The notes beneath the pieces are model-generated. The model ran no database searches, was not told the DNA's origin, and worked only from the letters and a program-made list of their open reading frames with translations. 56,418 bases of DNA, from positions 1 through 56,418 of IMG/VR virus record IMGVR_UViG_3300043296_000188. One strand, given 5' to 3'. The translations under genes were made by a program, and so were the position numbers. This DNA is from a virus. Lineage: Duplodnaviria; Caudoviricetes. Shown piece after piece: positions 1 to 56,418 of this stretch (position 1 is the stretch's first letter; the number at the start of each line of letters is the position of its first letter).

Positions 1-127
1 CGGTCAAATACTTGGAATAGCAGAGACTTTGCTGATCAGGTATATTGCTTTGCGGATTGCAGGGGTGATTTGAATTAATGTTTAAAAGATAAACTTAAAT
101 TAGAGAAAGGATAGGATATGGAATACC
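1..127. repeat. 127-bp exact terminal direct repeat, copy 1 (circular assembly overlap)
   Basis: Identical to 56292-56418; 127 is a common assembler k-mer length. Confidence 0.95.
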
Positions 128-351
128 TTTTAAGTGAAAAAGAATATGAGAATCTTGATAAGATAGAATACTATGACACGCTTCTTGGGTCTGTGAAGAT
201 TGCGGCTGAACACGTTAGAAAGTCCGTTTGTCTTCTCGAAACAGGCGGAATAAGTGCATATTGTGACGACTGCCCAATTGCACACCTATGGATCAAAGAA
301 AGACATTCAAACGTTAGATTTTGTCTAAGATCGAAGAACTTTTCAAAGTAA
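118..351 (+). CDS. Hypothetical small Cys-containing protein
   Basis: ORF preceded by AGGA RBS; CDDCP motif. Confidence 0.6.
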   Translation: MEYLLSEKEYENLDKIEYYDTLLGSVKIAAEHVRKSVCLLETGGISAYCDDCPIAHLWIKERHSNVRFCLRSKNFSK

Positions 352-384
352 TCTTTATGATATATAAACACCAAGGATAAACAA

Positions 385-819
385 ATGGAATATGAACTAT
401 ACAAAGACTTCACTCTTTTAGACCTTTATAAAGCTGTATTGCCAAAAGGTCAATACAAAAAAGTATATGCTAAAATTCTAAAAGAATATGAAGAAGAGGA
501 TCAGGATAGACGATGGTTTATAATATCATTTAAATCTATAGAACAATACCCAACCATGATGAAATACTTGCCGTGGTTATGTGAGCTTGGATTTGTTATT
601 AAGGTTGATACTGATATTGTTCTTATTGAAGGTATGCAACTTATTAATACCCAACTTCCTACTGAATTATATAGAGTCCATCGTGTTAATGATAGAATGT
701 GTATTTTTGTTAATAATAATTATGTCTACAGTCTCAGAATTAAAATGAATACATTTAAAATTGGAATGACATTGAGCGAACTAAATAAAATCAAAACCGC
801 TAATTTTACATTAGGATAA
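385..819 (+). CDS. Hypothetical protein
   Basis: 144-aa ORF with AAGGA RBS, in plus-strand gene run. Confidence 0.65.
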   Translation: MEYELYKDFTLLDLYKAVLPKGQYKKVYAKILKEYEEEDQDRRWFIISFKSIEQYPTMMKYLPWLCELGFVIKVDTDIVLIEGMQLINTQLPTELYRVHRVNDRMCIFVNNNYVYSLRIKMNTFKIGMTLSELNKIKTANFTLG

Positions 820-878
820 ACAAATGAACCCATACACACTATTCTTATTCTGTGCATTAGTTATTTTGCTGGCATTGT

Positions 879-1106
879 ATGGAGAGTATTTTTATTACGG
901 AGGATGATAAAATGACAACTAATATTTACAGGGAAATTTATATTGCCAATAAAAACCTAAAATCTCTTTTATCCCAGGTAGAAAAAAGCATAGGTGTAAT
1001 GTCAGTGTCTTTAAACACAGAAGGCCCATCATATGAAGATAAAGAACGGCAAATATTTTATGAGATTTCATGTATTAAGCAGACTATTGAGGAATTTAAG
1101 GAATGA
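879..1106 (+). CDS. Hypothetical protein (true start probably ATG 912)
   Basis: GGAGG precedes ATG 912; stop overlaps next start (ATGA). Confidence 0.55.
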   Translation: MESIFITEDDKMTTNIYREIYIANKNLKSLLSQVEKSIGVMSVSLNTEGPSYEDKERQIFYEISCIKQTIEEFKE

Positions 1107-1594
1107 AATCAATCATAATTGATTCAGAACGCCAAAAGAGATATGCAAAAAATCTCATAGATGAAATGCCCCTGGATGGTTCCTGCCTGGTAATCACAAA
1201 AAAGGTTGATAAATCATCTACTGCAAAGCAACGTGGTCTAAAATGGAAATGGAACGAGGAGATATCAAAAGCCGGCCTTGGAGGTAATGATCTACCCCTA
1301 ACTGTTCATATTTGGAACAAGAAAGAATTTGGGCATCCTATCCTAATGAGAGACGATAATAATTATGCTATTCTGTTTAGAAGTTTCCGAGATCAAGTCC
1401 AGATCCTTGAAGATTATATTGAAAGAATGAAATGGTTTGTTGAGAATTATATTAAAACTGAAAAGTTCAGCCGAGCACAACAGGCAGAATATTTATATTA
1501 TGTCCAGATATATTGGGTTGATAAAGGCGTGAATCTTTGCGACCCTGATGATTATGGTAAAAATTTATTAAGGTTCAAGCCAAAAGGTGAATGA
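1103..1594 (+). CDS. NinB/Orf-like recombination accessory protein
   Basis: S(S)TAKQRGLKWKW resembles the NinB RSxxQNxxxW motif; C-terminal T.KFS..Q.AEYL...GV.L.DP pattern. Confidence 0.6.
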   Translation: MKSIIIDSERQKRYAKNLIDEMPLDGSCLVITKKVDKSSTAKQRGLKWKWNEEISKAGLGGNDLPLTVHIWNKKEFGHPILMRDDNNYAILFRSFRDQVQILEDYIERMKWFVENYIKTEKFSRAQQAEYLYYVQIYWVDKGVNLCDPDDYGKNLLRFKPKGE

Positions 1595-1705
1595 AATGAT
1601 CTCAGTCGCAATAATGATAAACGGCAACACAATAATGGCAAGAAGTGCTGTAAACCAGGGGAGAATGATTTGATTATATATTATCATGACACATAGGAGT
1701 ATGGT

Positions 1706-2263
1706 ATGAATAATATTTTGGGAAGCTTTCATAAGCTTGAGACACTTTGTGAAAATGATTTTGAAGGTAAAGAAATGATACAATGGGTATTAAATCTTAA
1801 GGAATGTGAATCATCTTCAAAATTTTTAAGTGAGGCTATTTGGGTTATTATGTGTTCCGGCATTTCATATAAAGCAGCCAGGACAATGGAAAAAAAATAT
1901 CATGAAACTGGTATTTGCAAACACCCTCATAAAAATAAGGCTGTCAAATCATGGGAAAAGAATTATAAAGAATGGTGGGATGAATATTCTTTATTGTTTA
2001 CAGAATCTAAAAAGCTGGAATTTTTAAAAACATTACCATATATGGGTGGCAAAGCCTTAGTTTACCAATTAGCAAAGAATCTTGGTTTTAAGAATGTCTG
2101 TAAACCAGACGTTCATTTAAATAGACTTGCTCAGATTAATGGTTACAGATCCCCTCAAATAATGTGTAAAGAAATATCTGACGATACCGGCAAGTTTCTT
2201 TCATATATAGACACTATTTTATGGTTTTCTGCAATGAAAGGATGGGCATATAATTTAAAATAA
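1706..2263 (+). CDS. HhH-GPD superfamily DNA glycosylase-like protein
   Basis: Helix-hairpin-helix FLKTLPYMGGK followed by LG..VCKPDVHLNRL and C-terminal IDTILW. Confidence 0.65.
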   Translation: MNNILGSFHKLETLCENDFEGKEMIQWVLNLKECESSSKFLSEAIWVIMCSGISYKAARTMEKKYHETGICKHPHKNKAVKSWEKNYKEWWDEYSLLFTESKKLEFLKTLPYMGGKALVYQLAKNLGFKNVCKPDVHLNRLAQINGYRSPQIMCKEISDDTGKFLSYIDTILWFSAMKGWAYNLK

Positions 2264-2368
2264 CAAAAGATGATACATTGTCCTTGATAATAAAGCTATA
2301 AGGAAAAGATATGAACAAATAATTTGACCCAACCAATACCAGATGATACTCTATAAAAGAGGTGTCAC

Positions 2369-2596
2369 ATGGCAGAAAAAGACAGATGGTAATGTCCCAA
2401 CTGTCGGGTATTATGCGCCGAAGAAATAAAATGCAGCCCGGAAAATATCGTGTTTTGTAAATTTGTTTACACACAAGGTAAATGCTTTTATAGAGAGACA
2501 GTTTCAGAAACAAAAAAACGATTAAAGGAGAGATTAAAAAAGGAAGTATTATCATGTCAAAATACAAATGGGGTAAAAAATCAAAAAGAGTCTTAA
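2369..2596 (+). pseudogene. Small Zn-finger gene with in-frame ochre at codon 8 (MAEKDRW*CPNCRVLC...)
   Basis: GAGGTG RBS and ATG 2369; TAA at 2390-2392; frame stays open to TAA 2594-2596. Confidence 0.5.
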
Positions 2597-2979
2597 GCGA
2601 TGCAAATATATATCTTTATGCCGTATTAAATCATGCACTATCTATGGGAATAATGGACATGGCGGTAATAGAAAGTATCCGGGGTAAAGCTGAACAAAAC
2701 CAATATTTTAAATTAGGTAAAAGTAAAGTTCAATGGCCAAATGGTAAACATAATATTTTGAAAGAGGGTGATAAGTCAGATGCTATAGATGTCACCCCTG
2801 TTGTAAATGGTAAAATTTCATGGAAAAAAGAACATTGCCTCGTCCTGGCTGGAATTATCTTGGCATCAGCCAAAATAATAGGTATCGAAATAAGATGGGG
2901 TGGGAATTGGGATATGGATGGCGAACCAATAACTGATCAGAATTTTCAAGATCTTGTTCATTACGAAATTATGAGTTAA
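2554..2979 (+). CDS. Endolysin, peptidase M15 (L-Ala-D-Glu peptidase-like)
   Basis: R...EQ..YFK.GKS, KHN...SDAIDV, IRWGGNWD, D.VHYE motifs. Confidence 0.85.
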   Translation: MSKYKWGKKSKRVLSDANIYLYAVLNHALSMGIMDMAVIESIRGKAEQNQYFKLGKSKVQWPNGKHNILKEGDKSDAIDVTPVVNGKISWKKEHCLVLAGIILASAKIIGIEIRWGGNWDMDGEPITDQNFQDLVHYEIMS

Positions 2980-3256
2980 TATTTTCCACATTATTAACCA
3001 CAAATCAGTTTAAGATTAAAATATTGACCACAAATATATATCGTTCACCAAATCTGTTCAGTCCATTTATTTGGACATACGTACCCGTTCGGTAATAATT
3101 AAGAGTTAAATCGGGCCAATATGTAAAAGCGTTCCCGTTCGGTTACATTGCAAAAGTCACAAAATACAGGGTTAAAATGCCACCATTGTTCATAAAAGAC
3201 AGGGGTGTTTCCATGTAAAACTAAATATAGAGTTCATTTTTGCATGGTTATTTTCA

Positions 3257-4120
3257 TCATACCCTAAATGCATCGTATTTTATTTTATCTTCTTGCCTAT
3301 TATATTTAAATTCAAGCCAATATGCGCCGACAGTTTTCAATGGAAATTCTTTTTCAACAGGGAATCCGGAAACTTTACCAATCACTTCATCTTTGTATGA
3401 AGGTATTTGAACATGCAATTGTTCTTGCATGTAGGGTCTACATTGTTCTGATAATCTTTCTTGTGGAATTGGAAGTACAAAAGCCTCATGCGTATGACCA
3501 GATAAAACAATGTTGGCATCTGGGAAACTGACAGCCCGTCTATTGGTCTTAATAACTCCTTTAGTTACTGGAGCAGATCCTCCAGATCCATGAAGATATT
3601 TAATATTAATAGATTTCCTTTTTCCACCGGGCTTTGATTCGAAAAGCAGCTTTAGATAGCCAGAATAAGCACCTAATTGTACTGGTGATCCAACTTCATT
3701 AAGCCTTCTTACAAGTCTTTTTAATAAATGAGTTTCATTATGTGATATGATAGATGTTTCATGATTCCCCAAAGCTTGTAAAGCATATTGGTCTTTATAC
3801 GGGAGTAAAAAATCATAGGCATAATCAACAAGGGCATCGAAGTATTCTTCTTTGTCATTAAAAACATTCTGCAAAGCTACTCTTGAGCTTCTTGGATCTT
3901 TTTTACCCTGCATTGCACAAAATAAATCACCCATTTTTATACAAGGCCAGTTATTAACTTTTGCTTCTTCAAGGTGTTTTTTGATTAATTTACGGTCAGT
4001 GTAAGTGTGGTCGATATGTTCGTCAGATGTGCAAAGTATTCTAAACCTCCAGTCTTTATTCGGACCATACTTTATTCTCATTCGTTGTACTGTAGGAGAT
4101 ACTGTTTCAATTTTCCACAA
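3257..4120 (-). CDS. Calcineurin-like metallophosphoesterase
   Basis: SDEH, MGD, GNHE, HG, GHTH motifs; TTG start with GAGG RBS. Confidence 0.85.
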   Translation of the reverse strand: MWKIETVSPTVQRMRIKYGPNKDWRFRILCTSDEHIDHTYTDRKLIKKHLEEAKVNNWPCIKMGDLFCAMQGKKDPRSSRVALQNVFNDKEEYFDALVDYAYDFLLPYKDQYALQALGNHETSIISHNETHLLKRLVRRLNEVGSPVQLGAYSGYLKLLFESKPGGKRKSINIKYLHGSGGSAPVTKGVIKTNRRAVSFPDANIVLSGHTHEAFVLPIPQERLSEQCRPYMQEQLHVQIPSYKDEVIGKVSGFPVEKEFPLKTVGAYWLEFKYNRQEDKIKYDAFRV

Positions 4121-4230
4121 ATTAACCTCTTATTTTAAGAATTGACTATTTTGTAAAGCATTAAGGGTCTTATTGGTTATTTAATTGATCGATTAGAAAA
4201 TTATATGCCTCAATTTTGGGGAATTAAATA

Positions 4231-4641
4231 TTAAAATTTTTCCAGTGGATCTAAGACGTAACGTTTATGAAAATATCCAGGAGCTATCCTTACAACAATT
4301 GTTTTAAATCGTCTTCTGAATGCCCGATCCAGGCGTTTAAAAAATCCTTCTTTCAGCATGTTATCTCTACATATTTGAATTTCTAAATACAATGAGGCTG
4401 CTTTCTGTTTTGAAACCACCGGGACACTGTCTTTTCTGGACCAATAATCATGAGCTACCCCACCTCTGTTTGATGTTCCTTTGATTAATTTTACAGACTC
4501 AAGATCACATATGAAGCCACTTGGAATTTCAACCTCTAAATCAAGAATTTCACTATAATATCTAAATGGTTTATATAAGCGAATGTATTTGCCGCCAACA
4601 ATGTCTTCGTAAATAAGTTTTGATAAGAATTTTGTTTTCAT
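4231..4641 (-). CDS. DUF1353-family protein
   Basis: IPSGFICDLESV and AHDY motifs. Confidence 0.75.
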   Translation of the reverse strand: MKTKFLSKLIYEDIVGGKYIRLYKPFRYYSEILDLEVEIPSGFICDLESVKLIKGTSNRGGVAHDYWSRKDSVPVVSKQKAASLYLEIQICRDNMLKEGFFKRLDRAFRRRFKTIVVRIAPGYFHKRYVLDPLEKF

Positions 4642-4868
4642 TTTGACCTCATCCCTTTTATGAAACCCTTAACCCAATCTATAAAACCAAATTGCCACAT
4701 AAGAAAAGCAAAGATACTGCCACCAAATGCGTAAAGAGCAATACCCCGAGCAAGACTTTTGGATATATCAAAAAAATTATAAATAATCATAGATAGAAGT
4801 ATTAAAAAACCAATCACGCCAATTACAATTCTAAAATGAAACCGGAAAACTTTTAGTATTTTTATCAT
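4638..4868 (-). CDS. Small two-TM membrane protein (possible lysis gene)
   Basis: Two hydrophobic segments; coupled to neighbours. Confidence 0.55.
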   Translation of the reverse strand: MIKILKVFRFHFRIVIGVIGFLILLSMIIYNFFDISKSLARGIALYAFGGSIFAFLMWQFGFIDWVKGFIKGMRSK

Positions 4869-4871
4869 TAA

Positions 4872-5126
4872 TTACCCCCAAAACTTTAATTTTGTCAGCA
4901 TTGCAACGAACCCTCCTACAAAACCCATTGCGGCTGAGAAAGCAGTATTTTTAATTTTTGTTTTCTCAAGTTTTGTGAATCTTTTTTCACAATCTTTCGG
5001 GTGTCCCTGTAAAAGAGATTCTATGTTTTTTATACCCAGGCTTGTTGAGCTATGATAATCAAAAAGTGTGTTTAGCTTAGAATCAGTATCAAATTTTTCA
5101 AAAGTTTCTTTTGTGATTTCAGACAT
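4872..5126 (-). CDS. Holin-like protein (coiled coil plus C-terminal TM)
   Basis: CEKRFTKLEK coil followed by AAMGFVGGFVAML. Confidence 0.5.
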   Translation of the reverse strand: MSEITKETFEKFDTDSKLNTLFDYHSSTSLGIKNIESLLQGHPKDCEKRFTKLEKTKIKNTAFSAAMGFVGGFVAMLTKLKFWG

Positions 5127-5169
5127 ATCAGCCTCATTTTTAGGTTACTTAATCTTATTCCATATATCA

Positions 5170-7227
5170 TTATTGTATTTCCTTATACCATTTAACATCC
5201 CCTATTGTGAATAACAAATTAGAATTGACTTTAAATTCCAAATCATCAGCGTTCGGGAAGAATCCTTTATTTGTCACTGCTGTTCCATATGACCCACCTT
5301 CACCTATTCTCATTTGCTGGCCTGATATTGTACCATATTGCAACGATCCAAAATATTTAGTACCTGAGACTAATGTTAAAGTATATTCTGCTGTATTTAC
5401 ACCGTCTGAGACTTTTAATTTTCCTGTATCATCATCGTAGTAAACTATTGTTCCTGCTTCATCATTTGTGGTGATAAGACCTAATTGTCCGGTTTGTTCT
5501 CCTGTGTTGAATAATGCGGTGAACTCGAAATCTACTTGACCTTTTACATCTGCATGATAAAGTTCTTGGCTGGCTCCGATATTTGGGGCGCGGCCAAAGA
5601 CGGGATAGTTAAATACGTCGAGTTCATTACCATCATTTACACCAACTATAAATAAACCACCATCTATTAATAAATTACTTGTATTGTTTACAAGTGTTCC
5701 ATCAATATTTACAGGATTATATACTGTTGTTTGAATTATCGTTCCTGGGTCATCACCTTTGTACCAATCGTAAACAACCCCGTTTTTGTGTATGAAGTAT
5801 GAATTAACATCCTGACTTGATGCTGTTATCCATTGAGAAAAAGTTAATTCTTCGCTGCCCCCTGCTTGATGCCCATCATAAAAAGGTGTTAAAGAATCAG
5901 AAATATAAGCATTATAATCTGTAACAGGGTAAGATACTGCACCATCAAATAGTGTTATTAACGGGTAACTATTCCCAATATTTTTCAAGATACTATTTTT
6001 AAGAGTCTGAACACCACCAGTTGTATCAAGCCAAAATTCTGCCCTTGTTGCACCTACCGAAAAATTATCCATCAATGTCATATGATACTGATTTGTCGTT
6101 GGAGTATCAATATGGGCTATTCCAGTATTAGTATTGCCAATACCGAGACAAAAGTTCGTGTTAAAATTAGCTGTATCGTGTGCTGTGTATGCGTCACCTG
6201 TATTAACAGCAGGAATTGAGCCATTAAAATCTGATATGTGCCTATTTAATATTACAGTAGCACCACCATTTACAGATACTCCATCATGTGTATTATTGTT
6301 TGATGTACTATCGTTTAAAGTTGTAGTTCCTAATGTCCCATCAATAACAAAGCCGGTAAAATCATTATTAGATACTTCTGAATCTGATATAGAAACAGTT
6401 GCATCAGTACACCAAATACCTTGCTCTTCAGAACCTGATACATTAAAATTAAACGCATTGACTATAGCCCCTGTAATATTTCTGAACCTGACACCTGCTT
6501 TTAGTGATGCTGTAGATGTGATGTTTGAGAGAGTAAAAGTTCCTGAAGTAATTTCCCAGAAACCAATCGCCCCTGAATCCGAAATACCGTCAGCACTCGA
6601 TGTTATACCATCAACGACAACTGTTCCCGAAACTAATCTTAATTGAAGTCCATAACTTGTAGCGTTGCTGATATCAACACTACTAATATTTATATTTTCA
6701 GCACTAACTATCTGTAAAGCACCGGTACATCCATCTATAGTGATCTTTGATAAAATTATATCTGAAAGTGGATGTGCTCCATTTTTTGTAATTTGAATTG
6801 CCTGGTCACTACAATCCGAAACCGAAACAGTATCAAATGTTAATCCTACCTTAGAGCGAATCCAAATTCCATCAACACCACCAGTTGAAATTATATCACG
6901 TAACAAAATACCAGCATTTGAACTGGAACCCTCCCCCCAAATATTACGGCTTGTTGCATCACGAACATTAAGACTATCAAGGGTCAGAAATTCTTTATTT
7001 GAAATATCTATACAGTATGACCTTGTGTCTTCACCATCAATTATAGCATTTTGTAATGTAATTAGGTGATCTAATGTTCCAGATGTTGCAAGAGTCCAAG
7101 TTTCTAAAAAAGGGATTATACCAGATGGTATACCATCAACTATATCATCTCCAACAAGAACAACAGCAGCTTCTAAAGCAGTAAATGTCTCATATGTCTC
7201 ACCTGGACCGATATTATAAATAGTCAT
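5170..7227 (-). CDS. Tail spike / right-handed beta-helix (pectin-lyase-like) protein with extra C-terminal beta domain
   Basis: Periodic G(I/V)x(I/V)...(I/V)xN/D rungs; N-terminal YNIGPGETY; NIGA terminus-like motif followed by about 130 more residues. Confidence 0.7.
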   Translation of the reverse strand: MTIYNIGPGETYETFTALEAAVVLVGDDIVDGIPSGIIPFLETWTLATSGTLDHLITLQNAIIDGEDTRSYCIDISNKEFLTLDSLNVRDATSRNIWGEGSSSNAGILLRDIISTGGVDGIWIRSKVGLTFDTVSVSDCSDQAIQITKNGAHPLSDIILSKITIDGCTGALQIVSAENINISSVDISNATSYGLQLRLVSGTVVVDGITSSADGISDSGAIGFWEITSGTFTLSNITSTASLKAGVRFRNITGAIVNAFNFNVSGSEEQGIWCTDATVSISDSEVSNNDFTGFVIDGTLGTTTLNDSTSNNNTHDGVSVNGGATVILNRHISDFNGSIPAVNTGDAYTAHDTANFNTNFCLGIGNTNTGIAHIDTPTTNQYHMTLMDNFSVGATRAEFWLDTTGGVQTLKNSILKNIGNSYPLITLFDGAVSYPVTDYNAYISDSLTPFYDGHQAGGSEELTFSQWITASSQDVNSYFIHKNGVVYDWYKGDDPGTIIQTTVYNPVNIDGTLVNNTSNLLIDGGLFIVGVNDGNELDVFNYPVFGRAPNIGASQELYHADVKGQVDFEFTALFNTGEQTGQLGLITTNDEAGTIVYYDDDTGKLKVSDGVNTAEYTLTLVSGTKYFGSLQYGTISGQQMRIGEGGSYGTAVTNKGFFPNADDLEFKVNSNLLFTIGDVKWYKEIQ

Positions 7228-7463
7228 TACACACCTCCCAACGGACCAGACATTACTACACCATTAACAGAATTCCGCACATCAGCAGTTATCGTGTAGA
7301 CATTCTCACTTATGGGGGAATTGCCGGAAACGTGGTCAACTAAATTAGGTGGATCAACAAAGAAACTGTATTTTGAAAAATCTGTTCCTATAACCGATAT
7401 CCCACCCCCACCAACAGATATTCCGTTTAAAATGCTTATCCCTTTTTCTCCTACCTTAACCAT
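7227..7463 (-). CDS. Short virion protein with Gly-rich GISV repeats
   Basis: GISILNGISVGGGGISVIG; TAATG coupling to the spike gene. Confidence 0.55.
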   Translation of the reverse strand: MVKVGEKGISILNGISVGGGGISVIGTDFSKYSFFVDPPNLVDHVSGNSPISENVYTITADVRNSVNGVVMSGPLGGV

Positions 7464-7690
7464 TGTTTACACCATGTTATTATTGGTTCTTGGTAATATA
7501 CTAAAAGCCATAGAAGTGAAAGCCAAAATAGTTTCCAATTATGTTCTTTATACCTAAAAAATCTTGTTGGGAAGAAATGATTATCATGTATTAGTTTTTT
7601 AAATTTCTTACCAGCGAATAAATAACAAGCAGTGAATAAAACATGGAAAACAAAAATACTCGTTAATACGGTGATATATTTTTCTATCAT
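7451..7690 (-). CDS. Small two-TM membrane protein
   Basis: Two hydrophobic aromatic-rich segments; ATGA coupling. Confidence 0.55.
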   Translation of the reverse strand: MIEKYITVLTSIFVFHVLFTACYLFAGKKFKKLIHDNHFFPTRFFRYKEHNWKLFWLSLLWLLVYYQEPIITWCKQWLR

Positions 7691-8976
7691 GGTGAGAATA
7701 CCCTCCCCTGACCTTTCATAATAAGTGTAATTAAATCAGTTAAATCATCTTGAACTAAAGCTTCCATCTTTTGTATTGGAGATGCATCTCCATTCAATTC
7801 TGCTACTACTTCAGATTTGGTAAATGTCCATCGCCCGTTAACTCCATGATTACCAGCGGGTGCTTTATCTGTATAGGAAACATCATACATATCAAGCTTC
7901 ATATCACCATTATTTTTCCAGTTAGCAAACACCACTGTTCGACCAGCTTCTGTTGTAGCCCGTAAAGAAAGGCCATTTGTTAAAGCAGCCATACCACCAA
8001 ATTTTCCGTCATCTGGAGCGGTGGCATCTGTAATAGAAAATAAAATTCTTGTTAATTGCCAAATAGTTAATGGAGGCGGATCTATTTCAAATATTTCTGG
8101 ATTTGCTAAAGTGCCAACAACAGCCATATTAGTTGTAACTTCATCTATCTCAGCAGCTACCGTATAGTCATTTCCAATAGGACGATCGAGAGTAACTACT
8201 AAAGCAGTAATATCAGTAATAGTTATTAATCCTATTTCTTGAGTACCATTTTCTCTTAATTTGATTTCACTCCCTTCAGCAAAGCCAGCAACGGAAGTAA
8301 AATTAATAGATGTGTCACCCTCACTTATTGGAGAACTTGGTGTGGTTGTAGTTCCTGTATGTTGATGAAATGTTTCATTAACTATTTTACGGTGTACCCA
8401 AGCTTTATTTATATTAAGAGCTTCTCGATAAGAGGTTATGTTTTCAAAATTACCAGTTAAATCACTTTTAGCTTTATTAACATTAGTTACAAGCTCAGCA
8501 TCATCTTCATCAATTATACTATCTTGTATTCTATGACTTGATGGTTTAACATAATCAGACTTTAATTGTACCTCAAGGTCAAAGAATGTCTGAATAATTC
8601 CACCGTTTGTATATGTTACTCGCATATAACGACCAGCAGGTTGAAAACTGAATGTTTTGCCTTTATTTGCTGGAATAGTAAATTCATCAGTATTTATCAC
8701 ATCAGATTCGTTAGGGCTAAATTCAACTTTTAAGCCATCGGTAGCACTTGCCACGTTAGATTTAACACCAATAATTATTGAACTAAATTGAAGTATCTCT
8801 ATCCATTCACCTATAAAAGGTTCATCTGGATCTAATATTTCTGAAGATGAATTTTCGACAGAAATAAAACTATACTCTCTCACAGGTAATGGGTTCTGAA
8901 CATTAACTACCTGCCTATCTCCTGAATCATCTTCATACCCAAGCTTACCACTACCCGTCTGAATTTGTATAACCAT
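7687..8976 (-). CDS. Virion structural protein (beta-rich, multi-domain)
   Basis: 429 aa, acidic and beta-rich, located in tail region. Confidence 0.6.
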   Translation of the reverse strand: MVIQIQTGSGKLGYEDDSGDRQVVNVQNPLPVREYSFISVENSSSEILDPDEPFIGEWIEILQFSSIIIGVKSNVASATDGLKVEFSPNESDVINTDEFTIPANKGKTFSFQPAGRYMRVTYTNGGIIQTFFDLEVQLKSDYVKPSSHRIQDSIIDEDDAELVTNVNKAKSDLTGNFENITSYREALNINKAWVHRKIVNETFHQHTGTTTTPSSPISEGDTSINFTSVAGFAEGSEIKLRENGTQEIGLITITDITALVVTLDRPIGNDYTVAAEIDEVTTNMAVVGTLANPEIFEIDPPPLTIWQLTRILFSITDATAPDDGKFGGMAALTNGLSLRATTEAGRTVVFANWKNNGDMKLDMYDVSYTDKAPAGNHGVNGRWTFTKSEVVAELNGDASPIQKMEALVQDDLTDLITLIMKGQGRVFSP

Positions 8977-8984
8977 AATGAGCC

Positions 8985-9266
8985 TTATTCGTTTCGGGTT
9001 ATTACTACTTCAATAACAGCATCATCCCCAGCATCAGCTAATTTAGCGACAAACAATGTTCCACCTTTATCACCAATAAACTCGGTAATTGATAATGCTC
9101 CGTCTGCGTCTACAGTCCAGTAAGCCGTAGATAGTAAAGACTTTTTAGCAAGAAAAGATGCACCACCTCTCATTTTCATAGAATATGCCCAGCAAACTTG
9201 ATCAATGTTTAATTTCACTTCTGTGAATGTCGTATCGTTTATAGTTTCGTTAATTACTTCTTCCAT
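8985..9266 (-). CDS. Small virion structural protein
   Basis: AAGGAAGG RBS; beta-rich 93 aa. Confidence 0.6.
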   Translation of the reverse strand: MEEVINETINDTTFTEVKLNIDQVCWAYSMKMRGGASFLAKKSLLSTAYWTVDADGALSITEFIGDKGGTLFVAKLADAGDDAVIEVVITRNE

Positions 9267-9314
9267 GTTAACCTTCCTTTTTCTTTAGTATAAACTTTTT
9301 GTTGAAAAATTGCT

Positions 9315-12300
9315 TTAGTTTTTATCAAAATAGTCCTTTATTAATTTAGTCCTCGCTTTTTCAAGTTTCATTATTCTTTGTTTAATTTTTTCCGATTCTT
9401 TTCTTGATTTTAATTGGTTAATTCTTTTTCTTTTACTGTTGAGCCTTCCTTGTAATCTATTTAATTTTTTCAATTCGAATAATTGCTTCTTGTGTTTTGA
9501 TCTAAAAGCTCGTTTATCTTTTGATTTTTCTAAATCGTCTTTGATTATATTTAGTTTCTTTTTTCTTTTTGAAAGCCTTCTATCCCAAAGATCACTACGT
9601 TTACTTGTTCCACGACCCATATGCCAATATGCCAATTTACCGACGACTGGAACTGAAGCAAGAGTTTCAAGCCCCTTACCATCACCAGCTTTTACAATAT
9701 CTTTTGTTGCAGCATCAAGAAATTTAAAAGGAGGAAGCATTTGTCTTGCCATCGCAGAACCTAAACCTTCAGTTCTTGCTTTCCATGTAACAAATTTTGA
9801 TACACCAAAAAGTCTTAACATATTGTCAACAATTCTATCATCAAAATCTGTTTTTCTTCCTAAAACAAAATCCTTTAATTCATCGGCTCCGGCATTAGCA
9901 AGAACAAAGAACATTGCAAGTCTTACAAGATTTTTTACACCCTGGATCTTTTCTTTAGGATCAGAAGATTTGATTTTATTGTAAGCTTCGTTCCTGAAAG
10001 CATCAAATTGTTTTATTGTAAAAGTTTTCAACATGTAAAAAATTCTACCGTTCCCGGCTTCCAGATATTTTTGTGGCATTTCTGACAAAGCAACTGGTTG
10101 GAAATCAAGCAACCTATTATAAACTAAGAGCTTTACATTATCTGTTATTTCATCATTTAATAGATCATCAACAACTTGATCCGTTTCGCCTTCAAATATA
10201 TGTCTTATGTTATTTCTAAGTTTATTAGGATTATTCTTAGCCTGTTCTTGGAACTTTTCAAGAGCAGAATTTAAAAGAGATTCTTTACCAATAGAATCCA
10301 TTTTCTCAAGACCAACAATCTTAAAAACTTTTGAAACTGCATCACCTAAAGCGCCAGAATCTTGAAACTCTTGGGCTATCCTATTTATCCCAACACCTTC
10401 TTTTGTTATTCTCGATTTACCGGTTGCTGATTTATAAGCATTTTTCAAAGCCTTTGGCAATCCACCTTCATAAGCTGCCCATGCTAAATCACCTATCTGG
10501 GTCAAAGCGGAGGTTATAGAACCCATTGTGTCTATGTATGAAAGATTCTTATAGGCCTGAACCACTCCCCTTGTGCCCTTCTCGTTAAATCGTGCTGTCA
10601 GGATGTCAATTAATTCCTGCTCTTGGGCTGCGTTTATTTCTCCCTGCTGAATAAGATCAATCACATAAGAGTTAATATTGTCTGTATAGTCCCTTTGATT
10701 TTTGTATTTATTTATTATTTCTTGAAACGCAAATTTATTATCTTCGTGGAATTTAATTCTTTCAGGAGAAGCATTTTCTTTTTTAAGTTCAATTATTTTT
10801 TTATTCACAAGATTTAATCTACGCTTTGCAGTGGATATTTTTTCAGGTACTTTTCCGAAAAACTTTCTGGTTTCAATTCCTTTTCTCATTGAATAAATAT
10901 GAGCCATTAAAGCACCGTCTGAATCCATATAGAATTTATTTAATTTTGCTGGGATCTTTTTAAGCTTACGCTCTTTTGTAGCAGGCACACCACCAAGTCC
11001 ATAATTGCCACCATAAAGCATACTGCTTATTAAATCAGCTTTTTGATCTTCTGGCATTTCAGCAACTGTGATTCCCATTACTCCTGCTCGTTCTTGCAGC
11101 CTTCTTGAGATAACAGGCCAATCGCCTTCTTTCCCTATTGCCTTTAAAAAACCTCTGGAGTCTTTTAATACTCTTGGCGCGTAATCTTCGATATAACCGA
11201 TATCAAGCCCAACATCTAAGCCTTCGTCCCTTAAACTATCTAAAGAGTCTCTATAGGCATCATATTCTTCTCTGATATCGTATTTCTCAATTAGCTCATT
11301 AAGCTTTTCAACATCTGAGTTTTTCCTGGCATAATCCCAATCTGCAAAATCAGCTTTAGTCATTTTAGATTTTGCTTTCTTTAAAAGTGGCTCAACTTTC
11401 TGGACATCTTTTGTGCTTTTTAAATCAGTATCAAATGAAAGTTTTCTGATTTTTGATTTGAGTTTTGGATTTATGTTTCCGAGTCTGGTTGAAATAGAAC
11501 CGAGAAACTTATCAATCCCTTTGGCAATTTCTCCACCTACTCTTTTGATACTTGTTGTGGCTGCTATTTTTACATTGCCTGATTCTTCACGGTTCTTTTC
11601 ATAATCATTTATGCTTATTGGTTCACTTGATTCTGCAAGGCTTATAACTTCTGGATCTGTTACGGGTTTATTTCTTAATGCTGCTGCCTTTTCAAGTATC
11701 CGTTCTGCTGGGGTTTGTTTTTTAGGTTCTTTGCCTAAAGTAATAGCCCCAACTTCGGCTCCTAATGTAAACGTTTCAAGGTGTGTATTAATTGCATGAT
11801 ACATCTTAACAACAGCATCTTTCACCTTATCATATGCTTTGCCAAGTTTATCAGCTACTTTCCCGGTAAATTCTTTAATAGACATTCCGGCTTTGTAAAT
11901 ACCTGTAACAAGGTCTTCAAGGATATATGCTCTGCCGTCTTCTGCTGTTATTTTAGTATTTGCTTTTCCTAATGCTTCACGGATACTTGTTGGGGGTTTC
12001 GTTTCATCGGCGACAAGTCTTTTTGCCAAAGCAACAACATTGGTATTTCTTTGCCTTTGCCATACTTGCTTTTTAGGCGACCATCTAAAGCCATTAGCTT
12101 TTAACTTTTTTCTTATTTCTTCACTTGGTTTACCATCAAAAACAATCTGGACCCGGTTATCTTCTACATTATCTATTATCTCAATATCACCAACCTGTAT
12201 TGATTCCGTTATATCACCTGCTCTTTTTTCAAGCTCTTTTATCCGGCCCTTTGTTCTTTTGATGTTTGCATTATTATTTGTGAGTGAGAAGGAAGCAAAT

Positions 12301-15300
12301 CCTTTTCTACCAGTAAAATCAGGTGATAATAACTCTTTACTTTCTTCTTGTGAAAAACCTATCTCTGTCAAGCTTTTTATTTTATCATCATCAGATGTTT
12401 TTTTATTTCTTATAATTTGATTCGCGTCTTTCATCTTTTGGTGATTTGCTTCAAGAGTCTCAAGCTTTTCTTTTAACCGTTGAATCGCTTGCGGATCATC
12501 ACTTGATATGGCAGATGTTGAAAGGCCAAGTTTTTTATTTATAGCTTTCTGAGCTTTTTTATCAAATATAGAAAGTTCATCAGACCGTCTTCTTTCTGTA
12601 TTTTGCTTTTTCTTATTTGAGCTTACAGGGAAATTTGATGGTCCTGTAATCATCGGGCTTATAGTTCTTCCAAGTGCATCCATCCATGCTATGTACTTTC
12701 TTAAATACCCTTGTTTATATTTCTCAAGTTCTGATATTAATAGTTCTTTTTGCTCTGGTTTTATTTTATTGATGAAGGAATCATGGACATTTTGCATATG
12801 TTCAACATAACCGGCTTGAAGTTGATCTGCTCTTTTATCCGGGGAGAAACTTATACCAGCATATGCACGTTCTGCCGTTTGTCTTGGGACATCACTTTCT
12901 TTAAAATCTATTATGTTGCCTGGTTTCTTTGGTTGTTTCTTTTCAGGAGGCAACCCTCTTTGTTGTCTTAAAAGTCTGTCTTCTTCTGCTATCTGTCTTA
13001 TGGATTCAGCTTCTTCTTTTTCTCTTCGTGCACCGATTTGTCCGGTTGCTTCTTCTTTAATTTTTATTCCCAATCTTAATTGTTTAGATGCTGTCAAATC
13101 AGGAAATCTTTCACGAATTTTCTTTATTCTATCAAAACTGCCCAATTCCACAAGATCAAGATTATCTTCAACGATTGGTCTTAATTCTTTAATAGGAACC
13201 TCTTCAATCTTAACACCCTCAACGTCTTCCTTAGTAGCCTTCCTCTCACTTCCTTTTACAGCTTCTGCGTGTTCAGGTCCGGGCATTATAGAACCGTCTG
13301 GCATGGTGTGGATTGTGTCGCCTATTTTGAATGGGGCTTCGATGATTTTGGGTTTAGGTTCTTCTTTCTCAAGAATAACACCTTCTGAAATTCTATCACC
13401 ATCAAGTGTAATTATGCCATCGTGTCCATCATTTAGAATGGCTTCTGTTAATTCAGTCCCTGTTTTACCATCATACATATTTGATAAATCAGTTTTCCAT
13501 CCACCATGTCGTGTTGTCTTATGTTCAAGAACAAGAGGGTTTTTAAATTCAACAATACCTTTTTCAAGACCTTTTAACTTGGGCAATTTTTCACTACTTG
13601 GTGCAATATATTTACCAGAAGGTTCTATGTCTTGTGCAAACTCTTTACCTCTATCTGGTGCAGGCTCTATACTATGTGTATAGTGATATTTTACTGACTT
13701 GCCTGTTTGTATACTTCCTTTAGGGATAGGTGCATCCGTTAATATATCTTTTGGTTCTTTTTTCTCTTTCAACAAAGCTTCATTTTCATCAATAACATTT
13801 TGAAATTCCGCTATTTCCTGCTCTGGATCTTCGCTTAGAGTTGGATATCTTTTTATTAGGCTTATTTCTTCTTTGGCTTTGGCTATTGCATCTTCGGGTT
13901 TGATTTCCGTTGTTATTTTGTCTGGTTTAGTTAATGAGATTTCTTTTACAGCTGGTATTTTTTTATCTTTAAATTGTCTTTCATCTTGTATTGGATCACT
14001 AGAATTGTAAACAGATAATGCTCTCTCTGCATCAACAACAGATATTCCAAGGCGTTTAGCTGCTTCTTTCAACAACTTTTTATTTGGTCTAAGTGTGGTA
14101 CTATTACCTGTTTTGTCTGTATATTCAAAATTAACGACCTCACCCAGTTTGAACCAAGATTTTGGTTGACTCGTATCTTTATCTAATTTTAAACTTTCTT
14201 TATATGCAAGACCTTCATTCTGAGAATTACCAAAATATCTGATATCTACAGGAATATCTTTTATCCCCAATTCAATAGCAGCATCTAAGCGGTGATTGCC
14301 TTCTGATACAACTGCTGGTTTGCCAGGATCTTTTAAAATTAAGATTTCTTCTTTTATACCATTCTTCAAAATATCTGCTTTAAATTTTTCCCATTCCTTA
14401 CCTTTTTTATTTCGGTGTTCCCCTCTTATTTCACCAGATTCTCCTTCAAGATGCGAAATGCTAATTACAGGAATAGTTCCTGTTTCTATTCTGGTGGTAT
14501 GGCTTCTCTGTCCTGTCTTACCTTCGAATTCTTCTATTTTTAAACCTTTTTGAGTTTCCGTTGGCACCTTCTCTGGTTCTACCTTTGGAGCCTTTTTGGT
14601 TTCAGTGGTTGGCTCAAGTTTATTAAAAGATTCTTTTATTTCTTTTGGGTCAAGACTGAATGATGAGAAAGTTCTGCCTTTTAATGGGCCTGATTGCGGT
14701 GTGAATGAATATATTGTTTTACCGGTTGGCAAGTCTTGAGAACCATCAGATTTTATATCTTGTCCGGGGATGTCTTTGTTTATTTGTTCTGCTGCTTTTT
14801 CTTGAGGTTCAATTTCAGGCTCTGGTTTTTCTTCCAAAATTTGATCTTCGGGAATTAATCCAGGGAATTTCTTTAAAGTTTCTGCCGGGATGAATTCACC
14901 AGTTTCTATTTTATCGGATACGGCTTTTTGTTCTTTGGTTATTTCTGGTTCAACATCAACAACTTCTGCTGCTAAAAATTCTTCAAACTGTTCCGACTCT
15001 ATTCCGAGTTGATCGATCTTTTCTACAATAGCTTCTTTTGCAAGTTCTCTGTGCGACTCGCTTAAATCAGAAGGGGTTTGTTTTGCTTGAAATTCTCCGA
15101 TTATGTTATCTATATTATCTGATAGATGGGTAAAGCGTTCGTCTGCTTTTAATTCCAAAGCTTCTTCAAGGGTCAAGGATTTATCTTTCAATCCTGAGTC
15201 TATGGTATCGAGAATAGCTGTATCTTGTTCTGATAGTGGTTGTGCTGCTTGAACTTCACCAGGCTTTGTGAAATCAGCATTTATATCGATAGGGCTTCCA

Positions 15301-16412
15301 GCTTCAATTAATGATTCGGTCATATCTGACCACGCTTTTTTTAATTCTTTATCTTTAATATTACTTGAAATAAATTGAGCCGCTTGTATTCTTTCTACTT
15401 GATCTTCACTATTGAGTTTATTTTTAATATTATTTCTTTGGACACTTGTTATAGTCTGAGCACCAACACCAAATAAAACACTCATAGTCAAGGCTGGAAT
15501 AATAGACTCGACTGCTGCCATTTGCCATGCGCCTTCAGGAAGAACGCCTATCCTTTCATCTATTTTAGCACCAAGAGCACCTTGCAATATTTCTGTTGGG
15601 ACTTCATTTAATGCTGCATTTTTGGTTAGATTTTTTGCAAAAGTTTTAAAAGGGGTTTTCAATAGCTCTTTGGCTGTGTTTTTAAGCGGCTGCGTAGCGA
15701 TTTTGCCGAAACCAAATGTCATCATACCAGCAATATTAGAAATTGATTCAATACCACCTTCTACAAGTGCCTGTTGTGTTGCTGCTTTATGAGCTATTTT
15801 TTCATCTATGCCTCTATTCAGGTATTCTTCTTTCCTTTGTCCATACGTCCCAAGCCCATGAACTGCTAAAGTCGCAAGTGTTCCACCTAAAAGTCCACCA
15901 ATAGTTGCTCCTACTGCTGTTCCGGGTCCAGGTAAAATAGCTGTGCCTATGACGGCTCCTGCTTTGGCCCCCGGTACACCTCCTGCAATTGCTGGTGCGA
16001 GTGAAGGAACTGCGCTTTCAAGACCACCTTTAACACCACGTTTTATGAAACCTTCTCCTGCCGCTTCTGAAATATCTGGCTTCATAATATCTAATTCTCT
16101 TAATTTTTCAGCACCTCTTATAATTTTTTCACCTATTGGTTTTAATAAAATACCTGATGGATCAAGTGTTTTTAAGGCCTGTCCTGTCAATTCACCAAGA
16201 ACAGGGACACCTCTTGCAATACTTGACGCAATATCACCAACAAAACCACGTTCTATCCCAGCCTGCTCTATCGGTTCAATAGGGGTATCCGATAATTCAT
16301 CAAAATTAAATCGCCTCAATCCACTTTTCTTAATAGTCGGTTGAATTATTTCAGGCTCCAAAATCGGAGTGTCCGCTAATTCATCAAGATTGTATTGTTT
16401 AAATTTTGCCAT
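9315..16412 (-). CDS. Large polyvalent DNA-ejection (internal virion) protein with ParB/Srx-like, ART-like and DUF3560-like inserts
   Basis: 2365 aa; Gly/Ala-rich hydrophobic N-terminal region; SEGNHRLDAA; KNPLVL...GHDGII; ITGPSNFP...SSDDP...NGFRWSP..WQR; third gene of the ejection cluster. Confidence 0.75.
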   Translation of the reverse strand: MAKFKQYNLDELADTPILEPEIIQPTIKKSGLRRFNFDELSDTPIEPIEQAGIERGFVGDIASSIARGVPVLGELTGQALKTLDPSGILLKPIGEKIIRGAEKLRELDIMKPDISEAAGEGFIKRGVKGGLESAVPSLAPAIAGGVPGAKAGAVIGTAILPGPGTAVGATIGGLLGGTLATLAVHGLGTYGQRKEEYLNRGIDEKIAHKAATQQALVEGGIESISNIAGMMTFGFGKIATQPLKNTAKELLKTPFKTFAKNLTKNAALNEVPTEILQGALGAKIDERIGVLPEGAWQMAAVESIIPALTMSVLFGVGAQTITSVQRNNIKNKLNSEDQVERIQAAQFISSNIKDKELKKAWSDMTESLIEAGSPIDINADFTKPGEVQAAQPLSEQDTAILDTIDSGLKDKSLTLEEALELKADERFTHLSDNIDNIIGEFQAKQTPSDLSESHRELAKEAIVEKIDQLGIESEQFEEFLAAEVVDVEPEITKEQKAVSDKIETGEFIPAETLKKFPGLIPEDQILEEKPEPEIEPQEKAAEQINKDIPGQDIKSDGSQDLPTGKTIYSFTPQSGPLKGRTFSSFSLDPKEIKESFNKLEPTTETKKAPKVEPEKVPTETQKGLKIEEFEGKTGQRSHTTRIETGTIPVISISHLEGESGEIRGEHRNKKGKEWEKFKADILKNGIKEEILILKDPGKPAVVSEGNHRLDAAIELGIKDIPVDIRYFGNSQNEGLAYKESLKLDKDTSQPKSWFKLGEVVNFEYTDKTGNSTTLRPNKKLLKEAAKRLGISVVDAERALSVYNSSDPIQDERQFKDKKIPAVKEISLTKPDKITTEIKPEDAIAKAKEEISLIKRYPTLSEDPEQEIAEFQNVIDENEALLKEKKEPKDILTDAPIPKGSIQTGKSVKYHYTHSIEPAPDRGKEFAQDIEPSGKYIAPSSEKLPKLKGLEKGIVEFKNPLVLEHKTTRHGGWKTDLSNMYDGKTGTELTEAILNDGHDGIITLDGDRISEGVILEKEEPKPKIIEAPFKIGDTIHTMPDGSIMPGPEHAEAVKGSERKATKEDVEGVKIEEVPIKELRPIVEDNLDLVELGSFDRIKKIRERFPDLTASKQLRLGIKIKEEATGQIGARREKEEAESIRQIAEEDRLLRQQRGLPPEKKQPKKPGNIIDFKESDVPRQTAERAYAGISFSPDKRADQLQAGYVEHMQNVHDSFINKIKPEQKELLISELEKYKQGYLRKYIAWMDALGRTISPMITGPSNFPVSSNKKKQNTERRRSDELSIFDKKAQKAINKKLGLSTSAISSDDPQAIQRLKEKLETLEANHQKMKDANQIIRNKKTSDDDKIKSLTEIGFSQEESKELLSPDFTGRKGFASFSLTNNNANIKRTKGRIKELEKRAGDITESIQVGDIEIIDNVEDNRVQIVFDGKPSEEIRKKLKANGFRWSPKKQVWQRQRNTNVVALAKRLVADETKPPTSIREALGKANTKITAEDGRAYILEDLVTGIYKAGMSIKEFTGKVADKLGKAYDKVKDAVVKMYHAINTHLETFTLGAEVGAITLGKEPKKQTPAERILEKAAALRNKPVTDPEVISLAESSEPISINDYEKNREESGNVKIAATTSIKRVGGEIAKGIDKFLGSISTRLGNINPKLKSKIRKLSFDTDLKSTKDVQKVEPLLKKAKSKMTKADFADWDYARKNSDVEKLNELIEKYDIREEYDAYRDSLDSLRDEGLDVGLDIGYIEDYAPRVLKDSRGFLKAIGKEGDWPVISRRLQERAGVMGITVAEMPEDQKADLISSMLYGGNYGLGGVPATKERKLKKIPAKLNKFYMDSDGALMAHIYSMRKGIETRKFFGKVPEKISTAKRRLNLVNKKIIELKKENASPERIKFHEDNKFAFQEIINKYKNQRDYTDNINSYVIDLIQQGEINAAQEQELIDILTARFNEKGTRGVVQAYKNLSYIDTMGSITSALTQIGDLAWAAYEGGLPKALKNAYKSATGKSRITKEGVGINRIAQEFQDSGALGDAVSKVFKIVGLEKMDSIGKESLLNSALEKFQEQAKNNPNKLRNNIRHIFEGETDQVVDDLLNDEITDNVKLLVYNRLLDFQPVALSEMPQKYLEAGNGRIFYMLKTFTIKQFDAFRNEAYNKIKSSDPKEKIQGVKNLVRLAMFFVLANAGADELKDFVLGRKTDFDDRIVDNMLRLFGVSKFVTWKARTEGLGSAMARQMLPPFKFLDAATKDIVKAGDGKGLETLASVPVVGKLAYWHMGRGTSKRSDLWDRRLSKRKKKLNIIKDDLEKSKDKRAFRSKHKKQLFELKKLNRLQGRLNSKRKRINQLKSRKESEKIKQRIMKLEKARTKLIKDYFDKN

Positions 16413-17506
16413 TACTGGTGACTCTTTATTAATTTAGGAGGTGCTATCTCGCCAACTTTCTTGCCGGTATCATCGCGAACATTTAACTCATCAATATATA
16501 AAAGGCTCCCATCTGTATCGTATTTAATTTGCCAACCTTTAATATCTGCATCATACTGCGCCCCAAATCGCTTTTTCTGCTGTGATTTTTCTGACGGTGT
16601 GGAACCAAAGCCTTCATCCGATTTTGTCCATTCTTTCATTTGGGCTGTTACATCTTTTCGTTTTGCGATTCGATCCTTTTTAATAATATCAACAGGTGTT
16701 TTCCCGGCTGCTCTTGTTTTAGTCTTGCCTTTTCCAGTGCCTTTTATAAGAATTCCGCCTTCAAATACCGATACATCGCCTTGATCATTTGTAACTAATC
16801 TGATCCCACTTGGTTTCTTCACTGTTTTGCCAACCCCAGAGCCTTTGATTAATTTTCCATTTTCAAACACGGAAACATTGCCTTGATCGTCTTGAACAAA
16901 ATGATGTGACGGTTTAACTGGTGCCCTGCCAAGTTGCTTAAATTCTCTGGTTGATTCTACCCTTGTAAAAGGTTTACCAGTTGCCGGATTAATTTCTTTC
17001 ATTCTCGCACCAATAAAAGCCTCTGACTCACTTGGTTTAGGAAGTCTTTTTGCTTTTTCTATTTGTGCCCTTGTTAAGTCTCGGCCCAATGCGCCTCTTT
17101 CAAATACACGTTCTTCTTTTGCTAAAGCTTCTTTTTTTCTGACAGCTTCAGATCCTATTGCTGATATAGCACCACCAACTCTGCCCTGAACTGTTCCTGG
17201 GGCAATGGCTTGGGCTAATAATCCAGCTATAGAGGCGAATTTATCTGCATCAAATTGTCTTGGCTGTTTAGCAACACCTGAAACTCTCGCGGTTCCTGCC
17301 GGTCTGATTGTATTTCCTGCAAAACTTGGTGTCCTGCCAGGTGTTTGCGGAGTTTTAAGCAATGATGCTAATTTAAACATATCTGTTTGCTTTACAGCAC
17401 TTGTTTGTATTGGTGTAGTTTCTATCGGAGCAACATTTGGAATGGTTGCAGGAATAGTCGTTGTTCTTGTTCTTCTTTGCCCTAATGGTGTTAATCTAGT
17501 TACCAT
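16412..17506 (-). CDS. DNA ejection / internal virion protein
   Basis: Basic, low-complexity; two DQG(N/D)VSVFE.G.LIKG.G repeats; position. Confidence 0.55.
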   Translation of the reverse strand: MVTRLTPLGQRRTRTTTIPATIPNVAPIETTPIQTSAVKQTDMFKLASLLKTPQTPGRTPSFAGNTIRPAGTARVSGVAKQPRQFDADKFASIAGLLAQAIAPGTVQGRVGGAISAIGSEAVRKKEALAKEERVFERGALGRDLTRAQIEKAKRLPKPSESEAFIGARMKEINPATGKPFTRVESTREFKQLGRAPVKPSHHFVQDDQGNVSVFENGKLIKGSGVGKTVKKPSGIRLVTNDQGDVSVFEGGILIKGTGKGKTKTRAAGKTPVDIIKKDRIAKRKDVTAQMKEWTKSDEGFGSTPSEKSQQKKRFGAQYDADIKGWQIKYDTDGSLLYIDELNVRDDTGKKVGEIAPPKLIKSHQ

Positions 17507-17518
17507 ATTAATCTCCTA

Positions 17519-18385
17519 TTAAACAAATGCCGAAGCAAGACCGACTGCTCCACCTATAACCGCGCCCCAAGCTGTCCCTAAAACAGGAACTGCACTACCA
17601 ATCTTTGCTCCAACAGCCGCACCGGATAATGTACCGCTTAATGCTTTTTGTGCTGTTGATGAACCTGCAACCCCACCCGATGAATTTCTTGCACCCTGTA
17701 ATGCTGCTAATGCCGATCTTTCAAAATCAAGAACCGTGAAAGGCCATAATTTATCTTTTGTGGTAAGCGTGTAGTTATAATCGTCAACATCCATTTTTGC
17801 AGTAAAGTAAAGCTTCATAATTTCTGCATAATTCATTACAACACTTCCATTCCAACCAAGATGAGACTTCCATCTATCCACTGCAACCGGAATCATTCTA
17901 AACTTTAACTCAGAGCTAAATCTTTCCACTGCTTTAGTTCTTCCGTCTAATAATACAGCCTTTCCAACAACAAAAGAATCATTTTGAACAGCGTTTAAAT
18001 CTCTCGCTCCAAGAGTAAAATTAGACAGAACATTTGCATTAAAATCATCATCAAGTAAAGCAGTTTCAGCGGCTACAAGATTATTTATCTCGGGTGAATT
18101 AACCGTATCTTCAAATATTTGAGAAAATAAAACATCGATATCAAGTCCGGCCATAAACTTTCCGAACATATCATACAAGCTTGGATAACTGGCTATCACA
18201 AAACTTGCACCGAAAAAAGCATCATCAATTTCTATATCGGTATTCCCGGCAAATGGAGAATCCGCGGCAATACTTATCCGTTGTAACTGAACTTCATCTA
18301 AAAAACTCTGATGCTTGCTTTCTATATACGGGGCATAGCGTATCTCATTCCGCTGATCACCACCACTACTTGATCCACCACCCAT
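17519..18385 (-). CDS. DNA ejection (pilot-like) protein
   Basis: MGGGSSSGG start behind GGAGG; C-terminal Gly/Ala-rich hydrophobic hairpin GAAVGAKIG...GAVIGGAVG. Confidence 0.65.
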   Translation of the reverse strand: MGGGSSSGGDQRNEIRYAPYIESKHQSFLDEVQLQRISIAADSPFAGNTDIEIDDAFFGASFVIASYPSLYDMFGKFMAGLDIDVLFSQIFEDTVNSPEINNLVAAETALLDDDFNANVLSNFTLGARDLNAVQNDSFVVGKAVLLDGRTKAVERFSSELKFRMIPVAVDRWKSHLGWNGSVVMNYAEIMKLYFTAKMDVDDYNYTLTTKDKLWPFTVLDFERSALAALQGARNSSGGVAGSSTAQKALSGTLSGAAVGAKIGSAVPVLGTAWGAVIGGAVGLASAFV

Positions 18386-18386
18386 G

Positions 18387-18824
18387 TTACCCTCCAAATC
18401 TAAAGTCTAATCGTCTGTGCCTTTCCTTGAAGCCATAAAGACTTGCAAGCTCTAAGATTTTTTCATTCTTTGATGTAAATGAAATATATGAACATTTTTC
18501 TTTTTTGGAAAAATCAATTGCGTATTGCATATTTTCTGCCCAATCTTTATCACTTGCTACTTCAAATGCATAATAAGACTGAAGCAGTAAATATTTTTCT
18601 TTTGTGAACTGATCTATTAAAAGCCTGGTTATAATAACAGCTTTGATTTTTGTTTGTTTTTCATTCACTCTAAAGAAGCATTGAGCCTTGTTTGATAATA
18701 AAGCGTGAAGCAATTCGTTTAAGTATGGTTCCAATCCATGCTCTATTCCATCTGCTTGAGTAGATGCGTATTTTATAATTTCCCAGACTTTAGGGATTTT
18801 ATTTAAAAGTACTTGAGTAATCAT
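18387..18824 (-). CDS. GNAT-like podovirus protein (P22 gp14-like position)
   Basis: F.KKEKCSYISF...L...YGFKE pattern; lies between nozzle and ejection genes. Confidence 0.5.
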   Translation of the reverse strand: MITQVLLNKIPKVWEIIKYASTQADGIEHGLEPYLNELLHALLSNKAQCFFRVNEKQTKIKAVIITRLLIDQFTKEKYLLLQSYYAFEVASDKDWAENMQYAIDFSKKEKCSYISFTSKNEKILELASLYGFKERHRRLDFRFGG

Positions 18825-18832
18825 ATTTTTTC

Positions 18833-19957
18833 CTAATAAGCTAAAATTTCACCGTTAACATTAATATAATCTGCTTCAAAATAATCATATTCTGGAACTC
18901 TATAACCAAATTGAAATTCCGTACCGTAGCAAGGTATCCATGCCTGACCTCTATCATCAACATTATACCAACCTGTTTGAGTGAATGCGCTTGCCTTATT
19001 CTGCCTTAATCTGATAGCTGCCTGTATTGTCTCTGTTAAATCCGTGCTTATCTCAATTGAAAATATATTCTTGCCTTTCCTGGTTCCAAAATCAAAGGTA
19101 TCTGTCCATATCTCAAAGTCTGGTATTACAATAGCTGCCGGTGATGCAACATAAAGAACACCACTTTGAAAACCAATTCCGGTTACATTTGGTGGACCCT
19201 TGCCAAGAGATTGAGAATCAGGTGAATAAATATATCCTGTTGTTCCGTCACAAATATGGAGAAGGTTTTTTGATTCATCCAAAGTTAAAACAGGATTTGA
19301 CAAAGTTTCTAAAAATTCTTTATAATCAAGCTTAACCAAACCTTCACCTGTTAATTGATAAAGGTATCCAAGTTTATCAATAAAGTAATGAACAAAATCA
19401 GTGCCAGCAAATGCATCTCTACCAAGGAGTCCTATTCTGTGGATAGTATTTACACCCACCAATTTTCCTACCGGGCTAAGAATGGTAACTCCATTTTCAC
19501 CGTAACTGACTATTTTACTGCCGAGTTTCCGGGTATTAGAAACAGAACCTTTCCAATCTAACGGAGTGGCCCCTGCAACATTGTTCCGGTCTTTTACAAA
19601 AGAAAGTGACCCAACATCTGACCACGCCACCCAATTTTCTTGTAAGTTTAAAAGAGTTAATTCACCAAAGGCCGAGGCATATGCTGTGGCTGTTCCTGTA
19701 AAAACGGTACTTAATATAAGATCGCCTTCAGCCGAAGCAAAAGCAGTTGCAGTCGCCTCAAAATCAACAAAAGACTTTTCACCTGAAGCCGAAGCAAAAG
19801 CGAATCCGACGCCTTGATTCTGATTGCCGTCTCTGTCGTAGCCAAGACAATCAAAATAAATATCAAACTGGATATTGCGTGGCACTGGTGTTAGTGAAGA
19901 TACACCTTTTGCTACCGCATATGCCGTGGCTGTCCCGGCTTCAAATACCGTTGCCAT
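18833..19957 (-). CDS. Tail nozzle (gp10/tubular-B-like) C-terminal half, fused behind TATA(Y/F)A repeats
   Basis: NWVAWSDVG, YGENGV, HYFIDK.GYLY propeller-type blades; C-terminal DFGT..K...GTEFQF. Confidence 0.6.
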   Translation of the reverse strand: MATVFEAGTATAYAVAKGVSSLTPVPRNIQFDIYFDCLGYDRDGNQNQGVGFAFASASGEKSFVDFEATATAFASAEGDLILSTVFTGTATAYASAFGELTLLNLQENWVAWSDVGSLSFVKDRNNVAGATPLDWKGSVSNTRKLGSKIVSYGENGVTILSPVGKLVGVNTIHRIGLLGRDAFAGTDFVHYFIDKLGYLYQLTGEGLVKLDYKEFLETLSNPVLTLDESKNLLHICDGTTGYIYSPDSQSLGKGPPNVTGIGFQSGVLYVASPAAIVIPDFEIWTDTFDFGTRKGKNIFSIEISTDLTETIQAAIRLRQNKASAFTQTGWYNVDDRGQAWIPCYGTEFQFGYRVPEYDYFEADYINVNGEILAY

Positions 19958-20391
19958 TATTGATTAGTCGCGTTCTCAAATTTAGGATTTGTAATCGTAA
20001 ACGTACCACCGTCCGGTTCTGTTCCTTCTGTTCCGAAATCAACATAGAGTAGTAACGGATCATCGGCTACAGTATCATCCAAGAGAAATGCTCCGGGAGA
20101 AGGGCCAATATTGCCACCTGAAGCAGTCCATTGTGGGTTGGACCAGGTAACCGTTAATTTGAACAACGAATCATCCCTTGTGATTGAAATACCGGAAGCG
20201 TCAAGGGTTTTTTGCAGATACCCGTTCCCAGCCCCTAATTCTGAAGCAGAAATATCGGCATATTCATGATGATTCGCTCTGTCAAATACAAACCCGGTAT
20301 CCATTAGAATCCAAATAAGTGCATCCGTGTCGAGATCCACATCACCTTTTGCCATCAGGTATAAAATGTTTTGGCATACTTTAGTCGCCAT
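19957..20391 (-). CDS. Tail/fibre-associated structural protein
   Basis: DLDTD.L..ILM, EL..GNGY, WTASGGNIGP, YVDFG pattern common in phage tail accessory proteins. Confidence 0.65.
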   Translation of the reverse strand: MATKVCQNILYLMAKGDVDLDTDALIWILMDTGFVFDRANHHEYADISASELGAGNGYLQKTLDASGISITRDDSLFKLTVTWSNPQWTASGGNIGPSPGAFLLDDTVADDPLLLYVDFGTEGTEPDGGTFTITNPKFENATNQ

Positions 20392-20402
20392 AATTAACTC
20401 CT

Positions 20403-23378
20403 TTAATCTATGTTGTTTTTCTTATCATATGTTTGTCCTGGTAATGCCCAAACTTGAGGTTCATTGTCTGTATTTTGTTCTGGGAATGATGGTGCTGTCT
20501 CAAGACTTATACCGAAACTAATTGGTGTATCTCTTACAATATCAAGGTCTTCATCGAATGATGCTATATAATTTGTATTATTCCCAGAATCGAAAGAAAT
20601 CAAATATGATTTATTACTTTTATCATTGTAAGTTGATACAACTGATTTACTGCCAAATCTATTCACATAAGGAGTAGCAGAAATAGCCATACTTGGAATA
20701 ACTTCATTTGGATGATCTGGTGTATATAATCTTTCTAATCGACGTAACCGCCAAAAATTTGCAGAAGTATTCATATGTAAAATATAATAATAAGATGAAT
20801 TACCACCTAATAAATTTTGCATATATTCTAAATCTTGGATAAACATAGAAGGTGTAGCTTGATATATTTCCCAATCTGATACAGCCCTTGCAACGCCATT
20901 CAACGGATTAAAGGCTCTTTGAACAAATAAATAATCATACAATTCATCATATCTGAAAAAGTTTTGCCATTTGGCAGAGTCAGAGCCACCCTCTGTTAAA
21001 GAAACTGTTTTTCTAATATTAAAATCAAAATCAGAGTATGGATATTTAGCAGTTGCAAAAGGAACAATCCTTACATACGCCCAAGCAATTTCATTCAGAA
21101 GAGGATTTAATGAAATTGTGGCGATTGATTCATCACCATCACCAGTCGGGGTATAATTAAACTCTTTATCCAGTAATGTATGGTCAGCATCAAATCTTAG
21201 TATTCTTCCTGATATTTTATTTGTTGGGAAGAAAGCATAATCATCATTTCCAACAGCATCGTGGAAATGCTCCCCGGGCAGAATAGCACTGTGCAAGGAT
21301 GTGTTTATTATTGACATAACTTGTGAGGAAATATCTATTTCAACAAGCCTCAGATCGCCATTTGAATTATTTCTAAATAAGTACCATAGTTTTTTATAAC
21401 TTCTGCTTATACAGTATGCGCCTCGTGCGCCGTTTGTCACTGATCCATAACCTTGACTATAATCCAAAATATAATCAGCATTATTAACGACTAACATATC
21501 AACAACTTTCGGAGTCGATAAAACATCTATTTTTATAATAGAATAAAGTGCTACATCATAAACATAGATATAAGATCTATCACGTTCAGATAATGCAGCG
21601 ACCCATCTGCCTATGGGGGTTATTTCATTAGATATTACAGTTCCTGGTCTTGGGTTTTTATGCCAATGCCCGCAAGGTATATGTTTCTGAGTAGCGTCAC
21701 TTTCTGGAACCCACCTTGGATTATTAAGATAGCCCCATTTGTCCGGTTGCTCTGTGAAATTAAAACTATCTGGCCCAAGATTTCTAAATTCGTTCCATTC
21801 TTGAGCTTCGCTGAGTACATAATCATCACTTGTTATTTCCGAGTCGAGATAACCTGTGGCTTGAGCAATTGCTTTTAATGTTCCATTGAAGTTATTTATC
21901 GGTCCTGTATATTGAATTGTTGGGGTGCTGCCATCTATTGAGTATAGTATTGAACTCCCAAGAGTTGAGGATGTTATTTTTATTGTTACACCAATTGAAT
22001 AAGTTCCGCCAATTGGGTTAAATACTGGCTGTTCTGCTTGAGAAATAGTATAAGTTTCACTTACAACATCTGAATCAGTAAAAGCGGCCTTTATTCCAAT
22101 GGCTTTGATTGTTTTTGCTGAATCTAATGTAAAAGCTGTTGTAAATATTGGATCGCCTAAATCAGGAGTATCTCCATTTAATGTGTAATGAATATCCGCT
22201 TCATCTGTAGCGCAAGTCATTGAGATTAATTGTGTTTTTAATTTCTCGCCTGCTAATGGATCTATTACAGGAGTTGCAACAATTAATTCAACAAAATCCT
22301 CCATAGCAAACATATCATCTTTAAGGGAGTAATTTGTAGCTAATATCCAGTCTGCTGAACGTGCAAGGCTTATCCTAAACTCAGATATAACACCATCAAA
22401 TAGACTTGCTGCTGTACCCCTATTATTGAATGCCCCAAGGTACATGGGAAACTCAAAATTAGCCATATTATCTGGTGTATTTTGTGCGAAATAAGTGAAA
22501 GTCTGTAATACACCATCAAGATATACCTTAATTAAATTATTACTTCCATCTATATTTACTACGAGATAGTGTTCATTGCCATCAGTAATCCCGGTGTCAG
22601 TTTGTACAGCACCATTACAAGATGCTGTATCTTCGTCTCTCTGGTACACTCTAATTCTACCAGCCGATAGTGCAGAATCTTTATCTTTATTTAATTCGAT
22701 TAATAATGTGGTATTGGACCCAGTGTTTGCAGTTCCCATAACATCCATTATTGTATCAGTAACTGCTGATTTTACCACACCCTCAAAGATAGTATATTCT
22801 TGAGAATCAAGTGCTGATCCTAAATTACCAAGTGTCCCTATGCTAATAAAATCATCAACAATATCAAAATCCTGCCCATAACCTATTGAGCTTACAATTT
22901 GGATAGGTTCGTTTGCACCCTTTTTTGTACCATCATAAAAATTTTTGGCACTGTCCAACACCTCAGACGTTGTGTTGTCTACCATATGATGGACGCAAGT
23001 TACATCATTACCCCATACGGTAACAGAAGGTGCACTGGCAGTATCTCCGATATAGGTGGTATTCTCTGCAAATGTAGAATCATAATCAAGATAGAAAATA
23101 TCACCATCATCAATATCATCCGCTTTTACATGATAGACAACTTTACTGCTTGCAAAATCATAGCCTGGTTCAATCTCAGCCTTTAATTCTGTGACATGAT
23201 CTGATAGATATATTTTAACTTTCTTTCTATCTGCATCAGACATTTCATTAAAAAAGTTAACCCATGAAAAAGCATTAGTCCCTGACGATGTAGTAGCATT
23301 AAAAATAACAGGGAAATCCGTTTGAGCTGAATCAAATCTACTTGCTTGAACTGTTAATTTTATTATTCCTGCTGCCAT
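20403..23378 (-). CDS. Adhesin-like virion protein: DUF2341-like, LamG/ConA, two Fn3-associated repeats, C-terminal beta domain
   Basis: TDFPV..; DGNEHYL...VYLDG...FDGVISEFRIS..RSADWI (LamG); two IxY(T/S)xxGxxP...KAI repeats. Confidence 0.75.
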   Translation of the reverse strand: MAAGIIKLTVQASRFDSAQTDFPVIFNATTSSGTNAFSWVNFFNEMSDADRKKVKIYLSDHVTELKAEIEPGYDFASSKVVYHVKADDIDDGDIFYLDYDSTFAENTTYIGDTASAPSVTVWGNDVTCVHHMVDNTTSEVLDSAKNFYDGTKKGANEPIQIVSSIGYGQDFDIVDDFISIGTLGNLGSALDSQEYTIFEGVVKSAVTDTIMDVMGTANTGSNTTLLIELNKDKDSALSAGRIRVYQRDEDTASCNGAVQTDTGITDGNEHYLVVNIDGSNNLIKVYLDGVLQTFTYFAQNTPDNMANFEFPMYLGAFNNRGTAASLFDGVISEFRISLARSADWILATNYSLKDDMFAMEDFVELIVATPVIDPLAGEKLKTQLISMTCATDEADIHYTLNGDTPDLGDPIFTTAFTLDSAKTIKAIGIKAAFTDSDVVSETYTISQAEQPVFNPIGGTYSIGVTIKITSSTLGSSILYSIDGSTPTIQYTGPINNFNGTLKAIAQATGYLDSEITSDDYVLSEAQEWNEFRNLGPDSFNFTEQPDKWGYLNNPRWVPESDATQKHIPCGHWHKNPRPGTVISNEITPIGRWVAALSERDRSYIYVYDVALYSIIKIDVLSTPKVVDMLVVNNADYILDYSQGYGSVTNGARGAYCISRSYKKLWYLFRNNSNGDLRLVEIDISSQVMSIINTSLHSAILPGEHFHDAVGNDDYAFFPTNKISGRILRFDADHTLLDKEFNYTPTGDGDESIATISLNPLLNEIAWAYVRIVPFATAKYPYSDFDFNIRKTVSLTEGGSDSAKWQNFFRYDELYDYLFVQRAFNPLNGVARAVSDWEIYQATPSMFIQDLEYMQNLLGGNSSYYYILHMNTSANFWRLRRLERLYTPDHPNEVIPSMAISATPYVNRFGSKSVVSTYNDKSNKSYLISFDSGNNTNYIASFDEDLDIVRDTPISFGISLETAPSFPEQNTDNEPQVWALPGQTYDKKNNID

Positions 23379-23497
23379 TAAAATCCACCTATCGCAGAAC
23401 TAATAATATCAATTGGTTCTTTAATTTTATCCCAATACATAGCAACGAAATATAATACCAAAAGCATAGGTATAAATGTTATTATTCTTAATATCAT
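23378..23497 (-). CDS. 39-aa single-TM peptide (not in ORF track)
   Basis: MILRIITFIPMLLVLYFVAMYWDKIKEPIDIISSAIGGF; ATGA and TAATG coupling at its two ends. Confidence 0.55.
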   Translation of the reverse strand: MILRIITFIPMLLVLYFVAMYWDKIKEPIDIISSAIGGF

Positions 23498-23949
23498 TTC
23501 GGCCCACCTAAAAAAACCTGACCATTATAATTACACATAGCACTCGCTACTGGTTGATCCGAAAGTGACCAAAGTTTTGTTAAGGAATCACGCTCGACTG
23601 AAACTTCGTTATTGCTTGCATAGATAAAATGATGGAAATCAACTGCTCTCCAGGTATCCCCTGCGGTCACTGTTAACTTTTCAACTAAAGCTGAATTTTC
23701 CCACTCATAAATTTTTGTTTGCCCGAACACGATTATTATTTTTGTAAAAACGAATACCTGCGGATATGGAAAACCATCAGTAATTGCGGTTGTTGCCATT
23801 CTGGTAAGCTCATCCATAACCTGTAAAACACCATCACGGCCTACTGCACCAGCACATTCAAAAAGAAAATTGCTATTTCTTGGCATTCTTTTAGACGGTC
23901 TTAACCCTCTACCGAGATTTTTGGTGTTTATTTGTTTTGTGAATGGCAT
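23494..23949 (-). CDS. Tail nozzle N-terminal half
   Basis: GLRP..MPRNS.FL.EC start, FPYPQVF, ends at blade CNYNGQVFLGG; lies two genes after the adaptor. Confidence 0.55.
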   Translation of the reverse strand: MPFTKQINTKNLGRGLRPSKRMPRNSNFLFECAGAVGRDGVLQVMDELTRMATTAITDGFPYPQVFVFTKIIIVFGQTKIYEWENSALVEKLTVTAGDTWRAVDFHHFIYASNNEVSVERDSLTKLWSLSDQPVASAMCNYNGQVFLGGPK

Positions 23950-24335
23950 TACATTTTACCGTTAGATCCTGTAGTTGCCGGACTTATTGGAGTAAATTCC
24001 CGACTCGGGTTAGAATCGACTGTTTTCATATTCAGACCGGACATATGTTTAAGCCTTTCTTTAATCAATGGTACTGCTTTATCGAGTTTTTCCTGATAGT
24101 CCAACAAAGGATTTTTGCCATCAACCTCACCAATGACTGCAGAAACCACATTTTCATGTCCTATAAATTTTTTATTGTCTTTGTAAAATTTGCTTGTCAT
24201 GCCCAATTGTCCTTTATTGTCAAGAACAAGATTGGAAAAAATATCAGGCAAGATGATCATCATGCGTTCTTCAGATGCGTAAATTTCTTTCTTGACTTCA
24301 TCAATTATTGATTGTCTTTCTTCTGGTGTAATCAT
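23949..24335 (-). CDS. Hypothetical helical protein
   Basis: 128-aa coupled ORF. Confidence 0.6.
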   Translation of the reverse strand: MITPEERQSIIDEVKKEIYASEERMMIILPDIFSNLVLDNKGQLGMTSKFYKDNKKFIGHENVVSAVIGEVDGKNPLLDYQEKLDKAVPLIKERLKHMSGLNMKTVDSNPSREFTPISPATTGSNGKM

Positions 24336-25036
24336 TTATATGTATCTCCATCAACGTCATATCTGTAACCAACGCCGGTTATATTCATATCTATTCCTTC
24401 CAGGGTTTTAGCCAGGTTGCTTCCTTGGATATCTTGTAATGTTTCCTCAGCGGTTTCTTTTAAATCTCTGCTTATCGGTTTGCCGTATCTTGAAGCGTAT
24501 CTGACAGCCATATTTGTGACAAACATTTCTTCATGTTCTTTTGGGACCACAACATTTTCTGCGCTGACATCATCATAAACCGTAAAAGGCTTTGAGCTTG
24601 TGAAATGAAAATCATGATTTGCAATAGGCACATAATCAAAATAGATTATTCCTAAAGGCACTTGTCTATCAAAATACATCGCTGTTGGTCGATTAGATAT
24701 GGTCTTATCTGAAATTTCCCAATATTCGTGTATGGGCCTAACCCGGACTTCGTAATCGTGCTCATTCTCTTTTATATATGCTACATCAAAAGAATTGGGA
24801 CGAGCAGTATCAAAATCACCACTCGTCCCGATAGTATAGGAATTAGTGCCGGAAATAAGAGAAAAGTTTTCTTTTGTCAAAAAATTAATATTTAAAGCAT
24901 TAAGGGAAAGTGTCTGTAAGAACCTGTTAAACTTTCTCTTTCCCCATGCCAAATCGGCAGTTCCCAAAGATCCACCAGCAACAAGTACACCTATTTCAAT
25001 AAAGGCATCTTCAATTATTTCCTGGGCTTTTGACAT
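24332..25036 (-). CDS. Head-to-tail adaptor (P22 gp4-like)
   Basis: AQEIIEDAF.EIGVL..G, Y.IGTSG, RP, P....EMFVTNMAVR.A..YG. Confidence 0.75.
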   Translation of the reverse strand: MSKAQEIIEDAFIEIGVLVAGGSLGTADLAWGKRKFNRFLQTLSLNALNINFLTKENFSLISGTNSYTIGTSGDFDTARPNSFDVAYIKENEHDYEVRVRPIHEYWEISDKTISNRPTAMYFDRQVPLGIIYFDYVPIANHDFHFTSSKPFTVYDDVSAENVVVPKEHEEMFVTNMAVRYASRYGKPISRDLKETAEETLQDIQGSNLAKTLEGIDMNITGVGYRYDVDGDTYK

Positions 25037-25037
25037 A

Positions 25038-25670
25038 TTACCCCTCTATTTTTCTTGCCTTATGACCGGGAGCGTTTGCGTTTAAGTCTTTTTGAGCCGC
25101 TTGAGCTTCGGGCCATGTGTCATAATGCAGTCCGTCAATTGGTTCGCCGTCAGTTCCGAGCATTTCAAAGCCTTTGTCGAGATTCGTTCCAGCTTCTTTT
25201 TCAAGGCGTTCTTCTTCTTCCAGACGCTCAAATTCTTCATCGTCTTTCTTTTCTTGTTCGGCCTTCTCTTTTACAAGGCGTTCTTCTTCCTGCTTTTCAA
25301 GCATTTCAACTTTCTGCTCAAGGTCTTTTTTTGCAGCTTCCAAGTCAGCAACCTGAACAGATCCTTTCAGTGGAGCCTCTGTTAAAATAGGAGCAGTTTT
25401 ACCGGTATCAGCAATAACAGTATTCCCGGCAGAAAGAGTCTTTTTATCAACTATAACTTTCGGAGCCGCATCATTAGCCTTTTTCAAAAGGTCTTCTTCT
25501 TCTTTGGAGTTGACAATTATACCGTTAACTGCCTTCGGAAATTCAGTCCAGATATAACGGTTTCTCCAACCCTTGTTTTTAAACTCGTTCAGTTCAGACT
25601 TATTATTAACTATTTGGGGCTTTTCCCCTCTTTTGTGCATATAAGTTGGATAGTTTATAAATAGTGCCAT
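25038..25670 (-). CDS. Hypothetical head-associated protein
   Basis: Repeated YP/FP..IVN motif plus Glu/Lys coiled coil. Confidence 0.6.
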   Translation of the reverse strand: MALFINYPTYMHKRGEKPQIVNNKSELNEFKNKGWRNRYIWTEFPKAVNGIIVNSKEEEDLLKKANDAAPKVIVDKKTLSAGNTVIADTGKTAPILTEAPLKGSVQVADLEAAKKDLEQKVEMLEKQEEERLVKEKAEQEKKDDEEFERLEEEERLEKEAGTNLDKGFEMLGTDGEPIDGLHYDTWPEAQAAQKDLNANAPGHKARKIEG

Positions 25671-25684
25671 GGTTTTTCCTTTTT

Positions 25685-26632
25685 TTATGTGTTATCTCTA
25701 ATTACCAGATACGAAATAATTGTATCTGCCTGTGGTGTTGCTGAAAATGTAAATGTTACTTTGTCGGTCCCGGCTACCCCGCTAACTCCTGTAACATTGC
25801 CAGTTCCATTATCAAGAATACTCCACATTACGAGTGATCCAGTAACAGCACCACTTACGACAACATCAACTGCTGCACCCATAGCTGCATCACTTGCAGC
25901 CTCTTGTGCTGAATCCCCATCGGTATGAGCTGCGGCATCGTCCATATGATCATTTAGTTTGGCTTTAAGGTCATTAAGCCGTGTTATAGCCTCTATTAAT
26001 GTTGTGGGTGTTACATCTGAGGCAAGAGCCTTTTCAGTACCCTGGGCAACATGATATAGCCATGTAGAGGCCAATATTGCATCATCATCATGGGCAGCGT
26101 AACTTGTAAGCATTTCACCGGTTAAGGCTAAAATACTTGCTAAATCTGTAGCATCACTACTGGAAATTGCTGCTTGCACCCCGGAAGTATGTTCTGTGGC
26201 ATCTGCATAATGGAGATTAATAGTTACCTTGATAGAATCAGCTAACACTATTGCAGAAGCCAGTCCGGCTATATTTGCATCATTATCAACGGTAAGCCCG
26301 TCATCAGCCGCAACAAACGCTGCATTCACAAAAGCTGCTAAACTCTGTTGGGTAACAAGCTGAGTTGCCGAATCAGAAGCCATGTCGTCTTCATCTAACA
26401 CGGCTGTTCCTGAAACTCCGGTATTTATGACAGGGGAAGTTAAGGTTTTATTGGTTAAAGTGCTTGTGCTGGTCTCGGTAAGAATGCCACCGGTTAAACC
26501 ATCAAGTGCGTTAATTTCGTCTGCTGTAGCCGTTACATCTACTAATTCAAGATCCGCAAATCTATCATTTTGACCGGCAATTGCAAAAGTAGCAAAAAGC
26601 AGAATTGCTATTGTAATAAATATTTTTTTCAT
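25685..26632 (-). CDS. Capsid decoration/fibre-like protein with N-terminal signal-like segment and His/Asp helical repeats
   Basis: Directly downstream of coat; ATADEINALDG and TLTNKTLTSP fibre motifs; three helices ending in H...D. Confidence 0.6.
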   Translation of the reverse strand: MKKIFITIAILLFATFAIAGQNDRFADLELVDVTATADEINALDGLTGGILTETSTSTLTNKTLTSPVINTGVSGTAVLDEDDMASDSATQLVTQQSLAAFVNAAFVAADDGLTVDNDANIAGLASAIVLADSIKVTINLHYADATEHTSGVQAAISSSDATDLASILALTGEMLTSYAAHDDDAILASTWLYHVAQGTEKALASDVTPTTLIEAITRLNDLKAKLNDHMDDAAAHTDGDSAQEAASDAAMGAAVDVVVSGAVTGSLVMWSILDNGTGNVTGVSGVAGTDKVTFTFSATPQADTIISYLVIRDNT

Positions 26633-26685
26633 TTGTTCACCTTTGCCCCTTAATTAAAAGGGGCTTTAAGATAATTAGTTAAATT

Positions 26686-27879
26686 CTATCCTATGATTCT
26701 TGTAGCGAATTCAGGATTTTGGCTTAATACACCGTATAGAATATCAAACCTCAACACTTCCTTATCCTCATCAATGTCATAAGCTTTGATCGCTCTTACG
26801 GACAATCCGTTATAAGATTCTCTACCACCCCATACAGCACTTGAAGGGATCTCAAGAGGTCGCATAGCGAGGGTAAATGCATCTTTATGAAATGCAAGGT
26901 TAATCGGGTAAGTTGTGGATTCAACACCCATCATTGTAATTACAGCCTCATTTGCAGGGCTGGTAGTAACAGTTTGATATGGACCCGATGTAATAATACT
27001 TGGAGAAATCGCAATATCCATGGCACCGGTAGTATCGGAAATATCAGCGGTTACAACAAATTGTCTCAAAATACCGGTTGACGCGCCAGTTTTGGGGTTA
27101 ACAGCATAAACATCGGCAACAGTGAAAACATCACCTTCGTTAAGATCGGCATTCCCGGAGTTCCAACCCTTTGTCAAGAGTGTGCCATCTGTCTGACTTG
27201 CACCATCAACTAACGGAGTTGACCCGGAAGTATAAGCACCTGTGATATGATTTTGGATGCTTTGGGCCATGTAGAAATCCATACCCGCCAACGCACCGAT
27301 AAAGCCCTTTGCAATAACATCATTGACATTCTTTTCATTAAACTGGCCTTTTAAGCCTTTTAAAGTTGCACCTTCAGCTTGAGGATTGACAACGGTATAT
27401 CTCATGTCAGTTGGAATAGCTTCCTCATTTAATCTGGTTCGTGCATCTGCATAAACATCAAATCCAGAAGGAGCAGTACCAGGAGTACCGACCTGATTAT
27501 GAATATCTTTATAAAGTGCATAAAGATCAACATCAACAGTGTTGGCCAGGGCAGATAATGCAGGTTTGATATATCTTTCGGAAATCCTGTCAATAGTGTC
27601 AGTCATTTCCTTGGTTGACCACTCAAACGATACATGCGCCTGAGTTGCAATGGTTAATGTAATATTAGATTCTGCAAGAGGGCTGTTTGTTCTGGATCTT
27701 GCTTTGGTTGCTCTAAATACGTTTGGTTTACGAATACCGAGGGTTTCACCGTCTTTGGTGAGTTTGTTTTCCCAGTCACGATAAACCATCTTTGCCATAC
27801 CAAGTTGATTCTCAAGCATTCTGAGAGATTCTTTGGTTAAAATTGTTGAACTAATTAATGTGTTGCTTGCAAAACTCAT
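26686..27879 (-). CDS. Major capsid protein (P22 gp5-like coat)
   Basis: KESLRMLENQL, GETL.IRKP, YIKPA..ALAN.VD.D, L.EGDVFTVA.V.AVNP, NLAFHKDAF.LA, RFDILYG. Confidence 0.92.
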   Translation of the reverse strand: MSFASNTLISSTILTKESLRMLENQLGMAKMVYRDWENKLTKDGETLGIRKPNVFRATKARSRTNSPLAESNITLTIATQAHVSFEWSTKEMTDTIDRISERYIKPALSALANTVDVDLYALYKDIHNQVGTPGTAPSGFDVYADARTRLNEEAIPTDMRYTVVNPQAEGATLKGLKGQFNEKNVNDVIAKGFIGALAGMDFYMAQSIQNHITGAYTSGSTPLVDGASQTDGTLLTKGWNSGNADLNEGDVFTVADVYAVNPKTGASTGILRQFVVTADISDTTGAMDIAISPSIITSGPYQTVTTSPANEAVITMMGVESTTYPINLAFHKDAFTLAMRPLEIPSSAVWGGRESYNGLSVRAIKAYDIDEDKEVLRFDILYGVLSQNPEFATRIIG

Positions 27880-27888
27880 GTTTTACTC

Positions 27889-28830
27889 CTAATATCTCCC
27901 ACTCCTTTCCTTGTCCTGCTTATCACGGGTTTTATTATATTCAGCCATCCCCATTTCATCTAAGGATTTAACTGACTCACCAGTGGTCGAAACAGGTTTT
28001 ATCGGTTTAGGAGCCGAAGTTGTTTTTTTTGGTTTAATTTTAATTGAAATACGTTGAAGTTCTGCGCCTGCTCGTGCGGCATCCATTTCTTTCAGGTCGT
28101 CCGCTTCGTCTGGGTTATTCCCAAGATAATAAGCAACATCTACAGCATTTTCCAAAGACTTAAAAACTGACAGGGTTGAAGTTGGAACCTCAAGATCTTT
28201 TATAACGACATCGAAGTCGTCATATTTTTCTGCGCCCTTTCCAAACGTCTTGTGAATTTCTTTAATACGTCCGGCTTCGACATCGTCAAGTTCTTGCTCT
28301 GTCTTTTTAGCTTTGGTTTTTTTGCTTTCTGCCTTTGTCTTGGCATCCCTGATATCAATTTTCCAATCTGTGAGGGCTTCGTAGAACAATTCATCTGAGT
28401 CGAAGTCATCAATGTTCGGTTTTTTGTTTGATACCGCCGCATTACGCAATTCTTCATTTTCTTTTTGGAGTTTTTCTAAATCGGATTCAGCAGTTTCACG
28501 CCTTTTAACTTCAGCATCAGTTAATCTTTCAGCATCCCGTCTTTTTCTTGTGAGCTTGCCTATCTTCTTCTGGACTCCTTGGGAGAACTCTTCACCTTCA
28601 TCTGGCTTCGGTTCTTCCTTTTTTGCCGGTTTTTCTTCTTTCTCTTTCGGTTTTTTCTCGCCGCCCTTGTCTTCAGGTTGGGTCGTGACCTGTTCTTCTT
28701 TCTTCGCAGGTTCGCTTACTTCCTGGGTTGCACTCTCAGCCGGTTGGATATTATCAACAGAAAAACTTTCCTCTCCTGTATCAATTACCTGTGTTAGCTC
28801 TTGTGCTGCGCTTGCTTTTGGGTCTGACAT
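27889..28830 (-). CDS. Scaffolding protein (start moved to ATG 28830)
   Basis: GVQKKIGKLT.KRR, KP..DDF....YEAL.DW, AYYLG.NP; AAAGGA RBS before MSDPK; the track's TTG start falls inside an RNA structure. Confidence 0.8.
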   Translation of the reverse strand: MSDPKASAAQELTQVIDTGEESFSVDNIQPAESATQEVSEPAKKEEQVTTQPEDKGGEKKPKEKEEKPAKKEEPKPDEGEEFSQGVQKKIGKLTRKRRDAERLTDAEVKRRETAESDLEKLQKENEELRNAAVSNKKPNIDDFDSDELFYEALTDWKIDIRDAKTKAESKKTKAKKTEQELDDVEAGRIKEIHKTFGKGAEKYDDFDVVIKDLEVPTSTLSVFKSLENAVDVAYYLGNNPDEADDLKEMDAARAGAELQRISIKIKPKKTTSAPKPIKPVSTTGESVKSLDEMGMAEYNKTRDKQDKERSGRY

Positions 28831-28879
28831 GTTGTGTCCTTTCGCCTGGTCAGTATGGGCCAGTACATTATTTGTAAAT

Positions 28880-28918
28880 AAAAAAGCCATATAAACACAC
28901 AATGTGTCTATATGGCTT
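28880..28918 (-). terminator. Intrinsic terminator upstream of scaffold/coat genes
   Basis: Minus strand AAGCCATATAGACAC...GTGTTTATATGGCTT followed by a U-tract. Confidence 0.7.
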
Positions 28919-28996
28919 GGTTTTTCCAATACCTATGTTTAATAGCGGCCCGGCTCACTGATCAGGATATTGCCGGGCCTTTCTTGGGTTTTTAAA

Positions 28997-29131
28997 TCAT
29001 TCTACTTTAACCGTTTCTTCCTTCCTTATAATCGGAAGTATCTTACCTCTTTCAAACGTTATTATCAATTTACCATAGAACTTACGGGAAATCAAGTCAG
29101 CTATTAATTTGGTTAATTGGTTGAGGTTCAA
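28997..29131 (-). CDS. 44-aa YezD/DUF2292-like small protein (not in ORF track)
   Basis: TTG start overlapping upstream TGA; FYGKLIITFERGKILPIIRKEETVK resembles the DUF2292 pattern. Confidence 0.6.
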   Translation of the reverse strand: MNLNQLTKLIADLISRKFYGKLIITFERGKILPIIRKEETVKVE

Positions 29132-29412
29132 TTCAATTTCCTTTTGACATTATTAATCTGAACAGCCTTAACAATCCCGTTATTGAGTTTCATAATGGTA
29201 GCCGCTTGTTCTTTGACTTTTTCGTTTACGACTTCCAGGGCTAATGTGGATTTCATTACACCTTCGTTCAGGCTTAGAACTAAACCGCTTAGACCTTCTA
29301 CTTGTTTTTCAAGCCAATCGATATAAACTCCACAATCATTTGTGGTTATTACACGAATAGGGTCTATACCGGTTTCTTTTTTAAACTGTTCTCTGAGTTT
29401 TTCCATAACCAT
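29128..29412 (-). CDS. Hypothetical coiled-coil protein
   Basis: LREQFKKETG...YIDWLE motif plus heptads. Confidence 0.55.
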   Translation of the reverse strand: MVMEKLREQFKKETGIDPIRVITTNDCGVYIDWLEKQVEGLSGLVLSLNEGVMKSTLALEVVNEKVKEQAATIMKLNNGIVKAVQINNVKRKLN

Positions 29413-29629
29413 TTGTCCTTTCGATTATCTTCATACAGTGGTTGAAACGGGTTCTAAACTCACCATCACCAAATAAATAATACATTGGTTCACCTGTCTT
29501 TTTTACGGGAGGCAAATCAGATAGTTTAATAGTCATATTATATACTTCCTGCTGTTTTCTTGCCTGCTGTTTTGATGGGCCTATCAACTTTTCCACTTTG
29601 GTAAATTTAAACCAATTAAAAAGTTTCAT
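29381..29629 (-). CDS. Hypothetical protein
   Basis: 82-aa ORF in head operon. Confidence 0.5.
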   Translation of the reverse strand: MKLFNWFKFTKVEKLIGPSKQQARKQQEVYNMTIKLSDLPPVKKTGEPMYYLFGDGEFRTRFNHCMKIIERTNGYGKTQRTV

Positions 29630-29632
29630 TGA

Positions 29633-29986
29633 CTAAACCTTCCCGGCCTCACGAGCCGCATTAAATTCTTTCATCCCCATTTTGCCAAGCGATTTCTTTT
29701 GAGAAACATCAACCGCCTCAAGCTGAACCTCAATAGAATGATGATCTTTGCCACCTGTTCGCTCTGACATCCTGACTTCGGTTATCTTGCCAGTTCCATG
29801 GATTATTACAGTATCACCAACCTTTACGCCTTTAAAGCCGGGTAGCTTCTCGATCTGGTCTTTTTCAAATCTGAGTTGCAGGCCGTATGGGTATTTGTTG
29901 TGATCATCACCAACCATCATAGGCTCATTCATTTTCTTTAGTTCGGCCTTGGTCTTCTTTGGGATCTTCATGTCTATCATTTTCAT
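29633..29986 (-). CDS. Capsid staple-like minor head protein with scaffold-like C-terminus
   Basis: MIDMK, YPYGLQL...IEKL...VGD pattern; tail KSLGKMGMKEFNAARE. Confidence 0.65.
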   Translation of the reverse strand: MKMIDMKIPKKTKAELKKMNEPMMVGDDHNKYPYGLQLRFEKDQIEKLPGFKGVKVGDTVIIHGTGKITEVRMSERTGGKDHHSIEVQLEAVDVSQKKSLGKMGMKEFNAAREAGKV

Positions 29987-29991
29987 AGGTT

Positions 29992-30261
29992 TTATCCTTT
30001 CGTGTATAAATTCATTATATCTCTGTCAATAGTATCTGCCAAAGACTGAGCAGATCTTTCTATAGCCAATTGCATATGTTTATGAACTAATTGATTTTCA
30101 AGCATCGTTAAAGCTTCTTTTGCCACAACATCTGAACTGACAGGCATTTTATCAAATACAATTTTTCCTGGTATCTGCGGTAAAGCAATGCCCACAAACC
30201 CACCAATAGCACAACATGGAATAGCTGCACTTAAAAGTTTTATGAATTTACGCCTATTCAT
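29992..30261 (-). CDS. Tat-signal-like peptide fused to coat-protein fragments (mini-capsid 1)
   Basis: MNRRKFIK plus hydrophobic stretch; VSSDVVAKEALTMLENQL and LADTIDRDIMNLY match this genome's coat. Confidence 0.75.
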   Translation of the reverse strand: MNRRKFIKLLSAAIPCCAIGGFVGIALPQIPGKIVFDKMPVSSDVVAKEALTMLENQLVHKHMQLAIERSAQSLADTIDRDIMNLYTKG

Positions 30262-30418
30262 TATTTAAACCTTTCCTGTATTCAGAATCTAAAAAACATT
30301 TATTTAAAAGTTCTTCCCCTGTTTCCTCAGATAAAAGAATATCAATATCAACAGATAAACCATAATCCGCTGCACATTTAGGGTCCATCATCTTTTCTAA
30401 TTTCTCTGATTCCGTCAT
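30254..30418 (-). CDS. 54-aa acidic hypothetical protein (not in ORF track)
   Basis: ATGA coupling with portal stop; GGAG RBS. Confidence 0.45.
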   Translation of the reverse strand: MTESEKLEKMMDPKCAADYGLSVDIDILLSEETGEELLNKCFLDSEYRKGLNNE

Positions 30419-32433
30419 TCTCCTGCCCTTTCTTGTATAATCTCATTAATTAAAACTGAAATATCTTCTTTGGTTATTTTCTTCTTTTGATCATTGTCAA
30501 GTTTTATACCTTTAAGCCTTGCTTGTTCCTGTTCAAGTTTTACCTGGGCGGTATCGTTTTTAATTTGCTGCTCTTCTAACTCAGCCAGAATAAGTGGATC
30601 TTCTGGGATCTCTTCAGTTTCTTCAAACCCCGGCTGGACAAGCCCACCTTCTGTCTGAACTCCTTCTAAATTACCTTCTTGCACAAGATCGCTTTCTTCG
30701 TCAAGTTCATCTTCATTCTCAAGTAATTCAGGAGGAATAAGCTTTTTTAATCTCTGGGCAATATCATCTGCTCTATGGAAGTCTTGCATTTCAAAAAGAA
30801 GATCTGAAATAGCGGCTACGTGTTCGGGTGGTATTAATGGAAGAATTGTCGTAATCTTATCTTGAAATTCTTCTCTTTGAGTAGAATACGACCCTTCGGT
30901 TGTAATATCAACATCATACTTGCCTGTGGTTAGATTTATACCACCCTGTCCATTAACAGTTACAAGCTTTTCCTTCATGTCCTTGCCAAGAATTCTAAGC
31001 TTTGTTTCAAAATCATAAATATGAGGAATCATACCAATGATTATTTTACCTTCTGTGACTATTGCATCACTGAGATTATCAATATAAGCAAATTGTCCTG
31101 TGTCTATTTCTTGCTTTCTGCGTTGAAGGGCCACCCCGGAAGTTTCATTTGATTGTTTCCCTAACCCGGCTTTAGGCATTCCCATAGTATCTCTTATTTC
31201 TTCGTCGGATACTGCGAGTTGGCCTTGAGTTGCAGAGCTTGCCATGGCTGGTGATTCTCTGGTGGGTTTTGCATTAGGATGATCTTTTCTATATTTATAC
31301 ATTAAATAAGGTAAATTCTCGTCATTAGCCTTATCCCACTGTTTTTTATAATCATCCGTCATACAAACATCTGGCATTATGTAGGGTTGTTTCGGCTGCA
31401 ATGCTGTCGTTTCCGCGTCAATAGACCTAAAATAATTGTAAAGCCTCTGAGCATCCTTTGAATGCCTTGCAATACCTCTTGTTTCCAGCTTGCCATCAAC
31501 ACACAATTGTTTTCCCCATGTTAAAACAACCGGGAACATTGGTCCAGGTATACTGCCCTCTTCAAGTATTCTTTTTCCATCAACCTTGGCCCATTTGATT
31601 TTATATATTGGAACTTTCCTTGAATTTTTAAACTCTTCTGGTTTCTCAGCCACAACACTTCCATCGTCAAGTTGATAAAGCGTCCGTGTACCAACTTTAT
31701 CCTTATAAAAATATTCTGCAACCCTAACTTTGTCTTCTGATTGCCAGTTCGCGTATTCTGAACCATCTCGATCATAATCTACCGGAGTATAGTCATATTC
31801 TTCTTTATATGCATCTCTGCTAAGTTCTGAATCTATAAAAAAGAACATTCCATCCTGCTTATCATCCCTGATAGCAATTGGATCATACCGAACAGCAAAA
31901 GAATTTATGATACGCTCGATTCTTATTTCCTGCCTAAATAATGATTTTGGGAAGATATCGTCACCATTAGGTAATTCGTTCGTGATAAAATTGGTTAGGA
32001 TTCTCCAAGCACCTCGGCCCGAAGCCGCTGCATGTAATCCGGCATAAGAATGAACCTTTGTGGATCTGGAATTCCTCTGAATGTATCGTAAAAGCCCTTC
32101 AAGGACATCTGCCGTGTCTGGGTCGGAAACATCGTCAACAGCTTTTACTTTCAATCCTGGGGTGCTCAACCGGATATCACCGTCTATCTGATCGAGAGAG
32201 GTAGGCATTTTATTGATTGTGAGGGTTAGACGTTTATTTCCACGCTGATTTTTGACTGTATCTTCCCATTGATCCCCATTAATAAACCTAACATCATCGT
32301 TACCCTTTTTCCGTTCATCTTTTTCATTCTCAATTGATCTGTCAAAGCGTTTACGCATTAACACCATAAATGCTTCTTCTTCTGGGTTAACTGGCTTGTC
32401 TGTGGTTTCGCTGTTTTTCGGTTCATCTGCCAT
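30415..32433 (-). CDS. Portal protein (P22 gp1-like)
   Basis: GDQW, LTINKM, SGRGAWR, VRVAEYF, GIAR..KDAQR.YN, NETSGVAL..R, G.YDV.I..GSYSTQR. Confidence 0.92.
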   Translation of the reverse strand: MADEPKNSETTDKPVNPEEEAFMVLMRKRFDRSIENEKDERKKGNDDVRFINGDQWEDTVKNQRGNKRLTLTINKMPTSLDQIDGDIRLSTPGLKVKAVDDVSDPDTADVLEGLLRYIQRNSRSTKVHSYAGLHAAASGRGAWRILTNFITNELPNGDDIFPKSLFRQEIRIERIINSFAVRYDPIAIRDDKQDGMFFFIDSELSRDAYKEEYDYTPVDYDRDGSEYANWQSEDKVRVAEYFYKDKVGTRTLYQLDDGSVVAEKPEEFKNSRKVPIYKIKWAKVDGKRILEEGSIPGPMFPVVLTWGKQLCVDGKLETRGIARHSKDAQRLYNYFRSIDAETTALQPKQPYIMPDVCMTDDYKKQWDKANDENLPYLMYKYRKDHPNAKPTRESPAMASSATQGQLAVSDEEIRDTMGMPKAGLGKQSNETSGVALQRRKQEIDTGQFAYIDNLSDAIVTEGKIIIGMIPHIYDFETKLRILGKDMKEKLVTVNGQGGINLTTGKYDVDITTEGSYSTQREEFQDKITTILPLIPPEHVAAISDLLFEMQDFHRADDIAQRLKKLIPPELLENEDELDEESDLVQEGNLEGVQTEGGLVQPGFEETEEIPEDPLILAELEEQQIKNDTAQVKLEQEQARLKGIKLDNDQKKKITKEDISVLINEIIQERAGE

Positions 32434-32541
32434 TTTTGTATGTTCCTGTTTTTATGTTTTCCTCAATTTAACAACTCTTTTTTGATGTCGGTCTTGATAT
32501 ATCCGCCTTTTTACTTTTAGTATTGCGTAAAACCTCAATTT

Positions 32542-32970
32542 CTATACTTTAACCATTAAAAGATCTATTCTGGCTACTATGCAATCCCAATTAATATCAT
32601 ATGCCTCTAAATATCTTAACTTAACGCCATTTTTTATAAAGTGTTCGCCTTTGTAAATATGCTTTGGTATAGCGATATATTTTGATTTATACCCTTTCCT
32701 AATATGGCTAATGTAATATTGTTGTAAAGATGCAATAGCCGGTTCCATAAAATTAGATTCAAATTCTTTGCTGCCTTTAGTACTTTTTAAGCTTTCAAGT
32801 TTCCAATTAACGTGGAATTGCTGAACATCTTTATACGGCATGGAATAATCAAAGATATCAGATTCTACAACCTCTGCGCTCTCAATCACTGAAGCTTTCA
32901 AGAAATTAGGAAGTAAAAATAATGAAACCCCTGATATTAGTGAGGTCTTAATAAATTGTCTTCTATCCAT
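32542..32970 (-). CDS. Tat-signal-like peptide fused to a minimised coat P-domain (mini-capsid 2)
   Basis: MDRRQFIK plus hydrophobic stretch ending LKA; two ungapped blocks match this genome's coat. Confidence 0.75.
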   Translation of the reverse strand: MDRRQFIKTSLISGVSLFLLPNFLKASVIESAEVVESDIFDYSMPYKDVQQFHVNWKLESLKSTKGSKEFESNFMEPAIASLQQYYISHIRKGYKSKYIAIPKHIYKGEHFIKNGVKLRYLEAYDINWDCIVARIDLLMVKV

Positions 32971-32982
32971 TTCTAATCCTTT

Positions 32983-34425
32983 CTACCTCGCCCACCCTCC
33001 AACACTGCTGGATGATCCGGGCATATTATTTTTAATTTGATCACCTGGCTTAACAATCGCTATGTCTATACCAGTAAATGTATAGTATCTGGTCCCATCC
33101 ATCAAGTGATCTTTTTCCTTGACGATATTTCCGTTTTCATCTCTCCGGTAAATTCTGAACTCACCTAACCAATTTTGGCAGCTTGAAAAAACCTTCATCC
33201 TGCCTGTACTCAACCGCATCCAAACTTTATGTATTCCTGATTCTACTGCATTTTTAGCCATTGTAAGATCTAAGCCAAGGTCAATATAATCCTGTAATAA
33301 TTGTTCTCCGTCTCGTTGCCCTCTGCCTCTTGACGCCGGGTCAATTGTCCCGGGTATCCATTCACCAGGGGCTTGAATCGCCTTTGCATGGATAACAGGC
33401 TCTGCTTTCCCCATGTAATGCTCATGATAGAGATAAGCACAGTCATTCTCTCGATCTATAGCACCAAAAATAGCAGCAGTTTTATTCCATCCCACATCTA
33501 ATCCATAAGATTTAGGCCAGTGTTCGGGGATCCTGAATGGTGGAACTATAATATCACTTTCTGTTATTGGATATATTGCACCTGATCCAAGTTGCGGTAT
33601 CCCTTTAGTTCTTGCATCCCTTTGATAAACCGGCAGGCTTTCATATAATTTATCTCTTTGTTCTTGAGTTAAATGGGGAGCATCGTCCCAGGTAGCCATA
33701 ATAACCTTTTTTGTACCGGATTCCTTCTCTTGAATCTTTCCACCTGGCATAAATTGTAAAACCGTTTCCGTTAAACCTTCCAGGGGAGTGAATGTAAAAA
33801 GAATATGCCCGTTTGTGGTCATTGTTCTGATTAAACACTCTAAATAGATATTTAACGGGCATTCTTCATCAAGAAGGATTATATCTTGCTCTGTACCTTC
33901 AAAAGATTTACGACCTTCTTTATATGCTTTGAATTTTAATCTGGATACTCCACCAGATGAATGTTTAACTAAAACAGTGTCAACAGCATCAGGCACGCCA
34001 GCTTTAGGCGTGGTCTTTGCTATTTTATCCCCAGGGATCAAACCAGTGCCTATATCTTCTTTCGGGCCGATTAGTTTATTTTGTAGAATATCACGAGTTG
34101 TTGTGCTGGTGGTCCCAGCCGCCCAGGATTTAATAGGACGATCATATCTTAAACCATCCCACCAATCGGGGTAATCACCGGTTAAATGCATCGTAAGTTC
34201 ATAACCGCCAACACCTTCAGTTTTTCCGACGCGATTAGCAGCCATCATACACCGTTCTGAATAGTTCTTACCTGCTGCGAAAAATTCCATATGTTTTGGA
34301 TAGTTGTGACGTGAAAGCTTGCCCTCTTCAGGGTAAAATGTTGAAATTTTATTTTGGGATTTGCGACGATCTTTTTCTTTAAGGAGAGAAAGGTATTTTA
34401 TTTTATCAGCTCTTGTCTGGCTCAT
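32983..34425 (-). CDS. terL: Terminase large subunit (P22 gp2-like)
   Basis: Walker A MAANRVGKT, Walker B ILLDEE, TFTP motif III, nuclease GLDVGW and DHLMD. Confidence 0.95.
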   Translation of the reverse strand: MSQTRADKIKYLSLLKEKDRRKSQNKISTFYPEEGKLSRHNYPKHMEFFAAGKNYSERCMMAANRVGKTEGVGGYELTMHLTGDYPDWWDGLRYDRPIKSWAAGTTSTTTRDILQNKLIGPKEDIGTGLIPGDKIAKTTPKAGVPDAVDTVLVKHSSGGVSRLKFKAYKEGRKSFEGTEQDIILLDEECPLNIYLECLIRTMTTNGHILFTFTPLEGLTETVLQFMPGGKIQEKESGTKKVIMATWDDAPHLTQEQRDKLYESLPVYQRDARTKGIPQLGSGAIYPITESDIIVPPFRIPEHWPKSYGLDVGWNKTAAIFGAIDRENDCAYLYHEHYMGKAEPVIHAKAIQAPGEWIPGTIDPASRGRGQRDGEQLLQDYIDLGLDLTMAKNAVESGIHKVWMRLSTGRMKVFSSCQNWLGEFRIYRRDENGNIVKEKDHLMDGTRYYTFTGIDIAIVKPGDQIKNNMPGSSSSVGGWAR

Positions 34426-34900
34426 TGAGTTTAGCCTCTAAAGCTTTAATTTGTTTATTTAGCTGTTCTTCTGTTAAACCAGTAATCTCTAAAGTTTCTT
34501 TAACTTCTTTCTTATCGGTAAGTCCTAAATCTCTGGCTATGATATTGGCGTTAAGCATGTCAGCAGCAGCCCCAGAGAACTTTTGATCATAAATAACCTG
34601 CTCTGCCTCGTGTATGACTTCTAATAAACCATCATCTTTTTTATAGTTATACCATGTGTCTTTTGAAATCTTTAGGAAGAACCATAACCCATTCAGAGTC
34701 ATTGCTCTCATCTTTGAAACGTTTGCTCTTGTAATCTCTCCACTTGCATGAAATACTTTTTCTTCTTGCAACGGATGATCTTCACACCATTGAAAATATT
34801 TCAGACATTCATCCCAAAACAATTTTGGAGAAGAGAATATTTTATTAGCTCCATGCTTTGTTCTAAACTTCCAGAACTCATTACCTGGTTGAAATACCAT
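34406..34900 (-). CDS. terS: Terminase small subunit (P22 gp3-like)
   Basis: GNEFWK.R.KHG, YFQW.EDHPL.E, KMRAMT..GL, QKFSGAAADMLNANIIARDLGL. Confidence 0.92.
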   Translation of the reverse strand: MVFQPGNEFWKFRTKHGANKIFSSPKLFWDECLKYFQWCEDHPLQEEKVFHASGEITRANVSKMRAMTLNGLWFFLKISKDTWYNYKKDDGLLEVIHEAEQVIYDQKFSGAAADMLNANIIARDLGLTDKKEVKETLEITGLTEEQLNKQIKALEAKLNEPDKS

Positions 34901-35357
34901 CTTTACACCTTTTCAACAACTTTGTTTAGTTTTTTCAACAAAACTGAAATAATACAACCACATAACATGCCCAAATTTTGCGTTTTGATTTGTTTGAGTG
35001 TTATGGTATACATGGTTTTTGATCATTTCCCATACATAATACCTCTCGAAGAAATGGCATACAACCTGCTATACCGCCGATTGCTGCACCTGGGATTGCC
35101 CTTAAATTTGCCCTTTGATAATCTTCTAATGTGAAAGGGGAATTGTACATGATCTTGCCAAATCTCTTAAACCCTCTTTTAATATGCTTTGCGTGTTTCA
35201 TAGAAGATCCTCCACTGCAACAGTATAAGGCATAATATACTTATCGTCAAAATCTTCATTTTGATGCCATTTCATTAAAATTGCTATTTCTTCAACTGAT
35301 AAATTTTGTTCGTAAATATAAAGTGGTATACACATAGTTTTAACTCCCCTTAGATTG

Positions 35358-35687
35358 TCATAAAATCATAAACTCCATCGTAACAATTAAACAAGTCATA
35401 TGCATAGCCTGGTCTAATCCAATCACAACAAAGAACCAGTGCCTTTTTTCTTTCTGCCATAAATACGAAGTTGCCTTGGATGAGAAATAATCAACACCAA
35501 AATGTAAAACCGTATTTAATATAGCATAGTTTAACCCGATCAACAGGAATGGAATGTAATATATAAAGCAATGCAAAAGAAGATATTGAATCTTTGTGCT
35601 CTTGTTTAGAGCTACCTTATCAGACTGCAAAAAGAAATCAGCAAAGAAATGTAACCAAATTATACAAATTAAAATTAAATATTCCAT
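35358..35687 (-). CDS. DUF3307-family membrane protein
   Basis: HFFADFFLQ, H..VDY, GLDQAMH motifs. Confidence 0.8.
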   Translation of the reverse strand: MEYLILICIIWLHFFADFFLQSDKVALNKSTKIQYLLLHCFIYYIPFLLIGLNYAILNTVLHFGVDYFSSKATSYLWQKEKRHWFFVVIGLDQAMHMTCLIVTMEFMIL

Positions 35688-35953
35688 TAATAACTCTTGC
35701 CTTTATTTCGCTTCGTTCCTCTTTTCTTAGGAGGTGCTTTCTTCTGAGCTTGTTTTTTTTTGTTTGCCATTTTAGACCCCTTATTTAATAACTTTGCCTT
35801 TCTATAATTATCAGTAGCCTTACGCAACTCTTTATAAGCCTCTTGTACTTTTTTTTCATTATCTTGCTTGCCACTATTCCATTTCATATTATCCCAACCA
35901 TCGTCAAAAGCCTGGTTTGGTAGCCTTTGTTTCGATGTAGATTTTATTGACAT
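35687..35953 (-). CDS. Basic hypothetical protein
   Basis: AFDDGWD motif, Lys-rich tail. Confidence 0.5.
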   Translation of the reverse strand: MSIKSTSKQRLPNQAFDDGWDNMKWNSGKQDNEKKVQEAYKELRKATDNYRKAKLLNKGSKMANKKKQAQKKAPPKKRGTKRNKGKSY

Positions 35954-36148
35954 TTAATAGTTTACCATAATTGCTGTATAAGGGTCAATGCCACAAAGGT
36001 TATGAAAATTATATTTTGTTATATTGATACTTTTAAATGCTGGACATTTAATAATTTTACCGCCCCTGGATAGAAAGCTTTCAATTGATTCTTTTGGCTT
36101 TGTCTCATGCCTCAGTCTTTTATTTGTCCAACCGTCATTGAATGCCAT
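35954..36148 (-). CDS. Small protein with SutA-like motif
   Basis: IESFLSRGGKIIKCP; GAGG RBS. Confidence 0.5.
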   Translation of the reverse strand: MAFNDGWTNKRLRHETKPKESIESFLSRGGKIIKCPAFKSINITKYNFHNLCGIDPYTAIMVNY

Positions 36149-36317
36149 TCTTAGCCTCTAAATTATTTTATTCCTATAATTTCAACAGCTTACATTAAAT
36201 AATGGACTTTTAAATCTCTAATTACAGTATATAATAGCATAGATATGCAATTAAAAGCAAATGAAAGGTTATTTGTCTTATTTAGTTCTAATTGGTTGTA
36301 ATCCGGCCTCATCGGAT

Positions 36318-36347
36318 TTGACAAGGTCTCTGGAAAAATCGTATTAT
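36318..36347 (+). promoter_or_regulatory. Sigma70-type promoter of the early island
   Basis: TTGACA-18-TATTAT, upstream of AAAGGAG RBS. Confidence 0.6.
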
Positions 36348-36383
36348 TTATTCAATTAAATTAATCTTAAAGGAGAATACAAC

Positions 36384-36613
36384 ATGAAAAACTCAACAAC
36401 ACAGAATACAAAACTCAATTAGTTTGGACACATTACCATGAAAGAACTGATAACTTTATAATCTTTGTCGCCGGCCACGCAATTAATAAAAACTCAAGTA
36501 CTCCCAGTATAGCTAATCACATAGCCAAATCATGTGGACTTACAAGCTATGAGCATACCACTTATAAAAAAGATACTGGGCTTCCTGTTAGAACAATCGA
36601 AAGAGTTTATTAG
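36384..36613 (+). pseudogene. First early gene, frameshifted in an A5 run right after ATG
   Basis: Reads 12 aa as given; one extra A gives a 76-aa ORF MKKLNNTEYK...IERVY. Confidence 0.55.
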
Positions 36614-36667
36614 GGTATGAGATAAAGAACCATGATTAAAACAAACTTAAATAAAAGGGGAAATAAT

Positions 36668-36844
36668 ATGAACCTATTAAACGCAATCACTACACCGCAC
36701 GAAACAATTTATGTCGAAAGAGTTGGCGAATACCAGTATAATGTATATTTTTATATTGATGGGCGCGAAGTTGTTGAGTATTTTAATACTTTGGCACATG
36801 CAAACCAATTCATCATTGACAATATCAGTATTCCTTTTGCTTAA
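36668..36844 (+). CDS. Small acidic early protein
   Basis: AAAGGGG RBS before ATG 36668. Confidence 0.6.
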   Translation: MNLLNAITTPHETIYVERVGEYQYNVYFYIDGREVVEYFNTLAHANQFIIDNISIPFA

Positions 36845-36915
36845 ACCTTTAACAGGCTGCATCAATCTGGTGCATCCGATTAAGGGTTTAAACTAATAAT
36901 ATAAAGGGGTTAGAT

Positions 36916-37068
36916 ATGAAGAAAGTGTATACATATAATTCAAAAAACTATTCTTTTGCTGTCTATGTATCAAAAAACATTTATTATATATCTAACGAGC
37001 ATGGAACACGGAAAGCAACAAAGAAAGAAATTAAAATGATTTTAGCTGAAATTAATAAGCCAAACTAA
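36916..37068 (+). CDS. 50-aa early protein (not in ORF track)
   Basis: AAAGGGGT RBS; MKKVYTYNSK...INKPN. Confidence 0.55.
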   Translation: MKKVYTYNSKNYSFAVYVSKNIYYISNEHGTRKATKKEIKMILAEINKPN

Positions 37069-37088
37069 TAATATAAAGGAGCTTAACC

Positions 37089-37583
37089 ATGGATTTAATT
37101 CAAGCACTAGCAATAATTAACCCACAAGAAAAATCAGAATCTGGCCTGAAGAAAGCTTATAAAAAAGCATGCCTGCAACACCATCCAGACAAGGGCGGCG
37201 ACGTTGAAATCATGAAACTTGTAAACGCTGCTTATGACTTCCTTAAAAAATGTGACTCATGGTGGACCAACGAACAGGTACGAAAAGCTAAGAGGACAAC
37301 ACCTTTAACTGAAACAATTCAGAATATAATTGACTCAGTTAAAAACATTCCAGGCGTTAAGATTGAAATCATAGGCTCATGGCTTTGGGTGTCCGGTCAA
37401 ACATTTGATCATAAAAAAGTTCTTAAGGGTTTAAATCTTAAATTTTCCGGAAATAAAAAAGCTTGGTATTATCACGAAGGCTCTTATTCAAAACGGGGCA
37501 AAAAAAGCTTTTCAATGACAGATATCAGACATATGCACGGATCAGAAACAATAAGCGAATCAAACAAGTCAATAGCAGTATAA
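37089..37583 (+). CDS. J-domain (DnaJ-like) protein with C-terminal GSWLWVSG domain
   Basis: LKKAYKK....HHPDKGGD...M..VN.AY; C-terminal IGSWLWVSG...LK...KF...KKAWY. Confidence 0.85.
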   Translation: MDLIQALAIINPQEKSESGLKKAYKKACLQHHPDKGGDVEIMKLVNAAYDFLKKCDSWWTNEQVRKAKRTTPLTETIQNIIDSVKNIPGVKIEIIGSWLWVSGQTFDHKKVLKGLNLKFSGNKKAWYYHEGSYSKRGKKSFSMTDIRHMHGSETISESNKSIAV

Positions 37584-37623
37584 CTTTAACGCTCCGAAAG
37601 GGGCACAACAAAAGGATTAAAAT

Positions 37624-39312
37624 ATGAATACTTCCGTAATCGTAAAAGAACTTAAAGACCTCGACCAAGATTTTGAATGGTACCCGACAACTGGGGGAAT
37701 GATTGATTGTATTAAATCAGATATGATTAAATATTTTAATACAAATTACAATTCAAAAACAGAAGAGCACGGGCATTTTTTAAAATCTGTTTCTGTACTT
37801 GATTGTGGGGCTGGTGACGGTAGGGTGGTAACAGATATTTCAAATGGTGGTTCAAAATATGCCATTGAGAAAAGTCAAATACTTATCAAACAAATGCCGG
37901 ACGATGTTTTTATTATTGGAACTGAATTTTTTTCCTCAACCTTAATTGATAAAGAAGTCCAGGTTATTTTCTGCAACCCACCGTACTCTGAATATATCCA
38001 ATGGGTTGAAAAGATAATATTAGAGGCGAATTGTAAAATGGTTTACTTGATACTACCTCAAAGATGGTCTGACTCAAACGTTATTAAGTCAGCTATAGAA
38101 TCAAGAGAAGCCACCTTTAAAATTATAGGGTCTGATAATTTTCTTGACGCTGAAAGATCAGCCAGAGCGAATATTGACATCATAGCAGTTAAAATGTTCG
38201 CAGATCATGGGCAATATTCAAGAGATACCCCAAACACTGACCCTTTTGATATTTGGTTTGAGACAAATTTTAAACCAAATTCTGATAAGACGAAATCAAG
38301 TGATTATGAAAAAAAACAAGACCGAGCCAAAACATTGAAAGAAAAACTTGATGGTCAATTGACAGCAGGCCGTGGACTTGTTCCTGTACTCGTTGAACTT
38401 TACAATCAAGAAATGGAACACCTTCAGAAAATGTTCATAACCATTTGTGACCTTGACTATGACATCTTAAAAGAGCTTGACGTTGATACTAAAAATATTA
38501 AAGGGGCTTTAAAACAGCGAATAGTCGGACTTAAAAATAAATACTGGCAAGAGCTTTTTAATAATTACGGGAAAATCACAAGTAGATTAACCCATGGAAG
38601 CCGGGAATTAATGCTTAAAAAGCTTACTGATCATACTTCAATTGATTTTACAGAATCAAATATTTACGGCGTGACTGTCTGGGTTATTAAAAATGCCAAT
38701 AAATATTACGATACCCAATTGATTGACCTGGTTGAAAACATGATTGATAAAGCAAATGTCAAACTTTACAAATCAAACAAACGTGTTTTTGAAGATCAGG
38801 ACTGGCGATACTGTGGAAGAAAACCAGACGGCCTGAGTCATTACAGCCTTGAGCTAAGAATTGTATTACATCATATCGGTGGTTTAAATGGTGGGCAAGC
38901 ATGGAATACATATGATTATCCAAACAACCTGTCAAAAAGGGCTCACAACTTCCTTGACGATATAATGACAATTTCCAATAATCTTGGCTTTTCAACTCCA
39001 TCATGGACCGATTCAAGACAAGAAAGTGTATATGAATGGAAAAGCAATAAAACCAATGATTTCCATATGAATAAAATGAAAAATGAAAAGTTAATGTCTG
39101 TTAAAGCCTTCCTTAACGGTAACATGCATATAAAATTTAACCAGGATTTTATCAGAACCTTAAACGTTGAATTCGGCAGGCTTAAAGGATGGTTAACAAA
39201 CCATGTTCAGGCAAGTGAAGAGCTTAATATCCCGGTATCAAAAACAGAGAAATTTTTCAAAGCAAACTATCAGTTAACCCAAACAAGTGGACTTTTGCAA
39301 ATAGGCCTTTAA
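37624..39312 (+). CDS. Amino (N6-adenine-type) methyltransferase with DUF4942-like C-terminus
   Basis: FEWYPT, VLDCGAGDG (motif I), CNPPY (motif IV); C-terminal KAFLNGNMHIKF. Confidence 0.8.
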   Translation: MNTSVIVKELKDLDQDFEWYPTTGGMIDCIKSDMIKYFNTNYNSKTEEHGHFLKSVSVLDCGAGDGRVVTDISNGGSKYAIEKSQILIKQMPDDVFIIGTEFFSSTLIDKEVQVIFCNPPYSEYIQWVEKIILEANCKMVYLILPQRWSDSNVIKSAIESREATFKIIGSDNFLDAERSARANIDIIAVKMFADHGQYSRDTPNTDPFDIWFETNFKPNSDKTKSSDYEKKQDRAKTLKEKLDGQLTAGRGLVPVLVELYNQEMEHLQKMFITICDLDYDILKELDVDTKNIKGALKQRIVGLKNKYWQELFNNYGKITSRLTHGSRELMLKKLTDHTSIDFTESNIYGVTVWVIKNANKYYDTQLIDLVENMIDKANVKLYKSNKRVFEDQDWRYCGRKPDGLSHYSLELRIVLHHIGGLNGGQAWNTYDYPNNLSKRAHNFLDDIMTISNNLGFSTPSWTDSRQESVYEWKSNKTNDFHMNKMKNEKLMSVKAFLNGNMHIKFNQDFIRTLNVEFGRLKGWLTNHVQASEELNIPVSKTEKFFKANYQLTQTSGLLQIGL

Positions 39313-39693
39313 CCATGAAATACATAATTCTAAACATAATAGGCCTACTAATCATAATTTTAATGTCAATTTTAGATGGAGGTATTTAGAATGGAATTTT
39401 ACCGCATAGAGTTCGAAGACGGCTATATCCGATACATAGAGGCATCAAGCTTAGTGGATGCCTACGTAAAAGGTATAGAATCTACTGAAAGCAGGGTTTT
39501 ATCTGTAATCAGCGCAAGAGATTATTTTTATAAGGTGGTGATAAAATGAAAGAGCCAAACATCGAACAACAAACGGCAGAAGTAATAGAACAATACAAAG
39601 ATCTCTTAATCACAAAAGAAGAGTATGAAAAAGCCCTTGACAGGATCGCACACAGGCATGAAGAATATTTAAACCGTACAAAATAAAACAAAT

Positions 39694-39732
39694 AGCCGGA
39701 TGAGTGTTGGCACTGATCCGGCTTTACTTTTT
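39694..39732 (+). terminator. Terminator ending the early island
   Basis: AGCCGGAT...ATCCGGCT stem followed by TTTACTTTT. Confidence 0.6.
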
Positions 39733-39777
39733 CACAATTTGCCAAAGATCAAACTTATTTGTTATGAAAATTTAAAC

Positions 39778-39806
39778 GGGGCCGGTTACTAAGACTAACC
39801 GACCCC
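39778..39806 (-). terminator. Terminator-like hairpin ending minus-strand transcription
   Basis: GGGGTCGGTTA-loop-TAACCGGCCCC followed by GTTTAAATTTT. Confidence 0.55.
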
Positions 39807-39840
39807 TTCTCTGTGGGTTGTTGAAATTAAAGTAAAAAAA

Positions 39841-39894
39841 CTAACATTCTCCAATGGGGCGTTTCACTGTGTTGGTTTTAAACAACATTTTCAT
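39841..39894 (-). CDS. 17-aa peptide MKMLFKTNTVKRPIGEC (not in ORF track)
   Basis: AAAGGAG RBS; TTGACA at 39994-39989 upstream; hairpin downstream. Confidence 0.45.
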   Translation of the reverse strand: MKMLFKTNTVKRPIGEC

Positions 39895-39990
39895 AAAATT
39901 CTCCTTTGCAAAGGTAAATTAATAAAACTTGATTCTATAAATGCCCATTCGGGACTTAAAGTTAATATGTAATCTTTCAACTTGTTTTTG

Positions 39991-40401
39991 TCAAGATTTA
40001 TTTAAATTCATACAAACAGCAGCTTCTTTTAAATTGTCAAAAACCTTGCCGCCATTTTTCTTTACCATGACCGCTAAAGCCCAAAGAGATTTCCATTGCC
40101 CCTCTGTGAATCTTTCTTTTCCATCATTCCGTAATAGAACGAGAATAGTCTTTTCTGGCCTTTTGTTTGAATCGTCTACTACTTCAGCTACAGCATAAAC
40201 ACCAGTCATTTTAGGTGTGAGCGTATAAAGACAAAAACTACAAGTCGCTCTTTCTTCTTTTTCTTTTTCCATACAATCTTCTGTCCAATCATCAACCACC
40301 GGATTAAAATAATCAATATTAAGCTGTGGAATAATTAAATTTCTCCAATTTGACTCGTTACAAGTTCCACCAAGGAACACGCGCGCTTTACTTTTATCCA
40401 T
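39991..40401 (-). CDS. Nucleoside 2-deoxyribosyltransferase-like protein
   Basis: VFLGGTC..SNWR, YFNP.V.DW, AVAE; start moved to ATG 40401 behind GGAGG. Confidence 0.75.
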   Translation of the reverse strand: MDKSKARVFLGGTCNESNWRNLIIPQLNIDYFNPVVDDWTEDCMEKEKEERATCSFCLYTLTPKMTGVYAVAEVVDDSNKRPEKTILVLLRNDGKERFTEGQWKSLWALAVMVKKNGGKVFDNLKEAAVCMNLNKS

Positions 40402-40655
40402 TTTTCTATACCTCCGTCTAATACTATGCACTGTTGTGTGTTTAATACCCGTTTTTGACAAAAGATAAACGCCGGGCATTTGTTAGTCTGTTCGTGTTCA
40501 ACTTCCCGATTAATCATTTGTTTGCCTTCCTCTATAATAAATAAATTGTGTTCGAAGAGGCAGCGCCAGCATGACATAACCTTCGATGGATCACATGAGC
40601 ATTTAGTGTTTTCAACATATTCCCTCGCTAAAGATACTATTTTATCTTTATTCAT
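40335..40655 (-). CDS. Hypothetical Cys-rich protein
   Basis: AGGAGG RBS; CSC..CWRC. Confidence 0.45.
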   Translation of the reverse strand: MNKDKIVSLAREYVENTKCSCDPSKVMSCWRCLFEHNLFIIEEGKQMINREVEHEQTNKCPAFIFCQKRVLNTQQCIVLDGGIEKWIKVKRACSLVELVTSQIGEI

Positions 40656-40707
40656 AAGTCCTCCTAATATGGACATCTACGGCAAGCGAAGCGCTGACCG
40701 CAGAATG

Positions 40708-41226
40708 TTAATAGGTTTCATCATCCCAATTATCATGCATACATGATGGGGCATGTCCATGCTCAGGATTACACCCACACCCACATTTATATTTCAATCT
40801 TGCATTTAATATATTTTTAACCTCATCTACACTACAGCAAATATGATTAAGCATCTTTACCATTAATTCAGGCTCCCCATTTTCGAGCAAAAGAATAGTT
40901 TTTTTACCTTTACCAGCCGCCCAACCCATTTCCAATGAAGCAGAGCGGCCAAACGGTTGGACTCCGACAAAAACTTCGGCCCAAATCATTGCGTCAAGGT
41001 CTAATTTATAACCTTTTTCAGCTATTGGATGGTCAAGGCAATCACAATATTTTTCTGGGGTCCAGTTTTTCCAATCAGGATCGATATCGGACCAATGAAA
41101 ACCTTTGTCGATATTTGACGGGTTTCTAAAATCATAAACATCATGCCCGTCTTCTCTTAAGGATTGCACAATACTTGGCTGAATTTCATTCCTCCAACTA
41201 CTTGCTACATAAATTCTTCTTTTCAT
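40708..41226 (-). CDS. Nucleoside deoxyribosyltransferase/TIR-like fold protein
   Basis: IYVASSWRN, GHDVYDF, D..AM.WA, GRSASLEMGWA.G.GK. Confidence 0.75.
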   Translation of the reverse strand: MKRRIYVASSWRNEIQPSIVQSLREDGHDVYDFRNPSNIDKGFHWSDIDPDWKNWTPEKYCDCLDHPIAEKGYKLDLDAMIWAEVFVGVQPFGRSASLEMGWAAGKGKKTILLLENGEPELMVKMLNHICCSVDEVKNILNARLKYKCGCGCNPEHGHAPSCMHDNWDDETY

Positions 41227-41304
41227 AGTTCGTTCCTTTCTTTTAAAAGTTAAGCGGTTTACCAGCTTTTAATATTTTAGTACAGGTTTGTTTTATTATC
41301 TGTA

Positions 41305-41676
41305 TCATAATAAAGTTATTTCAACATTAGCATATCCAGGATGATTATAACCCATAAATTCAAATGATACCGATTTTACATATTTACAACTATCATCTTT
41401 AATTATCTGTCTTTTAACAAGGGCATCTTGAAAGAATTTATCGAGTACAGATCCTATATTCATCAAATCGCTATTCTTTTTTGGATATATTTCATAATGT
41501 ATATGAACCGGGCCTGAAAATTCACCATTTACATTCTGAGTCATAAACCACTCTGTGAACCATTTTTTAGCCCTTGCTATCGTTTTTGGGTTTGTGTCCC
41601 TGTATTGGTTCTGATTCAACCAAAACCATTTATTAGCTGACTTTCTTGCTCTTATTGGTATGTTTCTTATTATCAT
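41305..41676 (-). CDS. rusA: RusA-like Holliday junction resolvase
   Basis: DLMN...DKFFQDALV...IKDD. Confidence 0.8.
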   Translation of the reverse strand: MIIRNIPIRARKSANKWFWLNQNQYRDTNPKTIARAKKWFTEWFMTQNVNGEFSGPVHIHYEIYPKKNSDLMNIGSVLDKFFQDALVKRQIIKDDSCKYVKSVSFEFMGYNHPGYANVEITLL

Positions 41677-41906
41677 TCTGAATCCTTTATTATTGTTTTA
41701 AAATTCAAAATAGTAACACTCGCTGTCTGAAAACCGATCCTACCACAAACAGTTTCACTAATCATTGTTTCAATTTTGCATAATTCTTCTTCAGATGTAG
41801 GTTCTTCAACCTCAAGAAATATATTTCCAAAATCTTCATGCATCTGGCCACTCTCATATGGTGCTAAAAAATGATAGCTTACGAATAACTTTTTCATACT
41901 GGCCAC
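41673..41906 (-). CDS. Hypothetical protein
   Basis: Coupled 77-aa ORF. Confidence 0.5.
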   Translation of the reverse strand: MASMKKLFVSYHFLAPYESGQMHEDFGNIFLEVEEPTSEEELCKIETMISETVCGRIGFQTASVTILNFKTIIKDSE

Positions 41907-42094
41907 CTCCCCTCTTTTCTAAGCTGTTCAACTTCTAAATCTTCCCATTCCCATGCTGGCATAGTTAACCCACAATATCCGCATTTATGAAGACCGTTAC
42001 CATCTACCCAAATCCAAGTTATTTTGTATTGATTTCTACTATGGCAATTTTTACAAGGGCAGTGTTGTATTCCTGAACAGTTTGGGCAACTCAT
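41894..42094 (-). CDS. Small Zn-finger protein
   Basis: CPNC, CPCKNC, CGYC. Confidence 0.6.
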   Translation of the reverse strand: MSCPNCSGIQHCPCKNCHSRNQYKITWIWVDGNGLHKCGYCGLTMPAWEWEDLEVEQLRKEGRWPV

Positions 42095-42477
42095 AATATT
42101 TTCCCCAATTTAATCACAAAATAATTAACCCCAGACTTTGTGCCCCATTCTTCTCGACCCTTGCCAACCTCAAGGCTTTTATATTCTTTATTAAAACATG
42201 GGGCTGCTTTACCTTTTCGTTTCATACCGTTCTTAAAAAATACTTGATCAAAATCTTTTGGCTTTAATTCAAGACAGGTCTCAAATTCTTCGGGCAATAT
42301 TTCAGTATTTTTCATAATATCTAAAAGTATTTTTTTAGCAGAAGGATTAAAAATGTTCCAGTTTTCAATTAATCTAACAGACCAATAATCTGTTATTTCC
42401 CGGTACTCTTCTGGTTTTTCTCCGGACTGGATCATGTCGAACCAGATTTTAATGAGATTTAAGTGAAGGGTTTTCAA
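42091..42477 (-). CDS. ASCH/PUA-like domain protein
   Basis: LHLNL..IWFDMI.SGEK.EEYR, F.NG, YFVIKLG. Confidence 0.8.
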   Translation of the reverse strand: MKTLHLNLIKIWFDMIQSGEKPEEYREITDYWSVRLIENWNIFNPSAKKILLDIMKNTEILPEEFETCLELKPKDFDQVFFKNGMKRKGKAAPCFNKEYKSLEVGKGREEWGTKSGVNYFVIKLGKIL

Positions 42478-42563
42478 TTTTCTCTCCTTTCTTCCTTTCG
42501 GCGGTCTGCTGCATAAAGAGCTTCTTTTCTTTGCCGACGGTCTGTCTTGCTTCTTTCTTTCAT
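42474..42563 (-). CDS. 29-aa Arg-rich peptide (not in ORF track)
   Basis: MKERSKTDRRQRKEALYAADRRKEERREN; AGGAG RBS; coupled at both ends. Confidence 0.5.
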   Translation of the reverse strand: MKERSKTDRRQRKEALYAADRRKEERREN

Positions 42564-43033
42564 TTGTTTTCTCCTGGTAGTAGCTCAGGGTTTTGGTGGA
42601 TATTCCCTATGATTTCATATTCCTTTGACCCAATCAGATTAAGAAAATAAAGCGCTTTATTATATTCTAGTGGTTCAATATTATATTTTTCCCAAAGATG
42701 AACTATTTTTACCACAGCCTGATATGAACCAAATAATCCAAACTCTACTAAACAAATAAGTTCCATTTTTTGTACTTGGTTTTCATGGTTAAAAATAATT
42801 AAAATATCACCCTCATAAATCTCTTTTCCGTTCTTGTCTTTTAGTCCGGTGTATTGCATTAATACTGTATTTTTATTTTCAAGCCCAAACTCATTCCAAG
42901 AAACATACCCACCATCTGTAAAATTAAAATCATCTTTATCCTGTAAATTACCAAGTGTGAAACTTTCTGTCATTACATCAATTTTATCATCTCCAAATTT
43001 TGGTCTAAATGCTCTAAATTTTATTTCTTTCAC
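42560..43033 (-). CDS. YopX-family protein
   Basis: EIKFRA, MQYTGLKDKNGKEIYEGDI, IIGNIHQNPELL. Confidence 0.9.
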   Translation of the reverse strand: MKEIKFRAFRPKFGDDKIDVMTESFTLGNLQDKDDFNFTDGGYVSWNEFGLENKNTVLMQYTGLKDKNGKEIYEGDILIIFNHENQVQKMELICLVEFGLFGSYQAVVKIVHLWEKYNIEPLEYNKALYFLNLIGSKEYEIIGNIHQNPELLPGENK

Positions 43034-43057
43034 TTGTGGCCTCCTGGTTGTTGGGTT

Positions 43058-43384
43058 TCAAAATGGTATATCATCGTCTGGTATTGGTTGTTGGCTCTGC
43101 TGCTGGTTTGTTTGGCTATTCTGCTGGTTTGTTTGGCTATTCTGCTGATTGCCTTGTTGCAACCCATAAAACACCTTTGTATTCCCAAGTATCGGAGTTT
43201 TAACACCCTGTTCTTTTTCTTCTTTTGATACTGACTGGCTTATAAATCCATGATCACCGTATTCTGATTCATTATCCGTGTCAATAAAGGTTGTAAGATC
43301 GATATATTTCCCTTTCTTACCAACAAATATTCTTGACTTGTCAATTTTTGTAACATCAATTTTTATGCTAATTCCTAATTTCAT
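43058..43384 (-). CDS. Single-stranded DNA-binding protein-like
   Basis: Gln/Asn-rich linker (21-bp tandem repeat at 43100-43147) and acidic DDDIPF tail. Confidence 0.7.
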   Translation of the reverse strand: MKLGISIKIDVTKIDKSRIFVGKKGKYIDLTTFIDTDNESEYGDHGFISQSVSKEEKEQGVKTPILGNTKVFYGLQQGNQQNSQTNQQNSQTNQQQSQQPIPDDDIPF

Positions 43385-43923
43385 TTATTACCTCCTGGTA
43401 AAAGTTGTTTTAAATTTTCAATCGGTATCGTACCCGGTGAGCATTCAAGCAAAGCAACATCCTCTTTTTTATAATCAAGATAAGCCTCGACAAATTCTTT
43501 CCTGAACCATTTAAAAGTTGGATCTTTAACACTCTCTTGGTCAAGCTTTATAAATGACCATCTACGGGTTAATAAATGCTGTGTGATAGGATCATGGAAC
43601 TGTGCCACACATTCCCTACCAAGCCTACTTAAATTCCTTAGAACCTTATCACATTCAAGATTAGCAGTTATTTTTGTGTCTATCTTTCCTGATACTTTTT
43701 CAATTGCACGAATAATTTCTCTGGTTGTGGGTACGGCAGGAAATGTATTCTCACGATTCTTCAAAAGCCATGTTGTAGCTTTTGATATATCGTCAAGATC
43801 ATATTGTTTCAAAGCTTCAAATCTTACAACAAGACCGTCTTTAGACATTTCACCGCCGAAATCTTCAGCTAATCCATACATCCTAACGGCAAACGCTTTT
43901 TTTGTTTCAATATTATCTTTCAT
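43381..43923 (-). CDS. Replication protein, helicase-loader/P-like position (DUF6475-like)
   Basis: Follows initiator; ALK.Y....I..A, FP..P, F.DP, KWFRKEF..AY. Confidence 0.55.
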   Translation of the reverse strand: MKDNIETKKAFAVRMYGLAEDFGGEMSKDGLVVRFEALKQYDLDDISKATTWLLKNRENTFPAVPTTREIIRAIEKVSGKIDTKITANLECDKVLRNLSRLGRECVAQFHDPITQHLLTRRWSFIKLDQESVKDPTFKWFRKEFVEAYLDYKKEDVALLECSPGTIPIENLKQLLPGGNK

Positions 43924-44722
43924 TTCCAGCTCCGTTTATAAATTCTTGACATGCTTGTTTGTTTTTATCTGATCTTGATGGAAAATTATTATTTGGTTTA
44001 TTATTTTTAAAATAAGAAGGATCTGGTTTTAACCATTCATTTTGCATAGCTTTGTCAATACATTCAGAAATAAACATTCCTGCATCCCGGCAACCATTTA
44101 AAGATTTTATCAATCCATCAATTCCATATTCAGTGTTGTATGGTTGTTTTTTATTTTTTATTTTTGTTTCCATACGATATTTATAAAATTCAAATATCTT
44201 GTCTTTATTTTCAAAGAGGTTATTCTCTATTATTTTATCCTGAAGATAATCTGTAAAATCTAATTTCTTTAGAGTCTTTTTCTTTTCTTTATTATCGTTC
44301 TTATCGTTCTTATCGTTCTTGTTAGGTGTTGCTGCTTTGTTGCTGCTTTGTTGCTCTATTGTTGCTATCTTTGTTGCTTTTTTATTTTTCGGTTGGTAAC
44401 TACCCCAATTTATTATAGTAATCAGTCGACCAGCCTTTGTTGCTTTGTTTGTTGCAAAATGAAGTTTTGTTAACCGTTTTAAACAAGACCTGATATTTTG
44501 TATTGATATTCCTTTACCTGTTTTTTTACGGATTGATTCAAGGGAAGTGACAAATTGGCCGGGATTCACATTGAACTTTTCGCCCATCCATTCCCATTCT
44601 GCCGGTTCGTGATTTGCAAGAAGCAAGAGTGTTATTAAAATAGATTTATGTTCAGGAGTAGAATTGAGCCAGATAGGTTTTTTGATTAACATGCGATAAA
44701 GTTTGATGTAACTATTATCCAT
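43913..44722 (-). CDS. Replication initiator (O-like, N-terminal HTH)
   Basis: YIKLYR....PIW, LLLLANH, GQFVTS, ITIINW..YQ; iterons in the linker. Confidence 0.8.
   Translation of the reverse strand: MDNSYIKLYRMLIKKPIWLNSTPEHKSILITLLLLANHEPAEWEWMGEKFNVNPGQFVTSLESIRKKTGKGISIQNIRSCLKRLTKLHFATNKATKAGRLITIINWGSYQPKNKKATKIATIEQQSSNKAATPNKNDKNDKNDNKEKKKTLKKLDFTDYLQDKIIENNLFENKDKIFEFYKYRMETKIKNKKQPYNTEYGIDGLIKSLNGCRDAGMFISECIDKAMQNEWLKPDPSYFKNNKPNNNFPSRSDKNKQACQEFINGAGNER
44292..44456. repeat. Iteron cluster / probable replication origin inside the initiator gene
   Basis: TGTTGCT at 44327, 44338, 44349, 44360, 44372 (11-12 bp period), plus 44438 and TGTTGCA at 44450; TTATCGTTC x3 at 44292-44318. 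Confidence 0.7.
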
Positions 44723-44949
44723 TATTCAACCCTTGTGTTCCATGCTTCAATAGCAAGCTTTGAGTTACTATATCCAGCACCCCAAACATCGTGTACGGGA
44801 CAGGATTCATCTTCACATCCGATTTGCCATAATGTATGACCGTTAACTTTTGGATAATGTTCATTTAAAAATGGGGCTGACCCACAAAACGGGCAAGGTT
44901 TTAAATTTTCTTTTGATTTTTTCGTAGATTTTTCAGGCATGTTTTTCAT
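44722..44949 (-). CDS. Lar-family restriction alleviation-like Zn-ribbon protein
   Basis: LKPCPFCG...C....C...AIEAWNTR. Confidence 0.8.
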   Translation of the reverse strand: MKNMPEKSTKKSKENLKPCPFCGSAPFLNEHYPKVNGHTLWQIGCEDESCPVHDVWGAGYSNSKLAIEAWNTRVE

Positions 44950-45061
44950 AACCTCCCACAGTTATTCCCGTTATATGATTTAATCTCCGCGTGATGTCTC
45001 GTTGGGAATTCAAGCAAAGGTCCAATTAAGACCACCATCACTTTATGCGAAAACTATATTA

Positions 45062-45090
45062 ATATTACACTTAACAAATAAAAATTGCAA
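45062..45090 (-). promoter_or_regulatory. Sigma70-type promoter for the Lar/replication operon
   Basis: TTGCAA-17-TAATAT on minus strand. Confidence 0.55.
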
Positions 45091-45094
45091 GAGT

Positions 45095-45322
45095 CTATTC
45101 CTTTTCTTCTTGTTTAAAAATCTCTTTTTGTTGATCGACCATACAAGACCTTGAAAATTCAGCCCGGCCCCTTTCATAATCCAAAATCTCTAATCGATGA
45201 CTCCGCTTTTTAATTTCGTATTTTTCAACCAAAATCTGCTCGTCTATTTCTTTAATAAACTTATCAAAAACATCAAGCATATTGTTTGTTATTTCTAAAA
45301 CCTTTTCTTCTTCCATACTCAC
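45095..45322 (-). CDS. Small coiled-coil protein
   Basis: AAGGAG RBS. Confidence 0.55.
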   Translation of the reverse strand: MSMEEEKVLEITNNMLDVFDKFIKEIDEQILVEKYEIKKRSHRLEILDYERGRAEFSRSCMVDQQKEIFKQEEKE

Positions 45323-45373
45323 TCCTTATATTTTAAATTATTTCTTACTTTCTTTCAAAAATCTCAACCCTTT

Positions 45374-45862
45374 TTAAACCCTAATACCAATCATATCACG
45401 ATGGAACTTAAATAAATTATCCGCCGGAATACAGGCAATCCCTCTCAAGGCTGCTTGCTCTAAAGTTAATGCTGCTTTTGGACTTCGAAACACCTTCATA
45501 TTTTCTTGTTCAAACCGGATTGGAGTCGAATTTTTTAATGGTTCGGATTTTTTAACACAAGCCTTTTCAAGTGCCTTGATTATTCTTTTCTCTTTAGCTT
45601 TTTTCTTACTGTTTATTATTCCACAAGGCCTGCATCTTTCCGAAAGCCCACCATTGCCAGGATCAAAACTGCTGATTTTTCCGCAGTCAATGCATTTTAC
45701 TATTCTTTCAATTATAAACTTTGGATGATCCGGGCAGGCATTGATTAAAGGTTGACGACTGTTTACTGCATCGTATCGTTTTCTTTTTATGACTTGGCTT
45801 TTTTCAAGTATGCAACCGCAAGATGCTAGATAGTATATTGTTCCTGGTTTACATTTTATCAT
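45374..45862 (-). CDS. Cys-rich Zn-finger protein (start moved to ATG 45862)
   Basis: CGC, CPDH, CIDC, CRPC; GAGG RBS. Confidence 0.6.
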   Translation of the reverse strand: MIKCKPGTIYYLASCGCILEKSQVIKRKRYDAVNSRQPLINACPDHPKFIIERIVKCIDCGKISSFDPGNGGLSERCRPCGIINSKKKAKEKRIIKALEKACVKKSEPLKNSTPIRFEQENMKVFRSPKAALTLEQAALRGIACIPADNLFKFHRDMIGIRV

Positions 45863-45880
45863 GACTCGCCTCTTAAAGTT

Positions 45881-45950
45881 TGGTTCCCCTGCCTGAAGTC
45901 TACCCCAGGATGGCCGAGTATCATGCAACAAACAAGTGGTTGCCAGGGGA
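45881..45950 (-). ncRNA. tRNA-like structured element ending in ACCA
   Basis: 7-bp stem TCCCCTG/CAGGGGA plus A-CCA; two internal hairpins; no canonical anticodon arm. Confidence 0.4.
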
Positions 45951-45956
45951 AGGGGG

Positions 45957-47021
45957 TTAATATAATATTTTAAGGAACTCAATCTCACCTTTTGCAGTTG
46001 CAATGATAATTTTCTTTGCTGTTTCTTTATCAATATTCAAAGTCATTAATCCATCTTTGATTTTGTTATTCACATGTGCCTGGTGGCGAGTGTTGGCTGC
46101 TTTCTTTTCAGCTATCCGGTTTTCTTCGGCAATTCGTCTTTCCTCTGCATCTTTTTCAGCCTTGACTTTTGCTGTTGCATCTTCCTGGGCCTTTTTAACG
46201 GCGGCTTCCTGGTTGGCTTTGGCTTGTTCTTCTGCTGCTATACGGTCGCTCTCAATCTTTTCTTTTTCTCTTCTATCAATCTCTTTTTTGACTTTAATTA
46301 TCAAAGCATCAAAATCATCATCATTTAATGTTTTGAACTCAACAACAGAAATATTAATATCATCTTTTGTCCATTGTTTATCATCAGAATCAATTACAAG
46401 CCCAAGATCTGTGATTCTTTTTATTTTTGACCATTTGATTTCTTCAGATGCATTAAATTTTGCTTGATCTTCAGCTTCTTTTTTAATTCGGACTTCATTT
46501 TCAATCCGGTCTTTTTCTGCCTGTTCAGCTTGTTCCTTTGCAATTCGCTCTTCTTCGGCCTGAGCCATTTCAGCTTCTTTGCGAGCCATTTCTTTTTCCC
46601 GGTTAAAAAGATCTTCCATTCCAAGAGCTTCTTCATGATCCATGTCAATTTCAATCTGTAGGCGTTCAGCCGCTTTTTTGACATCTTCTGCTGCTTCCCA
46701 CTCGGTTAATGGTATACGGACATCAATCTTGATTTCATCCATAGTATCCCGGTATTTTTTGCACTCAGAATCAATAACTTTCAAAGCAGCTTTTTTGTCT
46801 GAAACAAACTTCACACGAGCTTTGTCTATAAAAGTCTTTGATTTCCCAACGTCTGAAGCGAAAGTGCGGAGTTCGTCACGATTTTTTTTGACTGACATAT
46901 CAAGTTTTTTAGCTTTGATTTCTTTAACCTTTTCGCGCACTCCTGCTAAGATTGGATCAAGGCCTTTTGGCACGAAAACTTCTGACGGTGTGATTGCTTT
47001 TGTAATTAATGCTGTTGTCAT
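45957..47021 (-). CDS. Coiled-coil recombination-cluster protein
   Basis: VGKSKT.ID, R.PLTEWE, Glu/Lys/Ala-rich coil; next to ERF and YqaJ. Confidence 0.65.
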   Translation of the reverse strand: MTTALITKAITPSEVFVPKGLDPILAGVREKVKEIKAKKLDMSVKKNRDELRTFASDVGKSKTFIDKARVKFVSDKKAALKVIDSECKKYRDTMDEIKIDVRIPLTEWEAAEDVKKAAERLQIEIDMDHEEALGMEDLFNREKEMARKEAEMAQAEEERIAKEQAEQAEKDRIENEVRIKKEAEDQAKFNASEEIKWSKIKRITDLGLVIDSDDKQWTKDDINISVVEFKTLNDDDFDALIIKVKKEIDRREKEKIESDRIAAEEQAKANQEAAVKKAQEDATAKVKAEKDAEERRIAEENRIAEKKAANTRHQAHVNNKIKDGLMTLNIDKETAKKIIIATAKGEIEFLKILY

Positions 47022-47025
47022 GGTT

Positions 47026-47634
47026 TTATCCTTTTAATCTGGTTATAAGTTTATCAAGGTCGTTCAAGAATAATATTGTCTCAATTTTTATTTTTTTGAT
47101 TAGGACTTCATCTCGATCAATCGGAATAAATAACGGTTCTACACCTGGGAAATAGCTCATAAACCACCATCTATTCCACCCGGTGATAGCAAGGCCTTTT
47201 TGAACCTGAAGTATATATTCTATCGGCAATTCTGGTTCTTTCAAATACCCATCATGAGTTTCAAGCATTGGGCATTTGATCTCTAAACCAAATTTTACTT
47301 TTTGATTAAACCCATCCGGGGAAACATGGCTTCTCCTTTTATCGGTATCGAAGATCATCGCGCATTCTTCAATTTCTACACCATGAACCATCGAAAAGAC
47401 TTCTCTCGCCTCTGGTTCAAATTCTGTTCCCCATTTCATATCATAAGATGGATATATAGGTTTTGTACGTCTTGTTATATGTTCACTTGCCTTTTTATAA
47501 AGGTATTTGATCTTGCTTTTCGATGGTTTACCGGTGCTGGTTATGTAGTTTTTGGTCCTGGTGCCACCGATAGAATCAAGTTTTGCATCGAACCACTCAG
47601 GATCATGTTGCTTGAATGATTGCTCTATTATCAT
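47026..47634 (-). CDS. YqaJ/lambda-exonuclease-family nuclease
   Basis: EWF, MKWG.EFEPEAR, SPDG, LEIKCP, Y.LQVQ. Confidence 0.9.
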   Translation of the reverse strand: MIIEQSFKQHDPEWFDAKLDSIGGTRTKNYITSTGKPSKSKIKYLYKKASEHITRRTKPIYPSYDMKWGTEFEPEAREVFSMVHGVEIEECAMIFDTDKRRSHVSPDGFNQKVKFGLEIKCPMLETHDGYLKEPELPIEYILQVQKGLAITGWNRWWFMSYFPGVEPLFIPIDRDEVLIKKIKIETILFLNDLDKLITRLKG

Positions 47635-48395
47635 TTTTCTGACCTTGCTTTTAATGCGACTTTGATTTTTTGCAGATTTTCAGCCAGCAATCCTTCGACT
47701 GAATCAATCTTCGCCCATGACAAAAAGTCTTTTTCGCTGAAATCGTCTATGCTTTCGATGGTTTCTTTTATCATGATGCATTCGTTTTCTGTTATGAATT
47801 GAAGAGGTTCTGCTGCTTGACCATCATCATCTTGATCATGGGTTGCGAGTCCGGTAAGAGCAAGAACTGTGTATCGCTCAAGGTATGATATTGTTGAACC
47901 CATTGACTGGATGGTATTTTTATTTCCTGTATTATCGAACCCTGCCTTAAGAGAAGTGCTTTCACTGTGCCCTAATTCATGAGTAATAATACAAGTCACT
48001 TTCATTGAGTTGTCATCTTGCTCAAGTGGAAAAGATACAGAAAAACCACACTCTCCAAGCCCTTTATTGATAGCATCTGTTACAGCACCAAGCGTTGCAT
48101 GTTTATAACTTGTTGAGCTAGCCCCAGGTTTTTTTGATTTAAACCCAACAGATTTGTCTTTGTATATTTTGGGAGGGTCTTTTTTAAATAAAGCCATTGC
48201 TTTAACATAAGCTTTTTTTGCCTCATAAGCATCGTACTCGCGCTGCAATTGCATCATTTCTCTAACATCTGAAAATTTACCACCTGCTGCAATAAACATT
48301 GTAACCTGTGTCATTGGTCCGGCACCCTCGGCAAGTTCAATTTGTTTAGGCTGGATAACTTCAGGTAAGTTCTTTTTCTGTTTTTTTTGTCCCAT
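47631..48395 (-). CDS. erf: ERF-family ssDNA annealing protein
   Basis: YKHATL, VTC.ITH.LGHSE, QSMGSTISYLERY...A.TGL...DDDG. Confidence 0.88.
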   Translation of the reverse strand: MGQKKQKKNLPEVIQPKQIELAEGAGPMTQVTMFIAAGGKFSDVREMMQLQREYDAYEAKKAYVKAMALFKKDPPKIYKDKSVGFKSKKPGASSTSYKHATLGAVTDAINKGLGECGFSVSFPLEQDDNSMKVTCIITHELGHSESTSLKAGFDNTGNKNTIQSMGSTISYLERYTVLALTGLATHDQDDDGQAAEPLQFITENECIMIKETIESIDDFSEKDFLSWAKIDSVEGLLAENLQKIKVALKARSEK

Positions 48396-48597
48396 TTAAT
48401 TTTCCTCCAAAATTCGAAAATGTTTTTTGATTTCATTCAACACAAGCCACTCATCGGCTTCTTCCTTTTGACTCAAGTTGATATCTTCTACAATATTGTT
48501 TGACATAAAAAATTCTACCCGGCGTTTCAGGGTTGGGGAATATATTTCAGCTTTGTAGCACTGAGGTCTTTTGTGGTATGGCATAGTTGACCCTGTA

Positions 48598-49164
48598 TTA
48601 GCTTTTAATAATACCAAGAGAATCAAGGTGACTTACAATTGCACCTTTTAATGTTTTGTTTTTAAAGTTTTCAAGCTCTTTCTGAAGGGTATTTTTACAA
48701 AAATCAGTAGCTTGTCTTTTTGCTGAATCTTTTATTCTTTCTAACGAGGAATCTATACTTTGTTCAATTTTCCATTCGATCCAGCTTTTGGTTGTGCTTG
48801 TACAACCTTCAAGTTTTTTACCATATGAATCAACAGGAGATAACATTTTTTCATCTATTTGCTTTTTAATGTAATCTTCAACAGATCCTATGAATTCTGA
48901 TTTTCCCCATCTGTCAGATATTACGACATCCTCGTTAATTAAATTCATCAATTTATTTTCAACAGCATCAACCACACTTTCTTTGATCTTTTCAGAAATT
49001 TCATCAATTTTTACTTTTGATATATCAGCGGTTACTTTATCTTGTATCTGTACTGATAAACCGTCTCTGAACAGCTGCTCAAATGATTCGCCAGAAGGCC
49101 CAAATTCTGGGTCATAATCTTGGAACATATCATCTGTGTCTATTTCGAATTTTAATATTGCCAT
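48598..49164 (-). CDS. Hypothetical protein
   Basis: 188 aa; AGGAG RBS. Confidence 0.65.
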   Translation of the reverse strand: MAILKFEIDTDDMFQDYDPEFGPSGESFEQLFRDGLSVQIQDKVTADISKVKIDEISEKIKESVVDAVENKLMNLINEDVVISDRWGKSEFIGSVEDYIKKQIDEKMLSPVDSYGKKLEGCTSTTKSWIEWKIEQSIDSSLERIKDSAKRQATDFCKNTLQKELENFKNKTLKGAIVSHLDSLGIIKS

Positions 49165-49303
49165 TTTATTCTCCTGTTATTGTTTATATATTATTCATTT
49201 TCCTCAAACCGACTAAAGATGATCCAGTAAAAAAAAGTAGGCAAGAATTTGCCAAGCAAGAGTCCTGCTATAATAAATATTATTGCAAAAATAATCCACA
49301 TAA

Positions 49304-49615
49304 TTACTCCCTCCAAGTCCAAAACCCACACCCCAAAAACAAAAATCCCAAAGATATTTTAAGCCCAAAAGAAAGAAAATTTATTATAACAAGAGTACAT
49401 GTGTCTTTCACCATATCGACTGATATATGCACTATAGAAGCAAGGATGCAGACAAGACCTATAAAGCCGATAGCTAATGAAATAATTAAACTCCTGGTTC
49501 TGAGATGCTTCCCTTCTTTTACGGCTTTCATCATGTCTGATTCTTCGATAGAAGTGTATTCCTTGTTTGAGTTGGTGTTCTTGTATTTATTGGCTGATAG
49601 TTGTATTGGTTTCAT
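49304..49615 (-). CDS. Two-TM membrane protein
   Basis: AAGGAG RBS; two hydrophobic segments. Confidence 0.55.
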   Translation of the reverse strand: MKPIQLSANKYKNTNSNKEYTSIEESDMMKAVKEGKHLRTRSLIISLAIGFIGLVCILASIVHISVDMVKDTCTLVIINFLSFGLKISLGFLFLGCGFWTWRE

Positions 49616-49753
49616 AATCTTCTCCTTTTTTGTTACCCGGCAAGATAGTTCCTGCCGGGTATTAAATAATCCTATCGCGTTCTTGGTTATCTCAAGGCTT
49701 CCTTGATATGCTATTTCTATAAGACTTTCTCCTTTTGTTATTGGTTATTGGTA

Positions 49754-49817
49754 ATGGGATTGCGCAGGACATTCTACCTTTTTGCAAGTCTTCACCCTTG
49801 CTTTCGCACAACCCCAT
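49754..49817 (-). ncRNA. Intergenic three-way-junction RNA candidate
   Basis: 13-bp closing stem whose G-U pairs work only on the minus strand; inner GCAAG/CTTGC hairpin. Confidence 0.4.
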
Positions 49818-49856
49818 ATTAAAAAGAACTTGTGTTCGGTCTTGATTTAAGGTTTG

Positions 49857-50156
49857 TTACTTTATGATTTTGACCTTGCAGCCGTATTGAGATTCAAGCT
49901 CGGAAATTGTTATCTCTTTTACCCTTGGTTCAACAACTCTGATAAAAGCTTTTGAATGCAAATAGATTCTGTCATTATTTGTGTTCCTGATAACTACGTC
50001 GTGGACTGAGTATCTGCCTGATTTGATAGCATCAGTCGTAGAATATAGTATCTCAAAAACATCTTTTGTAAGACCTATAGTATTATATCTTTCATGTTGG
50101 TCAATTCTTACAGCATAACTACCGTCAATGATTTTTACTCTATCACCTTTTTCCAT
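49857..50156 (-). CDS. Hypothetical protein
   Basis: GDRVKI start and KEITISELE..YG.KVKI tail; AAGGAG RBS. Confidence 0.65.
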   Translation of the reverse strand: MEKGDRVKIIDGSYAVRIDQHERYNTIGLTKDVFEILYSTTDAIKSGRYSVHDVVIRNTNNDRIYLHSKAFIRVVEPRVKEITISELESQYGCKVKIIK

Positions 50157-50407
50157 ACTCTCTCCTTATCTAAGATTATAATTGCTGTTTCTGCCTAAAA
50201 TTTGTAATGGGATAATGAACCTCATCTCTCTATGGTTCTGGTAGCATGTTTGCTGTGTGCAAATCTAAGATACCGTAATTGATTTACAGTGACCAACATT
50301 GCGATGTTGCCAGAGCACCATTTCTGGTCGCTTACACGGTTTTTTCGTTCGACTAACATTATCCCAAATTTTCAAAGAGCTTTTATTCTGTTGTTCTATC
50401 AAGCTTG

Positions 50408-50770
50408 TTATGTGAATGAGCAGGTTGCTGTTGAACCAAAGGGAGAAACATTTGTAGATTCTCCGCATAAGTCTCTTCTTGTTATGGTATTATAGAAACC
50501 ATATTTAAGCATTGAGAATACGGCAGACAGGTCTTTATGATACACTTCTTTTGTAGTGTAATTCGTTTTTTTTGGGGTATATGCAGGACCATGAAACCCA
50601 GCCAAGCATTCCTCAGTATTTTCCTTATTAAGAACTGAAAGGCCTTGGTCATAATCAAACAACACCCGACCAGTGGCTTTTTTACCGGAACCGTTTTGCC
50701 AGGTAACGTCAACGCCTTCATATTCTACAGGATTAATCGCTCTAAGTTGTTTTTCTGTCATTGTATCCAT
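50408..50770 (-). CDS. Hypothetical protein, first gene of the leftward operon
   Basis: AAGGGAG RBS. Confidence 0.6.
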   Translation of the reverse strand: MDTMTEKQLRAINPVEYEGVDVTWQNGSGKKATGRVLFDYDQGLSVLNKENTEECLAGFHGPAYTPKKTNYTTKEVYHKDLSAVFSMLKYGFYNTITRRDLCGESTNVSPFGSTATCSFT

Positions 50771-50876
50771 AGTTTTCTCCCTTATTAAAAGTTATCATTT
50801 CTTGGTTCTTGCCATTCAAGCTCTGAATCAATCCTCAAATTCAATTAGGTGTTCGATTCTGGCTTGATTTTCTTAC

Positions 50877-50952
50877 ATCATACCACCCCGAAATTGTATG
50901 TGTCAAGTAAAAATAAAATATGTTTGACATTTAATTAAGATAAGGGTACTAT
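50877..50952. promoter_or_regulatory. Back-to-back divergent sigma70 promoters
   Basis: Rightward TTGACA(50924)-17-TACTAT; leftward TTGACA(50906)-18-TATGAT with TGn extension. Confidence 0.75.
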
Positions 50953-50994
50953 AGTAGACAAATGAAAGGATCATTATTATAAAAGGAGAACAAA

Positions 50995-51198
50995 TTGAAA
51001 AAAGAAAAGTTATTAGCTAAAGAAATCAGGTTGATCGGTATGACACAAAAAGAGGTTGCTAAAAAATTAGGTGTCAGCGAAATGACCGTATCTAATTGGA
51101 TAACCGGTAATGCAGTTATTAGTCCTGTTTATGTTAGGAAGTTGAGTGAGATCGGGATTCCAAAACAAGCTATAAGGGAGCCATCAAAGGAGGTTTAA
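50995..51198 (+). CDS. Cro-like XRE HTH regulator
   Basis: GMTQKEVAKKLGVSEMTVSNWITG; 67 aa; first gene after the rightward promoter. Confidence 0.88.
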   Translation: MKKEKLLAKEIRLIGMTQKEVAKKLGVSEMTVSNWITGNAVISPVYVRKLSEIGIPKQAIREPSKEV

Positions 51199-51477
51199 AT
51201 GAGATTAGCATCAATAGAATTATTAATCAGCCAATGCGAAGAACAAATTAAATTCGCTGAACGCCCAAGCAGAATTAACAGTTTGAAACTTTTAGAAGTT
51301 GCAAAGGAATATACCAGCCTGATTGGTGAACGGGATAAATACAAAGCATTAGCAACTGTAAATAGTCGGTGTCGGCTTTATGTTAATCCTGAAAAAAGTT
51401 GTGAAGCTTTAAAAGATCGGGATTATGAACTAAAACACGGGAAGCAAAGACCAAAAAATAAAGAGGTGGAGGTTTAA
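51199..51477 (+). CDS. Hypothetical protein
   Basis: GGAGG RBS; abuts upstream stop. Confidence 0.6.
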   Translation: MRLASIELLISQCEEQIKFAERPSRINSLKLLEVAKEYTSLIGERDKYKALATVNSRCRLYVNPEKSCEALKDRDYELKHGKQRPKNKEVEV

Positions 51478-51678
51478 ATGATTGAAGTGGAAAACAAAGT
51501 TAAAATATATGACATAGCCGGAAAGAAAAATACTGACGTTTCAGAAATAAAAATAACTTCACACTGGAATGATGATAGGTTTATAAATATAATTCTCCCG
51601 GGATTTTCTGAATTAAAAGTATTAGCTGGAGACCTTGAAGCTGCTATAAAAAACGCAACTAATACGGCTCGATTTTAA
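51478..51678 (+). CDS. Hypothetical protein
   Basis: SHWN...DL.AAI.NA motif; GGAGG RBS. Confidence 0.6.
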   Translation: MIEVENKVKIYDIAGKKNTDVSEIKITSHWNDDRFINIILPGFSELKVLAGDLEAAIKNATNTARF

Positions 51679-51687
51679 GAGAAGGAA

Positions 51688-52029
51688 ATGGACATAAAGA
51701 TAAATAAAAGTATACCTTACAACTTTTCTGAAGATGGATATAATTGGACTTTGATTGCTGTTAAGAATGATTTTTCAAAAGCTAAAACATTAATCCACTG
51801 CGAATATGAAAATCAATATGGGCATCTTAAAGTGCTGCTTAATAATAATGAATGCAAGATCCATGACTTCCAAAGAGAAAGTATCTCAAGAAAGGTAACA
51901 TGCACTCAGTGTGGCACAGAAAAAAAGCTTGTCTGGCAATGTAAATACTGCGGTGAAAACGAAAAGCCAAGGTGCCATAAATGTGTAAGAGAAGATGGCA
52001 AATCGGTTTCGGATGAACTTGAGGTTTAA
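51688..52029 (+). CDS. Zn-ribbon protein
   Basis: CTQC, CKYC, CHKC. Confidence 0.6.
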   Translation: MDIKINKSIPYNFSEDGYNWTLIAVKNDFSKAKTLIHCEYENQYGHLKVLLNNNECKIHDFQRESISRKVTCTQCGTEKKLVWQCKYCGENEKPRCHKCVREDGKSVSDELEV

Positions 52030-52292
52030 TTAAAGGAGGTTTAAAATGAAACATAGAATACAATTAAGCTATTGGAAAAAGGGAATGAAAATAACCTGTC
52101 CAGATTGTGGAAGAAAAATCAAAGAACCTTACAAATGCAAATGTGGTGCTGTTTTAAAACCTTTTGTAAAAATGCAAAAGCTTTAAATGCCAAAAAATAA
52201 CACTAAAATAAATGAATGCGGATTCAGAAAAAATGCTGCTCTTATATACGCGCAATCCGTATATCTTCTTATTACACGAATTGGAGGCAAAT

Positions 52293-52565
52293 ATGAAAGA
52301 GATGGAAATATCTAACAAAAACGGAATGCCAGTTATTAACGTTGGTGAATTGAAAGAACTTTTAGTCCCATTTAAGGATGGTTGCCCAGTAGACCCAATT
52401 TCCGTTTTTTACACCATGGATGGTTTGAACTGTATCAAACTCTCTATAAAATCGTGTAATAAAGTTAATGCAACAATCACAAAGCCTGTATGTTATAAAT
52501 GCGAAAGTTGGAAAGTTGTCATGTCTTATGATTTTTGCCCAGAGTGTGGAAGGGCTTTGCGTTGA
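52293..52565 (+). CDS. Zn-ribbon protein (start moved to ATG 52293)
   Basis: GGAGG RBS; CYKC...FCPECGR. Confidence 0.6.
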   Translation: MKEMEISNKNGMPVINVGELKELLVPFKDGCPVDPISVFYTMDGLNCIKLSIKSCNKVNATITKPVCYKCESWKVVMSYDFCPECGRALR

Positions 52566-52601
52566 TGATTACAAAACATTCTTTCGCTTTGGAGGTTTAA
52601 A

Positions 52602-52853
52602 ATGAAACATAAATTTAGAGAGCTTGATTTATCGCCCGCCGCAAAAGGAACTGAATTTTGTTCCTCATGTGGACTAATTAAGAACCCTAAAAATAAAAAT
52701 AGTCCATGCGTTGGTGCGGCTGGTATCCGACCTTTCCAACCGGCGAAAGAATCAGCTATTGCAGCGGATGGCTGTGAAGCTTTTAACGAATGTAATCTTA
52801 AAAACCATATTTGTAATGGGAAGGGTTGCCTTTATTATGTGGGCCACCGTTGA
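52602..52853 (+). CDS. Cys-rich hypothetical protein
   Basis: GGAGG RBS; CSSCG. Confidence 0.55.
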   Translation: MKHKFRELDLSPAAKGTEFCSSCGLIKNPKNKNSPCVGAAGIRPFQPAKESAIAADGCEAFNECNLKNHICNGKGCLYYVGHR

Positions 52854-52877
52854 ACCGCATTATTAACAGGAAGAGAC

Positions 52878-53252
52878 ATGGAAATAACAATAATAAAAAA
52901 TAAATGGGGCAAAACCAAACAAGAAACAAAACCATATCCTATTTTCGATAAACCTTCTCCTGATCAATTAGTATTTAATATTGTCGATATCCCCGGTTTA
53001 ATTTTTTGTACGCATAGTAATACCCGTGCAATCTCCTGGCCTATAAATGACTTTTTAGAACTGTGCAAGGATTGCGGAATGTCAAGACATTGTAAAGGTT
53101 TAAAGACTGGCAAATGGGTAATTATCGATGTTTTGTATGAGCGTGATAAATTATCAAAATATCTTAAAGCGAATAGAAGTAAGTCTGTATGTTTGGTTGA
53201 TTTTAATAGATATCCGTTTGTATTATTTGAATTTTATGCAGGAGAATTTTGA
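52878..53252 (+). CDS. Hypothetical protein
   Basis: 124 aa; its TGA overlaps ATG 53252. Confidence 0.55.
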   Translation: MEITIIKNKWGKTKQETKPYPIFDKPSPDQLVFNIVDIPGLIFCTHSNTRAISWPINDFLELCKDCGMSRHCKGLKTGKWVIIDVLYERDKLSKYLKANRSKSVCLVDFNRYPFVLFEFYAGEF

Positions 53253-54256
53253 TGTGGATAATACCAAAAAACCACCAACTATACTCAGTCTTTGCACAGG
53301 ATATGGTGGCATCGAAAAAGGACTTGAAAAGGCAATTGGGAAGATCACGCCGATCGCTCATGTGGAGATCGAAGCTTTCGCAGATTGCAACCTGGTTAAC
53401 AAGATGGAAACCGGGAAGCTGGTTCCTGTACCTATCTGGACGAATATTAAAACATTCCGCCCGTACATCTTTCGAGACAAAGTTGATATCCTCACTGGAG
53501 GGTATCCCTGCCAACCATTTTCGGCAGCCGGAAAAAGAAAAGGAAAAGAAGATCCCCGACACTTATGGCCTTGGATCAAAGAAATTATCAAAACTGTCCG
53601 GCCGGGACTCTGTTTTTTTGAAAACGTCGAAGGACATATTAGCCTTGGATTGCGAGAAGTCCTTACCGATCTGGTTAAGCTCGGATACAGCGTGGAAAAC
53701 GATTGTGGTGAACCAACGTGGGGATTATTCTCGGCGGCTGAAGTCGGAGCTCCACACCAGAGAAAAAGAGCGTTTATCTTGGCGTACTCCAGCGACTTTA
53801 GATCCCGGGATATCTTTGGACAGATTGGATGTGAAACCGGGACAGAGGTTTTACGACAAAGAGACAGGTCGGAACGCTCAGTACGGATTAACTCAACAGG
53901 TACAGGTGAAAAGTTGGATAACACCAAATTGCCGGGATTGGAAGTCAGAAGTAGGTGGCGCCAGAACACCAGAACAACAAAAGCGTCACAGCCCACCTCT
54001 ATTTTTCCAAGTGATCGATGGCCAGCAAGACCCGGTGAACCTCAATACGAATGGGAAGAGCCAAGGGTGGTTAACTCCGAAAGTTCCGAGCGGCGGGGGA
54101 CACTCAACGAGAACGACCAAAGGCGGGGGATTGAGAAAACTGGAAGATCAGACGGAACCAATGGACAGAACAGCAAAATTAAACCCCAATTGGGTAGAAC
54201 AATTGATGGGAATCGAGACAGGGTGGACCGCCTTAGATTATGTGGAAATGGAGTAG
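53252..54256 (+). CDS. Overlapping-frame partner (beta polypeptide) carrying motif IX and WxTP repeats
   Basis: 334 codons open in the alternate frame; ATG coupled to upstream TGA; WRTP/WITP/WLTP; LNPNWVEQLMGIETGWT. Confidence 0.75.
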   Translation: MWIIPKNHQLYSVFAQDMVASKKDLKRQLGRSRRSLMWRSKLSQIATWLTRWKPGSWFLYLSGRILKHSARTSFETKLISSLEGIPANHFRQPEKEKEKKIPDTYGLGSKKLSKLSGRDSVFLKTSKDILALDCEKSLPIWLSSDTAWKTIVVNQRGDYSRRLKSELHTREKERLSWRTPATLDPGISLDRLDVKPGQRFYDKETGRNAQYGLTQQVQVKSWITPNCRDWKSEVGGARTPEQQKRHSPPLFFQVIDGQQDPVNLNTNGKSQGWLTPKVPSGGGHSTRTTKGGGLRKLEDQTEPMDRTAKLNPNWVEQLMGIETGWTALDYVEME

Positions 54257-54351
54257 TACCGGCAACAGCCGAAAAAGCGTTTATAACTTTAATGGGTAGA
54301 ATATTAAATCCGGGACTCAGTCAACCATCAATCCAATTGGAATTATTTTAA
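53254..54351 (+). CDS. C5-cytosine DNA methyltransferase, alpha polypeptide (motifs I-VIII and X)
   Basis: SLCTGYGG (I), GGYPCQPFS (IV), ENV (VI), PHQRKRAF (VIII), LRLCGNGVV (X); GTG start 53254 behind GGAG. Confidence 0.88.
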   Translation: MDNTKKPPTILSLCTGYGGIEKGLEKAIGKITPIAHVEIEAFADCNLVNKMETGKLVPVPIWTNIKTFRPYIFRDKVDILTGGYPCQPFSAAGKRKGKEDPRHLWPWIKEIIKTVRPGLCFFENVEGHISLGLREVLTDLVKLGYSVENDCGEPTWGLFSAAEVGAPHQRKRAFILAYSSDFRSRDIFGQIGCETGTEVLRQRDRSERSVRINSTGTGEKLDNTKLPGLEVRSRWRQNTRTTKASQPTSIFPSDRWPARPGEPQYEWEEPRVVNSESSERRGTLNENDQRRGIEKTGRSDGTNGQNSKIKPQLGRTIDGNRDRVDRLRLCGNGVVPATAEKAFITLMGRILNPGLSQPSIQLELF

Positions 54352-54359
54352 GGAGAATT

Positions 54360-54674
54360 ATGCCAACTTACACCGAAAACCCAAATCAAAAATTATTCTG
54401 CGTAGACTTTGATGGAACTTTAACAAAAGGCGGTTATTCAAACGAACCAGAACCAGAACAGTCAGTTATTGACCGAGTTAATGAACTTTTCATGCAAGGC
54501 CACATAATTATAATCTGGACTGCCAGGCAATGGGATGCAGCGCCTTTTCTTGTTGGATGGTTGACAAAGTACTCAGTTTATCATCATGGCATTAAAATGG
54601 CTAAGGGCGGCTCTGATTATTATCTTGACGATAAGATGATTGATTTTAATAAATTTTACACAGGTGAGTTTTAA
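54360..54674 (+). CDS. Minimal HAD-superfamily phosphatase
   Basis: VDFDGTL, WTAR, K, YLDDK. Confidence 0.85.
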   Translation: MPTYTENPNQKLFCVDFDGTLTKGGYSNEPEPEQSVIDRVNELFMQGHIIIIWTARQWDAAPFLVGWLTKYSVYHHGIKMAKGGSDYYLDDKMIDFNKFYTGEF

Positions 54675-54675
54675 A

Positions 54676-55011
54676 ATGTTCACCCCTGATCCCAAAAAAG
54701 GAAAAAAGCCAAAGAAGAAACCACCCGGCATAGACAAGAAATATAAAGCCTGGATATTAATGCAGCCATGCTGCAAACCAGATTGCCAAGGTGACTGTGG
54801 AGAAGTAACAGGCGCACACCAAACCATATTAGGTGGTGGCGGTACTGGATTAAAACCTCCTGATAAAGACATGCTTCCCCTCGGAAAATTCCATCATGAC
54901 GAAGAACATAGAGGATCAGTAACTTTCTGGAAACAAGGAACAAAAGCAAAGACAAAGATATTTGTGCAAGAATTGTGTGATAAGCATATTTTGAAATATA
55001 AGGAGGAATGA
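54676..55011 (+). CDS. HNH-like (DUF968/Ref-like) Zn nuclease
   Basis: Y.AWI..QPC, AH, G.GLKPPD...PL...HH.E.H. Confidence 0.7.
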   Translation: MFTPDPKKGKKPKKKPPGIDKKYKAWILMQPCCKPDCQGDCGEVTGAHQTILGGGGTGLKPPDKDMLPLGKFHHDEEHRGSVTFWKQGTKAKTKIFVQELCDKHILKYKEE

Positions 55012-55214
55012 TATTCATGGAACATATATTAAAATTAATAGTGATAATTTTATTTTTTGGAAGTGCAATTACCTCAACCATTTCACTCTACGTCCTAATC
55101 TGGTTTGAAAAGTATAAAGATATTTCATTAAACTTGATATTATCATGTTGCTTAACTTTAGTTATTTGTGGGCTCTTAAAATCAGCTATTGATAAATTTT
55201 ATAAAATTAAATAA
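55008..55214 (+). CDS. Two-TM membrane protein
   Basis: Two hydrophobic segments; AGGAGG RBS. Confidence 0.55.
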   Translation: MIFMEHILKLIVIILFFGSAITSTISLYVLIWFEKYKDISLNLILSCCLTLVICGLLKSAIDKFYKIK

Positions 55215-55217
55215 CAA

Positions 55218-55400
55218 TTGACTTATTTTGAGAATAAGCGTACAGTTAATTATTAAGGAGTATCAATTATGTGCCGTCGCAGGGCCGAAATTAAAAATAG
55301 AAATAGGATCATTAACACCAGATATCTGTTATTTGGAATAGAGCTGCGACCTCTCGTTAATGATCCTTTTTGTGTTTTTAAGGTTGGTACTCATGTCTAA
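55218..55400 (+). promoter_or_regulatory. Promoter plus structured leader/attenuator with a 43-codon leader ORF
   Basis: TTGACT-17-TACAGT; complementary loops GTCGCAG/CTGCGAC; 12-bp stem plus U-tract; ORF 55269-55400. Confidence 0.6.
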
Positions 55401-55722
55401 GAAAAACAAATATAAAGACTATCTAAAATCTGACGAATGGGCTGATATAAGAGCAGTTGTTATTGAAATACACGGCAGCATATGCCAATCCTGCTTAGAA
55501 AAAACAAGATACCCTCAAATTCACCATCTCACATATAAGAATCTTTACAATGAAGAACCTGAAGATTTAACATTGCTTTGCAAAAAATGCCATGAGAAAA
55601 CACACGGTATTAAAAAACGGATAAAGTACAATAAAAGAAACTTCGGAAGAATTGTTAAAGAAAATGCTCGGTTGAGAGAAATTATCATTGAATTACAAAA
55701 ACAAATAGAGGCCAAAATTTAA
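55393..55722 (+). CDS. HNH endonuclease
   Basis: YLKS.EW, CQSC, IHHLTY, E..EDL.LLCKKCH. Confidence 0.85.
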   Translation: MSKKNKYKDYLKSDEWADIRAVVIEIHGSICQSCLEKTRYPQIHHLTYKNLYNEEPEDLTLLCKKCHEKTHGIKKRIKYNKRNFGRIVKENARLREIIIELQKQIEAKI

Positions 55723-55757
55723 CGGACACAAAACCGTACTAAGAAAAGGAGAATAAA

Positions 55758-55979
55758 ATGAAACTTAAATTCACTAAAAAATCTACAGGCCCAAGTATAT
55801 TATGCCTCACCAAATCTATTACAAATTGCAAACATATTGGTATTGAAGGTATTAGTATTGGTTCTATTTTTTGTAAAGAAGATTGTAAACACTTTGTTTC
55901 AATTGATGATAAACTTAATATTGTTGATTGCATTCACCCCCAATTTGAAGTAATAGAAAATTGCTTAAGGAAGAATTGA
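55758..55979 (+). CDS. Cys-rich hypothetical protein
   Basis: AAGGAG RBS; IGS.FC..C. Confidence 0.55.
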   Translation: MKLKFTKKSTGPSILCLTKSITNCKHIGIEGISIGSIFCKEDCKHFVSIDDKLNIVDCIHPQFEVIENCLRKN

Positions 55980-56020
55980 AGAAAAAATAAACACTTAATG
56001 ATTAAATAAAGGAGAATAAA

Positions 56021-56281
56021 ATGACACCATTAGCCGTTGGAATACTTTTACACTTTTATACAACACCTGCGGAGTACCCTGGATTGCATAATAACCCACA
56101 ACAAGAAATTATAAAAGATTTTATTGACAATGGAATAATAGTAAAATTCGGAACAAATGATACCAGGTACAGGGTAACAAAAAAGGGTGAGGCTTTTATA
56201 GAAATGATTCTTTCAACTCCTTACCCGATTAGAACATTTGTTAACCCTTTGACTTCTGAAATTATTAAGGAAACCCCATGA
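56021..56281 (+). CDS. Small winged-helix-like hypothetical protein
   Basis: AAGGAG RBS; YRVTKKG.AF. Confidence 0.55.
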   Translation: MTPLAVGILLHFYTTPAEYPGLHNNPQQEIIKDFIDNGIIVKFGTNDTRYRVTKKGEAFIEMILSTPYPIRTFVNPLTSEIIKETP

Positions 56282-56291
56282 GCTTCACACG

Positions 56292-56418
56292 CGGTCAAAT
56301 ACTTGGAATAGCAGAGACTTTGCTGATCAGGTATATTGCTTTGCGGATTGCAGGGGTGATTTGAATTAATGTTTAAAAGATAAACTTAAATTAGAGAAAG
56401 GATAGGATATGGAATACC
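56292..56418. repeat. 127-bp exact terminal direct repeat, copy 2
   Basis: Identical to 1-127. Confidence 0.95.

Follow-up and report, generated by a model that had tools for sequence, protein, structure and literature searches.

A phage gene that joins a twin-arginine-type leader to two helices resembling those of its own coat protein

[quoted passage not shown] Our preferred reading, at a probability that we put at roughly 0.3, is that mini1 copies the site at which the scaffold docks on the coat, is targeted to Tat, and would capture proteins that dock there. A second gene of the same window and two genes of an unrelated phage, whose capsid protein is of another family, share the design; together they suggest a class of self-capsid mimics that has so far gone undescribed.

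Results

Gene structure and the head module

The DNA analysed here (the window, 56,418 bases, 36% G+C) is a complete-looking, metagenome-derived IMG/VR virus record with direct terminal repeats. Among sequencing runs it was listed in one DNA data set, a marine sediment metagenome that may be its source, and in no RNA data set. Its head module lies on the minus strand in the order small terminase, large terminase, mini2, portal, o54, mini1, o117, three small ORFs, scaffold and coat (Table 1). The coat, 397 residues long, has no close relative in 50,697 cultured-phage records, where all 118 matching records fall below 60% identity (best 36.6%).

Table 1. Positions of the genes, gene parts and sites discussed in the text (window coordinates, except for the last two lines)
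Feature	Position	Strand	Remarks
mini1	29992..30261	-	89-aa ORF; Tat-like leader and two coat-derived helices
mini1 residues 1-8	30238..30261	-	Twin-arginine motif M-N-R-R-K-F-I-K; TIGR01409 16.1 bits against a cut-off of 16.7
mini1 residues 9-27	30181..30237	-	Weakly hydrophobic h-region; Kyte-Doolittle mean 2.13 over 19 residues
mini1 residues 28-40	30142..30180	-	Pro/Gly-rich linker; AF2 pLDDT <50 at residues 15-38; length varies across the family
mini1 residues 41-58	30088..30141	-	Coat N-arm-like helix; 11/18 identical to coat 9-26
mini1 residues 59-65	30067..30087	-	Short connector in place of coat 27-102; length differs between members
mini1 residues 66-87	30001..30066	-	Coat spine-helix-like helix; 8/22 identical to coat 103-124
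Shine-Dalgarno-like AGGAAAGG	30270..30277	-	8 nt upstream of the mini1 ATG; read from sequence
o54	30254..30418	-	54-aa acidic ORF, translationally coupled to mini1
o117	29633..29986	-	117 aa; scaffold-like C-terminal tail, codons 29648-29695
mini2	32542..32970	-	142-aa ORF between terL and portal; Tat-like leader and coat P-domain pieces
Small terminase	34406-34900	-	
Large terminase (terL)	32983-34425	-	
P22-type portal	30415-32433	-	PF16510
Scaffolding protein	27889..28830	-	PF09306 and phrog_8865; C-terminal docking-type tail
Coat, major	26686..27879	-	Source of the copied segments; PF11651 E=4e-46; phrog_283
Coat N-arm codons	27802-27855	-	
Coat spine-helix codons	27508-27573	-	
Two Tat-leader ORFs of G001	L077 10001-10264, 10991-11227		
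Capsid protein of G001	L080 1243-2319		

mini1 is a real, conserved gene. Its start overlaps the stop of the upstream o54 by 8 nt, its end lies 5 nt from the start of the next gene, o117, and the identical protein is encoded on three contigs. For o54 itself no family or homologue was found in Pfam, in PHROG, in the related loci or among the 726 ORFs of L075, L076 and G001 (three further viral sequences described below). A promoter-like site (30014-30042, minus strand), which agrees with 11 of 12 consensus positions and is a consensus match only, precedes o117 and lies within the last part of the mini1 coding sequence. Readings of mini1 as a spanin, a holin or a lipoprotein were dropped because its sequence contains no lipobox and the part following the leader is short.

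Several features of the surrounding genome were recorded alongside. Translation of the scaffold probably begins at the ATG at 28830, from which its N-terminus aligns with those of its relatives, and the longer frame that opens with TTG at 28929 probably goes untranslated; a strong terminator-like hairpin (28884-28918, minus strand; a 16-bp stem, then a T run) lies just upstream of the likely start. The large terminase is common to 65 other viral loci and is unrelated to the terminases of the related loci L003, L006 and L007, which are of another type (506-530 aa); judged by these sequences, the difference from the nearest coat relatives is a module swap, and it adjoins the mini2 insertion. Downstream of the head module (5170-8976 and 16412-23378, minus strand) lie five large ORFs of 685, 429, 364, 374 and 991 aa, for none of which PHROG gave a match at E<=0.001. 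A 2365-aa protein (9315-16412, minus strand) includes segments that are primase-like (residues 1228-1467), ParB-like and virion-structural-protein-like, and may be a large virion-borne or ejected protein.

Two segments of mini1 are homologous to the coat

The initial annotation of this DNA had proposed that mini1 joins an N-arm-like helix directly to a spine-helix-like one, and BLASTP, shuffled controls and profile comparisons all bear this out. The N-arm match has a BLASTP E value of 3e-5; the spine-helix match, which follows after 7 residues, has a BLOSUM62 score of 37. The Smith-Waterman score of mini1 against the coat was reached by 0 of 2000 shuffles of mini1, and that of the second segment alone (mini1 59-89 against coat 27-397) by 9 of 5000. 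The best alignment of residues 59-89 to the coat is the collinear spine-helix one; a competing BLASTP alignment pairs mini1 64-80 with coat 82-98 (7/17 identical, E=0.014).

Profile methods agree. Compared by hhalign with an alignment of seven coats, mini1 matches in the N-arm at E=8.3e-6 (probability 83.5%), and the C-terminal part of its family, compared with the coats, aligns to coat 96-124 (E=9.9e-5, probability 58%). The strictest control was a hidden Markov model (HMM) built from five family members only, none of them from the window, and run on the window's 453 ORFs; it recovered mini1 at 9e-14 and the coat at 6e-6, with nothing else below 0.58, and matched the coat in two pieces, residues 5-27 and 90-124. 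Among 4426 ORFs of 73 related loci, the family HMM gave 22 matches at E<=0.05, every one a coat homologue, and thereby found 22 of the 25 coat homologues that these loci contain. The established profiles PF11651 and phrog_283 gave no match for mini1 or mini2 at E<=0.1.

These comparisons identify both segments as homologous to the coat N-arm and spine helix, and leave coat 28-95 and 125-397 with no counterpart in the 89-aa protein. Nucleotide identity between mini1 and the coat gene is 36/54 and 27/66 over the two segments, so mini1 is not a recent duplication of the coat gene; by the same comparison the likeness is old at the DNA level. A low-confidence AF2 model of mini1 from a 6-row alignment (pLDDT 62) draws residues 43-88 as a single long helix, not as a hairpin, and is uninformative on the hairpin fold.

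A twin-arginine-type leader marks the mini1 family

The first third of mini1, which the initial annotation had passed over, is a leader and the most conserved part of the protein. The survey of homologues that the annotation had asked for, made by exhaustive and profile searches, yielded a family of seven distinct sequences: mini1, five proteins that we designate P0002, P0004, P0005, P0006 and P0007, and one protein shared by L075 and L076. They are 29-85% identical to mini1, and six of the seven have open frames of 82-97 aa, the seventh (P0007, 72 aa) being perhaps cut by the end of its contig. The contigs that carry P0002, P0004, P0005 and P0007 are 699-1572 bp long, and that of P0006 is 32.6 kb. 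Exhaustive searching without a length filter found no long fused form of mini1 at E<=0.001; further members were sought in viral contigs, in a metagenome scan and in genome contigs, and among cultured phages by tblastn with P0006 and P0005, and none were found. No Pfam, PHROG or NCBIfam family covers mini1.

Each member starts M-x-R-R-x-F-[ILM]-K, with R3, R4, F6 and K8 the same in 7/7, and continues into a stretch of weak hydrophobicity. The mean hydropathy of the h-region (Kyte-Doolittle, 19 residues) has the low value typical of Tat leaders, 1.04-1.75 in the other members besides the value for mini1 in Table 1, and a basic residue lies past it (K33 in mini1). Leader motif and helix positions are kept across the family, as are, invariantly, A47, E49, A50 and L51 of the N-arm-like helix. 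As criteria for a Tat signal we used TIGR01409 (cut-off 16.7 bits), PF10518 and the consensus (S/T)-R-R-x-F-L-K near the N-terminus. By TIGR01409, P0002, P0005 and mini2 score 14.8, 13.6 and 12.6 bits, and P0004, P0006, P0007 and the L076 protein have no match at E<=1; the Pfam TAT_signal matches are all below threshold. Because mini1 itself falls short of the cut-off and four members are unmatched, the assignment to Tat is based on the presence of a conserved motif and on no passed threshold. On that footing the N-terminus of mini1 is a twin-arginine signal pattern, and the protein is therefore predicted to be targeted to the Tat translocase rather than to act as a free cytoplasmic partner.

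The leader motif and the coat likeness coincide within the window. Only 2 of its 453 ORFs, mini1 and mini2, carry the motif, and these same two are the best non-self matches of the coat (E=0.006 and 0.013; next 0.13). By our own arithmetic the chance that the motif carriers would be the two best coat matches is about 1 in 100,000. Among the 4426 ORFs of the related loci the motif occurs twice, both times spuriously.

A second leader and coat-piece gene in the window

The second motif carrier, mini2, starts M-D-R-R-Q-F-I-K and has a canonical-looking h-region that ends L-K-A before a likely cleavage point. Its residues 97-138 match coat 340-381 (15/42 identical, E=2e-5), and residues 50-82 align collinearly with coat 79-111 at a score reached by 65 of 3000 shuffles. 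The ESM Atlas's model of mini2 matched capsid-protein clusters over residues 35-142, at TM 0.49-0.54 in all eight rows shown, six of which are capsid-named or have capsid Pfam families, the other two being unnamed clusters that are 75-80% viral. A single-sequence AF2 model had a pLDDT of 45, and a Foldseek search with it gave 0 matches at E<=0.001 in BFVD and PDB, which at such confidence is meaningless. No homologue of mini2 was found. A third coat-like candidate in the window, the ORF at 43381-43923, was rejected at an hhalign probability of 7.5%.

The same design with another capsid family

The L076 protein led to a further IMG/VR contig, G001 (61,667 bases, 45.7% G+C, CheckV completeness 100%), whose capsid protein belongs to a family other than that of the window's coat (PF13252 Phage_capsid_3, E=4e-48). 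This capsid protein may also be described as Phage_capsid_3 / N4-gp56-like. Just upstream of the G001 large terminase lie two small genes, ORF A and ORF B, whose leaders score 17.6 and 18.6 bits in TIGR01409 and thus exceed its cut-off of 16.7. ORF A (87 aa) first matches capsid 238-263 (15/26, E=6e-7) and then the capsid N-terminus, residues 3-34 (15/32, E=4e-9), an order that is permuted with respect to the capsid protein. In ORF B (78 aa) the match is to capsid 247-272 (14/26, E=9e-9). Three of 612 G001 ORFs carry the motif, one spuriously, and the other two are ORF A and ORF B, which are also the two best non-self matches of the capsid protein (1.7e-6 and 5.6e-6; next 0.52).

The leaders of ORF A and the L076 protein are 47% identical over 43 residues. 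Related leaders therefore carry passengers that match the capsid family of the phage in question. Window and G001 alike have two leader and capsid-piece genes per genome. If this reading holds, the same design arose at least twice, with capsid proteins of two families.

Distribution and genomic context

No Tat-leader coat-piece ORF was found in any of the 73 related loci, and mini1 and mini2 are not needed for assembly, since all of these lack them. The nearest coat relative (L007, 89% identical) has the order portal, o117, small ORF, scaffold, coat, with o54 and mini1 both absent, and in L006 the order is portal, scaffold, coat. The homologue in L075/L076 lies among genes for an SMC-like ATPase and for nucleotide metabolism (thymidylate-synthase-like and dATP/dGTP diphosphohydrolase-like). 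The L075/L076 phage has a thymidylate-synthase-like protein together with a dATP/dGTP diphosphohydrolase N-terminal domain (PF18909), and these nucleotide genes may point to modified DNA bases. The patchy presence of the mini1-type genes and their varied context mark them, therefore, as mobile accessory genes and not core assembly genes.

Scaffold docking and o117

In P22, scaffold residues R293 and K296 contact coat D14, E15 and E18 on the N-arm, and scaffold Y292 contacts coat R101 on the long P-domain helix; N-arm and helix together hold the C-terminal helix-loop-helix of the scaffold (PMC9965877; bioRxiv 10.1101/2022.12.13.520362). mini1 keeps exactly the two elements that match this docking site, the N-arm and the spine helix. 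In the alignment, mini1 E49 falls opposite coat E17 and mini1 E55 opposite coat E23, the two coat residues being invariant in seven coats; E49 is invariant in 7/7 mini1 members and E55 is kept in 6/7. As a group, these acidic residues are putative counterparts of P22 D14/E15/E18. A predicted complex of mini1 (36-89) with the scaffold C-terminus (255-313) scored 0.00 against a mark of 0.32 in a run without controls, and has no bearing on binding in either direction.

The scaffold tail, K-S/T-L/P-x-x-M-x-x-x-E-Y-x-x-x-R, is kept in 7/7 scaffolds. The gene next to mini1, o117, had been said to end in a similar tail, and the likeness stands in position-specific and profile tests (9/16 identical, E=0.001; hhalign of family profiles, E=1.7e-4), the only tests that back it: when whole proteins were shuffled, the likeness of the two tails was not significant, 59/1000, 446/1000 and 257/1000 shuffles reaching the score. 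A tail of this kind also closes the three o117 homologues, and it is conserved in those of L003 and L007. Among the window's 453 ORFs the scaffold-type motif, which was defined after both tails had been seen, occurs only in the scaffold and o117. The tail of o117 may be a capsid-docking tag on a non-scaffold protein.

Over its core, o117 weakly resembles the capsid staple gp10 of bacteriophage epsilon15 (PF21628, 23 bits, below the curated cut-off of 27; gp10 chain 3j40_N, E=0.054); PDB 3j40 chain N we take to be that protein. A scaffold-like tail is not a described feature of this staple family (PF21628).

The proposal that o117 is the partner of mini1 finds no support in synteny. o117 occurs without mini1 in L003, L004 and L007, and the 726 ORFs of L075, L076 and G001 include no homologue of it; by gene content, o117 is not a conserved partner of mini1. 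The initial annotation thus stands in its joined coat helices and its o117 tail, and mini1 does have homologues; the pairing with o117 is unsupported, and the leader was overlooked.

Discussion

Our comparisons lead us to propose that mini1 couples a mimic of the coat's docking surface to an export signal. The helical module would fold in the cytoplasm and present that surface, which would then bind scaffold-type C-terminal helices, be they those of the scaffold, of o117 or of similarly tagged virion proteins. The leader would bring the module, alone or with its partner attached, as far as the Tat translocase of the host or across it, so that mini1 might serve as a hitch-hiker or as a tether. 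Within this scheme we infer the hairpin fold, the binding of scaffold-type tails, actual export by Tat and a biological pay-off, and the candidate partners (scaffold tail, o117 tail and coat) are named by analogy. A Tat rather than a Sec signal would suit a passenger whose folding or partner binding precedes export. Hitch-hiking, in which a protein that lacks a leader travels with a Tat substrate, is established (PMC10924467, PMC4273604). No purpose in exporting or tethering scaffold-type proteins is evident. Docking may itself be too narrow a description, because ORF B and mini2 copy beta-strand pieces and not the N-arm.

The nearest known relative of the helical module is the P22-type coat (PF11651), with which mini1 shares the collinear N-arm and spine-helix segments that in P22 hold the scaffold. 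At 89 aa against 397, however, mini1 lacks the E-loop, A-domain, insertion domain and P-domain sheet and cannot, for that reason, build a shell; it has a twin-arginine leader where the coat has none, and the coat family profile misses it. The Tat hitch-hiker subunits, such as those of PaoABC and the small subunits of hydrogenases, are likewise small and Tat-leadered, and could carry a leaderless partner bound in the cytoplasm. By ESM Atlas features, mini1 and mini2 lie close to clusters of the TAT_signal and [Fe]-hydrogenase small-subunit type (0.84-0.85), a lead only. Unlike those subunits, mini1 has no cofactor domain, is encoded by a phage and carries a capsid-derived passenger, and its binding and export are predictions only.

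Two groups of phage-related proteins also invite comparison. The superinfection-exclusion proteins of the envelope include T4 Imm and Sp, TP-J34 Ltp, HK97 gp15 and P22 SieA, and some of them bind an incoming virion protein. They resemble mini1 in being small accessory phage proteins of patchy distribution with an export or membrane signal, but their signals are of the Sec, lipoprotein or transmembrane kind and they are not capsid-derived, whereas mini1 belongs to the late head operon. The satellite SaPI1 encodes CpmB, a capsid-redirecting protein that copies the capsid-binding end of the scaffold and works inside the procapsid. CpmB, like mini1, is a small helical mimic of one side of the scaffold-coat interface; it copies the scaffold side, whereas mini1 copies the coat side and adds an export leader.

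In another reading, possible if unlikely, mini1 would be a periplasmic trap of the exclusion or lysis-inhibition kind: an exported mimic of the coat interior that captures virion-internal proteins which incoming kin phages bring with them and which evolved to dock on this coat surface, superinfection being blocked or sensed in this way. Exclusion proteins are usually the products of small accessory genes that have a patchy distribution and encode an export signal, the genomic position varies and includes an early or nucleotide-metabolism region in L075/L076, and the passenger, in every case a match to the resident capsid family, is what would be expected if kin phages carried the target. The 2365-aa protein of the window, with its virion-structural-like segment, could be an ejected internal protein of this kind. 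Against the trap, the genes of the window and of G001 lie inside or beside the late operon of packaging and head genes, a late setting for an exclusion function, and the scaffold-type motif (a post hoc definition) is confined to the scaffold and o117 among the 453 ORFs. We know of no ejected protein that carries a scaffold-type tail.

Host defence offers a further setting. Sensors of the bacterial STAND/Avs type bind phage major capsid proteins by their conserved core fold (PMC13581612), and their existence makes it conceivable, though decidedly unlikely, that mini1 is an anti-defence decoy, its capsid-like pieces occupying the recognition site of a host capsid sensor and its leader removing or mislocalising the complex. 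Small, fast-evolving, patchy genes that match the phage's own capsid protein and are predicted to be co-expressed with it show traits typical of counter-defence. A cytoplasmic decoy, however, needs no Tat leader, and to our knowledge no sensor recognises such short capsid pieces.

It is tempting to generalise from the four genes of the window and G001 to a modular accessory class, in which a shared Tat leader with swappable pieces of the phage's own capsid would evict capsid-recognising cytoplasmic proteins through Tat hitch-hiking, an idea that we regard as a long shot. Equally speculative is the choice of targets for such 'eviction by export': either sensors by which host immunity would detect the capsid protein, or proteins that dock in the scaffold manner.

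The original reading, in which mini1 stays in the cytoplasm as a partner of o117 and the scaffold and regulates or chaperones head assembly, we now consider very doubtful. It accounts for the copied helices, which are those of the P22 scaffold docking site, and for a neighbour 5 nt away with a tail resembling that of the scaffold. It leaves the invariant twin-arginine leader unexplained; o117 is found without mini1 in three loci (L003, L004, L007), the L075/L076 homologue has no o117 neighbour, and the likeness of the tails was not significant in the whole-protein shuffle test (59/1000). That mini1 is a decaying, functionless relic of partial coat-gene duplications is hardly credible: mini2 has no homologue and the genes are missing from near relatives, but seven diverged mini1 members keep open frames, leader motif and helix positions, mini1 has tight translational coupling and a Shine-Dalgarno-like site, the design recurs in G001, and mini1 shows no DNA-level trace of recent duplication.

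A search of the literature for Tat-leader capsid fragments found no description of them. If the docking-and-export reading of mini1 holds, the docking surface alone has been kept from a capsid protein, provided with an export tag and put to a new use outside the capsid. Such a protein would offer a minimal, soluble handle on scaffold-coat docking and a natural example of the use of Tat by a phage, and 'eviction by export', if true, would be a new principle of counter-defence or assembly control. More genes of this type may be sought by a simple rule, a Tat leader combined with a capsid protein as the best within-genome match. The finding bears on how phages handle those proteins, their own or their host's, that recognise the capsid protein.
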